64,000 nt of DNA, from the NCBI RefSeq assembly GCF_006345805.1, contig NC_043017.1, positions 13,206,001 through 13,270,000 on the forward strand, read 5' to 3'. This stretch comes from Octopus sinensis (Eukaryota). Below the pieces are notes generated by a model that saw only the letters and a list, made by a program, of their open reading frames with translations, did no database searches and had not been told where the DNA came from. Shown piece after piece: positions 1 to 64,000 of this stretch (the stretch's first letter is position 1; each line of letters starts with the position of its first letter). The translations under genes and the position numbers were made by a program.

Positions 1-658
1 TGCTTAAATTTTATTTCACTGCTTAAGCCATAAATACTAGATTTATAGTCAAATATGCCTCTAGTAGGGACTGGGTTGACATCAGCAATGTGTAACCCGA
101 GATGTTTGAAGAGCAGGCCCACAGAAAGTCTTCCCACTACATATTCTCCCTCGATTGTCAATTCTTTGACTAAGCTGTTCCAAAGAGTTTTAGAATTCTT
201 AAAGCACATTTTTAAAAATATCTTACATAAACATTAAATGCACAAGAAAGATGGCCATCCTGACAGGTTACTCTAAGATCAAGTTCTGTCAACTTAACGT
301 ATCAAGTTATCTACAATTATATAGAGAGTTGTGTGTATATTACTCCCTTGCAACAATACTCCCGCATTGAAAAAAAAAAAGGCAAAACCCTCCCGTCAAG
401 AACGTTGTCAGTAAAGACAGATGCGGAAATGTTTACAATCTTGAAGTCTCAACACTGCACTTGGCCTCGCTTTTCTGACCTCTAACTTCGTCCATTTATC
501 ATTCCACAGCATATCAGCTTCTTTTAATCCAATATTTCTGTCTATTATAAATAATCCCTTCCTCACGTCTCATCCATAGCGATTATTCGCGTTTTACACA
601 TTATATACACATGGTTAGAGTCAGTAATGTGTCAAATAATAACTTTTTATGTATGTGT

Positions 659-702
<44 letters not shown>

Positions 703-1128
703 ACATACATACACACACACGCACATGTGTTTTTACGCGTATGTTTGGGCCATCATAAATCATTGATATAATTAAAGAATTTCTTCGCAATTCTATATTC
801 CTAAACATTAAAAGAATTATGTTGTAAAAATAATAATATAGGAAAATAAACCAAGATACTGATTTCCTAAGCTATATAAATAAATCATTAAACAATTCAT
901 AGAAACATATATCGGTCCCAACCCCATGCAATAAAAGAGACGTAAATTTTGGGTAAAGTACTTCTAATGTCATTAAATACGGTACAATGGAGCCACGAAC
1001 ATTTTAAAATTTTATTTTTGGCATTACTTGTGCTGTAGATACTAAATATATTGTATGAATTATCATTTAATATATAGAAAAAATATTTAAAGTTAAAATA
1101 GTCGTGTTATAATTACCTTGCCTGCCAT
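1..1128 (-). CDS. Candidate 5' end of an unidentified spliced gene running off the left edge: complement(join(1117..1128, <1..197)), MAGK|NSKTLWNSLVKELTIEGEYVVGRLSVGLLFKHLGLHIADVNPVPTRGIFDYKSSIYGLSSEIKFK...
   Basis: ATG GCA GGC AAG|gtaatt donor at 1116; acceptor ctttaag|AAT at 198/197 in the same phase (0); frame open from 197 to the window edge. No homology recognised. Confidence 0.35.
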
Positions 1129-2102
1129 AGCAACTTAACAACTCTTGGGAAACGGCGACTTGCTGCTTGCAACAAAAAGTTGCAATGGATTGATGCCAAA
1201 GTTATTTTTGCTTATGAATTCTTTCTCTATTATTCATTTATTTATTTATTAGTCGTCTCATACTCATCTAACTTCGGTAACGGTAAATATATTACATTGA
1301 AAGAGACAGACAGGGAGAAAAAAATGTACTTTTTAAAATTAAAGCCAAAACTTTTATCAATAATTCTGTAAATTCTTGAAAAGTGTTTTTTTCTTTCATA
1401 ACCTTTATTTCAATTTAATATTCGCGTCATTACGTGAATAAACGGTAACACATATAGAACTAAAATGATATACAGGTAACAAATCACACACGAATACATA
1501 AACGCGTATACTTTGTAATATATAAAGGCATTGAAAAATTGCAGAGGAATTATAAAGGTTTAGCACTGGTTGCAGATGCATTAAATATTTTGCGATAACA
1601 AAGTAAACCCTTTTTATATATATATGTATTTTTTCGCCCTGGTTCCTATTTTCGGTGGGAAAACAATTTTTGTAAAACTAGATCTTGGTAACATAGCTGG
1701 AACTTGGTGGGTAACAGCTGGAACTTGGGCACACTGGGCAGTTGCCCTCGGCCCCGTAGGTCTAGGACCCAATTCCAATTTATGTATTATATATTTCTTT
1801 ATTGCCCACAAGGGGCTAAACATAAAATTTATGTATTATAGAGCCCAGTGCATTAATTTGCCCAAGGGCCTATAAGGCTACTGGATGGTACCATAGTCAA
1901 TGAGATTGTTCTCATAATTCTTTGTCAATCATAACTGAGTAGATCTATAATCAGAGGTTTCCAATTATGACCATCATGTCTGTCGCACGACAAATGACCT
2001 TTTACCCATCTTCTTTATGATATATTTTAAATAATTTTTTTCTTTTAGTTTTGAAAAAAAAAGGAATTACATTATCCAGAGCAACACTTCTATTTTTAAG
2101 AT

Positions 2103-2861
2103 GTTTTTATTAATAGTAATTCTAGAAGACATTGCGACATATCTGGAGCAACGAGTGCGCACGGTTTAAAGAGGACTCACAAACCGACTAAATGATTGAC
2201 TAAGGGATTTGACTGCTATTTCTAGTTGCCACATAGAAGCGCCCTCCGTCGTTTGTGGATAAGGGTCCCAATGATAATAGCAGTGCTGCTGCTACCGCTA
2301 AAACTCGACTAACCAGCCACTGTGCGACAATTGTTTTGCCTTACTTTGAGTCTTCAATTCTTGTCTTTTGAATATTTTAGACCTGGCAGAATTCATCCCT
2401 CTCCGATTTCTTTCAAGGGAGAGAGAGAGAGAGTGTGTGTGTGTGATTAGGTGTTTGTGTGGTAGAGAGGGAAGAATCGACCCCACGACAGGACGGGTAC
2501 ATTATTTATCAATCTCCAAAGAATGAAAGGCAAAGCTGACCGCGGAGGGATTTGAATTCTGAGCTCAGAGAGCCGGGACAATTACTGCGAAGCAATCTAT
2601 CCAATGCCCTGACTGCCAGTTGACCGTCAATAACAACTATTAAGACAACAAATTCTTCAGGATTTTGTTGTACCTTAAGACGGTCATTTCTCCAATAAAA
2701 ACACCCATACTCGTTATAAATCAACTGTTAACTAGCCAATCGATTGTTCGAGTCATTTTATCAGTCAATCATTTAGTCGGTTTGTGAATCCTCTTGTAAC
2801 AATGCGCCCTCGTTGCGCCAGATCTGTCGCAATGTCTTCTAGAATTATTATCAATAAAAAC
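2103..2861. repeat. Inverted repeat, ~100-bp arms (2103-2201 / 2763-2861)
   Basis: ttctagaagacattgcgaca..caaaccgactaaatgattgact is mirrored. Confidence 0.8.
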
Positions 2862-2984
2862 TTTTTAAGTACTTATTAATGTAATAACATTTTGTTGTTG
2901 CACACTTGAGCACTGTATATAATCAATTTATTATCATCATTATTATAGGTTTCAAATTTTGACACAAGGCCAGCAATTTCGAAG

Positions 2985-3497
2985 AGGAGATAAGTCGATT
3001 CTTACTTATTTTATCGGCCCCGAAGGGGATAAAAGACTAGGTCGACATCGGCGGAATTTGAACTCAGGCCGTAAAGAAGGATGAAATACCTATTTCTTTA
3101 CTACCCACAAGGGGCTAAACACAGAGAGGACAAACAAGGACAGACAAACGGGTTAAGTCGATTTTATCGACCAGTGCGTAACTGGTACTTATTTAATCGA
3201 CCCCGAAAGGATGAAAGGCAAAGTCGACCTCGCGGAATTTGAACTCAGAACGTAGCGGCAGACGAAATACCTATTTCTTTATTACCCACAAGGAGCTAAA
3301 CACAGAGGGGACAAACAAGGACTGACATAGGTATTAAGTCGATTACATCAACCCCAGTGCGTGACTGGTACTTAATTTATCGACCCCGAAAGGATGAAAG
3401 GCAAAGTCGACCTCGGCAGAATTTGAACTCAGAACGTAGCGGCAGACGAAATACCGCTCAGCATTTCGCCCGGCGTGCTAACGATTCCGCCAGCTCG
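2985..3497 (-). mobile_element. SINE family 2, head-to-tail tandem array (about 2.7 units)
   Basis: ggcgagctggc..gttctgagttcaaattc..cttgtgggtaataaagaaata units joined at 3090/3091 and 3271/3272. Confidence 0.85.
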
Positions 3498-4320
3498 CCT
3501 TATATTATTATTATTATTATTAATACGATTATTATTATTATTAGCAACAATTATTAAACTCTATGGATCTATTCAATTTGACGGCCAGATTTTTTAATTA
3601 ATTTTTTTTTGTTAACTACTGTCTTGACCTAAGTAAAACTTGAAATTAAAATAAAACCAGTCGGTTACATCTCATCCTAAGCGGCCGAAAGGTCTTCTTA
3701 GCGCCTAATTTCACAATTAGACTAAATAGTTTAAGTTACACTACTATATTTATTCGTAGCACATTGCGTTCGTACTCAAATAATTGAAGATACGCGATCT
3801 TAGGTTTTATTGAAGTTTAGCCGAAGATACAAATGATACGATAGAGAATTAACAGCTTTACAAGTTAGTGAGTGTATTCTGTCGAAACACATTTTTAATT
3901 CTCTATGTGTAAACATGTAATTTTCGATTAAACATCTATTAATCTCAAAAATATTGAATAATTTTGTTCTCATGAACCTAACAGCAAAACGGGTACCAAC
4001 TTAATAGACAATGCGAAAACACGAATTGGTTATACAGAAACGCCGAAACGAATTTTTGAGAAACCGAAACTATAAGTGAAATCATACAAAATTTTGAGGA
4101 ACGAATCAAACGAGGCAGTTTACATCGCCACCGCTTACTGTATATAATATTTTTATCGTACTATATTATTTTTAGTTGTCGTTAGTTTGCGAAAAAATTA
4201 TTAGTAGAAAAAACTTGGATATCTGTTTTTAAAAATTGATAATTTCTTTCCGGAAGTTATATCATCGGCTTTAAGATTTATTCCGCGAATGTATGTGTAT
4301 GATGTTACAGCTGTGACAGA

Positions 4321-7300
4321 ATGGGCGAGGAGAAAACGCCAAAACAACAACTACTAATGACAACACTGGAAAGTTTGGGTAACCATCTGCATTCGCAGAT
4401 CACGACCAGGTTCCCTCAGTTGACTTATAGTCTGGTTTCTAAAATCACTGGAATTCTGTTGGAATGTGGAGAAAAAGAGGTTTTAGCGATGTTGCAAAAT
4501 GGACCGAAATTACAGATGCGGATATCGCAGGTGCTACGAACCCTTTATACAGATCAACCTTCTCACAGTCAAATCACATCACCACAGTTAGTATTTTACT
4601 CTTAATCTTGTTGAAACATTAATATTATAACAATCAGTAGTTGTTTATGGTATCGTTATTATTATTAGTTGTTGTTGGTTTCTTTCTTTTTTATTTTTTC
4701 CAAATTTACGTTTTGCGTTCAAACCATGTCGAAGTCGACTTAGCATGTCATCCTTTCGGGGCCCGTAAATGAAATACTGTTAGAGTACTGGGATCAATTC
4801 CTCCCCGTTCCCCCCAAACTAAAACTGCTGGCCTTCTATCAAAATTTGAAACCACCAAATGCTTTGTTTTCTGTCCTTTTGGGGTTGATGATACAAGTTC
4901 CATTTAAGCACTGAGATGGATGCAATCGATTACCCTCTTTGCGCAAAATTTCAGGCCTTGTGCCTAAACTAGAAAGAATTATTATTAGTGGGTTTTTTTT
5001 ACTAGTTTAGGGGCGATGGGTTTATTCCGTTCCGAGTTCAAATTCTGTGGAAGTCAAGTCAACCATTTATCACATCGGAGTGTCAATAAAACCAATATTA
5101 GGATCGATAGAATCAACTAGCCACATTCTTTCAAAATTGCTGACCTTGCGCCTAAATGAGAAACCTTTATTAGTGTTGTTTATTCTATAATTATTAGCTG
5201 TTAGGGATTCCTTACTCCTTTTGTTTAAGGGTGACGGATTTGTTATGGTTCGTTATATTCTGAGTTCAAATTTCATCAGAGTCAACTTTCAGTTTAAGTA
5301 CTGGTGGCCGTGTAAATTGTTAACATATGCCTATGTTAGAAATAATTAATTTAAATTAGTTTGTAGTCGACTTTGCTTTTCATCCTTTCTTTTTTCTTGT
5401 TAAAGCAAGTATTGGCCGGACCATATTTTATGTTGCTCGCGACTAAGGACGAGCCAAATAGCCTGAAACGGATTCAGTATCGCGATCCTGTTATCTGCTA
5501 GAGGGTAGTAAGGGTTCGTCCCTCCTGCTAACAATATATTGTATATAAAGGGTGCAGAATGTTGCACCGATAAACAGCTGGCAGAAAATCTGCCTGGGGT
5601 TAAGCTAGTAACATTCAACAGTCACTTTGATGTGGCGACTGGCTTTACTGTTTAATATAGTTACTACTCGATCTCTTCTTGAGATTTTACAACTAGCTAT
5701 TTTGGTTTATATATATATATATGCAGCACGGATTTTTGTCAGTGAACAGGTCGCGGATTTTAGCGACGAAAATATTTTGACAAATTAAACTTAAATGTTG
5801 AAGTGAATCGAACGGCTTTTGTGTGTTTCTTAAATGGCTTACAAACACCTTCCACGCTGCAATTATATATATATATGGAAACGACTCTTAAAGTCACTCA
5901 TCTGGTGGCTGGATCATATATATATATGATATTTCTATAATAGTATGATATGGAAAATTCAACAGCTAACAGCTGTTATCAATAAACAGAAACAATTGCT
6001 GTGATTTGTGATTAAAGCCTGTTCATTCCATCTTGTTTTGATCCTGACGAATCGCCTTTACTGCTAAGTGCTTTATAGGTGCGAAACCAACGGTCACGCT
6101 ATGACTGGCCATAACTTAACAACTTCTTTAAAAAAATATTTTTGTTCTAATGCCTTAGAGTCTGCTTCTTTTTCGGATATATGAACTACGCACAATATAT
6201 ATGTGTGAGTGTGTGTGTTTTATTTGAGATTTGTTTAAGTTCTTCGTGGAGTTCAAGTCGGCCGGTTAACTAAGTTCCAAAACTTTTTAAGACAGTTCTT
6301 GGAATTTGTAAGTATGTAGTTCAGTTAGTGGTGTGCATAGATGTGGGTGTGTTCACTTCTATTTATGTTCTATGGCGAGCTGGCAGAAACGTTAGCACGC
6401 CGGGCGAAATGCTCAGCAGTATTTCGTTGCCGTTACGTTCTGAGTTCAAATTACGCCGAGGTCGCTTAATGTGGGGTGGACCTAAAGATTTAAGGCGGCG
6501 AGCTGGCAGAAACGTTAGCACGTCGGGCGAAATGCGTAGCTGTATTTCGTCTGTCGCTACGTTCCGAGTTCAAATTCCGCCGAGGTCGACTTTGCCTTTC
6601 ATCCTTTCGGGGTCGATAAATTAAGTACCAGTTGCGCACTGGGTTCGATGTAATCGACTTAATCCCTTTGTCTGTCCTTGTTTGTCCCCTCTATGTTTAG
6701 CCCCTCGTGGGTAGTAAAGAAATATATTTATGTTCTATGTGAATCTGTCTCTTTAATACCTAGTTTGTACGTGTGTTTGTACATTACTTTTTATGTATGT
6801 CTTTGTGGAGGCACTCAAACAGATGGGTGTGCATTTATTCATTTAAGGAATCTTAGGTGGAGTCTTTAGAATGTCTTACAATTTTTTTTCTGTGTTGCTA
6901 ATACAGTGGTTCTCAACCATTCTTTGCCTATCGACCCCTTTGATTCCTATTTTTCTCAACTGGACCGCCTTAACCATTTGTTGTATATATATATATATAT
7001 GAAAAAAAACCTACTGTATTTTTGTAATTAAATATTATTAGGAATTGTATAAAATTTTTTAAATAGTTTGTGTATTATAGAAGTAAAAGCAATTTATTGC
7101 ACATAAATTTTAATAAGAAAATCTTATATGAGCCCTCAAGGGCCATATGGATTCTGGTTTGGAATCCCTGTGCTTATAGATTGGATTTGGAGGATGTGTA
7201 TCATTTTCTTTTGTTCTTTAGAAAATCCTAGCAAATCTATATTTTCAAGTATGTATGGATGCATGATGATGATGGCTTCCATTGAAATATGCTATCTTTG

Positions 7301-7847
7301 TTTCAATTAATTTTGGAAACAATGAAAAATTTAATAAAATAACTGTTATTATTTAGCTAATGTAGGGTGGCAAGCTGGCGGAATCGTTAGCACACTGGGA
7401 GAAACACTTAGCAGCATTTTGTTTGTCCTTATGTTCTGAGTTCAAATGCTGCTGGGGTTGACTTTGCCTTTCACCCTTTCAGGATTGATAAAATAAGTGC
7501 CAGTTGAACACTGGGGTCGTTGTAATCAACTATTCCCCTCCCCAAATTTCAGGCCTTGTCCCTATAGTAGAAAGGATTATTAATCTAGTGTAAGGCAGCA
7601 AGCTGGCAGAACCATTAGTATACTGGGGAAAATGCTTTGCGGCATTTCGTATGTCCTTATGTTCTGAGTTCAAATTCTGCCAATAGAAGGAGTGGCTGTG
7701 TGGTAAGTAGCTTGTTTACCAACCACATGGTTCTGGGTTCAGTCCCACTGCGTGGCACCTTGGTCAAGTGCCTTCTACTATAGCCTCGGGCCGACCAAAG
7801 CCTTGTGAGTGGATTTGGTAGACGGAAACTGAAAGAAGCATGTCGTA

Positions 7848-7886
<39 letters not shown>

Positions 7887-10800
7887 GTGTGTGTCCCCCT
7901 AGCATTGCTTGACAACTGATGCTGGTGTGTTTATGTCCCCGTTACTTAGCAGTTCAGCAAAAGAGACCGATAGAATAAGCACTGGGCTTACAAAAGAATA
8001 AGTCCCGGGGTTGAGTTGCTCGATTAAAGGCGGTGCTCCAGCATGGCCACAGTCAAATGACTGAAACAAGTAAAAGAGAGATAGATAGATAGACAGGCAG
8101 ATAGGTAGGTAGGTAGGCAGACAGATAGACAGACAGACAAATAGATAAATAGAGAGAGAGAGATAAGAGCAAGAGGGAGATAGAGAGAACAGGAGAAAGA
8201 ATTGAAATATTGGTGGTGTAGGGGATATTTCAAAGGCATCACTTTCCAAAAGTAAGATTGCTGCTATTTTTCAAATTTGTTATTTTATTCTTTTTCTATA
8301 TTCAGACCCATTGATAACTCTGTTGAATGGACAGATGAAGATTCTGAGAAACTCTTTGATAAAGTAGCTACAATTGAGCCTGTACATTGTGCGAAAATAA
8401 CAGGTTTGTACAAATATTTTGATAACAAACATCAAATCCGTAAAGTGCTTTGTTAAACAAATCAGATGTGTTCGCTGCTTTGGTTTATACATCAAAGCTA
8501 TAGGCTGCACTATAATATACAACAAAGCTATTCAGACTGCCTCATAACGTAGGAGTGGCTGTGTGGTAAGTAGCTTGTTTACCAACCACATGGTTCCGGG
8601 TTCAGTCCCACTGCGTGGCACCTTGGGCAAGTGTCTTCCACTATAGCCTTGGGCCGACCAAAGCCTTGTGAGTGGATTTGGTAGACGGAAACTGAAAGAA
8701 GCCCGTCGTATATATGTATATATATGTGTGTGTATATGTTTGTGTGTCTGTGTTTGTCCCCCCAACATCGCTTGACAACCGATGCTGGTGTGTTTACGTC
8801 ACCGTAACTTAGCGGTTCGGCAAAAGTGACTGATAGAATAAGTACTAGGCTTACAAAGAATAAGTCCTGGGGTCGATTTGCTCGACTAAAGGCGGTGCTC
8901 CAGCATGGCCACAGTCAAATGACTGAAACAAGTAAAAGAGTAAAGAGTAAAAGAATAACATGCAAGGTGCTTTATTACATAAATTAAAACATTGGTTCCT
9001 AATCTTTTACTCCCTGCAATAAGCACTCATGGAAGTACCATGTAAGTGCTCAGGTTGGTTGCACATTAAAAGCACCCAGTACATTCTGTAAAGTGGTTTG
9101 TATTAAAAAGGGCATCCAGCCATAGAAATCAGGCCAAATCAGACTGGAATTGGTGCAGCCTCCCACCTCTGGTCAAACCATCCAATCCATGCCAGCGTGG
9201 AAAATGGACATTAAATGATGATGATGATGGAATTAAAATTTTCTAAAGGTTAATAAAATTAACCAAAATAAATGAGATATATGTTCTACCCTGCACACTG
9301 TAATGTATATATACATATATTCACACACATATATAAACACACACACACACACATATATACATACCTACATAGATTGCTTTTGTCTTTCTAGGAATGCTGT
9401 TAGAAGGAGATAAGAATTTTCTAAGACAATCTCTAATTAATGAAGATCTCTTAAAATCTGCCATCTGTAAAGCTCGACTGACCTACCTTCAGTCAATTGG
9501 TCTTATATCATCTTCTGCTTGTGATACAGAAATAAAAGAAGAAAATTGTTTGGATGACAAAGGAGATGCTATCTACTCACAAGTCACTATGTGGTTTTCT
9601 CCAAAATTAGCTGAAAAAATTACTGGTATGTATCAGTTCAGATAGTTATATATAGTCTTTATTAAATATTAGTTTTGTACATTCAAAAATTATTTGTCAA
9701 CACACACACACACTATTACAGTGTCATATTAATCACATGCACATGCAATACCAACAAATATAAATATACCATCAAACCAAGGTGTAACAGTTCTTGCCTG
9801 ATGATTGCAGTGACATGAAACTTGCTATATAAACATAGTTTTGTTACATTATACATACATACCTATTTCTTTGCTACCCACAAGGGGCTAAACACAGAGA
9901 GGACAAACAAGGACAGACAAACGGATTAAGTCGATTATATCGACCCCAGTCCGTAACTGGTACTTATTTAATCGACACCGAAAGGATGAAAGGTAAAGTC
10001 GACCTCGGCGGAATTTGAACTCAGAGCATAGCGACAGACAAAATACTGCTAAGCTTTTCGCCCGACGTGCTAACGATTCTGCCAGCTTGCCGCCATTATA
10101 CATACATACGCACGCATATATATATAGAAACAACTACAAAGGTATCAAACTGCTAGATCAGGTCATGAAAATTACAGAGAGTTATATCTCAACTAATTAG
10201 GGATATAATTAAACTAGATGAAATGCAGTTTGGTTTTGTTTCTGGGAGAAGTACTACAGATGCCATCTTCATAGTGAGAACAATTGCCAAAAGTAAGCTA
10301 TTGTACTTAGCTTTCATCGACCTGGAGAAAGCTTCTAACAGGGTTCCTCATTTTATTTGATGGTCTCTAAGTAAGCTAAGAGTGGAGGAGTGGCTTGTTG
10401 GAGCAGTTCAAGCCATGTACCACGATGCTGTCAATAAGATGAGAGTTGGCCTTGAATACAGTGATGAATTTAACGTACAAGTTGAAGTACACCAGGGATC
10501 AGTTTTTAGTCCTCTCTTATTCATCATAGTTCTCTAGGCCATAACCATTGAATTCAAAACTGGATGCCCATGGGAACTACTGTATGCTGATGATCTTGCC
10601 CTTATTGCAGAATCTGAAGCAGAATTGGAGAAGTTCTGGGTTTGGAAGCAAAATCTGGAATCAAAGGGCCTTAAAGTTAACTTAGTTAGGACTAAAGTTG
10701 TTAGTGAGAAAGGAGATAAGACTCTCATTCTGGCTGGCAAATGGCCCTGTTCAATATGTAGAAAAGAAGTGGGACATGATTCCATTTGCTGCACCAAGTG

Positions 10801-11373
10801 TAAGCTATGGACACATAAGAGATGCAGTGGAATTGTGGGTAGGTTATCAGATAAGGTTGCTTTTGTGTGTGGCAGATTCACAGGAACACAAAGTGCTAAA
10901 AGCATGAGGGATTTAAACTCTCTTAAATGCCCAGGAGACTCTCTTGAGGAAGTAGATAGTTTCTACTAATTAGGTGACCAAATTAGTAATGGTGGTGGAT
11001 GCTCTGAAAGTAGTTTTTAGAATAAGAATAGGATGTATCTCTCTCTATTAATATGTATTATGTAAAGTGTGACTGGAGAAATCAACCAACCAGCACTTAT
11101 GTCAGTGGAAAGTGGGTTGGCAGTGTTTCGCCCTGAGTTTTGTAGGGAGTGGGATTCAATAATCAGCAATATGACAGTGTTACGATTACTTATTGTTAGT
11201 CTTTCTATATTTCAGGTATGCTGTTGGAGATGCCTTCTGAAGAATTGTCACTGACAGTCAACAATCTCAAAGTATTGAAGAACAGAGCTGAAGAAGCATA
11301 TGTGGCATTGAAAAATAGTGGTCATTTAACGATGTATGAAAGTTCCTTGGAAGATTCAGTTGAATTTGAATAA
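4321..11373 (+). CDS. Triple MLLE (PABC) domain protein, 251 aa; join(4321..4586, 8306..8403, 9392..9625, 11216..11373)
   Basis: Exons join in phase (2,1,1) with GT-AG sites: CCACA|gttagt, ctatattcag|ACCC, ACAG|gtttgt, tttctag|GAATG, ACTG|gtatgt, atttcag|GTATG. The translation has three KITG(I/M)LLE signatures in PABPC/UBR5-like helical context (LGNHLH..SKITGILLE; SEKLFDKV..AKITGMLLE; GDAIYSQV..EKITGMLLE). TAA at 11371-11373. An upstream exon cannot be excluded (acceptor at 4310). Confidence 0.85.
5722..5861 (+). mobile_element. (TA)n-flanked 140-bp repeat carrying a hammerhead-like motif (copy 1); probably a Penelope-like/retrozyme-type remnant
   Basis: Second copy at 59592-59731; both sit between (TA)n runs and have short TGCAGC...GCTGCA termini. 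Confidence 0.7.
5735..5784 (+). ncRNA. Minimal type I hammerhead ribozyme motif, G3:C8 core variant (copy 1)
   Basis: Stem I tttgtca/tgacaaa; core GUGAACA(G); stem II gtcgc/gcgac; GAAA; palindromic stem III AAUAUU; NUH = UUU. Confidence 0.6.
6375..6723 (+). mobile_element. SINE family 2 with duplicated head
   Basis: Two heads (about 6375 and 6495), then one body. Confidence 0.8.
6904..7170. mobile_element. hAT-type MITE
   Basis: CAGTGGTTCTCAACC...GGTTTGGAATCCCTG termini; 8-bp TSD TGCTAATA/TGCTTATA. Confidence 0.7.
7688..8077 (+). mobile_element. tRNA-derived SINE family 1 (octopus OR/OK-like)
   Basis: Head ggagtggctgtgtggtaag..ggttcagtccc (A/B boxes), internal (TA)/(TG) tract, tail gactgaaacaagtaaaag. 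Confidence 0.85.
8549..8953 (+). mobile_element. tRNA-derived SINE family 1
   Basis: Full-length copy. Confidence 0.88.
9862..10093 (-). mobile_element. SINE family 2
   Basis: Full-length reverse copy. Confidence 0.85.
10131..11025 (+). mobile_element. RTE-clade LINE reverse transcriptase fragment (decayed), in intron 3 of the MLLE gene
   Basis: NYKGIKLLDQVMK, QFGF..STTDAIF, AFIDLEKA, HQGSVFSPLLF, LLYADDL and a CSIC..CTKC..THKRC insertion, with stops and frameshifts. Confidence 0.9.
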
Positions 11374-11515
11374 TAATAATCTTTTCTGCTAGAGGCACAA
11401 GGCTTGAAACTTAGGGAGGGGAGTAGTTGATAACATCAACCCCAGTACGTCACTGGTACTTATTTTACCAACTCCAAAAGAATGAAAGCCAAAGTTGGCC
11501 TCAGTGGTAATAGTA

Positions 11516-11977
11516 TTAAAAAATTCTTCAAGGCAGTGTTCCAGTAAGGCCACCGTCTTATGGTTGAAACAAGTAGAAGATAAAAGACTATCACTTATAA
11601 CTTTATCTGCTTTGAGATTCAGTTCCTCCCAAAAATGTATTATTATTAGAACACATTGTAAAACAGAGGTTCTCAAACAAGGGATAAATTTCACATACCC
11701 AGGGGAAATAAGCTTGAATAAGAGGGGGCTGAGGACTGATCCTTGGTGAACCCCTACTTCTACCCAGAATTCTTCACTATACTTGTTGCCGACCCTCACC
11801 TTACTGACAGCATCCCTGTACATGACTTGTACAGTTCTTACGAACCACTCATCTATCCCCGGTTTCCACACTGACCACCAGCTTGGACAGTTTAACAGGA
11901 TCTGGTAAGTCAGAAAACTGCATCAGATTCTGCTGTCTGCATTGGCATGGTTTCTAAAGCTGGATGCCTTTCCTAAT
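11516..11977 (+). repeat. Direct duplication unit, copy 1 (about 460 bp composite)
   Basis: About 11 differences against 16592-17052. Confidence 0.9.
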
Positions 11978-11995
11978 ACAGAATGTAAAAAGCTG

Positions 11996-12029
<34 letters not shown>

Positions 12030-12475
12030 TATTATTATTATTATCATTGAATCAGCGGTGTAGTGTGAGCAGGACACAAAATTCTAAGCAGTGCCAAATT
12101 TTAAAAGAAGAAAAATGTAGTAGAAATGTTAATTTTAAATTTTAGCACAAGGCAAGCAAGTTTGACCCCCAGTACTTGGCTGGTACTCATTTTAATTGAC
12201 CCCAAAAGTATGAAAGGCCAAATTGACCTTGGCAGAATTTGAACTCGGAACGTAAAGATGGATGAAATACCACTAAGCATTTTGTCCAACATGCTGATGA
12301 CTCTGCCAGCTTGCCACCTTAAATGTAGTAGTAATAATAAAAACAAAATAGCACACACTTCCATCTCACATGCAAAAATATTTGCTTTGGTACAGGTGCT
12401 GGTAACCTACACTAAACCATTCTATCGAATCTCTAGTGTGCTAAACTTCAACACTGATGTGCTAACGTTCATTAA

Positions 12476-12642
12476 CAGGAGTGGCTGTGTGGTATGTAGC
12501 TTGCTAACCAACCACATGGTTCCGGGTTCAGTCCCACTGCGGGCCATCTTGGGCAAGTGTCTTCTGCTATAGCCCCGGGCCGACCAATGCCTTGTGATTG
12601 GATTTGGTAGACAGAAACTGAAAGAAGCCTGTCGTATATATG

Positions 12643-12677
<35 letters not shown>

Positions 12678-12876
12678 TTGTGTGTCTGTGTTTGTCCCCC
12701 TAGCATTGCTTGACAACCGATGCTGGTGTGTTTACATCCCCGTCACTTAGCGGTTCGGCAAAAGAGACCGATAGAATAAGTACTGGGCTTACAAAGAATA
12801 AGTCCCGGGGTCGATTTGCTCGACTAAAGGCAGTGCTCCAGCATGGCCGCAGTCAAATGACTGAAACAAGTAAAAA
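12476..12876 (+). mobile_element. tRNA-derived SINE family 1
   Basis: Full-length copy. Confidence 0.88.
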
Positions 12877-13368
12877 GGTTGAAGTTGTAATTTAATGAAT
12901 CTCAGCAGTTCCTTTAATATCTCTTATTTTTTTACAGCTGCTAAATCAAATAACAGCTCTAAGCATTTAGAATTATTGTAAAGATTCATTATTTATGAGA
13001 AATAATGGCTCATTTGTCCTCCAAAAACCTCATTGATCTAGATATTGTTTTTTTTTTCAAGAAATCTCAAAACATCGAACATTTGTAAAATGAACAGAAA
13101 TATTACAATTGGTATGGAACTGCCAGCAAGAGTGAATTGATGTATAAATAGTAAAAGATCACTAGCTTTTGGAGTTCACAAACTTCTAGTAGGTTAATGG
13201 AATCCACAGACATGAAATGAATAAGTTTATATACAATGAATATATTTGTGAATTTTATTGACTGGACTTTGCAGCCACATACCACCCACAAGTTTCCTTG
13301 AGATCTACGATTTATTTATTTTAAAATTTGAATTGTCTTCCTAATGAATGGTAATTCCTTCTCAGACA

Positions 13369-13455
13369 ACAAAAGACATTTTTGAAGGTTAAATTTTGAG
13401 ATTAATTTGAGACACAAAAGACATTTTTGAAGGTTAAATTTTGAGATTAATTTCA
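13369..13455 (+). repeat. 45-bp tandem duplication
   Basis: acaaaagacatttttgaaggttaaattttgagattaattt repeated twice. Confidence 0.85.
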
Positions 13456-13944
13456 TGAGAGAAAGAAAAAGAAAGAGACAGACAGATATGGGGAGAGGGG
13501 CAGGAAGTGGAGACAGATGGAGGGAGGGAGGAGGGTTAGATTGACCACAGATTAATTCTGCCATGTTTAGTAATTAGCACTGTTTGTACTAATTAACAAG
13601 ACAGCATTATATTTTCACACTATTCCATTCTATTTTATTGTGAATATGTAAATAAAATCTAAACATCAAACTAATCAGTATTTGCATATGTAATTAATTT
13701 TTCGAGAGAGAGAGAGAGAGAGATTACAGGTAACTTCCAGGACTGCCACCACACGTGAGAATTAATTCAGATGACAAAGAAAATACAAAAGTAAATGAAA
13801 GGGGTAATTTGGGGTAAATATAAACACATTGTTATTCAGCCTCGGCTCAGCCTTGATCAAGCAGACATATGATCAAATGTATTCCAGCCATGACCGTCCC
13901 CTTTTTTACTAATGTGCAGGGAATCCAGAACAACATTGCTCTTT

Positions 13945-14157
13945 TTCTTTTTTTACTTGTTTCAGTCATTTGACTGCGGCCATGCTGGAGCACCGCCTTT
14001 AATCGAGCAACTCGACCCCGGGACTTATTCTTTGTAAGCCCAGTACTTATTCTATCGGTCTCTTTTGCCGAACCACTAAGTGACAGGGACATAAACACAC
14101 CAGCATTGGTTGTCAAGCAATGCTGGGGGGACAAACACAGACACACAAACATACACG

Positions 14158-14193
<36 letters not shown>

Positions 14194-14362
14194 CATATAT
14201 ACGACGGGCTTCTTCAGTTTCCGTCTACCAAATCCACTCACAAGGCTTTGGTCGACCCGAGGCTATAGTAGAAGACACTTGCCCAAGGTGCCACGCAGTG
14301 GGACTGAACCCAGAACCATGTGGTTGGTAAGCAAGCTACTTACCACACAGCCACTCCTGCGC
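13945..14362 (-). mobile_element. tRNA-derived SINE family 1
   Basis: Full-length reverse copy. Confidence 0.88.
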
Positions 14363-14664
14363 TCAATATATCCTTTTCTAAGATTGTGATGGGGGAATAA
14401 GCTGAAGGGGGTTTGTCTGCTATTTCTAGCAGGTCAAGCAACAACATAGCTTCTCAAGGGATCCTTTTATCTTGTCTGTTTTACCCATTTCAGTCATTTG
14501 AACCCAGAATGTAAAGACAGACAAAATGCCACTAAGCATTTATTCCAATGTGCTAGCAATTCTGCTAGCTCACCACCTTTGGCTTGGTTTAATAATGGTA
14601 CCACATAGCTCTTAGTACTTTTAGAAGAATGTGCTTGGTTGCAAGTGCTCAGAAAAGGACCAGG

Positions 14665-14983
14665 TTTCCAGAGTCAGAAAACAGCACAGCTCCCATAACT
14701 TCAGGAAACATTTTTTCATGCTGAGAGTTGCTGAAGCATGGAACAAACTGCCGGCATCAGTTGTTAGTTGTCGGAGCACTGCATCCTTCAAAACTTCCAT
14801 GCTTCCTGAGATTCGCCAACACTACACCTGATTTTCTCCCCTCCATACACACACGGGCATGTATCTGACTCATACATTGTTCGCTTTCCAGACATTTTTA
14901 CATTACTGCATGTACTTTATATGCACTTTCTGACAAGTTGTGGTGCACCTGAGCACTGTATACAATAATTTCATTATTATTAT
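14665..14983 (+). mobile_element. Second CR1-type LINE family, shorter 3' fragment
   Basis: RKHFFMLRVAEAWNKLP; same tail as 39130-39497. Confidence 0.8.
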
Positions 14984-15115
14984 ATCTTCTTCCCACCAGT
15001 CACTGAGGCCCTGTGAGGAAAAAAAAGGGCCATTGCTACTGCCTTTCTTCCTCTGAGCCATTAACAAACAAACAACAAAAGAACTGAAAGCATTTTTTGA
15101 TAAAATGACATAAAT

Positions 15116-15121
15116 TTTATT
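15116..15121 (-). promoter_or_regulatory. Candidate AATAAA polyadenylation signal of ODR4
   Basis: AATAAA on the - strand about 20 nt after the TAA stop. Confidence 0.4.
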
Positions 15122-15139
15122 GTAGTTAAATAACTGATG

Positions 15140-15360
15140 TTATACTTTGTCATAGAAGAAGAAACTGATGCTGGCTGTCGCTGCAACAATAGCTGCAACT
15201 ACTGCACCTGAAATACAAGGTAAAAAAATGAAATGTATTATCATTTTCATAAGAATTTAGAAATTTTGAGGACATGAAATCATTCTTCTTTCAAAATGGT
15301 GAATCTCAAAGCAAATAAAGATATAGATTAACAATCAACAAGTCGTATATATGTATATAT

Positions 15361-15418
<58 letters not shown>

Positions 15419-18095
15419 CTTGTGTGTCTGTGTTTGTCCCCCCAGCATTGCTTGACAACCAATGCTGGTGTGTTTATGTCCCCGTCACTTAGCGGTTCGG
15501 CAAAAAGAGACCGATAGAATAAGTACTGGGCTTACAAAGAATAAGTCCCGGGGGTCGAGTTGCTCGACTAAAGGCGGTGCTCCAGCATGGCCGCAGTCAA
15601 ATGACTGAAACAAGTAAAGAAAGAAAAAGAGCAATGTCGTTCTGGATTCCCTGCACATTAGTAAAAAGCGGGACGGTCATGGCTGGAATGCATTTGATCA
15701 TATGTCTGCTTGATCAAGTCTGAGCCGAGGCTGAATAACAATGTGTTTGGGGGTCGTTAGGGCACTGCAGTCATGCAACATATTTTGGGTGAGAAAGCCT
15801 AGCTGAACCCATCCCTCTCCAGGCTAAACTCTACAGCTGAGTGGACTGGAGCAACATGAAATGATGTGTTTTGCTCAAAAACACAACACACAGCCCGGTC
15901 CAGGGATCAAAATCTCAATCTTATAGTCATGAATTCAACACCCTAACCACAAAGATATAAATAATAGCACATATATATTGGGTTAAAAATCCCTTTAGGA
16001 TAGAAAATTCAAAGGCTACCCATGGGACTTAAATGTCTTCTGTAAACATGACAGATTATTTATTACCCACAAGGGGCTAAACACAGAGGGGACAAACAAG
16101 GACAGACATAGGTATTAAGTCGATTACATCGACCCCAGTGCGTAACTGGTACTTAATTTATCGACCCCGAAAGGATGAAAGGCAAAGTCGACCTCGGCGG
16201 AATTTGAACTAAGAGCGTAATGGCAGACGAAATACGGCTACGCATTTCGCCCGGCGTGCTAACTTTTCTGCCAGCTCGCCGCCAAAAATATGACAGATGT
16301 ACCATTGGACCAAACTAATCCTTTAGATTTCTTTATCCATTTTAGATACTTTGTTCTTATCAGTGAGAATTGAATACACTTCTTACAGGTGTAGGCATGG
16401 CTATGTGGTAAGAAGCTTGCTTCCCAACTACATGGTTCTAGGTTCAGTCCTACTGCATCGCACCTCAGGCAAGTGTCATCTACTAAAGACTTGGTTTTAA
16501 TCAAAGCCTTGGGAACAGATTTGGTAGATGGAAATTGAAAGAAGTCACTTGTATATACATGTGTGTCAAGTACTGAGGTCAATTCATTCAGTTAAAAATT
16601 CTTCAAGGCAGTGTTCCAGTAAGGCCACCGTCTTATGGTTGAAACAAGTAGAAGATAAAAGACTATCCCTTATAGCTTTATCTGCTTTGAGATTCAGTTC
16701 CTCCAAAAAATGTATTATTATTAGAACACATTGTAAAACAGAGGTTCTCAAACAAGGGATAAATTTCACATACCCAGAGGAAATAAGCTTGAATAAGAGG
16801 GGGCTGAGGACTGATCCTTGGTGAACCCCTACTTCTACCCAGAATTCTTCACTATACTTGTTGCCGACCCTCACCTTACTGACAGCATCCCTGTACATGA
16901 CTTGTACAGTTCTTACCAACCTCTCATCTATCCCCAGTTTCCACATTGACCACCAGCTTGGACAGTTTAACAGAATCTGGTAAGTCAGAAAACTGCATCA
17001 GACTCTGCTGTCTGCATTGGCATGGTTTCTAAAGCTGGATGCCTTTCCTAATGCCAACCACTTTACAGAGTATAAATGTGAGCAATAGCAACATTTTATA
17101 TTTTTTCTAAATTTAACATTTTTCTGGGGGTAAATTTAACATTTCATGTCAAATACACCAGTAGTTTTTTTTTTTTGCTACAAAATCAAAAAGATTAAAA
17201 TTCTCTGTGTTAATCAGAGGATAATCTTGAATCCCTTTTTTTAAGCATACATACACCAGATCTCTTCATGTCATAAGAGGTGACTAAAAGGGTTGATGTC
17301 ACAAAGGACATGGCCATAAAAAAAATTGCCTCAAAATATACCCCCTAATCTATACTCTCATGGAAAAACAGATGATACAAGTAAATTACAGACCCAGAAT
17401 TAAAACAGATAGAACAAAGCAAACTAAAACAAAAGCATAAAAAGTAGTAATATATATATATATATACATATAGGGGAGAATTCAAAAGAACAAAGAACGA
17501 AGACAAGTGGTGTAGACAACAAACAGATGTATTAGTATAACGCTCAGGAATAGAAAAAGTCTTTTACGTTTCGAGCCTATGCTCTTCTACAGAAAGGGAC
17601 ACAGAAAAAACAAGGAGAGAGAAAAAAAAAATATACATAATAAAACTATAATATACTTACTCATATAGTATTTTGCAGTCGATGTCTTTGATAAATATAT
17701 CGGCACATTAGAGGTTGATTGGAAGGCACTGCTTTTTTGCCGTTTCTCAATATCATCATCAACTGAAAAATGGAAAGAAATTTCATGAAGAATTTACAAA
17801 ATATTTTTATAAAATAATACATATTTTTTAATCAATCACATATTTTTAATATTTAGTAAAAACATTAATGTGTGCCAGCATGAATATTGTTTGGTAAAAA
17901 ACTTCCCTTTCCCCAATGACATGTGTTCAAATTTGATCCAAATGCTGGGCACCCTGGGAGGATTGAAATGATAGGGTGTAGCATGGCTGATTGGACATTC
18001 AGCCTGTTTTGGTGACAGTATTTTTTGACACTAGAGGCATACACACACACACTCCTGTGCAAAGAAATATACACATACAGATAGAAAGAGTGAGT

Positions 18096-18126
<31 letters not shown>

Positions 18127-21100
18127 CAGGTTTATTAACTGGACATGATTGGCAAACACTTTCCCTATCCTCGTATGCATAAAGAGAAATATGCACGCAC
18201 ACATGAACAGAGAGAGACAGAAAGATAACAAGAGAAACATTAAAACATCTGTCATATAAGCCAGCATCAAATTAGTGGCACCAAATAAGTGACGCCAAAA
18301 AGGCTGTGCCCAAATGTCTCAATCCCCCCACCTTGGAATAGTATCTCTTCTACCATAGATTGGGGTCAACCAAAGCCTTGTGAGTAAAATTTGAAAGTGG
18401 CAGGCAGAAACTGTATGGAAGCCTAAAGGAAGGAGCGACTTTGTTTTGGGGGTCAACTGGTTCCACACCAACATTTGGGTCATGTCTACCCAGCTGTTTT
18501 AGAAAGCCTAAGAAGATAATCTGAGCACTGATCTTCCTCCTTTGATTTAACCATAGACACTCCAAGATTTAACTCCAAGACACTGAGTGTTAGACAAAAT
18601 GAAGTCCTTAGCAAGGTAATTCAGATCAAAATGTTCCAACCTTGATCATCCTGTTCTATATTCTAACATTTCTAGCATTATATTTTCCAATGTATCCTAT
18701 TTCTTAAGGCAGTAAATGGTGATGTGAGGGAAAATTAGCTACTATTTTTAGAAAGTAGAACAACCAAAGAAGCCTCATCATTGGCTTGAAATATACTGTT
18801 AGTTATTAGAAGAAATTACCAACGTTAGAATCAACAGAATAATAGAGTACTTTGTATTGGCATAGCTGAAGTGGATAACCAAGTCTGAGACTTACCAGGA
18901 ATTCTTTCACAGTTAAACTGTAGACATGGTTCTGTTAATGTGACATCAAGTAATTCTTGGAATCGGTTTATGGTTTCTTCAATTTCTTCATCTTGAAACA
19001 TGTAGTCACAAAACTGAAATGGTCTGTCAGGAAGTGTTCCAAAGACTCGCACTGGGGTATCAAACACAGTTTTTGTAGCTTTAAAGGAAAACAAACAAAA
19101 AAGAAATAAAAAATAAAATTTAACAAAAACATACAAAAAAGGATCTGGTACATGTAACTGAGTCAGTATTTAATTAAAATAGCCACCTGTGTCATACATA
19201 ATGGATATACATAGTCTGATAGGCCAGTTACTGTTGTATTTGTCCTAAGATACTCACAGCTAATAACATGCTTTGATGAGTGCTGGCTGCTGCTGGGATG
19301 AATTTTTCTCTCTCTCTCTCTCTCTTTGAAATTGTGTATTTTAACATAGCAAGTCCAAAAGAGATGTTATCTCGGGACAAATACTGCAGTGACAAGCCTA
19401 TCAAAGTGTATATACATTTGGCTATAAGAAAAAAAGAATTAATAAAAATAACTAAAACTGTAAAAGATTAACTTCTTAGTTAACAAACCGACCATATCAG
19501 GCCCAAATATTCTATCTGTTCAAAGTGACCAGATCACGCTTCTCACACCTGCCCTACAATGTCATTCTAAAAATAAACAACCACACCATAGAAATCTCAA
19601 ATCTACAAGATAATGTATGATAAATTCAAATCAAAGTGAATAAATGAGCATTACATTTGACTTCTAAAAGTTAAAAGATTTTACTGAATGAAAGGAACAC
19701 ATTTCTAAATAAGAGAAGTAAATGGTGCTATGCACATATCATTTTGGCAATGGTTCTTTAATGTTCTGAGTTCAAATCCTGCTGAGGTCAACTTTGTCTT
19801 TCATCCTTCTGGGTTCAATAAAATAAAGTACTAGTCATGTGCTAGGGTCAATTTAATCAACTTACACCTCCCACCCCTCTAACCAATATTTTAACCCTTT
19901 AGCATTTAAACCGGCCATATCCGGCCAAAAAGTATTCTGCCTGTTTTATGTTCAAAATGGCCAGATCTGGTCTCTCACACCAACCCTACAATATCATTTA
20001 AAAAATTAACGGTTACCTCATCAAATTCTCATAGCTACAAGATAATGCATGATTAGTTCAAAACAATGTGGATGAAGAAGCATTAATTTGGGTAGAATAA
20101 TGCAAACACTAAAGGGTTAAGCCATGTTATTGACAGAAACAATTATTGATGACGCAACAGAATTGGTTGAGAGACGAATTTTTTTTTGGTTTCAAGTTAG
20201 GACAGAAGGCAATATGTGTGCGTAGGGGAGACATGTGTATGTGTGTTTGGGAATATAAGTATTTATAAAATGACATACCAGCATCTTCCTCAATAACATC
20301 GATGTCTTCACACAACAGCTCACAGCGTGATACCAAGCTACGGATGATGTCACATTTAACAACCTGGACAAAATAAAATACTATGTTACATGCAACACAC
20401 ATATACATATATATACATACATAGATATACACACATGCAAACATACATACATATATATATAAAGGATAAAATAATAATAAAACTAATAATAATTCTGCTC
20501 AATACCACAGATTTGCTTGTCAGTTGTTTGACCATAACCAGTTGAGCATGTCCCTTAGTGGCTGACAATGTGTGCATCTCTGATCACGAGCAGAAGTAGT
20601 GGGGGAGCATCATAGCCATATGTTGAGAGGGATTCCTTGGGGTTTGAATAATTCACCTCTGAAAACATGGGGTGTTTCATTCAACACCTTTAAACAACCC
20701 TTATTCAGGGACCTTTTGAGCGGGATGGGTTACTCGACCAGAAGAAAATTCTAACTGGGCCCCACCTGCAAGGTCATGTGCTCTTTATCTTGATATGAGA
20801 TCACCATGTCGCGCACATATGGTTGTGATGTATGTGCCTAATTTTAGAAATGGTCACAGAGAATTGTCAGCAACACTTGCTAAACCAAGCATCCCAACAC
20901 ACAGGTGGGGTGAGGTGGGTTATTTCTCAATTAAGGCAGTATGAAAGATAATTTCATACCTCCCTGTTACGGCTGATTGATTGAAGTTAAAGTTACACTC
21001 GACAGAAATTTTCAGATCTATTTTTTTCAGTCATTGGACTGTGGCCTTGTGGGACCACCACCTTGAAGGGTTTAGTCAAACAAATCAACCTCAGTACTTC

Positions 21101-21199
21101 TTGTTTTTGAAGTCTGGTACTTCTATTGGTCTCTTCTGCTGAACTGCTTTGTTACAGGGATGCCAACAAACCATCACTGGTTGTCAAGAAGTAACCAAA

Positions 21200-21234
<35 letters not shown>

Positions 21235-21799
21235 CAGGCTTCCAGTTTCCATCAACCAAATTCGCTCACAGTGCATTGGTTGGCCTGGGATAACAGTAGA
21301 AGACACTTGCACAAGGTACCACACATTGGGACTGAAACCAAAACCACAAGGTTTCAAAGCAAGCGTTTTAACCACGCAGCCATGCCTATGCCAATATGAG
21401 AGGGGAAAAAATTAAGAATGGATCGTAATTTACAATTCTTTTCCTTTCTTACCTGTATGCCTTCTTGGACAGTGGCTTTGGGATTAACATAGGCACAAAT
21501 TGTCATGACCCCTCGAATCCATAAACTGGAAGAACATTCGGCTATGGCAACGGCTGATTGATTGTCCTCCTGGGGGAGAAGAAAAAAATGGTAAGGTGAG
21601 AATGATTGAGAGAAAATTCAGAAAGATCCATTTGTACAAGCATACATGAACCAAATATAGTCTTCCAAATATAGTAGTGAAATCTCCCTCAAACCATAGT
21701 CTGAGAAGAAGCAGGACACTTTGAATGAAGCAGTCCTAGATATACATAGTTTGTTTCAAGCTGAACTGGATTAAACAACAACAGAAAAAAATAAACACT

Positions 21800-21847
<48 letters not shown>

Positions 21848-23039
21848 AAGAAACTTACATGTGGTAACAACAAATTCACTTTATAAATTTTCAGATTCAA
21901 ACTTTTGTTTTGGAGTTGAATTTTTTGATTTTCACATGATGGTTTACTGGAAAGTTGTTCCTCTGAGTTCCTTAACTGACTTCCTATGGTAACCATTCCA
22001 TTCCAAACACTGTCACAAAATGGTTGGATTCCAGTCTGGAAGACATTTCAAGACAAAATACTATAAGATAAAACAGAGTACATTAAATGAGGATAATATG
22101 TTTTGGTGAAAACAGCAAAAATTGTTAATTTTATCCTGTACTTGTTTCAAACATTGGACTGTGGACATACTGGAGTACTGCCTAGAAGGGTTTAGTCAAA
22201 ATAAATTGAGCCCAATACTTACATATATGTGTGTGTGTGTGTATATCATCATCATCATCATCGTTTAACGTCCGTTCTCCATGCTAGCATGGGTTGGACG
22301 GTTCGACTGGGGATCTGGGAAGCCAGAAGGCTGCACCAGGCTCCGGTCTTATCTGGCAATGTTTCTACAGCTGGATGCCCTTCCTAATGCCAACCACTCC
22401 GAGAGTGTAGTGGGTGCTTTTTACGTGCCACCTGCACTGGTGCCAGCGAGGCTGGCATCGGCCATGGTCGGATTGGTGCATTTTACGTGCCACCTGCACG
22501 GAAGCCAGTCAAGGCTGCACTGGCTTCGGCCACGATTCGGATGGTGCTTTTTACGTGCTACCGTATATGTATATATAAATAAGGAAAACATCGTTAATTT
22601 AAATATCAATCTTATCAAGTGGCCAGCATGGGAATAAAAACCTTCAAAGGTAATAATTATTATTAAAATTATAATTAGATACCCTAAATTATAATTTTAA
22701 TAATAATGATATATATATATACATGTATTTCTTTTATTCTTTTACTTGTTTCAGTTATTTGACTGAGGCCATGCTAGAGCACCACCTTGAAGGGTTTTAG
22801 TTGAACAAATCAACCTCAGGACTTATATTTAAAGCCCAGCACTTATTCTATTTGTCTCTTTTGACAAACCACTAAGTTACAGGGATGTAAACACACTAAC
22901 ACCGGTTGTCAGGTGGTGATGGGTGACAAACACAGACATAAAACACACACAACGGGATTCTTTTAGTTTCTCACTACCAAATCCACTCACAAGGTTTTGA
23001 TCAGCCCAAGGCCATAGAAGAACACACATTTGCACAAGG

Positions 23040-23102
<63 letters not shown>

Positions 23103-26100
23103 CACACACACACATAATATATATAAACTTACTTGGAAATGGATGCAGTCTTGTACTTATTCTATTGGTTTCTTTTTGCTGAAATGCTAAGTTATAGGGA
23201 TGTAAACAAACTAGTACCAGTTGTCAAGTTGTAAGGGAGACAAGCACAAGCACACACACACACATATGTACATGATGTGAAGGTGCATGGCACAGTGGCT
23301 ATAGCATTGGGCTCCCAGTTGTAAGATTGCGAGTTCGATTCCTGGACAGAGGTGTGTGCTGTGTTTTTGAGCAACACACATTACTTCACACTGTTCCAGT
23401 TCACTCAGCTGTAGAAACGATTAGTGACATCACCAGTGCCAAGCTATATCAGCTTATGTCATTCCCTTAGACAACAGCAGTAGCATGGAGAGGGGAGACT
23501 GATATGCATGGGCAACTGCTAGTCTTCCACAAACAACCTTATCTGGACTTACGCCTCAGAGGGGAACTTTCAAGGTACAATCCCATGGTCTTTACTCTTT
23601 TACTCTTATATACATAATAGGTTTCCACATAGTTTCTTTGTACCAAATTCACTCACAAGGTATTGGTCAGCCATAACCTTTTTAAAGCGGCAAGCTGGAA
23701 GAAACGTTAGTAGGCTGGGTGAAATGCTTAGCGGTATTTCGTCTGCCGTTACGTTCTGAGTTCAAATTCTCACCGAGGTCGACTTTGCCTTTCATCCTTT
23801 CGGGGTCGATTAAATAAGTACCAGTTACGCACTGGGGTCGATATAATCGACTTAATCCATTTGTCTGTCCTTGTTTGTCCTCTCTATGTTTAGCCCCTTG
23901 TGGGTAGTAAAGAAATAGGTATTGGTCGGCTTAGAGCTAAATAATATCCTGTGTAGAAGACACTTACCCAAAGTGGAACTGAACCCCAAACCACAAGATT
24001 GCAAAGCAAGTTTCTTAACCACACAGTCCATATCTAGTAAGGTGAGAATAAACAACCACAAAGGTGCATATTTGATAACATAGTCAAAGCTAGAATCAGG
24101 AGGAAATAACTGGTCATAACTAGGATGTTTTTCACCAATCATAGATTTTTTCTAAGAGGGTTAGTAGGGGACTAAAAATAAGAAAAAAGATAAAGCAGTC
24201 CAAGGTACACCCTGGGGTGGTGGGGAACAAAGTGGTCAGTTATAGCTAGAATGTGTCAAAACCCATTATATAATTTTATATTTTTTACTGGTTTCAGTCA
24301 ATGGCATGTAGTCATGCTGGGGCACTGCCTTTAAAAGATTTTAGTTGACTGTATCAGTTGTATTCAGTCTGGTATATATTTGATAGTGGATTTGATTATA
24401 GCCCCATAGCTATGACCAAATCCACTATCAAATATATACTAGACTTGCCAGTGCCGCCTTGACTAGCTTCCGTGCCGGTGGCACGTAAAAAGCACCATCC
24501 GACTGTAGCCGTTTGCCAGACTTGTCTGGCACCTGTGCAGGTGGCACGTAAAAAGCACCCACTACACTCATGGAGTGGTTGGCGTTAGGAAGGGCATCCA
24601 GCCGTAGAAACATTGCCAGATCAGACTGGGCCTGGTGCAGCCTTCTGGCTTCCCAGACCCCAGTTGCACCATCCAACCCATGCCAGCATGGAAAGCGGAC
24701 GCTAAACGATGATGATGATGATGATGATGATGAATACAACCAATACAGTCAACTATAATAAAAATAATAATGAATAACTTACCAAAATTTTCTTAATAAA
24801 GTTACTACTCTTCATCTGTTTCGTTATAATAATTGGTAAATCTATAGCTACAGTAGTTTCTAATTTATTCCAATTGTCTGTGATTTGTTGGCATTTCCAG
24901 TCTGCTGGTTGAAGAGAACTCTTAAAGAATAAAAAGTTTAAATATTTCAGAGAAAGCCATTTTGTTACCATAAATCTATTGAAATAAATTGCTTTTGTTT
25001 TAATTAATTTTGAAAAAAAATGAAGAATGTAGTGAAATAAGTTCCTCATAATTAAGCTGGTGTTTAGAATACAAATTAGATGGAAATTTTTTAATTAGAT
25101 AACTTTAAGATATTTATTACCATATTTTTGCTACAAATAAGAAGGTATGTTTTTTTTTTCTCATCCTTTTTTTGACAATCATTGGAAAGGGATAAATATA
25201 GTGATACTTACTTTGAGATTTAAGATGTCTAAAGTACGACATGTGTATCTGATAGGTTGAATAAAGGAAAAAATACTTGAATTTACTCAGAATTCATAAC
25301 GAGTCATTTAAGGTCTTTGATACAAAATCATTTGAGGACTCAATCTTCCTCTAGATCTTATTCAAAACTCAATCTCAATGATTTTCAAATGAGATCATAT
25401 AGTGTGTGTGTGAGTGTGTGTGCATGTATACATACACACACACACACACAAAATCATCATCATCATTGTTCGACCGTGGTCGAGACAATGGAATTTACCA
25501 TGCTACGCCAGACTTCACGGTCCATCATGGTATTACGGAGGTCCTGTTGCTGGATGCCTGTATCCCTGGAGATTACATCAGGGTAGGAGAGCGTGCGCCC
25601 TCAGGTACTGTGAGTAGATGGCTTCCAGAGGAGAAGAGTAGAAATTACTTCTTTTTCAGCTCTACAACAATGTCCAGCAAACTGGACTCTCCTACCTTTC
25701 ACAAGAGATGACACAGGTGGTAGTTTCCCATATATTTGCATTTTGGTTGGATGGCGCTTCCACAGAGATTTTGAGCTCTCATAAGGAGGCGAGTGTAGGT
25801 TCCATCCAACCGCCTCTCAAGCTTCTACAAAATAGATGAATAGAGAAAGAAATGTGGTACTAAAATAATGTGAAAGGATACTTTTTGGTCACTGAGCACA
25901 TCTGGAAAATGACACGTTCGTTGATGGAAAAGTCTTTGGTAAAAATTAACTGAGCCTTTATTAGAAGTTTCTGGATTGCAAATAACATCTGAAGAGAGAA
26001 TTGAAAAAAAGCAAAAACAGGAAAATATATTATTGTGTAATATTTAATGATAATTATAACAATTTACATGGAGGCACGTGGCTTAGTGGTTAGGGTGTCA

Positions 26101-29100
26101 GCATCATGATCGTAAGATTGTGGTTTCGATTCCTGGACCAAGCGACGCGTTGTGTTCTTGAGCAAAACACCTCATTTCACGTTGCTCCAGTTCACTCAGC
26201 TGGCAAAAAGGAGTAACGCTGCGATGGACTGGCATCCCATCCAGCTGGGGAACACATACACCATAGAAACTGGGCACATGAGCCTGCGTAGGCTTTAAAA
26301 AGGGCGCATTTTTCTTTTATAATAATTTATGATTTGCATTTATATTCCTGAATGAGAAAGATGATTGAAAGAGGCACTGTTTTTTGGTGCCATAAAAGCT
26401 GGCACTCTATCAGTTGTAATGATGAGGATTCCAATTGATTTGGTTAACAGAACAGCCTGCTTATGAAATTAATGTCCAAGTGGCTGAGAACTCCACAGAC
26501 ACGTGTTCACTTAATGTGGTTCTCAGGGAGATTCAATGAGACACAGAATATGGTTGAAACACAGATACTACTCCTTTTTGCCAACTGAGTGAACTGAAAC
26601 AACATGAAACAAAGTTTTCTTGCTCATGGACACAATACGCTGCCAGGAATCAAATTCATGACCTTACAATTGTAAGTCAAATACCCTAACCACTAAGCCA
26701 AGTGTCTTCACTGCTATCAAAACGGCTCGCAGTACATTCTATAAATTGGTTGGCATTTGGAAAGTAATCCAGCAATATAAACAATACCAAAGCAGACAGG
26801 GGAGCTCCGTACATTCCTCTGGTTTGTCAGACCCTGTCAAACCATCCTTGGCTGAATTATTAGCATGTCAGACAAAATGGTTAATGGCAATTCTTCTAGC
26901 TCTTTATGTCCAGAGTTCGAATCCCATTAAGACTGACTTTGCCCTTTATCTTTTCTGAGCCAATAATACAAAGTACCAGTCAAGTACTAGAATTGAGTTC
27001 CGCTCTTCTTAAAATTGCTAACTTTGTGCCAAAATTTGAAACAACAGCAGCAACAACTACTACAAGTAGCAGCTGTTGAGCCCCAATATGGCAGGCCTAT
27101 GATAAAAGGTATAAAGGCGGTGAGCTGGCAGAAACGTTAGCATGCCGGGCGAAATGCTGAGTGGTATTTCGTCTGTCACAACGTTGTGAGTTCAAATTCT
27201 GCCGAGGTCAACTTTGCTTTTCATCCTTTCGGTGTCGATAAATTAAGTACCACTGGGGTTGATGTAATCCACTTAATACCTATGTCTGTCCTTGTTTGTC
27301 CCCTCTATGTTTAGCCCCTTGTGGGTAATAAAGAAATAGGTATTCTGGCCATGACAATCCTGTATGTTAGGGGCATTGACAACTATATTATCCATTTTGT
27401 CTTTTGTTCGTAGGCCTGCCATACAGGAGCTCAGCAGCAACAGTAAAATAATATTGTTAGAAAGTCCAATATCTATCATCAGTTTTTAACTTTATTCTCA
27501 TATTAAATAATGTAAGAAATGGAAAATGAATTTTGGATACCTGTCTCAATTTTTGCTCCGACCGACTCAACATCTGTAGAGGAGCAACAGCAAACACACC
27601 TAGTACATCTAATCCACCAGGTAACATTCTGGTCACCTGTCAATATAATAACAATGAATTATACAAACAGGAGAAATAAGAAATTGTATAGAAATCTGTG
27701 TATCATACTTAACCCTTTAGCATTCAGATTATTCTGTCAAATGTAATGCTTATTTATTCATTGTTTTGAACTAATCATGCATCATCTTGCAGCTTTGAGA
27801 TTTTTGTGATGTGATTTCTGATTTTTAGAAGGACATTCCAGGGTAGGTACGAGAGGTTGCATCTAACTGGCTTGAACATAAAACAGGTAGAATATTTAGG
27901 CTGGATATGGCCGGTCTGAATGGTAAAGGGTTAAAAGAGACACATCGAGGAAAGCCAAATTAATTGCAGTATTTGTCAGGATAATATCTATATATATAAA
28001 ACTGTAGTTGTGTGAGTGTCTGTCCCCTTCGATTTAGATTCCTAACTACTCCCACATTTTGCGGTGCAGTTTAACCAAATTCGGGTATCTTATAGTCGTG
28101 ATTCATATCGAGCCCGTCTGAGTATTAGCGCGCGTCTATGATGAGTCTACGATTTTAAAAATAATTTAACATCATTTTTTATTCCATTTTAATGCATAAT
28201 TTTTCGTGTGTCGATGGCGGCGGAGTTGGCGTCCATGGTCACACCTGCACCTGTTTGCTTCTCCCCCTTCTTCCCTCCCTCGTGAAGCTGTGGGGAAGGG
28301 AGTGTAAGGAAATCAACGTCGTAAAGCGTTGTCAAGGAGACCAGCGTTCTTTTAGAACGACTTCATGGCTTGAAGACACCAAAACAGAAATGGCTAAGAA
28401 AGCCCGAATTGGCATCTATAAGGGAAGTAACTCTCTAAAAATGCTTATATAGTTATTTCCCTTACAAACCCGAGCAACGCCGGGTGATACTGCTAGTCTC
28501 TTATAAATGTATAGTGTTAAATGACACAAATATATATTAGTGGTAGATGCAAATCATCGGGCTGTGGTGGTTAGAATGCTAGATGTGGTTTCCACCTCGG
28601 AGGATGCAGAGGGGCTCACACAGGACCACCAGCGATGGAGAGCACTGATGGACCTGGCTGGCTCTCCACAAGACAATGTATCTGAGACCATTAACCTGGG
28701 ACAACCCAAACCCCATCAAGCAAGAGCATGATGAAAGCAAGCAGCAAGCAAGGTCATGCTGTAGCACCACGTTGAAGGGTTTTAATTGAATAAATCAATT
28801 GCAGTACTTAATTTGAGCCTGGTACTTATTCTATTAGTCCCTTTCGCCAAACTGCTAAATTAGGGGGACATAAACAAACCAACATTAGTTGTCAAGCAGC
28901 AGGCAATGGTGTTAAGTACAGGCACAAAGATATGCACACAAATATATACAGGCTTCCACACAATTTCCACTGACCAAATTCATTTGCACGGCATTGGTTG
29001 GCCCAAGGTGTTGTACAGTGGGACTGAACCAAAGACCTCGTAGTTGCAAAGTGAGCTCCTTAACTACACTGTTATGATGCATCTAAGGCAGGAGAAAAAA

Positions 29101-32100
29101 ACAAAAACATAAAAATATGTTGAGAGGGAATTCCAGAGGGATGGCATTATAGAGAGGAAGGACTGAGGAAGTGGAGTTCTATATTTAAGAGATGAGTAAC
29201 TATGTACATTATTTACATTTGATGAGTACATGGCGTAGTGGTTAAGAGCATGGGTTACTAACCCCAAGATTCCGAGTTCAATTCCAAGCAGTGACCACAA
29301 TAATAATACTGATGATGATGATGATGATAACATTGAAAAATACCTTAGGAATGAGAATCCAGGTTGGAAATTTCCCCAAGACACCTGATGAAGGCTGGAG
29401 GGTCTATCAACCTAAATGTGTTAACAACAAACAAGATGAGGACAAATATCCACATCAAATGTAAATAATGATTGAGGAAGTGGTTAGTAAGGTTATAGTG
29501 GAACTGCACATGAAATTGCTGACCAGAGAAAGAGGAGGGAAGGAGGGAAAGAGTCACTACACCGTTGCTCATCTTGCTAGAAATAGTAGCCTAACTTCCC
29601 ATCAAAAAAAGTAAGAACACTGGTATACTAAATGATGGGATGGTCATGGTTGGAACACCTTCAATCACCTTCATTAGTGCTAACCTGGAGCTGGCTAACA
29701 GCAATAATAAAAGCAACAACATGAGATGCAGAGTGATACCTTGTGGTAGCTGTAGACGTACCTGTTTGGCATGTGTTGCAAGCCATTGGTCGTTGAGTTC
29801 TTCTAAGCTCTTTGGTTTGGAACTGGTCTTCTTTGGTGCCGGTGTTTCCTGTTCCATATCAGACACTTCGTCTTCCACAGGGTCTGGGGTGACAGTTGCA
29901 TGCAGGACATAATTCTTTTGATGAGTGAACTAGAATAGAATTAAAACAAAACAGAAAATAACAACACAAAAAAAAGGTGGGAAAATCAGACATTGCCTCC
30001 ATCATCTACTACTGCCTGACTTTTGTCCCTTGCCCTGCTTCATTGATCAAGCTGAAGTACTCTTTCTGTGGAAGGAACAGGTTTTATTTGTCAGATGGTC
30101 CATTTACTGTGACTGATAACACACAGACAAGTGCTGAAGCTGTGACAACTCCAGCAATTCCTTGATGGTGCACAGGTGTGGTTGCTGTTTGTCAAATAGG
30201 ATTTTCTGCAGCTTGTCTCATTGGTGCAGCCACAGTCTTGGATCAAGTGTAAGTCAAAACAGGTCTCTTGGGCCCTGGAGTGTCATCAAGTGCTCACAAC
30301 CCCCTGTCAGTTGGGCAATGCAGTTGGTTGAAGTTCCACCTTGGGGTTCTATAGGGGATTAGTGGTAGGCAAGAGTAATGGTATCCTCTAGAAATCTCTG
30401 GTCAGATTAGTTGGCCGGTCTTTTCTAAAGGACATTTGGACCGAACCTATGGCCTATGGATAATTTTCAGAAATCGCTGACTTGACAGTACTACCATGGG
30501 TCTCTGTTGTTTCAAGATAAGCTCTACAGGCATGGAAATGCTGTCAGATGGTCTAGCCAAGATGCGCATGGTGATGAACCTATTCTGCAAGCACTCATCC
30601 AGTTACTGACTCGTGGAGCATTGTCAAACAGTACATGTAGGGCAGATCTGGCTGACGTCCAAGTTCATCTTGAGGATCATATTGTCGCCTTTCTTTGGCT
30701 ACGATGAAAGAGGCAGTGTATTGGATGAGGCTGAAAGGAAGACAGATACTTTCCTTTTCAGCCAAAACCTGATTGACTTTCTCAAACTGAAAAGGGAAGT
30801 GGAGGGTGGAGAGGGAAGTGCTACCCATCAGTGTTTTTGATGAAATACCGGTCAAGGTGGTGAGGATGGCCCATGTAACTGGGCCTACTCTGAGCATGAA
30901 CCTGTAGTCTAGAGGGAATGAAGAAACAAAGGGTGCTTGCCTGATGTGCTCCTGGGGTGTTCAGGATGTGTACAGGAATGGAGCTCTCCCCCTGGGAGAA
31001 TTTTATTGTTTAATATTTTATTGTTAATTGTTACTGTTTTACATGTAAGCCCCTACTGTCCTCTGTTTTGTATCGCCATTTGTTTTGAGTGCAGCACTTG
31101 TGGCCAATAAAGAAAAAAAATCATTATTTTCATTAAGGCTGTGGCATAACTACACATGTGTACTCCACCGATTTCGTTGCCTCATAAATTCCAGAAAAAT
31201 GGATACTTTTTAACGAGATTTTTCAACAAAAGTCGGATCGTGTGAATTTTCCGAAACTCCTTTCCCCTAGCAAAACTTTTTTTCACAAAAAGATATCCCC
31301 CCCCCCCCATCATTTCGAAGGCTGTGGTGACATTTTAAAAAATGGGGAAAATCCCAGTCAAAATGGAGTAGTTCAAACTTATTTGGTCTTCCTGATCCCA
31401 AACTCGGATCTTTTCATTATCGTGGCCAGTTTTTTCAAATTTTTCCTACTGAACCAAACAATTTGAAACTTCGTATACTGGTAGAATGTGTCAAAAGTAA
31501 ACTTAATTGTAAACCAGAATGAAAACGGAATTGTAACTTCTAAGTTTAACATTGTTTAATAATTAGAATTTTAACCAATATCCATTTTCCTTAAAGTTAT
31601 GAAGGAAAAAAGTTGGATCGTATGAATTTTCCGAAACTCCTTTCCCCACCCCCTCGGAAAATTTTTTTCCTATAAATCCCTAGATACTTTGAATCCACAG
31701 CATCTAAGCGGTATTTATTGAAAATTTCATTAAAAACTATCCATTTTTCTGAAAGTTATGAAGCAACATGTTATGAAGTCGGTGGGGTACACATCTGTAG
31801 TTATGCCAAGGCGGCGAGCCGGCAGAATCGTTATCGCACCGGAAAACTGCTAAGCGACGTTTCTTCCAACTTTATGTTCTGAGTTCAAATGCCGCCGGAA
31901 CTGACTTTCTTTTTCATCATTTAGGGGTACTAGTTTAGCATTGAAGTCGATGTAATCGACTTCCTCGAAATTGTTGGCCCTGTGCCAAAATTTGAAGCCA
32001 TTTATTATTATTATTATTATTATTAAATGGCTCCGTCCTGTAGAGATTGTGGATATGACCATGGATAACCTTATAAGGTAAAAATATCCTTTATTAGTAT

Positions 32101-35100
32101 ATACCCGCTAAACAGCAAAATCAATACCTGAGAAAGTCTGAATAGCAAATCAATAGAGATTATAGCAACCAATCACTGCAGCTCCGTAAACTACACGATC
32201 GCCGCATTACAAAAATATAGTCTGCGTAGTAAAGAATACAGCTTGTTGTGGACTAATGCAGGTGTAGTGGTCTTCATTCATTGAATGATTAAGCAAATAA
32301 AATTAACTTTAAAACTTACTTACGCTTACTTCAGGTAATAAATCAACGTTCAGCCAGCTAGATATAGCAACCAAATCTCCCCCCACATCATCATATCTTA
32401 TAGTCAAGGAATTAGATTAAAGGTAAAATGACCAGATTTAATTTCGTTACATCTGATACAGTAGTGTTTTACATTGAAAAACCTCGATGGAGAAAAAGCT
32501 AATCACGAAACCGACAGGTATACATCATCTATGATAATTCCATTTACCTCTAGAATGCCTTTAAAGGGTTATAACCAATATGCCCCTTCCATCCCCAATT
32601 TACTTATATATTTCTTTACTACCCACAAGGGGCTAAACACAGAGAGGACAAACAAGGACAGACAAACAAGGACAGACAAACGGACTCCAGTGCGCAACTG
32701 GTACTTAATTTATCGACCCCGAAAGGATGAAAGGCAAAGTCGACCTCGGCAGAATTTGAACCCAGAACGTATACCGCTAAGCATTTCGCCCAGCGTGCTA
32801 ACGGTTCTGCCAAGCTCGCCTTTACTTATAACTCATAAAGTACCAGTTCTATACAGAAGGGTATCGTACTTAGCCGCAGACCATGGGTTTACAGTCTATG
32901 GAAACAAAAAGTTGTTCTAATTAAATATTATCTTTTGTCAGTTCTTGATTACGAATATTGTGTATTAATCACTGCGTATCAATAGCGTGTTAATTAACTG
33001 TTAGGTACACTTTTAAGTATCCAATTAAAGTACAAAAGTAATTTTTTATGACGTCAGAATTAACTGTGCCTCTTAAAATATCAATTGTAGAGTTTATTAT
33101 AGGCTACAGTTACGTTGCCAATATTTTTCAGGATCAACAATTAAGGCACCAAGTTATATGGCAAAAGTATTTAGCATCAAGTCAGTCTAGGTATACTGTA
33201 TACCTTGGTGCAACGTTGTGAGTTCAAATTCCGCTGAGGTCGACTTTGCCTTTCATCCTTTCGGGGTCGATAAATTAAGTACCAGTTACGCACTGGGGTC
33301 GATGTAATCGACTTAATACCTATGTCTGTCCTTGTTTGTCCCGTCTATGTTTAGCCCCTTGTCAGTAATAAAGAAATAGGTATACTGCATTCCAACTTGA
33401 AGGCTTTTCTTTTGTACTTATGAGATAAAATGATGGTTTGATTAAAGTTTTAAATAGAACGACTCATTATCAACAAAAAAGGAAAAAAGAAAGTAATTTT
33501 GAAGTTTCTAACATCATTTTTAGTTCATTGACCCTCTTTACACACAAGTGGAAACTAGACCAGACAACATTGTTTGTTTACGGAAACTATGACAGCGACT
33601 AATAATATCCACATCCTTTTATATATTAAAACGGATTTTCACCAGGTCAGTGACTGGAATCCCGTTGGTTTATGCTTCTTTTAATGAGTGTATATAAATA
33701 TTAATGTCAGGGTATATATAAATAAATATTTTAATTATAACCATGAGACTTTGTTCCTTTTAATTTCTTGTTAAAGTAATTCGGTTTATAAATGGAACCT
33801 TGTATAACCTGAAAGACTGGTCCCTGTCTGCTCTAGGGCAATCCATTATCATTATTGTGAAAAATAAAAGGGCTCTTGCCCTGTCGGTCAGGCACCTGTG
33901 GCTTTTGTGGGGTTTTCCACGAGTAGCCTTAAGGCGCCTCTCCCTATTGGGAGTTTTATTTGTTTTGTCTTTGTTATTTTATTTACACTTCTAAAACCCT
34001 TTGTCTCGTCCTGTTTTGTCATTTCATATTACTTTTATGTTAGCCCTTGTGGCCAATTAAAGAATTATTATTATTATTATTATTATTATTATAAAATAAG
34101 TACCAGTTGAACACTGACGTCGATGTAATCGACTCATCCCCTTCCCTTGTGACAAAATTTGAAACTATTATTATTTATCCCGCCTCTCCAAATTCTGAGT
34201 TCAAATCCAGTCAAGGTCGACTTTGCTTTGAATAAGTGAGGTCAATGTATTCGGCGAGCCCTCGCCCACGAAATTTCCGACCTTGCCCCTAGAGTAGAAA
34301 GGATTATTATAATTATTGTACTGAAACTTCCACAGATATCCCAATTCAGAAATACTGCGGCTACTACCGTTGCAGTTGTTTAATTCGCACATCGGCCTTC
34401 ACATTAATGACATTCTCGCCGTGACCATCACGCCGATTTTTTCTTTTTCTTTCTTTTTTGTATATCTATAATTACATTGTCTAGTGTGTCCTGAGCGTGA
34501 TTATTGGGAGATTTAGCTATTAAAGCAAATTGAATCACATCATCCCTGACACTATATTGTCAAACACGAACATACAGCATCTCTCGAGAAGATCAAAGGC
34601 TTTTCAGCTGTCACCATCCTGTCTTCCGTCTTTCAAACATAGTATATCGAGGAGTACATTTTTAAATGTATCCTTTTTATGTTTTTAAGATGTTAGTGTG
34701 TAGTTACGAGATGAATTTGGATGCTAAATTCTGTCAGATAATGCCATTCCATGGAGAATTCATCATCGGCTGTTAGTAGTGGCGATTATATACACACCTT
34801 CAAGGTTAATTTATAATTACAAAAAAAATAATTAACTAAAGATTATACACCGTGAGTTAATTGGCGACCGATTAATTTGAAATAAAAGAATTCTAAAAAC
34901 GCAAGTGTGATTCTTACAAGCGAGATGAATAGACTGCACATGTTTCTACATACATACAGACAGACGTATACATATATACACATATACATATATTTATGGA
35001 TAACAAGATAGATAGATAGATAGTTGTAGTGCACCTGAGCACTGTATACAATAATTTCATTATTATTATTATTATAGACAGATAGATATAGACAATACAT

Positions 35101-35758
35101 ACATGCAGTATGTGTGACTAATATAAATATATATGACTAATATATATATGTATATATTATATGGATATATATATATATATATATAAAATTAATTAAGGGT
35201 AGAAGTTGATATTTATCAATCAAAACCAGTGGTCTAGCATATTAAAAAAGAATCCGAAGATTAAAATATTTATATATACCAATTAAGGACTGAACATGAA
35301 AAGTGGACAGTCAACATGCTAGATATAGACGTCAAATCGCCATTCTCCACAAAGATTATGTTCTCAAATCAAACTCAGCACATATATATATATGTGAGTC
35401 ACTGATATTAGTATTGACGTGCGGGTCCTATATATCTATATATTTACATCATCAGAAATTAACGAGGACTTTATCAATATATACCCACTTTATTCTCAAC
35501 ATCTAATAATATATTACTTTCCCCGTTAATTAAACCATATGGTTTATCACAACTTGGTATTTGTTTGATTGAGAGAAGAAGTAAAAATTTTAAAAAAAGT
35601 TTAATTAAATTGACATAGAGAGAAAATAATTAATGTTTATAAAACAGCGAATATTTAGTTACCTGTCCAATAAGTAATCCTATGTGCCAACTTCCTAAAG
35701 ACGATAGTTTTTCTAAATATTTCTGGACATGTTCGTCGACTAATATCGTCCTGCCCAT
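15140..35758 (-). CDS. ODR4: Protein odr-4 homolog (ODR4/C1orf27), 457 aa, 12 coding exons: complement(join(35663..35758, 29762..29929, 27541..27636, 25882..25988, 25212..25248, 24783..24920, 21859..22035, 21453..21569, 20279..20363, 18896..19078, 17661..17762, 15140..15207))
   Basis: All introns GT-AG with matching phases; 1374 nt total. Recognisable ODR4 motifs: MGRTILVDE..GLLIGQ, QWLATHAKQVTRMLPGGLDVLGVF, ERVIFQMCSVTKKYTCRTLD, PADWK, IIRSLVSRCELLCED, PVRVF..FCDYMFQDE, and a C-terminal hydrophobic anchor AVVAAIVAATASISFFFY. Matches are from memory of human ODR4. Confidence 0.93.
15345..15630 (+). mobile_element. SINE family 1, headless copy
   Basis: Starts at gtcgtatatatg; shares its 3' flank with the 13945-14362 copy. 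Confidence 0.85.
16058..16281 (-). mobile_element. SINE family 2
   Basis: Full-length reverse copy. Confidence 0.85.
16592..17052 (+). repeat. Direct duplication unit, copy 2
   Basis: About 11 differences against 11516-11977. Confidence 0.9.
17559..17596 (-). ncRNA. Penelope-type minimal hammerhead-like motif (CUGUAGA variant) within a ~150-bp repeat
   Basis: cttt CTGTAGA A GAGC atag GCTC GAAA CGTA aaag; the same repeat family recurs at about 38320-38460. Confidence 0.45.
19895..20116. mobile_element. piggyBac-type MITE
   Basis: TTAA target-site duplication; CCCTTT...AAAGGG termini. Confidence 0.75.
22248..22563 (-). mobile_element. Repeat family 4 (RTE-tail element with internal ~55-bp repeats, (GAT)n tail)
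   Basis: catcatcatcgtttaacgtccgtt..gctggatgcccttcctaa..ttttacgtgccacc. Confidence 0.75.
23686..23922 (+). mobile_element. SINE family 2
   Basis: Full-length copy. Confidence 0.85.
24450..24732 (+). mobile_element. Repeat family 4
   Basis: Same sequence, long (GAT)n tail. Confidence 0.75.
25455..25830 (-). mobile_element. 5'-truncated RTE-like LINE 3' end with (GAT)n tail
   Basis: Translation LDGTYTRLLMRAQN..RRVQFAGHC..YPDVISRDTG..MMDREVWRSMV, then a (TGA)n tail. Confidence 0.8.
27116..27343 (+). mobile_element. SINE family 2
   Basis: Near full-length copy. Confidence 0.85.
27713..27930. mobile_element. piggyBac-type MITE
   Basis: TTAA|CCCTTTAG...TAAAGGG|TTAA; same family as 19895-20116. 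Confidence 0.75.
27987..28496 (+). mobile_element. Non-autonomous Helitron
   Basis: A|TC 5' start; 3' CCCG-agcaacgc-CGGG hairpin followed by CTAG|T. Confidence 0.8.
31143..31807. mobile_element. Non-autonomous DNA transposon with ~30-bp TIRs
   Basis: GGCATAACTACACATGTGTACTCCACCGA ... TCGGTGGGGTACACATCTGTAGTTATGCC; internal ~100-bp direct duplication. Confidence 0.75.
32608..32822 (-). mobile_element. SINE family 2
   Basis: Reverse copy with small internal rearrangements. Confidence 0.8.
33212..33380 (+). mobile_element. SINE family 2, 5'-truncated
   Basis: Body and tail only. Confidence 0.8.
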
Positions 35759-36002
35759 TTTTTTGCGTTAATTACAACAAAACACGTTTCCTCCTGCTCA
35801 ACACGTCACAGACTGAAACTGACATTTGCTACAACACTACTTACCTCCCTTGCTTATACCTTTTTATTTATTTATTTATTTCCTTCACCAACCAAGGTGT
35901 TGATGGTGGTGGCGGTGTAGGAAATGCGGGGGTGGGGGTTTGCAGGAGTGGGGGTTTGCAGGAGTGGGGGGTACCTTGCACGACGTTCCTTTATTCTCTC
36001 TC

Positions 36003-36201
36003 TTTCTCTCTTTTACTTGTTTCAGTCATTTGACTGCGGCCATGCTGGAGCACCGCCTTTAGTCGAGCAAATCGACCCCGAGACTTATTCTTTTGTAAGC
36101 CCAGTACTTATTCTATCGGTCTCTTTTGTCGAACCGCTAAGTTACGGGGACGTAAACACACCAGCATCGGTTGTCAAGCAATGCTAGGGGGACAAACACA
36201 G

Positions 36202-36234
<33 letters not shown>

Positions 36235-36403
36235 CATATATACGACAGGCTTCTTTCAGTTTCTGTCTACCAAATCCACTCACAAGGCATTGGTCGGCCC
36301 GGGGCTATAGCAGAAGACATTTGCCCAAGATGCCACGCAGTGGGACTGAACCCGGAACCTTGTGGTTGGTTAGCAAGCTACTTACCACACAGCCACTCCT
36401 GCA
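36003..36403 (-). mobile_element. tRNA-derived SINE family 1
   Basis: Full-length reverse copy upstream of ODR4. Confidence 0.88.
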
Positions 36404-36640
36404 CCTATTGCTTCTATTTCTTTTACCTGTTTCGGTCATTGGGACACCACCTGGAATGGTTTTTATCATCATCATTAAATATTTGTTTTCATTGCTGTCA
36501 TGGGTTGGCTGGGTCAACAGGATCCAACAAGCAGCAGAGCTGCATAAGTCCCCCAATATCAGCTTCGGAATGGTTTCTATAGCCGGATACCCTTCCTAAC
36601 ACCATCTACTTCACAGTGTTTTTAATGTTTTAAATCAAGA

Positions 36641-37032
36641 GGCGCAGGAGTGGCTGTGTGGTAAGTAGCTTGCTTACCAGCCACATGGTTCCGGGTTCAG
36701 TCCCACTGCGTGGCACCTTGGGCAAGTGTCTTCTACTATAGCCTCGGGCCGACCAAAGCCTTGTGAGTGGATTTGGTAGATGGAAACTGAAAGAAGCTCG
36801 TCGTATATATATATGTGGGTGTTTGTGTGTCTGTTTGTCCTCCCAACATCGCTTGAAAACCGATGCTGGTGTGTCTACGTCCCCGTAACTTAGCAGTTCG
36901 GCAAAAGGGAACCAATAGAATAAGTACTAGGCTTACAAAGAATAAGTCCTGGGGTCGATTTGCTCGACTAAAGGCGGTGCTCCAACATGGCCGCAGTCAA
37001 ATGACTGAAAGAAGTAAAAAGAGAAGAAAAAG
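36641..37032 (+). mobile_element. tRNA-derived SINE family 1
   Basis: Full-length copy, head-to-head with 36003-36403. Confidence 0.88.
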
Positions 37033-37289
37033 AGAAAATAAATCATGCATTGTGTAAATAAGAGATGTAAATATATTTCTAAGAGATTAGATTGTCTAAT
37101 CCTCATTGTTCATCATTCTCACTTCAGCATCCACTTTTCCATGCTTGCATGGGCAAATGGAATTCATTGAGGTAGATTTTCTGTGGTTGACTGCCTTTTT
37201 AGCAATCAAATTCATTCACAGAGGTTGGTAGAAGACACTTGGCCAAGATGTCACAAGCTAACTTCTTAATCACAGAGTCATATAGAGAA

Positions 37290-37671
37290 GAAGCACTCCG
37301 TCGGTTACGACAATGAGGGTTCCGGTTGATCCGAATCAACGGAACAGCCTGCTCGTGAAATTAATGTGCAAGTGGCTGAGCACTCCACAGACACGTGCAC
37401 CCTTAACGTAGTTCTCGGGGATATTCAGCGTGACACAGAGAGTGACAAGGCCGGCCCCTTGAAATACAGGTACAACAGAAACAGGAAGTAAGAGTGAGAG
37501 AAAGTTGTGGTGAAAGAGTACAGCAGGGATCACCACCATCCCCTGCCGGAGCCTCGTGGAGCTTTTAGGTGTTTTCGCTCAATAAACACTCACAACGCCC
37601 GGTCTGGGAATCGAAACCGCGATCCTATGACCGCGAGTCCGCTGCCCTAACCACTGGGCCATTGCGCCTCC
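37290..37671 (-). mobile_element. tRNA-derived SINE family 3 (about 380 bp), young
   Basis: Head ggaggcgcaatggcccagtggttagg..ggtttcgattccc; TSD cagagtcatat. Confidence 0.9.
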
Positions 37672-38335
37672 CCAGAGTCATATCTACACCTATTTTTAAC
37701 CCAACACCCTACCTCCACCACATTATATAAATGAATAAAAAAAATCATCCTTGAACTTATCAAACTTGCCATCTACAATTGAACCTTTGTTATAGATCCT
37801 GAGTTGTCCACTTTGACCATGTTATGTATCACTGCTTCAAACACTTTTCCCCTTGTATATCCAGAAACTTCAGTGCAACTAATTTTCAGAATTGAGTATC
37901 TTTGATGCAAATAGTGTAAACACTCATCACAGAAAACCTGATTTCCCCCTACAATAACCAGAATTCTGAGATATAATTCAGGGTGATATGTCTGCCAATT
38001 ACTTTGTTGTTTCAGGAAGGTTGTAATGTCCATGGTAGTGAGAGCTTTTTTTTTTTTATTTGTTTCAGTCATTAGACTGTGGCCATGCTGGGGCCCCACC
38101 TTGAATTTTCAGTCAAATAAATTGACCACCATACTTATTTTTCTTTAACCCTGAAACTTATTCTACCAAGCTCTTTTGCTGAACTGCTAAATTATGCAGG
38201 TGGTGGTAGTGGGACATAAATGCATCACCACAGGTTCTCAAGCCATGGTGGGGGACAAGCACAGGCATGGCTAGATCGCTAGCCACTAAACCTTTTTACC
38301 TTTTTTATTTTCTCTGCCTGTTTATTTCTGTGTTC

Positions 38336-38373
38336 CTTTCTGTCGAAGAGCGTAGGCTCGAAATGAAAAAGAC
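38336..38373 (+). ncRNA. Penelope-type minimal hammerhead-like motif (CUGUCGA variant, degenerate)
   Basis: cttt CTGTCGA A GAGC gtag GCTC GAAA tgaaaaagac. Confidence 0.35.
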
Positions 38374-38774
38374 TTTCTCACTTCCCGAGCATTAAACTAA
38401 TACATCTGTTTGTTGTTTACACAACTGTCTTCATCTTTTGTTTTTTTGTAAATTCTCACTATCTATCTATAACGATGGTCCTCTTTCAGTTTCTGTCTAC
38501 CAAATCCACTCACAAGGCCTTGGTTGGCCTGAGGCTATAGAAGACATTTGCCCAATGTGTCACACAGTGGGTCTGAACCTAGAACCATGTGGTTAGGAAG
38601 CAACCTTCTTACCACACAGCCATGCCTGCATCTATACAGTTTTAACATTTCAGCAGGCAGTTAGAAAAGTTTTACCAATTACTAAATTCTTCAGGGTCTG
38701 AAAATGTTCAAAAACTGAAACACACACACACACACACAAATATCACCCTGGCCAATAAATGATAAAATATTTAA

Positions 38775-38994
38775 CCCTTTCGTTACTGTATTTATTTTGA
38801 GATACTCTGTGTTTTTTTCAATTACTTTAAATATAACAAAGAATTTAGTAAAATAACTTAGTTATCATTAAGCTAGTGTTAGGAACATAACTTGTGATTA
38901 AGGTTTGGTGGAAGATTTTAATTCAAAACTTATGAAAACAAAACATTTGTACTCAAAGCCAGAGCCGGTTTCAGCCGGGTTGGTAACGAAAGGG
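38775..38994. mobile_element. piggyBac-type MITE (second family)
   Basis: TTAA|CCCTTTCGTTAC...GTAACGAAAGGG|TTAA. Confidence 0.75.
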
Positions 38995-39129
38995 TTAAGA
39001 AAGGAAATGAAAATAGGTTCATTAATAAAACACACTTTAAATGAGATACTTATGATTTTTTTAAAACTTTATTATTTTAACATAAAATAGCCAGAAATTG
39101 TTATTCATTGGAAGATAATAAATCTTTGG

Positions 39130-39467
39130 TTTCATGAAGCTCCGGCATCTGGCGACGGACTTGGTAAACACCCACAAAGTTATCAACCACCTCACCAACA
39201 ACAACACTGAACACCTTTTTGATCGCCATGTGTCTAACACACGTGGACATGCCTACAAAGTCAGAAAACAACACAGCTCCCATGACTTTTGGAAACATTT
39301 TTTCACGCTCAGAGTTGCTGAAGCATGGAATAAACTGCCTGCGTCAGTTGTTGACTGCCATGACACTGCATCCTTTAAGGCCCTCATGCTTTCCGAAATC
39401 CGCCGAAACTACACCTGATTATATATACACTTTAGATGAGTTGTAGTGCACCTGAGCACTGTACACA

Positions 39468-39497
<30 letters not shown>
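39130..39497 (+). mobile_element. Second CR1-type LINE family, 3' fragment with (ATT)n tail
   Basis: NTRGHAYKV..RKHFF-type segment, LRVAEAWNKLP; tail tagtgcacctgagcactgta..(att)n. Confidence 0.85.
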
Positions 39498-39506
<9 letters not shown>

Positions 39507-39895
39507 CATGTCTTCAAGACGTTTTATTAATAAAATCTATAGGTTTTATTACAAAATTTCATTTTTAATTTCCAGGAGTTTATTAGCAGCTAATTTCAAG
39601 ATCTCAGAAAACAAAAATGAGATTGAAATAGGATCAATGGAATATATAAGCAAACTCTAAAACATTTTAATATTTTTGTGTTAAAATGTTACTTTTACAA
39701 GTAAGTGGGCACCATAAGTTTAGAACTTTTGAGAAGATTTTTGAATTATTGATATTTGAAAAGTTTTAAAACCAAAATTCATAACCAATACGTAAATTTG
39801 ATGAAATTAGTCAATTCTTAAAACAGATTATAAAAATTTAATTTAAATCTTTAAATATATCATCAGCATTTTTAACATCCACTTCTCTATGCTTA

Positions 39896-40150
39896 CATTC
39901 CGAAAAGCTCTACCTGCGACGATTTCATCTCAATCGAAGGAGAGGAGCTTTCTCCGTCCGGGTTGCGGATCCGTGGAACAAGCTGCCAGACGAGATGGTG
40001 AAGATGCCGACGACCGCTTTGTTCAAAGCCTCCCTTGACCTCAAGTGGCCTGAACTCTTTACATGAACACCACCCTGTACTTAACTGCATGTCCCCCTAC
40101 ATGGCCTTGCTATTTGCTTTTGAGCCAAATTAACTAACTAACTAACTAAC
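39896..40150 (+). mobile_element. Short 3' copy of the same CR1 LINE as 59755-60915
   Basis: About 4 mismatches against 60662-60915; same (CTAA)n tail. Confidence 0.88.
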
Positions 40151-40342
40151 ATGGGTCAGATGGAATTTGTTGGGGCAGATTTTAGACAATTGGATGCCCT
40201 TTGTGTCATCAGCCCTCACTTGTTTCATAGCAAGGTAATAAGTTCCACATGACCAGACATGTTTTCACAGAAGATTGAAAACAAACAACATCTTTTGCAT
40301 GATGATTATGCATGTTAAGAAACATCATAGGTCAAGACAATG

Positions 40343-40382
<40 letters not shown>

Positions 40383-41454
40383 ATGGTCTTAAATTTTACA
40401 ACCACAAATAAGATCACAAATTTTTTCAAAAGTAGGTGTATAACATCAATCACAGTACTCAACTGCTCAGTTTTAGTAAGTTTGGCTCTCCTCCCAGAAG
40501 TCAATGATTTCATGCAAGCACAGCATCCATCACAGTCCTCCTTGCACCTTCTTAATTCATCAACATTTGCCATTCCACCGTCTGAACTCTTGATTCTTCC
40601 TTCAACTGATTGATGTTATACACCTACTCCTCCCATCAAATTGCTGGCCCTTTTGCTGAAATTGTTTTGTTTAACCTTGAGCAGAAATGACTTGCAGTGT
40701 ATTTGGGATTGTTGTTATATATTGGGATCTAGTTAGATGGAAAATGGTCACTGGAATGAGACAAAAAAGGATAATCCATATTGATCTCATAGGATTATGG
40801 TCTTGAACCAAGTAAACTCCTGTTGACTTGACATTACTCACACATTTCTCACCAATATTTCAAAGACAACTGCGATTCAGTTCCTCACCAAGAACAATGT
40901 CTTAAATCCTGCCATTAGATTTGAACCAGTTGAACTTGGATTTGTTTGTTAACTTGGCAGTCTCTGTTCAGTATAGGTCCAGCCTGTGAGAACCCTGGCA
41001 ATTCTAGGGAGCATTTATCAGTTTTTGAGGAAGCAAATGGCCTGTTGCAAGTGAGGTACACAAGTTCTTCAGGGTGACTGATGCCAATGATCAGCAATTC
41101 TCATTCTTTTCTGTCAAATCTTCTTAGTCACTTTGGGTAGATCTTGATAAAGCTGCTCTTTGGTTAAATAAGCTCTCCATGTAATATTCAAAGTAATTCT
41201 TAACATTCTTGGGTAGCAGCCATATATTTGTTTTTCAACTGGTACCTATTTATTCAACCCCTAGAAGGATGAAACGTACAGTGGTCCTCAGTGGAGTTTG
41301 AACTCAGAACATTAAGAGCCAGAAGAAATATGACTAAGCATTTTGTCTGACATGGTAACAATTCTGCCAGCTACTTACCTTGGTGTAAGAAAAAAAAACC
41401 CCAGTGTCTTGGCCTTCTCAGACTAACCAAGAATTTCTAGAAAGTTATAACATG

Positions 41455-41730
41455 TGGAGGCGCAATGGCCCAGTGGTTAGGGCAGTGGACTCACGGTCAT
41501 AGGATCGCGGTTTCAATTCCCAGACTGGGCATTGTGAGTGTTTATTGAGCAAAAACACCTAAAGCTCCACGAGACTCCAGCAGGGAGTGGTGGTGATCCC
41601 TGCTATACTCTTCCACCACAACTTTCTCTCACTTAGCCAGTGAGGTGGTGTCACTGAAGGCTAAAACAATATGAAGCGCATTGTGACCAGCGATGTGTAG
41701 CAACATCAGATGGCCTGGTCAGTCACATGA
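41455..41730 (+). mobile_element. SINE family 3-related variant
   Basis: Same head, divergent 3' half. Confidence 0.7.
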
Positions 41731-42628
41731 AGTCATAACATATCAAAGCTTAGAACCAATCTAATCAACAGTGTAATCAGAGATTCACAGAGATGAACAC
41801 CTCATTCTATTTAATACTGTTTAGTCAAGCCGATGTATCAGAGAGAGAGAGAGAGAGAGAGAGTGATAAAAAACTTATCATATTGTGAATACATTTGACT
41901 CAATAGCAAACCAGTTTGTGCTAATAGTCATTTTTGGTTCTAAATACATTAGTGCTTTGACTTTTACATGCAGAATGATGAAAAACAATATAAATCTGGA
42001 AACGGGGGCTCATTGAAAATAAAAGGATATAAAAAAAATTTTTTTTAAGGGATATCAAATAATACTGCTTTGGTTCAACTTTTTACTTAACACACCATAA
42101 AATTACCATAATTTCCAGCATACAAGTTGAATTTTTCAGATCAAAATTTACAGCTAAAAGCAGTATGATGACTTAAATACTGAGTCAACTTTGGAGGATC
42201 AAAAGTTCCACATGAAATGCAACAAGATTTGTGAAGATAGAGACTATGTCTGAATGCTTACACTAAATACTACACTGACTTGTTAGCTGGAAAATATGGC
42301 ATGTAATTAAAAATCTACTGAATGGTTCTAAATATATGATGGCTGCCACTGTTTTATTACATAAAATGCTTTGAACTATAAACTTAGTCAAAGCACAACC
42401 TAAACAATAGTAAAAAGAAACAACAATTTAATTACAAGTTTTCAGTTACTTCAAACATATGTTTCACCCTTTAGCATTCAAACCAGTCATATCCAGCCAA
42501 AATAATGTTTTGTCTTCAAACTGACCAAATCCAGCCTCTCGACCCTTATTCTAAAAATAAATATTCACATTATTGAAATCTGAAAGCTACAAGGTAATGT
42601 CTGACTAATTCATATCAATATGAATATA

Positions 42629-42846
42629 TATTTTTCTTTATTGCCCACAAGGGGCTAAACATAGAGGGGACAAACAAGGACAGACAAAGGGATTAAGTCG
42701 ATTACATCGACCCCCAGTACGAAACTGGTACTTTATTTAATCGACCCCAAAAGGATGAAAGGCAAAGTCGACCTCGGCGGGGTTTGAACTTAGAACGTAA
42801 TACCGCTAAGCATTTCGCGCAGCCTGCTAACGTTACTGCCAGCTCA
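42629..42846 (-). mobile_element. SINE family 2 inserted in a piggyBac-type MITE
   Basis: Flanked by ccctttagcattc (42467) and aaagggttaa (about 42880) MITE ends. Confidence 0.8.
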
Positions 42847-43021
42847 AGCATTACATTTGACAGAGAAATGTGAATGTTAAAGGGTTAAACATCTCTACTT
42901 TCAAATACAAAGTCTTTTTTTTTCACATTAGAAATAAGGCTTTCCACAACAAGAGGAAGTTATAACCAATAAAACCATCACTTAGCTAGCACTGAGATTT
43001 GTTTTACCAATGGGATGGATG

Positions 43022-43404
43022 TGGAAGCACTCTGTCGGTTCCGATGACGAGGGTTCCGGTTGATCCGATCAACGGAACAGCCTGCTTGTGAAATTAACGT
43101 GTAAGTGGCTGAGCACTCCACAGACACGTGTACCCTTAACGTAGTTCTCGGGGATATTCAGCGTGACACAGAGAGTGACAAGGCCGGCCCTTTGAAATAC
43201 AGGTACAACAGAAACAGGAAGAAAGAGTGAGAGAAAGTTGTGGTGAAAGAGTACAGCAGGGATCACCACCATCCCCTGCCGGAGCCTCGTGGAGCTTTAG
43301 GTGTCTTCGCTCAATAAACACTCACAACGCCCGATCTGGGAATCGAAACTGCGATCCTATGACCGCGAGTCCGCTGCCCTAACCACTGGGCCATTGCGCC
43401 TCCA
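43022..43404 (-). mobile_element. tRNA-derived SINE family 3, young
   Basis: TSD gttttaccaatg. Confidence 0.9.
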
Positions 43405-44871
43405 CTGTTTTACCAATGCCTAAGTGATGAAAGGCAAAGACCATCCGTCCAAGTAAGATTTAGACATCACAGCAGTGAAACATAAGATATCCAGTTCAGT
43501 CTTGAGCAAATGGTGACACTTTCTGAATGTCATGTCCAATAAAAATATTACTTGACTATTTTTTAATAGTGCGGCCCATCAGATGATGAGCCATGCCTCA
43601 GGCGGTCCACTACTCAAAAAAGGATAACCAATCCCATTCTATATTGTCAACATATTGAGTTGAGCACACATACACACACACACACAAAAAAAAATTGCTC
43701 GACCAGGTAAAAACAACAGCCAAATTTCGACCTGTTGTCTTACAAAAAGGAAGGCTACATTGAACAATGTAATCCCCGACATACAAAAGACAAGATTGTC
43801 ACAAGATACTTATGATAATAGGTTGGCTGAATCACAGCTGACCTGGCACTAAACAAGAACAAAATTCTCAGTCAACTGCAAGTACCCGACACATTTATAA
43901 CAAAGTCAATTCTGTCATCTGAACTGACCCAAATATAACACTGGTATTTTAGAAACAACCCCAAATAGAGGGAATATAAGCAGATTGCAGCAGGAATACA
44001 ACTAAAATTATTGAAAATACAATACCATAAAAGTGTCTGTTTTTAGAATCTACGAGATTTACCAATTCTACAGCCCTATATTCTTCGACAAGTTTCAGTT
44101 ACTTGACTGTGGACATAATGGAGCATCTATTTTGTGGGCATTGGTCATTTGTAGTGACCCAGTACTCTATCTGTGCCAATATTACAGTGAAAGATTGAGG
44201 TTCACCCGAGTTACGTCCCCTCAAGAAGTTACTTCCCTGTAACGGGATCAAATACCCGACGGTAATTTACATTATTATACAAGATATTTTACATGTAGTT
44301 TGGTAATACAAATAAGATAAACAGAACTCAGTACGTGTTTATAGTCTGATGAAGGCTAGCAAGCCAAGACTTCAAAGTTACTGTCACCCTTCCTCTAGCA
44401 AAAATTTAAAAAACGTACTTTACTAAAAAAAAATTTATATTTTAATGTTAAATTTCATTTCTAACAACTCGACATAAACACACACACACATGGTGGGTCA
44501 AAAGTCACACACAAAATAATTTCAATACCCCCCGGAATTGTCAGAGACCTGCTTCAATTATCCTAAAACTGAATAAAATGATGAATACACACATACTTGA
44601 ACATGAACAAAAATGAAAAATAAGGATACCAAATTTTAGCACAAGCCCATCAATTTCAGGGGATGGGTAAGTTGATTACACATACCCCAATGCTCAACTG
44701 ATACTTGTTTTATCGACCCTGAAAGGACGAAGGTTAAGTTGACCTCAGCGGAATTTGAACTCAGAACACAAAGACAGATGAGATCCAGCTAAGCATCTTA
44801 TCCAGCGTGCCAACAATTCTACCAGCTTACAGTCTAATTAATAATAATGATTTCAAATTTAGTCACAAGGC

Positions 44872-45208
44872 CAGCATTTTCAGCCTCGTCTGGCACCTGT
44901 GTCGGTGGCACATGAAAAACACCATCCGAGCGTGGCCGTTCGCCAGCCTCGTCTGGCACCTGTGTTGGTGGCACATAAAAAACACCATCCGAGCGTGGCC
45001 GTTCGCCAGCCTCGTCTGGCACCTGTGTCGGTGGCACATAAAAAGCACCCACTACACTCACGGAGTGGTTGGCGTTAGGAAGGGCATCCAGCTGTAGAAA
45101 CACTGCCAGATCTGACTGGCCTGGTGCAGCCTTCGGGCTTCCCAGACCCCAGTTGAACCGTCCAACCCATGCTAGCATGGAAAGCGGACGTTAAACGGTG
45201 ATGATGAT
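44872..45208 (+). mobile_element. Repeat family 4 with 3 internal tandem units
   Basis: gcctcgtctggcacctgtgt repeated 3 times. Confidence 0.75.
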
Positions 45209-45470
45209 TTCAAATTTTGGCACAAGGCCAGCATTTTCAGGGGAGGGGGTAAGTTGATTACATTGATCCCAGTGCTAAACTGGTACTTATTTTATCAACC
45301 CCGAAAGGATGGAAGGTAAAAAATCAACCTCGGATGAAATACCACTAAACATTTGCCCAGCATGCTAACAATTCTGCCAGCTTGCTGCCTTAATAGCAAT
45401 AACAACAACATAATATAAATAAAATGTCAGGTTTTGGTGTGTGACTTTTGCAACCACCCCTCCCCACTAT

Positions 45471-45852
45471 ACTCTTTTACTTGTTTCAGTCATTTGACTG
45501 CGGCCATGCTGGAGCACCGCCTTTAATTGAGCAACTCGACCCCGGGACTTATTCTTTGTAAACCCAGTACTTATTCTATCGGTCTCTTTTGCCAAACTGC
45601 TAAGTGACGGGGACGTAAACACACCAGCATCAGTTGTCAAGCAATGCTAGGGGGACAAACACAGACACATATATATATACACATATATACGACAGGCTTC
45701 TTTCAGTTTCCGTCTACCAAATCCACTCACTAGGCATTGGTCGGCCCGGGGCTATAGCAGAAGACACTTGCCCAAGATGCCACACAGTGGGACTGAACCT
45801 GGAACCATGTGGTTGGTTAGCAAGCTACTTACCACACAGCCACTCCTGCGCC
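45471..45852 (-). mobile_element. tRNA-derived SINE family 1
   Basis: Full-length reverse copy. Confidence 0.88.
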
Positions 45853-45961
45853 TATATATATATATATATATGTATATTATATAAAAACATATACACACTT
45901 TCCCATCATATGATTGGTAATGTTCAAAACATACTTTTGTCACCACAAGTATTATCAGGAA

Positions 45962-46001
<40 letters not shown>

Positions 46002-46627
46002 GACCTAACTTTTATACAAAATTATGAAATGAATACTACTTTTCAAAAGAAAAGTATTTACTAAAGGCGGTGCTCCAGCATGGCCACAGTCAAATGACTG
46101 AAACAAGTAAAAGAGAGTACTAGTCATTTACTCCTTCATCTCTAGGATTCTCTCTCATGTACTATGTGTGTAGCATTCTGTTACTCAGTGCCAGTCACCA
46201 AGCCTAGTATGTGCACTCTCCTTAACTCTTTCGTATGCAGATTATTTTCTCAAATGTAATGTTTTTTTCATTGACATTGTTTATAATTAATCATGCTTTA
46301 TTTTGTAGCTATAAAGTTTTCATGATGAGATTGTATATTTCTAGAATGGCATTGAAGGGTAAGTGTGATAGGTTGGATCTGACGAGTTAGAACATAAAGC
46401 AGGTAGAATATTTGGGCCAGATATGGCCTGTTTAAATACTAAAGGGTTAACTATGTATCCCTTACTTTCTCCCTTTATCTCCATATGATGTAAAAAGAGG
46501 AAAACAGACAGCTTCTGGCAATGCAGCAAGTTCAATAAAACCTTTACATTTCAAGTGCAAACGCCCATCTTCAGAAGAAAAGAACAGTCTAAGCAAAGTC
46601 CTGTTATACAGAATCCGTTAACCCATT

Positions 46628-46800
46628 CATCATCATCATCATCATCGTTTAACGTCCGTTCTCCATGCTAGCATGGGTTGGACGGTTCGACCGGGAATCT
46701 GGGAAGCCAGAAGGCTGCACCAGGCTCCGGTCTTGTCTGGCAATGTTTCTATAGCTGGATGCCCTTCCTAACGCCAAACACAGCCCTTCCTAACGCCAAA
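46628..46800 (-). mobile_element. Repeat family 4, short
   Basis: Tail portion only. Confidence 0.7.
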
Positions 46801-48738
46801 TTGTATATATATAAATTTGACCAAGGCACTATGCTGTGGGACTGAACCTACAACTATGTAGGTGTAAAGCAATCCTATAATTCACACAGCCATGCCTACA
46901 CCAAGAAACCCAAAACAAAATATGATGAAAAAAAAGAAACAGGGCAAAAAATAATTAAAAAAAGAAAAAAGAAAACAAAATATAAATTCTCCAGATTGTT
47001 TAATATTTTCTAATAATTCATCAATAAATTTTATTTTTTGAAAACTAAAATATTTAGAATCAAAAGGAAAATAGAATGGTGAGTTAACAGAAATAGGAGA
47101 AGTGGAATGTCAGGTGATGGCATGGGGAAATTTAATTCTTGAAAAGGGTTTTCACTCTTTCATTCTGACTCCCATGGGAGAAGTGGAAGGAGGGAACCAA
47201 ATAACGAGGTCTTAAGTGAAATTAATTAACAGAAATCCAGTAATCATGCAATCCTCGTTTGTTAGGATTATATATATTTATAGCCACTGTGGTGAACAAC
47301 TTGCCCTATTCTGTAGAAGGTTTTTTTTTTTTACTGCAGTGGTGGGTTTGAAAGGTTAGGTTTCACATAAGGAAAGAAAATTATAATACTGAGATAATGT
47401 AAAAACAAATCTTCATCAGCTATTTGAATTTAGTTTGGCACTTCTGACAAGAGAAATTTTTTATGAGAGAAATGTTAAACAACTAAAAAAACATAAATGT
47501 ATATACCTGTGCATGCATGGGTTTATACACACATACAAACTTATATATAGAAATATACATGTACACACATATTCATAAACATACTTGCATACAGTTCCAT
47601 GATAATTCCACCTATATACAATTCCATAGAAAAATCATAAATTCAAATAAATTTCTTGTAGGATGCAAAATTTAAGACAGATCTTTTAGAGATACTTGCA
47701 CTATCAGCTTTTATCTGATTATCCAATTCTTGATTTATTTAACTTACTTGTTTTTAGGATAGTTTGCTATTTTTTTAAGCATTTGATTTTTATATCAGTA
47801 ACTGATTGGAAATTTAAACTAGGAATAGAATTTGGTTGGCAGTGAATCAGTTAAAATAGGTCTGGGCTGTGTGATGAAACATTTAAATTTTCGCTAGAGC
47901 TTTGAACTAATGATATTTTTCTTTCGAAATAATATAATTAAAGGCCCGTCTCTGCAGCCAAATATACATGGAAATTTTCAGCCGTTTTAGCCACAACTCT
48001 TGATTTTTGTCCAAATATTTGTCCTGCAGACAGCAAAGATTTCTAAAAAGCAATACACAATGCTGTCGCACTTATATTTCCAAATTCATCTATTTCTGGT
48101 TGGCTGTTTTGCTTTGAATAATCTTGGAGAAAAAACATAGAAAACTGGTAGGAAAGTACAGTAAGGTTTCAGAATTCATTCTTAAGATGAAATATTTTAA
48201 AGCTTTGACATTTCTACCAACCTCCAATATTCTCCATTTGTTTTTTAAATACTTCTGTTGATGTTTATAAAGGAGAAAGAGAGCCAAGTGCAGAAGAGGT
48301 AAAGCAGCTATTCTTATAGAACACTGGAATCTAGAGTGTCTTGCAAAGTCCAATAACAAACAATGTGGTTTTAGCAATGGTTTGAGATCATCTTTAACAT
48401 ACAACCAAATTCATATATACTAGGTGTTGTATTACTAAAAGGTACCCTAACTTAGAACAAACTGTTGCTCTAAAGCAATCCAAATTCTCAGAACAAAATA
48501 GAAAATTTAGAATGATAATTACTCAAAAGTGTGATTTTATTACTTTACAATTGCTTTAATTTTTTCTTTTTGTCTTTTAGCAAATTTTAAAAAATAATCT
48601 GTTTTCAATGAATAGAATTCTCATAGGTGGAACTTCAAAAACACCATACACTCACAACAATTATATATAAATACACTCACACACATACACCTATATATGC
48701 ACACATACAAACACACATTACACATACACAAGTACACA

Positions 48739-51700
48739 CTAACTAATGTTTTCAGCATCGTCTTCAAGACCAAAGATTTCTGGATGAAACTCGAAACAGC
48801 CATACCACTGTAACAAGCTGTCTTTACTGATACTACAATGCAAAGTGTAAGGATTCATCGCATCCTCCCAGGTCTTAGACACCAAAACATCTCCCCAGGT
48901 TGTCGGACCAAAGTACAACATAGACATTCGACTAATGCAGTAATTATGAAACTTTGTCGATATCTGTGGATAGAAGTCTTTTAAGGAAGCAATGCTGGCA
49001 TTTTCTGCGAAATAACGCACATAGGAAGAACATCTTGTTCTACTGAGGGCGTCGACATCTGTAAGGGGAACTGTGAAAACATGATTGTGCGTTTCGGCTG
49101 GTACCGCTTGAGGTTTTATAAGGTAGGGCTTCACAGGCTCAGTGAGGTTTTTCTTATGTTTCATAAGCCACCAGTCAGGTAAGTTGCAGCTCTTAGATGT
49201 GTCTGCCTTCACAACGGCATGTACATTCTTCACTATAATTGATGGCTTCATTTTACCGCCACAGATCATCCCACATGTAGTCATTAATGAGTTGTCATTG
49301 ATGTGCGATAGTTTCAGTGAGATCCCTAGCGGCGCTTTGGGAGTCGTGGTTTCGAAAAATCCGCTTCGGATGTCCATACGCACGGCTTTTGTAATTGTGG
49401 TGATGTTGTTCTCAAGCAGAGATTTGTAGTCGAGAAAAGACGATTCGTGGTGAAAGAACGATGCAAATTCCACCCGACTGATCATGTCATAGATTCTCCA
49501 AACATCTGGGAGACCTGGAAAAGAAGTTTCCAAAATTATAAAGATTATTTTAATTCTAACATAAATAGAGAAAAGGAGATACAAGAGACAATATAAACAC
49601 TTTTTTTGAAAATTGAAAATGTGGCCATGTGTTAAAAAGCTTGCTTCCCAACCACGAGGTTCTAGGTTCAGTACTACAACAAGACACCTTGGACAAGTGT
49701 CTTCTACTATAGCCTCAGGTTGACCAAAGCTTTGCAAGTCCATTTAGTAAATGGAAACTGAAAGAAGCCCATCATGTGTGTGTTTGTTACCCACTACCAC
49801 TCAACAACTGATGTTGGTGTGTTTACATCCCCATGACTTAGTTCGGTGTGTCACCAGCACAGGGACCCTTCTGCATGTCACTGGCAAGGAGGAACTTTTT
49901 GTGCGTCACCAGCATGTGGGGGGGGGGGGAGCTTTAGTGTGTCACCAGTATGGGGGTGGGGGAGAGGGCCTTTAGCACTGGCCATGCCTATGATTTCACT
50001 AAGTTTGATGCATCTTCATAAGCACAGCAAATCACCTGCAGTCTCAGTCACTTGTGAAACTGAATGCCCCGAAGAACATATTTCACCACCTCATCCCATG
50101 TCTTCCTGGGTCTACCTATTAGCTTTACATTTTTTTTTCTCAGCTGGCATGAGTTGTATGTACTTGTTCTGTCTGGTGGACACATTTCCCCATCTGCTAC
50201 AGTCCTTCTCCATCTATTACGAACAGTGGAGGCACAATGGCCCAGTTGTTAGGGCAGCGGACTCGCGGTCGTAGGATCGCTGTTTCGATTCCCAGACCGG
50301 GCGTTGTGAGTGTTTATTGAGCGAAAACATCTAAAGCTCCACGAGGCTCCGGCAAGGATGGTGGTGATCCCTGCTGTACTCTTTCACCACAACTTTCTCT
50401 CACTCTTACTTCCTGTTTCTGTTGTACCTGTATTTCAAAGGGCCGGCCTTGTCACTCTCTGTGTCATGCTGAATATCCCCGAGAACTACGTTAAGGGTAC
50501 ACGTGTCTGTGGAATGCTCAGCCACTTACACGTTAATTTCACGAGCAGGCTGTTCCGTTGATCGGATCAACGGGAACCCTCATCGTCGTAACCGACGGAG
50601 TGCTTCCATTACGAACACAACTAAGAAAAGCATTAACCTACATCGAGTATACCACGTTTTTTGATAAGATCTTTTACAGTTGGAAACTCTTCCTTAACAT
50701 AAACTAGGTATCTTTAATTATGCCACTAGCATTAATAGGGCCATTTGTGTACTGAATTAAGGACTCCCTTACTCTTTTACTAGGTTTCTGTCATTTGACT
50801 GTGGCCATGCTGGAGCACTGCCTTTAGTCAAGCAAATCGACCCCAGGACTTAGTCTTTGTAAGCCTAGTACTTATTCTATCGGTCTCTTTTGCCGAACCG
50901 CTAAGTTACGGGGACGTAAACACACCAGCATCGGTTGTCAAGCGATGTTGGGGGGGGGGAAAGCACAGACACACACACATATATATATATATATACACAC
51001 ACACGCGCACACACATATATACGACGGGCTTCTTTCAGTTTCTGTCTACCAAATCCACTCACAAGGCTTTGGTCGGCCCGAGGCTATAGTAGAAGACACT
51101 TGCCCAAGGTGCCACGCAGTGGGACTGAACCCAGAGCCATGGGGTTGGTAAGCAAGCTACTTACCACACAGCCACTCCTACGCCTATACCTTGTATTAGT
51201 TTTTATTCAGAGTTTACTGTTCCCTTAGTTGGGTTGTCTTTTCTGCAGGCCACAAAACGAGAAACATTAATTTATCCATCCTCATCAGTAAATGCCCATT
51301 ATTCCATGCTGGTATGGGTTGGAATGGTTTGACAAGACTCAGTGAGTTGCAGGGCTGCATCGCATTTCATGTCAGCTTCGGCATGGTTTCTAGTGTGCCG
51401 GGTGCCCTTCTTAACACTTGCCACTTTATAGAGTGTGCTGGGTGCTTTATTCATGCCACCAGAACTATTGAGGTGGCCATGTAACTTGCAAAACAGGAAA
51501 GAACAAGAAGGGGAAAAAATCCTCTCGACTAAATGGGAAGGGAGAGTAATTAGGAGTGGGGAGAGGTGGCTTTATGCAAGGAACAAGCAGAGGCACTTTC
51601 CTAGAGAAGCTAAATGGCGACCCCACAATAACCAAACATAGACATAAAGAAACCCTACTCTCAGTATCATCAAAATATCTTTCCAAGTAACATATTTCTA

Positions 51701-54700
51701 GGGTAATTCAGCAATGACCATTTTGTTGGTTTATTAAGGATCACAATGTCCAACTGAGCCTTCTCTTTAAGATGGTGGAGTATGGGTTGAAGTAGATTTG
51801 GCTATTATTTCTAGCAAGTCCACTGACTCTAGATCAATGCTTCTCAACTGGGATCCATATAAAATTTGGGGGAGGGGGGTCCACACAACAAAATAGTAAA
51901 TTGGGGAGCCACAATAGTATTTTAAGGGGTCCCTGAAAAAATTTTGGCTTTACATGTATTGCAAGAAACAAGTTTCTTTAACGTTTTACATAGTTCAGCC
52001 TACACAAGTCAATGTTTGAAAAGCAAAAGAGGAATTTTGAAAGAAATATCTATAAAACTTGTATTTAAACATCAAATAAAATTGTAATCAAAGGGGTCTA
52101 TAGATAAAAAAATGGTTGAGAACACCTTGTATGGATGCCCATTATTGGCTTGTATCCTTAGATTAATTAAACAGAGTAATTAAATTCTTCACAATATACA
52201 GTCAAACTAACCTGCATTATCAAGGTCATCATAGCGAAGGCCTGGTAGAACAACATCGACATGGTTACGTTGTCTGTTCACATTGATCCGAAGATTTAAG
52301 GATGGGTAGGACCTGAAAATTAGAAGCAAAAGCAGCAGTAGAGATATCCTGTGAAAACAACACAGAAGTAACATTTAGATGGAGACTTCAATAACTAATG
52401 AAACTGGAGGAAGCAATCAAAGAAAAACAACCAGAATTGGCAAATCGTAAAGGAATCGTGTTCTACCATGACAATGCTAGGATGGAAGCACTCCGTCGGT
52501 TACGATGACGAGGGTTCCGGTTGATCCGAATCAACGGAACAGCCTGCTCGTGAAATTAACGTGTAAGTGGCTGAGCACTCCACAGACACGTGTACCCTTA
52601 ACGTAGTTCTCGGAGATATTCAGCGTGACACAGAGAGTGACAAGGCCAGCCCTTTGAAATACAGGTACAACAGAAACAGGAAGTAAGAGTGAGAGAAAGT
52701 TGTGGTGAAAGAGTACAGCAGGGATCACCACCATCCCCTGCCGGAGCCTTGTGGAGCTTTAGGTCTTTTCGCTCAATAAACACACACAACGCCCGGTCTG
52801 GGAATCGAAACGGCGATCCTATGACCGCGAGTCCGCTGCCCTAACCACTGGGCCATTGCGCCTCCATGACAATGCTAGACCACATATGTCTCTGCTAACT
52901 CATGAAAAATTATTGGAGCTTGGTTGGGAAGTGATGTCATACAATTGGCTGATAAAGCAATGTTATCACTGTTGTGATGGCAACCATTTTTTATGACCCC
53001 TTTACTGTTCACTTTGTCTTTTGGCGCATTATTCTGTGTACTGCACATGCACCTTTGGTTACCTTTTCTGATGAATTGTAGCACATATGAGCACTGCATA
53101 CAATAAGTTCATCATTATTATTATTATAACTAAACAAATAGTAAAACAGATACAATATTGGATAATACATACCAACAACTCTGACCCACAAAAAGTCCAC
53201 ACTGTGACACTGCATGGCCAGACTGTGGGACAGAGAGGTTGGTTTGCAGTATTACAGTGTAGTTACGCCATTGGTGGTATACAGTATGGTATACAGTGGA
53301 GGCGCAATGGCCCAGTGGTTAGGGCAGCGGACTTGCGGTCGTAGGATCGCGGTTTCGATTCCCAGACCGGGCGTTGTGTTTATTGAGCGAAAACACCTAA
53401 AGCTCCACGAGGCTCCGGCAGGGATGGTGGTGATCCCTGCTGTACTCTTTCACCACAACTTTCGGAGTGATTCCAGACAGTATTGCATTTGTTTTACTGT
53501 GTGTTCCCCATGTGCACCACAACGGTGATATGCAAAATATTACTTTATCAGCACAATATTGATTTTCTGATAAATAGCTGGTTGTCAATAAAGCACAGCA
53601 TACATGTCTAGGTTTTTATGGGTGAACTGGTTACAGTCAAAGTTGTGGAAGAAGTACCCCGCCCCAAAGACCCATGCTAGCATGGAACACGGACGTTAAA
53701 AATGATGAATATATCTCATATGAGCAGATATGTGAAGAGGCGTGGCTTAGTGGGTAGGTTATTTGCATCAGGATTGTAAGGTTGTGAGTTCAGTGGCAGA
53801 CAGTGTGTTGTGTTCTCAAACAAGATACTATATTTCACGTTAGTCCAGTTCACTCAGTTGGCAAAAAATGACTTGTACCTGTGTTTCAAAGGGCCAGCCT
53901 TGTCACACTGAATCTCCCTAGTATTTTAAGGGTATTGTTGAGTGCTCGGCCACTTGCACATTAATTTCATGAGCAGGCTGTTTCATTAATTGGATCAGTT
54001 GGAACACTCTTAATCGTAACCAAAGGGGTGCAAAATGTTTTCCTTTTTATGAGCCAATGAGATCACTCGCAAGGTTAGAAATAGCAATATCTTAAGTGCA
54101 AACCTCAGCGTTAAAAACGACGTTGGACAATGTTTATGCTCCAAAAAATACTAGCCTGTGCCCAGGGCCGAATGAAGACCCGAAGAGGCCCTAAGCACTT
54201 AAAAGGTTTTGGTGCTCTCAAGTATATGTAGATGGTTCAAAATGTAAACGATAAACAATATTTGTTTTAATAAATCTCTGAACGAGATGTAAACAGTAAC
54301 CGCTCGACAACGTAAAGTGTACTAGCCGGCTAGCCACTGGGGGTGGGTGTTACTGAAGCTTATAGCCCCAGGAGATCATCGTCTCCAGCTGGCTTTAGAC
54401 ACTTTCTGTGCCCTTCTGATATTTGTTTTTATTTTTCAAAATGAAACAAAATTCACAGTAAAATGGAAAATAATATTTATGCTTGCATGTTTCCATTTTA
54501 TTTATATTTGAAAAGTTTTCCGGGTTTTTTTTCTTTCAATTGAAAAGTGTTCGATGACATCGTCAAAATTTTACGTAAAACTTATACTTAGTGGAGATAA
54601 GGCATTAGGAATATTTTAGCAAGTTTAAAGTGATTTCTTTCGCGCCGTAAACCATTTTCGTTCCGTATTTCTTTATTGCCCACAAGGGGCTAAACACAGA

Positions 54701-57700
54701 GGGGACAAACAGGGACAGACAAAGGGATTAAGTCGATTACATCGACCCCAGTGCGTAACTGGTACTTAATTTATCGACCCCGAAAGGTTGAAAGACAAAG
54801 TCGACCTCGGCGGAATTTGAACTCAGAACGTAAAGACACGAAATACGGCTACGCATTTCGCCCGGCATCCTAACGTTTCTGCCAGCTCGCCGCCTTTAAA
54901 CCATTTTCGTTTCTGTGGTGGACCCGTCCCTTGATATTCTAAGCACGTGCTTATTTTGCTTAATGAGTTAACCCAGCGCTGCTTTATACCATATCCAATG
55001 AAATCGCGTGCATAGCTAGAAATTACAACCAAATCTTCCTCATATCCAACCCAGACTTAAAAAAATAAAGAAACGTTCGATAATGTAATTCTTAACATAT
55101 TAGCAGTTGCCATCGCTAACTCAAGCGAAAAATCGACCCGTACGGAGAAAGCTTATCTAGCCATGCCATTGACACGAATAGTTATAGTCACGGCGACTGA
55201 CCGGGGATAATATATTATCAGAGGGAGAGAAAAGGGTGGTATTTCATGGCAGGAAAAATTTATTGTATGCGTATTGAATTGGTCTAAAAGGCATTCCAGC
55301 TTAAACGAAGATTTGCATCGTTTGCATCTGTAATACAATAACCGAGCTTATTTGAGGATTGTTTTATTTAATGCCAAATCCTTAATTTCAGCAGCTCCGA
55401 TGTAAAGCTGTTTACCTACCTCACACACACATGTATATATAAATCGTAATGTCAGTTATGTGTGGAGTTATATCATTGTTTTGGGCGCGAGAGCAGCAAT
55501 ATACAAACACACACACACATTCTAAAAAGGTCGTCACTCTTTCAAGGTTAGCTTAGATTGTCAGGAAACCACAGAAGAGAAGAATAAATTCGAGCAAGTC
55601 ATATCAAATATGTAACGTTTAGAAGAGTGGTGAGGCGGGGCAAGATAAATAAAACAGAGATATGAGAGCAACAACAATAACGTTAGAAAGAAGCAGGTCA
55701 GCCTGTTTGAAGAAGTTCGTTTTATATTGCTGGTGGCTGCTTCTGCAGACAGGAACAACTTGACAAACTCCACGTGGGTGAAATTTCGACCAAAATAAAG
55801 CGGCAACGTGAAGGAAAGAAAAACAAAATAGCAAAGGATGTACAAGCAAATATTTTCATGATAGAAGGAGGAGGGCGAAAACAGAACTTTAAAATGTGTT
55901 TAGCTTCGTCATTTTACAAATGTTTTGGCGATCTTTCGTCTCTAGTAGACCTTTTCGTCGATGTCCGTAAAAAATTTTTTTTTTTTACATATGGGCTTGC
56001 GGGAACTTTTGAAGTAATATACATACATATACACATACACCGAGTAAAAAATTTCAGTTATCTCTCTCTTTCACACACACTAACAGAAGCACTTCACTTA
56101 CACAACATACTGTCTGTCTCCCACACCCCATCAAACACACACACACACACATGTACATCAATGCTTCACATGCACGGTAACTTCAAAAGAACTTCCCTCG
56201 TCATAAAATCGCTTTCTCTTAGTCTCTTTCGCTTTCATTACTTCAAAAGTTCCCGCAAGCCCATATGTAAAAAAAAAAAATTTTAATCGACGGAAAGGTC
56301 TACTAGAGACGAAAGATTGCCAATGTTTTTTTTTTTTTTGGTCTTCTGCTGTATGTTTTCATATATACAAAAGTTTGCAAGGAATGTTTTGTGTTGTTGT
56401 ATCAGTAGAATTGCAAGGTGGAGGGGGCAAGAAAAATTATCTAATTGTATATTTTCTGGCTCTTCACCGAGGTCGATTTTTACTTTGCATCATTCCAGGG
56501 TTAATAAAATATCATTCAAGTACTTGCAATCAATTGTTCCTCATCCCCTAAATTTCCAGCCCTTGTTCAAACCGTAGAAACATTTATTTTTGTAATTTGG
56601 CGCAAAAATTCCCGCTTCCCAAGATTCGCCAGCACTATTCCTCACATACCTATCAATGCACCCTTTTCATTCCCCTCGATGACTGTCTGTCCGTGTTTTA
56701 TTCCATCTACTATGCATGTGCTCTTGGTATCATTGCTATAATTAACTTAGTGCTTTCTGTCATCTTGTTTTACCATTTATCAACAAATAGCAGTGCATAT
56801 GAGTACTGTATACAATAAGTTATCATCATAATCAACATTGCTTTTCACCTCCCACACCGCTGGGGTCGGTACAATAAAGTGCCTGCCAAATAACCGACAC
56901 CCTATTGCAATAAAGTACTAAGTATACTAACCACGTTCCCTTAAAACTGCTGGCCTCCACCTAAAATATAAACTAGGATTTGTATTTTAATGTGGCATTG
57001 TATTATATATGTAATTGTTATATCTGCTGGTAATAAAAACTTTCATAATGATATTAAATAAAAAAAATATTACTATTAATATTCAGTGCCATTTTTCTGG
57101 TTCTAGGTACGAGTTCAAATTACACCGAGGTCAACTTTCGGGGTTGATAAAATAAGTATCAGCTGAGCACTGGAGTCGATTTAATCAACTTAGTTCCCCC
57201 CCCCCCGATATTGCTGGCCTCGTGCCAAAATTTGAAGCTATTATTATTATTATTATTACTGCTTAGCGAAGTTTATTGTGGTTCTTTACGTTCCGAGTGC
57301 AAATTCCGTAGAGGTCGACTTTGTGTTTCATCTTCCAGAGAGTCGATAAAATAAAGAATCAATCGATTATGTAGGCCGATATAATCGACATGTTCCTTCC
57401 CTCAAAATTTCAAACCTTGTACTAAAATGAGAATTGTTTTTATAAAAATATACACAAGCGCGCGCAGTTGGGACTAAAATGTGTTGAAATTCCTACCTAA
57501 ATCATAATATAAACAACAGTCGTTACATCTCTTAATAAGCTCCTTTGTTTTTAATATCTGAAAAGACATGTTGAGGTTGACTTGTTTTTAACGAAAGACT
57601 TATAAATAAAGCGACGTTTATGTGTTTTTACGAAGCTAATCTCTGTTTGAGACAAAACGTAAATAAATATTAATAATACTGACATATTTTTAACATATGT

Positions 57701-59173
57701 TAAAACACAAAAACTAGTTCCGCTGGAGTGTCGGTTAAAGGGAGTCCCAGACCACACAGACGGAAGGATAAAGGGTCATTTTAATATTTCTTTTTAGTAT
57801 TTTTGAGGGGGGGGGGCACAATTGTACTTACTCTTCCCCACTACCGACTTTGTTTCTTCATAACTTTTATAAGGATTAATATTTTTAAAATGAAATTCTC
57901 TTCGAATGCCTTTCAGATTGCGTAGGTTACGATTATATTGGAATTTGACCCGAGAAAAATAAACAAAATAGGCAGACACTGGCGCACATACATTCTGTCA
58001 CGCACGACGTAGACATGTACAAAAGGAAATTTCGTAGATACGTGATGTGTATCAAGTATATACGTGATGTGGTGTACGTGCGTGCACGCTCACTAATTAT
58101 TTATTACTAGCAGTATCGCCCGGCGTTGCTCGGGTTTGTAAGGGAAATAACTATATAAGCATTTTTAGAGAGTTATAGCCAAAAAATAGCAAAAAAATGC
58201 ATTAAAAATGGGAAAAAAATTATGGTAAATTTTTTTAAGAATCGTTGACTCATTGCAGACATTTTTAAAGAGTTACTTCCCTTATATAATAGCGAAAAAA
58301 TGCATTAAAACGGAAAAAATGGTAAATTATTTTTAAAATTGTAGACTCATCGTAGACGTGCGCTAATACCCAGAAGGGCTCAATATGAATCACGACTATA
58401 AGATACCCGCTTTTGGTTACACTGCACCGCAAAATGTGGGAGTAGTTAGGAATCTAAATCGTAGGAGACAGACAGCACACAACCTCACTTTTATATTATT
58501 TATTATTTCACATTAAATTCCGATATAATTGTAATTAATATCTACGCCATCTGAATAGTATTTGTGGTAATTTTCATAAAAGAAGAATATTCGTTTTTTC
58601 TGAAAGCTTTGAGAAAACGAAATAGAAGCGGGGGAAAAAAAAAAAAAAACACTTGTCTAGTCTAGACAGGCCAAAATACTTTCCTTCTTTTAATTGCATT
58701 TATTTTTTTTATTCGTTGTTTTTACAATAAATAAAAACAGTCGCTGGATATGTTAATATTTTTGTTGTTGTTGTGTGTATATGAAAAACATAGTGGGGGT
58801 GGGAATGATACTGAAATGTGTGTTTATAGCTTTTAAAGGCTATTTTACATTAAAATAAAAAAGCATTAATAATATGACGACGGCAGCAAAACGAAAATAA
58901 ACTATAATAATAATAATACCATCACCATGATCAGAGAACCAAATAAATAGAAGATGCTTTAAAAATAAACTCCAGCATCTCATGAAGAGGGGGAAAATAT
59001 TTGTCAGATAAACAAGGTCAAGAGAGGATCTATTTCGTGGTTTATAGTTAATTCTGAGGAGATTTTGACGAAACATGCGTCTTAATATGACGATACGTAG
59101 TTTATAGAATATATTTACGATAGCAATTAAATACAACATACCTTAACAATCGTCTAATTGCCGACGGAGGCAT
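48739..59173 (-). CDS. Double-hotdog thioesterase-like protein (acyl-ACP thioesterase/4HBT superfamily-like), about 302 aa: complement(join(59142..59173, 52212..52312, 48739..49514))
   Basis: The 776-nt terminal exon (acceptor ttcttttccag|GT) is spliced in phase to a 101-nt exon (ttttcag|G...GCAG|gttagt) encoding VVLPGLRYDDLDNAG. A phase-2 first exon MPPSAIRRLL-AG|gtatgt fits but is less certain, and there is an in-frame upstream ATG at 59272. Hotdog-like segments: LKLSHINDNS..VKADTSKSCNLPDWW, VFTVPLTDVD..SSYVRY, MSMLYFGPTTWGDVL. Confidence 0.72.
50227..50608 (+). mobile_element. tRNA-derived SINE family 3, young
   Basis: TSD attacgaaca. Confidence 0.9.
50770..51184 (-). mobile_element. tRNA-derived SINE family 1
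   Basis: Full-length reverse copy. Confidence 0.88.
51835..52129. mobile_element. Degenerate hAT-type MITE
   Basis: caatgcttctcaac...ggttgagaacacc termini; TSD not evident. Confidence 0.5.
52401..52941 (+). mobile_element. Mariner transposase fossil interrupted by a SINE
   Basis: After removing the SINE and one TSD it reads KLEEAIKEKQPELANRKGIVFYHDNARPHMSLLTHEKLLELGWEV (HDNARPH catalytic motif). Confidence 0.8.
52483..52866 (-). mobile_element. tRNA-derived SINE family 3, young, inserted in the mariner fossil
   Basis: TSD catgacaatgctag (52467-52480 / 52865-52878). Confidence 0.9.
53297..53473 (+). mobile_element. SINE family 3, internally deleted
   Basis: Head joined at caacttt|cggagtg directly to the 3' end. 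Confidence 0.75.
54667..54896 (-). mobile_element. SINE family 2
   Basis: Full-length reverse copy. Confidence 0.85.
55925..56323. repeat. Inverted repeat, ~90-bp arms (55925-56018 / 56237-56323)
   Basis: tctttcgtctctagtagacc..acatatgggcttgcgggaacttttgaagtaat is mirrored. Confidence 0.85.
58107..58496 (-). mobile_element. Non-autonomous Helitron (same family, reverse orientation)
   Basis: Same hairpin-CTAG end and internal sequence as 27987-28496. Confidence 0.78.
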
Positions 59174-59331
59174 CGCGACATAGAAAGATGTCAACTCCTC
59201 ACTTCCAGATGAAACGAACGTCAATAGGAAGATGGGAGTTACTTCCCTTGCTTTTAAACACCAAACAACCATCCCACCCCACCTCACTCCACTTCACCCT
59301 CTTTCTTAATACTCTTCTAACTTCCACACTG

Positions 59332-59362
<31 letters not shown>

Positions 59363-59553
59363 GTCTCTTAATCGGGAGGATTAACTGCTAGGCTGGCTAC
59401 AGTACCTTGAAGGATGACTTCCCTTTGCAAATACTGACAGGACACAGATAGTGTGTCTATGGCCAGCTGGAGGAGTGTGTCCTCCTGGGGCTAAAAACTA
59501 CAGTAGCATCCACCCTTAGGGGTTAGCCATATTGAAATGGCAAAAATACGTCA

Positions 59554-59591
<38 letters not shown>

Positions 59592-59593
<2 letters not shown>

Positions 59594-59731
59594 CAGCACG
59601 GAGTCTTGTCAGTGAACAGGTCGCGGTCTCAAAGCGACGAAAATATTTTGACAAATTAAATTTAAATGTTGAAGTGAATCTAACGGTTTTGTGTGTTTCT
59701 TAAATGACTTATAAACACCTTCCCCGCTGCA
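59592..59731 (+). mobile_element. (TA)n-flanked 140-bp repeat carrying a hammerhead-like motif (copy 2)
   Basis: Aligns end to end with 5722-5861. Confidence 0.7.
59606..59654 (+). ncRNA. Minimal type I hammerhead ribozyme motif, G3:C8 core variant (copy 2)
   Basis: Stem I ttgtca/tgacaa; GUGAACA(G); gtcgc/gcgac; GAAA; AAUAUU; within the motif it differs from copy 1 only in loop II. Confidence 0.6.
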
Positions 59732-59754
59732 GTTGTTTATATATATATATATAT

Positions 59755-60915
59755 GCTGTTGACATCGTTTTATTGGACTTTGCCAAAGCTTTTGACTCGG
59801 TAAACCACCGCCTACTACTTGTCAAGCTTCAAGCATATAGTTTCCATCCGGATATTGTACGATGGGTTGGTGCCTTCCTCTCAGATCGCTCCTTCCAAGT
59901 TCAAGTTAATGGTTCGTGGTCCGACGTCTCCAGTGCGAGCAGTGGCGTGCCTCAAGGTTCAGTGCTTGGGCCCTTGTTGTTCTTAGTCTTCATAAATGAC
60001 TTGCCCGACGACCTCACGCAACACACCCTTCTATTTGCCGACGATATCAAACTGGTCGCTCCTCGCGGTAGTATAGAGGATCTTTGTCGATGCCTCCACC
60101 AAATTTGGAAGTGGTCTAACGATTGGGACCTGTGTCTGAACGTGTCAAAGTGCTGTCATCTGCCTGTCGGCTCTACTCCTACAACTCAACTTGATTTCGA
60201 GCCGGGTCGTCTGCTGCTGGAGAGGACCGATCAGGTAAAGGACCTGGGTATCTTGGTGGATTCCTCCTTTTCGCCTTCGGCCCAGTGCGTCCATGCTGCC
60301 AACAAAGCGCGCGGAATTCTGTTTTTGATTCGACGGTCATTCGGAGTGCTCACAGCAGCCATATTCCTGCCACTCTATGTCACGCTGGTGAACCCATATT
60401 GGAGTATGGGATTCAAGCCTCTTCTCCTTATCTCCTCAAAGACATACAGCACCTCGAAAGAGTCCAGAGGCTGGCTACCCGCTGGTTCATGGTCTCAAAA
60501 ATTTGTCCTACGAAGAAAGGCTGAGGACGCTCGACCTTTATTCTCTTGAAAAACGCCGCCGCCGTGGTGATCTCATTCTCGCCCACAACATCATAAGCGG
60601 GAAGTGTAACCTCTCGAAAGAGCTGTTCTTCACTCCTGCTCCGGAGCGTCGGCTGCGGGGTCATTCCGAAAAGCTCTACCTGCGATGATTTCATCTCAAT
60701 CGAAGGAGAGGAGCTTTCTCCGTCCGGGTTGCGGATCCGTGGAACAAGCTGCCAGACGAGATGGTGAAGATGCCGACGACCGCTTTGTTCAAAGCCTCCC
60801 TGGACCTCAAGTGGCCTGAACTTTTACATGAACACCACCCTGTACTTAACTCCATGTCCCCCTACATGGCCTTGCTATTTGCTTTTGAGCCAAATTAACT
60901 AACTAACTAACTAAC
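59755..60915 (+). mobile_element. 5'-truncated CR1-clade LINE (RT domain, one frameshift near 60394) with (CTAA)n tail
   Basis: LDFAKAFDSVNH, GVPQGSVLGPLLF, LFADDIKL, RRRRGDLI, FSVRVADPWNKLP; (ACTA)n tail. Confidence 0.92.
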
Positions 60916-61020
60916 ATATATATATAATTTTAATCCAATCGGGAAAACAAAAAAACAACAACAGTGGAACAATTACAGTATTATTATTAATAGGCGCTCA
61001 GGAAATATGGAAGCAGGAAG

Positions 61021-61057
61021 GTATGACGTTTCGAGCGGAGCTCTTCGTCGGAAACAT
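61021..61057 (-). ncRNA. Penelope-type minimal hammerhead motif (CCGACGA variant)
   Basis: CCGACGA A GAGC tcc GCTC GAAAC GTC; palindromic ACGU stem III; stem I is weak. Confidence 0.45.
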
Positions 61058-61158
61058 AAAGAAGGAAGAGAGAGGAAAGAAAGATCCCAAAGTGGGCAAC
61101 AGGAGATGGAGAAAAAAACGACTGGTGTTTACGAAGTACACATGGTATATATATATAT

Positions 61159-61424
61159 CATCATCATCATCATTTAACGTCCATTCTCCATGCTAGCATG
61201 GGTTGGATGTTTTGACCGGGATCTGTGAAGCCAGAAGGCTGCATCAGGCCCAGTCTGATCTGGCAGTGTTTCTACGGCTGGATGCCCTTCCTAACGCCAA
61301 CCACTCCGTGAGAGTGTAGTGGGTGCTTTTTACGTGCCACCGGCACGGGGACCAGACGAAGCTGGCAACGACCACGAACGGATGGTGCTTTTTACGTGCC
61401 ACCGGCACGGGGGCCAGGCGAGGC
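61159..61424 (-). mobile_element. Repeat family 4
   Basis: Same sequence, embedded in (TA)n. Confidence 0.75.
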
Positions 61425-61430
61425 ATATAT

Positions 61431-61517
<87 letters not shown>

Positions 61518-61533
61518 TATATATATATATATA
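61425..61533. repeat. (TA)n microsatellite, about 110 bp
   Basis: Direct reading. Confidence 0.95.
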
Positions 61534-61820
61534 TAAATTAGAAAAAAACCACTATTATGCAATTCAAACAATGATAGGCATAAACCAAATCATAAATAAA
61601 AAATAAAATATATATTTATAAAACTTATAACTAGATCACAAAAAGTATAAGAATGAATAATCAATGTATAATAAGTAAATTAATAAGTAAATTATAATAA
61701 GTAAATTTACTTATATATTGATTATTCATTTTTATACTTTATATTTTATTTTTATTTATGATTTGGTTTATGTCTATCATTGTTTGAATTGCATAATATT
61801 GTTTTTTTCTCTAATTTATA
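61532..61820. repeat. AT-rich ~290-bp imperfect palindrome
   Basis: ttatgcaattcaaacaatgataggcataaaccaaatcataaataaaa is mirrored around aagtaaatttactt. Confidence 0.8.
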
Positions 61821-61935
61821 TTTTATATATTTATATTGTGAAATTTGATTTAATGCTAAATTGAATTTTTCCTTGTAAGTTTGGAGTTATACCCCTATTA
61901 TTATTATTATTATTATTACTATATATATATATTAT

Positions 61936-61968
<33 letters not shown>

Positions 61969-62039
61969 TATGAGGGGTTTAGTTCCATATATTTATATGT
62001 ATACACCATTCTGCTTTAAAAATAACACACTGTTGGATG

Positions 62040-62850
62040 AATACAGTCATCGAAGAAAAAATTGGGGAGATGAAGCCAGTAATTAGAGTTAGAGAAGATG
62101 ATAACATAAGAGTTGCATGTATGGAATGCATTTTGATTGATATGAAAAACTATAAAAAATTAAGAGCAAACTTTGGGCACGATGTAAACCCATTAGGGGT
62201 AGAAATAAGATACGACCATTTGCCACATGTAGGGGAATTTGGGTAAGGGTAATGGTCTAGGGCTTAGGGACAGGAGACCCCAGACCCTGGAATAAAAAAA
62301 ACTTTGGTCATCTTGTTGTAGTCGGGGGCTCTTTGTTGACGCCTGACACCACTGGGAAGTGGCCCTCGAAGTCGCTGGAAATGGAGTTCTCCAGGTACGA
62401 ATTCTTGAACGGCTTGATCATATGATGCATATGGATGTAGATAGTTGCATGCAGAAGTGCTAATCACTTAAAGTAAACGAACTTGTAGAAGAGGGAGACC
62501 CAGGATGACACTAGGTTGATCTCAAGACACGGAGCCTTGCAAAGGAAATGACTAAGGACCGAGATATCTGGCATCTTGCTGTACTCAATAAGACCCGTCC
62601 ACCACAGTAGAATTGATTCCACTACATGTGGCAAATGGTGCCACATAAAAAGCACCTACTACACTCTATGGAGTCTCTGGAGTGGTTGGTGCTTGGAAGG
62701 GTGTCAAGCTGTAGAAACCATACCAGAACAGACAAGGGAGCCTGGTGTGACCTCTGGCCTTACCAGTTCTATTCAAACCATCCAACCCATGCCAGCATGG
62801 AAACAGACATTAATTGAAGATGATTATCATAATGGTCATGATGATGATGT
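62040..62850 (+). mobile_element. Decayed RTE LINE 3' end plus 3' UTR with (GAT)n tail
   Basis: RGRPRMT and EMTKDRDIWHLAVLNKTRPPQ remnants, followed by the same tail sequence as repeat family 4. Confidence 0.6.
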
Positions 62851-63278
62851 TATGTTTACCACATTTTTCAAAATGGTACATGAAAAACTGCATGTTTTCA
62901 ATGTAGTTAATGACATTATGTCTTTAATGTCAGAGGCAGCAATGGCATTTCTGACCTTCAAAGGCTGCATTGTTACCAATGTTACATCATGGAATATAAG
63001 AGAATAGTTTTTATAAGTCCTTGACAGAAAATTATGCAGGTAGGCACTGGTGGATATCATAACATGTGCATGTGTACACTTATAGCAGGTGAGTGAATAG
63101 TTAATCAGTGTAGAAAGGGTGTGGGGTAATGGAAGAGCAAATTCTAGTGAATGATTGGCAATATGACAACAACTATAATCTTTAGACATCCTTCTGCAAA
63201 TAGCATTAAAAATGAGCCAAAAGACCTACAAAGTCCTATTTCTGACAGGTTATGCAACCAAACGGCAACTCCCACATT

Positions 63279-63280
<2 letters not shown>

Positions 63281-63324
<44 letters not shown>

Positions 63325-63371
63325 GTGTGTGTGTGTGTGTGTGGTGTGTGTGTGTGTGTGTGTGTGTGTGA
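63281..63371. repeat. (GT)n microsatellite, about 90 bp
   Basis: Direct reading; many further (TA)n, (CA)n, (GA)n and (ATT)n tracts occur throughout the window. Confidence 0.95.
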
Positions 63372-64000
63372 CATGTTAGTTCTAAGAGAAAGAGAGAGAG
63401 AGCAGACCTATAATCAAAGGCATTCCAGCTGTAACCATTCCATCTTTATACTTTACAAGATTCTTTGTGGACTGGAGTAAATTATTTAATGTGTCCGTCA
63501 TGTTGTTGTTAAGATAAAATGTAATTTGAGAAATACCTAACTGCTACGTTTTGCATTTTCAGCAACAATGTAGAGGTCCCATTCTTTGGCTCCTCAACTA
63601 AAATGTAGAAGGCAGTACAAAGAACACAGATATATCAATGGTTGATTCTGTCAATCCATCCAACTCTTGATAGCATGGAAAACAGGTGTTAAAAGATGAT
63701 GATGGCCATGGTGGGAAAGACTTTGATTTGTAGGTCTGCTTGATCAGGACCAAACAAAGATGATGTTGACTTAGCGTGGATGTCAATAGTTTGTATGTTT
63801 ACTCATCCAAAAGTTTTTCTTCATCAAAGTCTTTTGTGATAAGTTTTATCTTTAGTCCCATTATTTTATTACACACAATTATGATTAATGAAACGAGGTA
63901 AACCGTGAACTTTAAAATCGTTTTTTTTTTTACTTTTAACCCTTTAGTGTTTAAACCGGCCATATCTGGCCCAGATATTCTACATGTTTTATATTCTAAC

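What the first reader, a model, noticed from the sequence alone, without database searches (positions are those of the whole stretch)
4321..11373. Stand-alone protein built of three tandem MLLE (PABC) domains, with no RRM or HECT
Seen: four in-phase exons give a 251-aa protein with three KITG(I/M)LLE modules separated by short acidic or Ser-rich linkers and nothing else. Established: in animals MLLE is known essentially as a single domain in cytoplasmic PABPs and UBR5/EDD, where it binds PAM2 peptides (eRF3, PAIP1/2, PAN3, TOB, ataxin-2, LARP4, GW182). A tandem tri-MLLE platform is known from fungal Rrm4 (endosomal mRNA transport), but there it is attached to RRMs. Inference: this may be a multivalent PAM2 adaptor or decoy controlling translation, deadenylation or mRNA transport. 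Module 1 (GILLE, NH in place of ER) is the most divergent, which suggests different specificities. The short-ORF view shows only fragments, so the architecture is easy to miss.
Basis: partly seen in the sequence, partly recalled or inferred. Interest (0 to 1): 0.85.

Follow-up and report, generated by a model that had tools for sequence, protein, structure and literature searches.

The report
Stand-alone triple MLLE-domain gene in octopus
This is a real, selectively constrained octopus gene for a small protein made only of three MLLE (PABP C-terminal) peptide-binding domains, and it belongs to an old animal family, found here in corals, molluscs and fishes but not in tetrapods, that no paper I could search describes.

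Summary
Four GT-AG exons (4321-4586, 8306-8403, 9392-9625, 11216-11373, + strand) encode a 251-aa protein. It is identical to the annotated but uncharacterised Octopus sinensis LOC115222983 isoform X1.

- **Domains.** Each of the three modules passes Pfam's MLLE cut-off on its own. AlphaFold gives three helical bundles on disordered linkers, and these superpose on solved MLLE structures.
- **Nothing else attached.** There is no RRM, HECT or other domain. The upstream neighbour is an ankyrin gene on the opposite strand.
- **Selection.** dN/dS against O. bimaculoides is 0.11.
- **Family.** No tetrapod was found. Members share phase-1 introns inside the Gly codon of KIT|GMLLE. In scallop, teleost and shark the gene lies head-to-head with RPL28.
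- **Predicted binding.** Module 3 keeps the canonical PAM2 pocket. Module 2 has Ser at the Phe-pocket glycine. Module 1 has lost Glu564 and Phe567.

The most likely function is an RNA-independent, multivalent binder of PAM2-type motifs that competes with or bridges PABP partners. That function is inferred, not shown. I found no literature on the family.

The parts
4321..4586 (+). Coding exon 1, from the ATG to a phase-2 donor. It encodes residues 1-88 and the first two bases of codon 89, which covers all of MLLE module 1 (helices at aa 7-77, nt 4339-4551; KITGILLE at aa 41-48). Unlike fish module 1, it has no internal intron.
4300..4302 (+). In-frame TGA six codons upstream of the start codon. 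A possible splice acceptor (ttacag) sits at 4305-4310, so a 5' UTR exon further upstream is possible.
8306..8403 (+). Coding exon 2. It holds the end of linker 1 and the N-terminal half of MLLE module 2 (module from nt 8334), and ends KIT|G with a phase-1 donor inside the Gly codon.
9392..9625 (+). Coding exon 3 (234 nt). It holds the C-terminal half of module 2 (to nt 9495), the Ser-rich/acidic linker 2, and the N-terminal half of module 3 (from nt 9550), again ending KIT|G in phase 1. Its counterparts are the 240-nt exon of scallop and the 237-nt exon between modules 3 and 4 of catshark.
11216..11373 (+). Coding exon 4. It holds the C-terminal half of module 3 (to nt 11316), a short tail and the TAA stop.
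9530..9625 (+). Alternative 3' splice site inside exon 3, used by the annotated isoform X2 (205 aa, XP_036367717.1). It removes 46 residues, which is the C-terminal half of module 2.
   Evidence: mapped exactly; transcript support not seen
13062..13140 (+). Alternative last coding exon of the 264-aa O. vulgaris model (CAI9738398.1). It is reached from an alternative donor after 11333 and changes only the C-terminal tail.
1..1128 (-). 5' part of the upstream neighbour, an ankyrin-repeat gene on the opposite strand, head-to-head with the MLLE gene. It rules out upstream RRM exons within about 3.2 kb.
   Evidence: the same neighbour is present in Argonauta
15140..29878 (-). Downstream neighbour, an ODR4-like gene on the minus strand. 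Exon fragments with Pfam hits lie at 18831-19136 and 29591-29878.
   Evidence: the same neighbour is present in O. bimaculoides and Argonauta

Best explanation
The locus is a functional protein-coding gene (O. sinensis LOC115222983). Its whole product is three MLLE/PABC four-helix bundles joined by two disordered acidic or Ser-rich linkers. It is the octopus orthologue of an old metazoan family of stand-alone 3-4 x MLLE proteins. Because it has no RNA-binding or catalytic domain, it most likely acts purely through peptide binding, as an RNA-independent multivalent receptor for PAM2-type linear motifs. Module 3 should bind canonical PAM2 peptides such as those of Paip1/2, eRF3, ataxin-2, Tob, PAN3, GW182 and LARP4. 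Modules 1 and 2 have altered pockets and probably bind variant motifs or act as accessory domains, as in the hierarchy described for fungal Rrm4. In the cell it would either draw PAM2 proteins away from poly(A)-bound PABPC (a competitor) or bridge several of them (a scaffold). Either way it would tune translation, deadenylation or mRNP assembly. What is shown: the gene structure, domain identity, fold, purifying selection, family membership and orthology. What is inferred: PAM2 binding and every downstream effect.
For: - **Gene model and domains.** The model is exact and matches RefSeq. It contains three independent MLLE matches above the Pfam cut-off.
- **Fold.** The AF2 model has three helical bundles with block pLDDT of about 80-91 and linkers below 50. 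The top 27 Foldseek PDB matches are all MLLE structures (PABPC1, PABPC3, UBR5, Leishmania PABP1, U. maydis Pab1), with probability 0.98-1.0, target TM-score 0.61-0.91 and rmsd 0.8-4.6 A; Rrm4 MLLE2 follows at rank 34.
- **Selection.** dN/dS is 0.11 against O. bimaculoides at dS 0.13. Against Argonauta, dN is 0.14 in the modules and 0.56 in the linkers.
- **Conserved gene structure.** Octopus, Argonauta and scallop share the same 4-exon structure and intron phases. Teleost and catshark have the same phase-1 intron in the Gly codon of xxT|GMLLE.
- **Synteny.** Ank / MLLE gene / ODR4-like is conserved in octopods.
- **Pockets.** PAM2-contact residues were taken from PMC2854688 and mapped. Module 3 keeps G563, K580, T582, M584, L585, L586, E587, E609, A610 and L614, with the conservative changes E564D, F567Y and K606R. 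Module 2 has G563S, the same change the Rrm4 authors (PMC9249222) argue blocks the PAM2 Phe. Module 1 has E564N, F567H, M584I, A610V and a 4-residue loop insertion.
Against: - No binding, expression or localisation data exist for any family member. No paper was found.
- Foldseek E-values are weak (0.13 and above) because the domains are short.
- Two of the three modules deviate at positions that matter for PAM2, so the true ligands may not be classical PAM2 motifs.
- I did not see spliced octopus reads.
- A competitor role cannot be told apart from a scaffold role by sequence.
Confidence: 0.55

Rival explanations
1. The exons are the 3' end of a divergent PABPC-like or UBR5-like gene whose RRM or HECT exons lie further upstream and were missed.
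For: A possible splice acceptor lies at 4305-4310, and the ten bases between it and the ATG contain no stop in the coding frame. 5' ends of predicted models are often incomplete.
Against: - The upstream neighbour is an ankyrin gene on the opposite strand in both octopus and Argonauta.
- Orthologues in scallop, cuttlefish, corals and fishes all begin within about 5-45 residues of module 1 and have no other Pfam domain.
- In scallop, teleost and shark the upstream gene is RPL28 on the opposite strand.
- Transcript-sized contigs of about 1 kb carry complete 240-300-aa ORFs.
- A TGA lies six codons upstream in the genomic frame.
Confidence: 0.03
2. It is a decaying duplicate or a chance ORF, for example exon-shuffled MLLE fragments of PABPC with no function.
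For: The modules are only about 30% identical to PABPC1 MLLE, and modules 1 and 2 have lost some PAM2-contact residues.
Against: - dN/dS is 0.11, and nearly all replacements fall outside the helix cores.
- The ORF is intact in O. sinensis, O. vulgaris, O. bimaculoides, Argonauta, cuttlefish and scallop, with identical intron positions.
- The family is conserved from cnidarians to fishes.
Confidence: 0.02
3. It is a real tri-MLLE protein, but its ligands are not classical PABP partners. It would recognise PAM2-like or unrelated motifs in a dedicated pathway, for example tethering mRNPs or regulators to membranes or organelles as Rrm4 does through Upa1, and would not act mainly as a PABPC competitor.
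For: - Modules 1 and 2 deviate at the Phe pocket (G563S; E564N and F567H), as do the accessory MLLEs of Rrm4, which do not bind PAM2.
- Module-specific signatures are conserved across phyla, which argues for distinct, maintained specificities.
- Every homologue from a named cnidarian that starts MG carries an N-myristoylation consensus except one fragment-like model (P0094, MGRK). This hints at a membrane-anchored ancestral state.
Against: - Octopus MGEE does not fit the myristoylation consensus, and bivalve and fish proteins do not start with MG.
- Module 3, and most fish modules, keep a canonical PAM2 pocket.
Confidence: 0.3

Closest known systems
MLLE (PABC) domain of cytoplasmic poly(A)-binding proteins (PABPC1/3/4)
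   Same: Same Pfam family, the same KITGMLLE signature and the same helical-bundle fold. Module 3 keeps nearly all PAM2-contact residues.
   Different: PABPC has four RRMs and a single MLLE, and is tethered to poly(A). This protein has three MLLEs and nothing else, so it cannot be recruited to mRNA through RNA binding of its own.
Ustilago maydis Rrm4 (three RRMs plus a three-MLLE platform), PMC9249222
   Same: Three MLLE domains arranged as flexible beads on a string. One is canonical and two are divergent, including the same Gly-to-Ser change at the Phe-pocket glycine.
   Different: Rrm4 is fungal, carries RRMs and binds the PAM2-like motifs of Upa1 on endosomes. There is no sign of common descent of the triple arrangement. 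The octopus modules are canonical enough for Pfam, whereas Rrm4 MLLE1 and MLLE2 needed structure modelling to be recognised.
Arabidopsis MPC (MATERNALLY EXPRESSED PAB C-TERMINAL)
   Same: A natural protein consisting essentially of the PABP C-terminal domain without RRMs. It is hypothesised to regulate translation (PMC4307191).
   Different: It is a plant gene with a single MLLE, imprinted in endosperm, and of independent origin.
UBR5/EDD MLLE
   Same: An MLLE fold that binds PAM2. The structural match to 3ntw has target TM-score 0.84-0.91 and rmsd 0.8-1.0 A.
   Different: In UBR5 a single MLLE is embedded in a 2,800-aa HECT E3 ligase. Nothing of that kind is present here.
Uncharacterised metazoan 'PABC domain-containing proteins' (e.g. 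Latimeria LOC102356072, Callorhinchus V9KYV4, Pecten LOC117316855, Exaiptasia LOC110253855)
   Same: This is the family the octopus gene belongs to: 200-340 aa, only 3-4 MLLE modules, and shared intron positions and phases.
   Different: Sharks, coelacanth, bichir and sturgeon have four modules. Teleosts have the first three of these. Mollusc modules 2 and 3 correspond to vertebrate modules 3 and 4. Octopods have lost the RPL28 linkage, and their module 1 is unusually divergent.

Membership tests
MLLE / PABC domain (Pfam PF00658) | A significant profile match above the curated cut-off | tested here: met
   The whole protein scores 105.4 bits with 3 stretches. The modules alone score 34.9, 38.2 and 42.5 bits against a cut-off of 27.
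MLLE / PABC domain (Pfam PF00658) | A right-handed bundle of 4-5 helices | tested here: met
   The AF2 model has three bundles of four helices. The top 27 Foldseek hits are all MLLE structures, with probability 0.98-1.0 and target TM-score up to 0.91.
MLLE / PABC domain (Pfam PF00658) | The KITGMLLE signature in helix 3 | tested here: met
   KITGILLE, KITGMLLE, KITGMLLE.
MLLE / PABC domain (Pfam PF00658) | Conserved PAM2-contact residues (G563, E564, F567, K580, T582, M584, L586, E587, K606, E609, A610, L614 of PABPC1) | tested here: inconclusive
   Module 3 meets this, with the conservative changes D, Y and R. Module 2 has G563S, K606A, E609K and L614Y. Module 1 has E564N, F567H, M584I and A610V.
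MLLE / PABC domain (Pfam PF00658) | Binds PAM2 peptides | not testable with these tools
   This needs ITC, fluorescence polarisation or pull-down.
Cytoplasmic poly(A)-binding protein (PABPC) | Four N-terminal RRMs followed by a linker and one MLLE | tested here: not met
   Pfam finds no RRM in the product. The upstream neighbour is an ankyrin gene on the opposite strand. Orthologues also lack RRMs. The database name 'polyadenylate-binding B-like' is a similarity label only.
UBR5 / EDD | HECT, UBR-box and UBA domains around one MLLE | tested here: not met
   The 251-aa protein has no such domains.
Rrm4-type mRNA transporter | RRMs plus a C-terminal triple MLLE platform | tested here: not met
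   The triple MLLE is present but there are no RRMs.
Metazoan stand-alone multi-MLLE family (unnamed) | A protein made of 3-4 colinear MLLE modules only | tested here: met
   Alignment A1 is colinear across molluscs, octocorals and fishes.
Metazoan stand-alone multi-MLLE family (unnamed) | A phase-1 intron in the Gly codon of xxT|GMLLE and phase-2 linker introns | tested here: met
   Octopus, Argonauta and Pecten have phases 2,1,1. Mastacembelus has 1,2,1,2,1. Scyliorhinus has 1,2,1,2,1,1. The octocoral gene has lost these introns.
Metazoan stand-alone multi-MLLE family (unnamed) | Head-to-head linkage with RPL28 | tested here: not met
   The linkage is present in Pecten, Mastacembelus and Scyliorhinus. 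It is absent from the octopus window and from octopod loci, where an ankyrin gene takes that place. I treat this as a lineage-specific rearrangement, not as grounds for exclusion.

The most novel reading that the evidence does not exclude
The stand-alone multi-MLLE proteins are an ancient, still unstudied arm of the PABP-PAM2 network. On this reading they form a dedicated multivalent hub, ancestrally membrane-anchored by N-myristoylation as the cnidarian MGN... termini suggest, and linked to the ribosomal protein gene RPL28 in bilaterians. The hub would sequester or cluster PAM2 and PAM2-like proteins and so set global translation or deadenylation, or tether mRNPs to membranes. That would be an animal counterpart of the fungal Rrm4/Upa1 platform, lost in tetrapods.
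Probability: 0.2. Interest if true: 0.8.

Novelty: new variant of a known kind. Interest (0 to 1): 0.6.

Why it matters
MLLE-PAM2 contacts organise translation initiation, termination, deadenylation, miRNA silencing and stress-granule factors around PABP. The literature treats MLLE in animals as a single domain found in PABPC and UBR5, and in 2022 Rrm4 was called the first protein with multiple MLLE domains.

A conserved animal family consisting only of 3-4 MLLE domains would be a natural competitor or scaffold for all PAM2 proteins. It has probably been overlooked because I found no member in mammals or other tetrapods, nor among named arthropod or nematode proteins.

The family is present in tractable species such as medaka, stickleback, fugu, carp and sea anemones, so its role can be tested directly. 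Its loss in tetrapods also raises the question of what replaced it.

For the octopus genome itself the finding is a correct annotation, not a discovery. The gene was already predicted.

Tried and rejected
- **Upstream RRM exons.** Rejected because the neighbouring genes are on the opposite strand and orthologues share the same N-terminus.
- **RPL28 in the octopus window.** tblastx with three RPL28 loci gave only two hits: one adjoining the reverse-transcriptase ORF near 60.5 kb and a weak one at 39.2 kb, both from shark intron sequence. No RPL28 was found.
- **An intramolecular PAM2-like motif in the C-terminal tail (SSLEDSVEFE).** The Leu-Phe spacing is one residue short of PAM2, and the tail is not conserved in O. 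bimaculoides or Argonauta. Rejected.
- **N-myristoylation of the octopus protein.** MGEE does not fit the consensus, unlike the cnidarian homologues.
- **Literature.** Seven searches for any description of tandem or stand-alone MLLE proteins in animals, or for the gene identifiers, found only Rrm4 papers and the plant gene MPC.
- **Failed look-ups.** The Latimeria, Polypterus and Exaiptasia loci were not on record.
- **Irrelevant call.** A bacterial promoter/terminator scan has no bearing on a eukaryotic gene.
- **Long multi-MLLE hits from the 1.84-billion-protein search.** These show other architectures, including 6-7 x MLLE, F-box, RING, RRM and a probable GPCR fusion artefact. I did not follow them up.
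Full report
**1. The observation**

They are 4321-4586, 8306-8403, 9392-9625 and 11216-11373 on the + strand. The 251-aa product contains KITGILLE, KITGMLLE and KITGMLLE.

Pfam's MLLE model (PF00658) matches at E=1.6e-30 in three stretches. Each third of the protein, scanned alone, exceeds the curated cut-off of 27 bits, with 34.9, 38.2 and 42.5 bits. The only other Pfam match is the related PABC_AtC3H46 model, which overlies module 2. PDB sequence searches return only MLLE domains of PABPs and UBR5.

**2. Identity of the locus**

The window is Octopus sinensis chromosome CM016879.1; locus L001 matches window 1-21373 at 100%. The translation is identical to XP_029649267.1, 'uncharacterized protein LOC115222983 isoform X1', and to O. 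vulgaris CAI9738399.1, 'polyadenylate-binding B-like'. So the gene is annotated but uncharacterised.

Two further annotated isoforms map exactly onto the window:
- A 205-aa form uses an internal acceptor at 9530 and loses the C-terminal half of module 2.
- A 264-aa O. vulgaris form uses a donor after 11333 and an extra exon at 13062-13140.

**3. No hidden domains**

- The upstream neighbour is an ankyrin-repeat gene on the minus strand. Its 5' end is at about window 1128.
- The downstream neighbour is an ODR4-like gene on the minus strand.
- The same order is found in Argonauta hians, and the ODR4-like side in O. bimaculoides.
- A TGA lies in frame six codons before the ATG.
- Homologues in other animals start within about 5-45 residues of module 1 and carry no other domain.

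**4. Structure**

AlphaFold2 was run with a 36-sequence family alignment. It gives three bundles of four helices at aa 7-77, 99-156 and 175-233, with block pLDDT of about 80-91. Linkers 78-93 and 161-173 are below 50, and pTM is 0.31, as expected for independent beads on a string.

The top 27 Foldseek matches in the PDB are all MLLE structures, from PABPC1, PABPC3, UBR5/EDD, Leishmania PABP1 and U. maydis Pab1. Probability is 0.98-1.0, target TM-score 0.61-0.91 and rmsd 0.8-4.6 A. Rrm4 MLLE2 appears at rank 34. The E-values are weak (0.13 and above) because the domain is short.

**5. Selection**

The exact CDS was recovered from O. bimaculoides and Argonauta. Nei-Gojobori estimates are as follows:

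| Comparison | dN | dS | dN/dS |
|---|---|---|---|
| O. sinensis vs O. bimaculoides | 0.015 | 0.13 | 0.11 |
| vs Argonauta, modules | 0.14 | saturated | - |
| vs Argonauta, linkers | 0.56 | about 1.3 (near saturation) | about 0.43 |

**6. The family**

A protein search found 102 relatives at E<=1e-3, all made of MLLE modules only apart from one 381-aa Logan ORF (P0049) that also carries a precomputed PF08221 annotation. Named hits are:
- cephalopods (Octopus, Argonauta, Acanthosepion);
- scallops (Pecten, Mizuhopecten);
- anthozoans (Exaiptasia, Actinia, Dendronephthya, Xenia, Paramuricea);
- cartilaginous fishes, Polypterus, sturgeon and paddlefish, coelacanth, lungfish and many teleosts.

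Motif counts give four modules in sharks, chimaera, coelacanth, bichir, sturgeon and hexacorals, and three in teleosts, molluscs and octocorals.

A second search used the coelacanth protein and returned 418 proteins at E<=1e-8. The best 120 are all fishes, including fugu, stickleback, medaka, carp and gar. Lungfish ranks second at 58% identity, and no tetrapod appears. A tetrapod orthologue would have been expected near the top, so the family appears to have been lost in tetrapods.

A profile search of 1.84 billion representatives found 75 clusters at E<=1e-30 and 688 at E<=1e-10. These include other multi-MLLE architectures: 6 and 7 MLLE modules, MLLE with F-box, with RING and with RRM.

**7. 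Orthology**

Exact exon maps are as follows:

| Species | Coding exons | Intron phases |
|---|---|---|
| Octopus, Argonauta, Pecten | 4 | 2, 1, 1 |
| Mastacembelus (teleost) | 6 | 1, 2, 1, 2, 1 |
| Scyliorhinus (catshark) | 7 | 1, 2, 1, 2, 1, 1 |

In the molluscs, both phase-1 introns sit inside the Gly codon of KIT|GMLLE in modules 2 and 3. In the teleost the same phase-1 intron occurs in all three modules, with phase-2 introns in the linkers. In the catshark there is no linker intron between modules 3 and 4. The exon spanning them is 237 nt, against 234 nt in octopus and 240 nt in scallop for the exon spanning mollusc modules 2 and 3.

A module tree groups vertebrate M1-M4 by position and groups the mollusc M1s together. 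It places cephalopod and bivalve M2 with vertebrate M3, which share the signature [IL][ED]P..CA.ITGMLLE. So mollusc M2 and M3 correspond to vertebrate M3 and M4, and the tandem arrangement predates the bilaterian radiation. These are 65-residue modules and a neighbour-joining tree, so the module assignments are suggestive and not firm.

The gene lies head-to-head with RPL28 in scallop, teleost and catshark, at CDS-to-CDS distances of 6.0, 2.8 and 1.8 kb. This microsynteny is very unlikely to arise by chance. It is not kept in octopods.

**8. Likely mechanism**

PAM2 contacts in PABPC1 were taken from PMC2854688: Q560, G563, E564, F567, G579, K580, T582, M584-I588, K606, E609, A610, V613, L614 and H617. 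Mapped on the modules:

- **Module 3** keeps G563, K580, T582, M584, L585, L586, E587, E609, A610 and L614. Its changes are conservative (E564D, F567Y, K606R, I588M, V613A).
- **Module 2** has Ser at G563, the glycine that makes room for the invariant PAM2 Phe. Devan et al. argue that the same Gly-to-Ser change in Rrm4 MLLE1 hinders Phe binding. Module 2 also has K606A, E609K and L614Y.
- **Module 1** keeps G563 but has E564N, F567H, M584I, I588C and A610V, plus a four-residue insertion between helices.

I therefore predict one canonical PAM2 site (module 3) and two variant or accessory sites on a flexible string. With no RNA-binding domain, the protein can only act by binding peptides. It would either compete with PABPC's MLLE for PAM2 proteins or bridge several of them. 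This is inference; nothing has been measured.

**9. Comparison with known systems**

- It is not a PABPC (no RRMs), not UBR5, and not an Rrm4 orthologue.
- It works most like the Rrm4 MLLE platform, with three MLLEs in a hierarchy of canonical and divergent pockets.
- It also resembles Arabidopsis MPC, an RRM-less PABP C-terminal domain protein thought to regulate translation.
- Devan et al. (2022) state that Rrm4 is, to their knowledge, the first protein with multiple MLLE domains.
- Seven literature searches found nothing on animal multi-MLLE proteins or on this gene.

**10. Verdict**

This is a real gene, correctly read by the first stage. It is a member of an old, widespread and unstudied animal family. 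The domain is known, the stand-alone tandem architecture in animals is undescribed in the literature, and the function is inferred. Interest is moderate to high for the PABP/PAM2 field. As a genome annotation it is ordinary.

Noticed in passing
L003 1-3993, L005 3270-5231, L007 4613-8213 (all minus strand, upstream of the MLLE gene): The ribosomal protein gene RPL28 (Pfam Ribosomal_L28e) is the head-to-head upstream neighbour of the multi-MLLE gene in scallop, a teleost and a catshark. This gene pair has been kept across bilaterians but is broken in octopods.
   Followed up: partly
N-termini of homologues from named cnidarians (P0029, P0036, P0045, P0073, P0076) and of unnamed octocoral-like contigs (P0051, P0067, P0089-P0093, P0096-P0099): Every one of these homologues that starts MG, apart from one fragment-like model (P0094, MGRK), fits the N-myristoylation consensus G-{EDRKHPFYW}-x(2)-[STAGCN]-{P}, for example MGNEASS and MGNSEGS. 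This suggests membrane anchoring in Cnidaria. The cephalopod start MGEE/MGDE does not fit.
   Followed up: partly
P0107, P0108, P0122, P0239, P0129, P0125: Other multi-MLLE architectures exist in public data. Examples are a 593-aa protein with six evenly spaced MLLEs, a 1573-aa protein with seven, 4 x MLLE with F-box and beta-propeller, RING with 2 x MLLE, and MIF4G with RRMs and 3 x MLLE. A GPCR-MLLE product is probably a fused gene model.
   Followed up: partly
window 11389-11871 (-) and 16584-16946 (-); 11519-11977 vs 16594-17052: Two copies, 97.8% identical, of a retroelement fragment with ORFs that resemble reverse transcriptase (no Pfam match). One copy begins about 16-146 bp after the MLLE gene's stop codon. 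The other lies inside the ODR4-like gene.
   Followed up: no
window 12476-12876, 35991-36406, 37290-37686, 43022-43403, 50228-50609, 52480-52865 and others: There are many copies, 90-97% identical, of interspersed repeats of about 380-420 bp (SINE-like) on both strands. They also occur in the introns of the MLLE gene, for example around 8548-8960.
   Followed up: no
window 59704-60549 (+): A 281-aa ORF with a reverse-transcriptase domain (RVT_1, E=4.5e-22). It is probably a LINE fragment.
   Followed up: partly
window 10625-10969 (+), inside intron 3 of the MLLE gene: A 114-aa ORF with a PHD-finger-like match (E=1.8e-5), overlapped by an antisense 123-aa ORF. It is probably a remnant of a transposable element.
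   Followed up: no
window 48739-49743 (-): The longest ORF in the window (334 aa) has no Pfam match. I cannot say whether it is an exon, a transposable element or chance.
   Followed up: partly
window 9330-9352 and 9704-9716: (CA)n / (TATA)n microsatellites lie directly upstream of the exon 3 acceptor and about 80 bp downstream of its donor.
   Followed up: no
window 3000-4500: CpG observed/expected rises to 1.2-2.0 in the roughly 1.3 kb upstream of and across the start codon. Elsewhere in the first 6 kb it is mostly 0.5-1.2. This is consistent with an unmethylated promoter region between the ankyrin gene and the MLLE gene.
   Followed up: no
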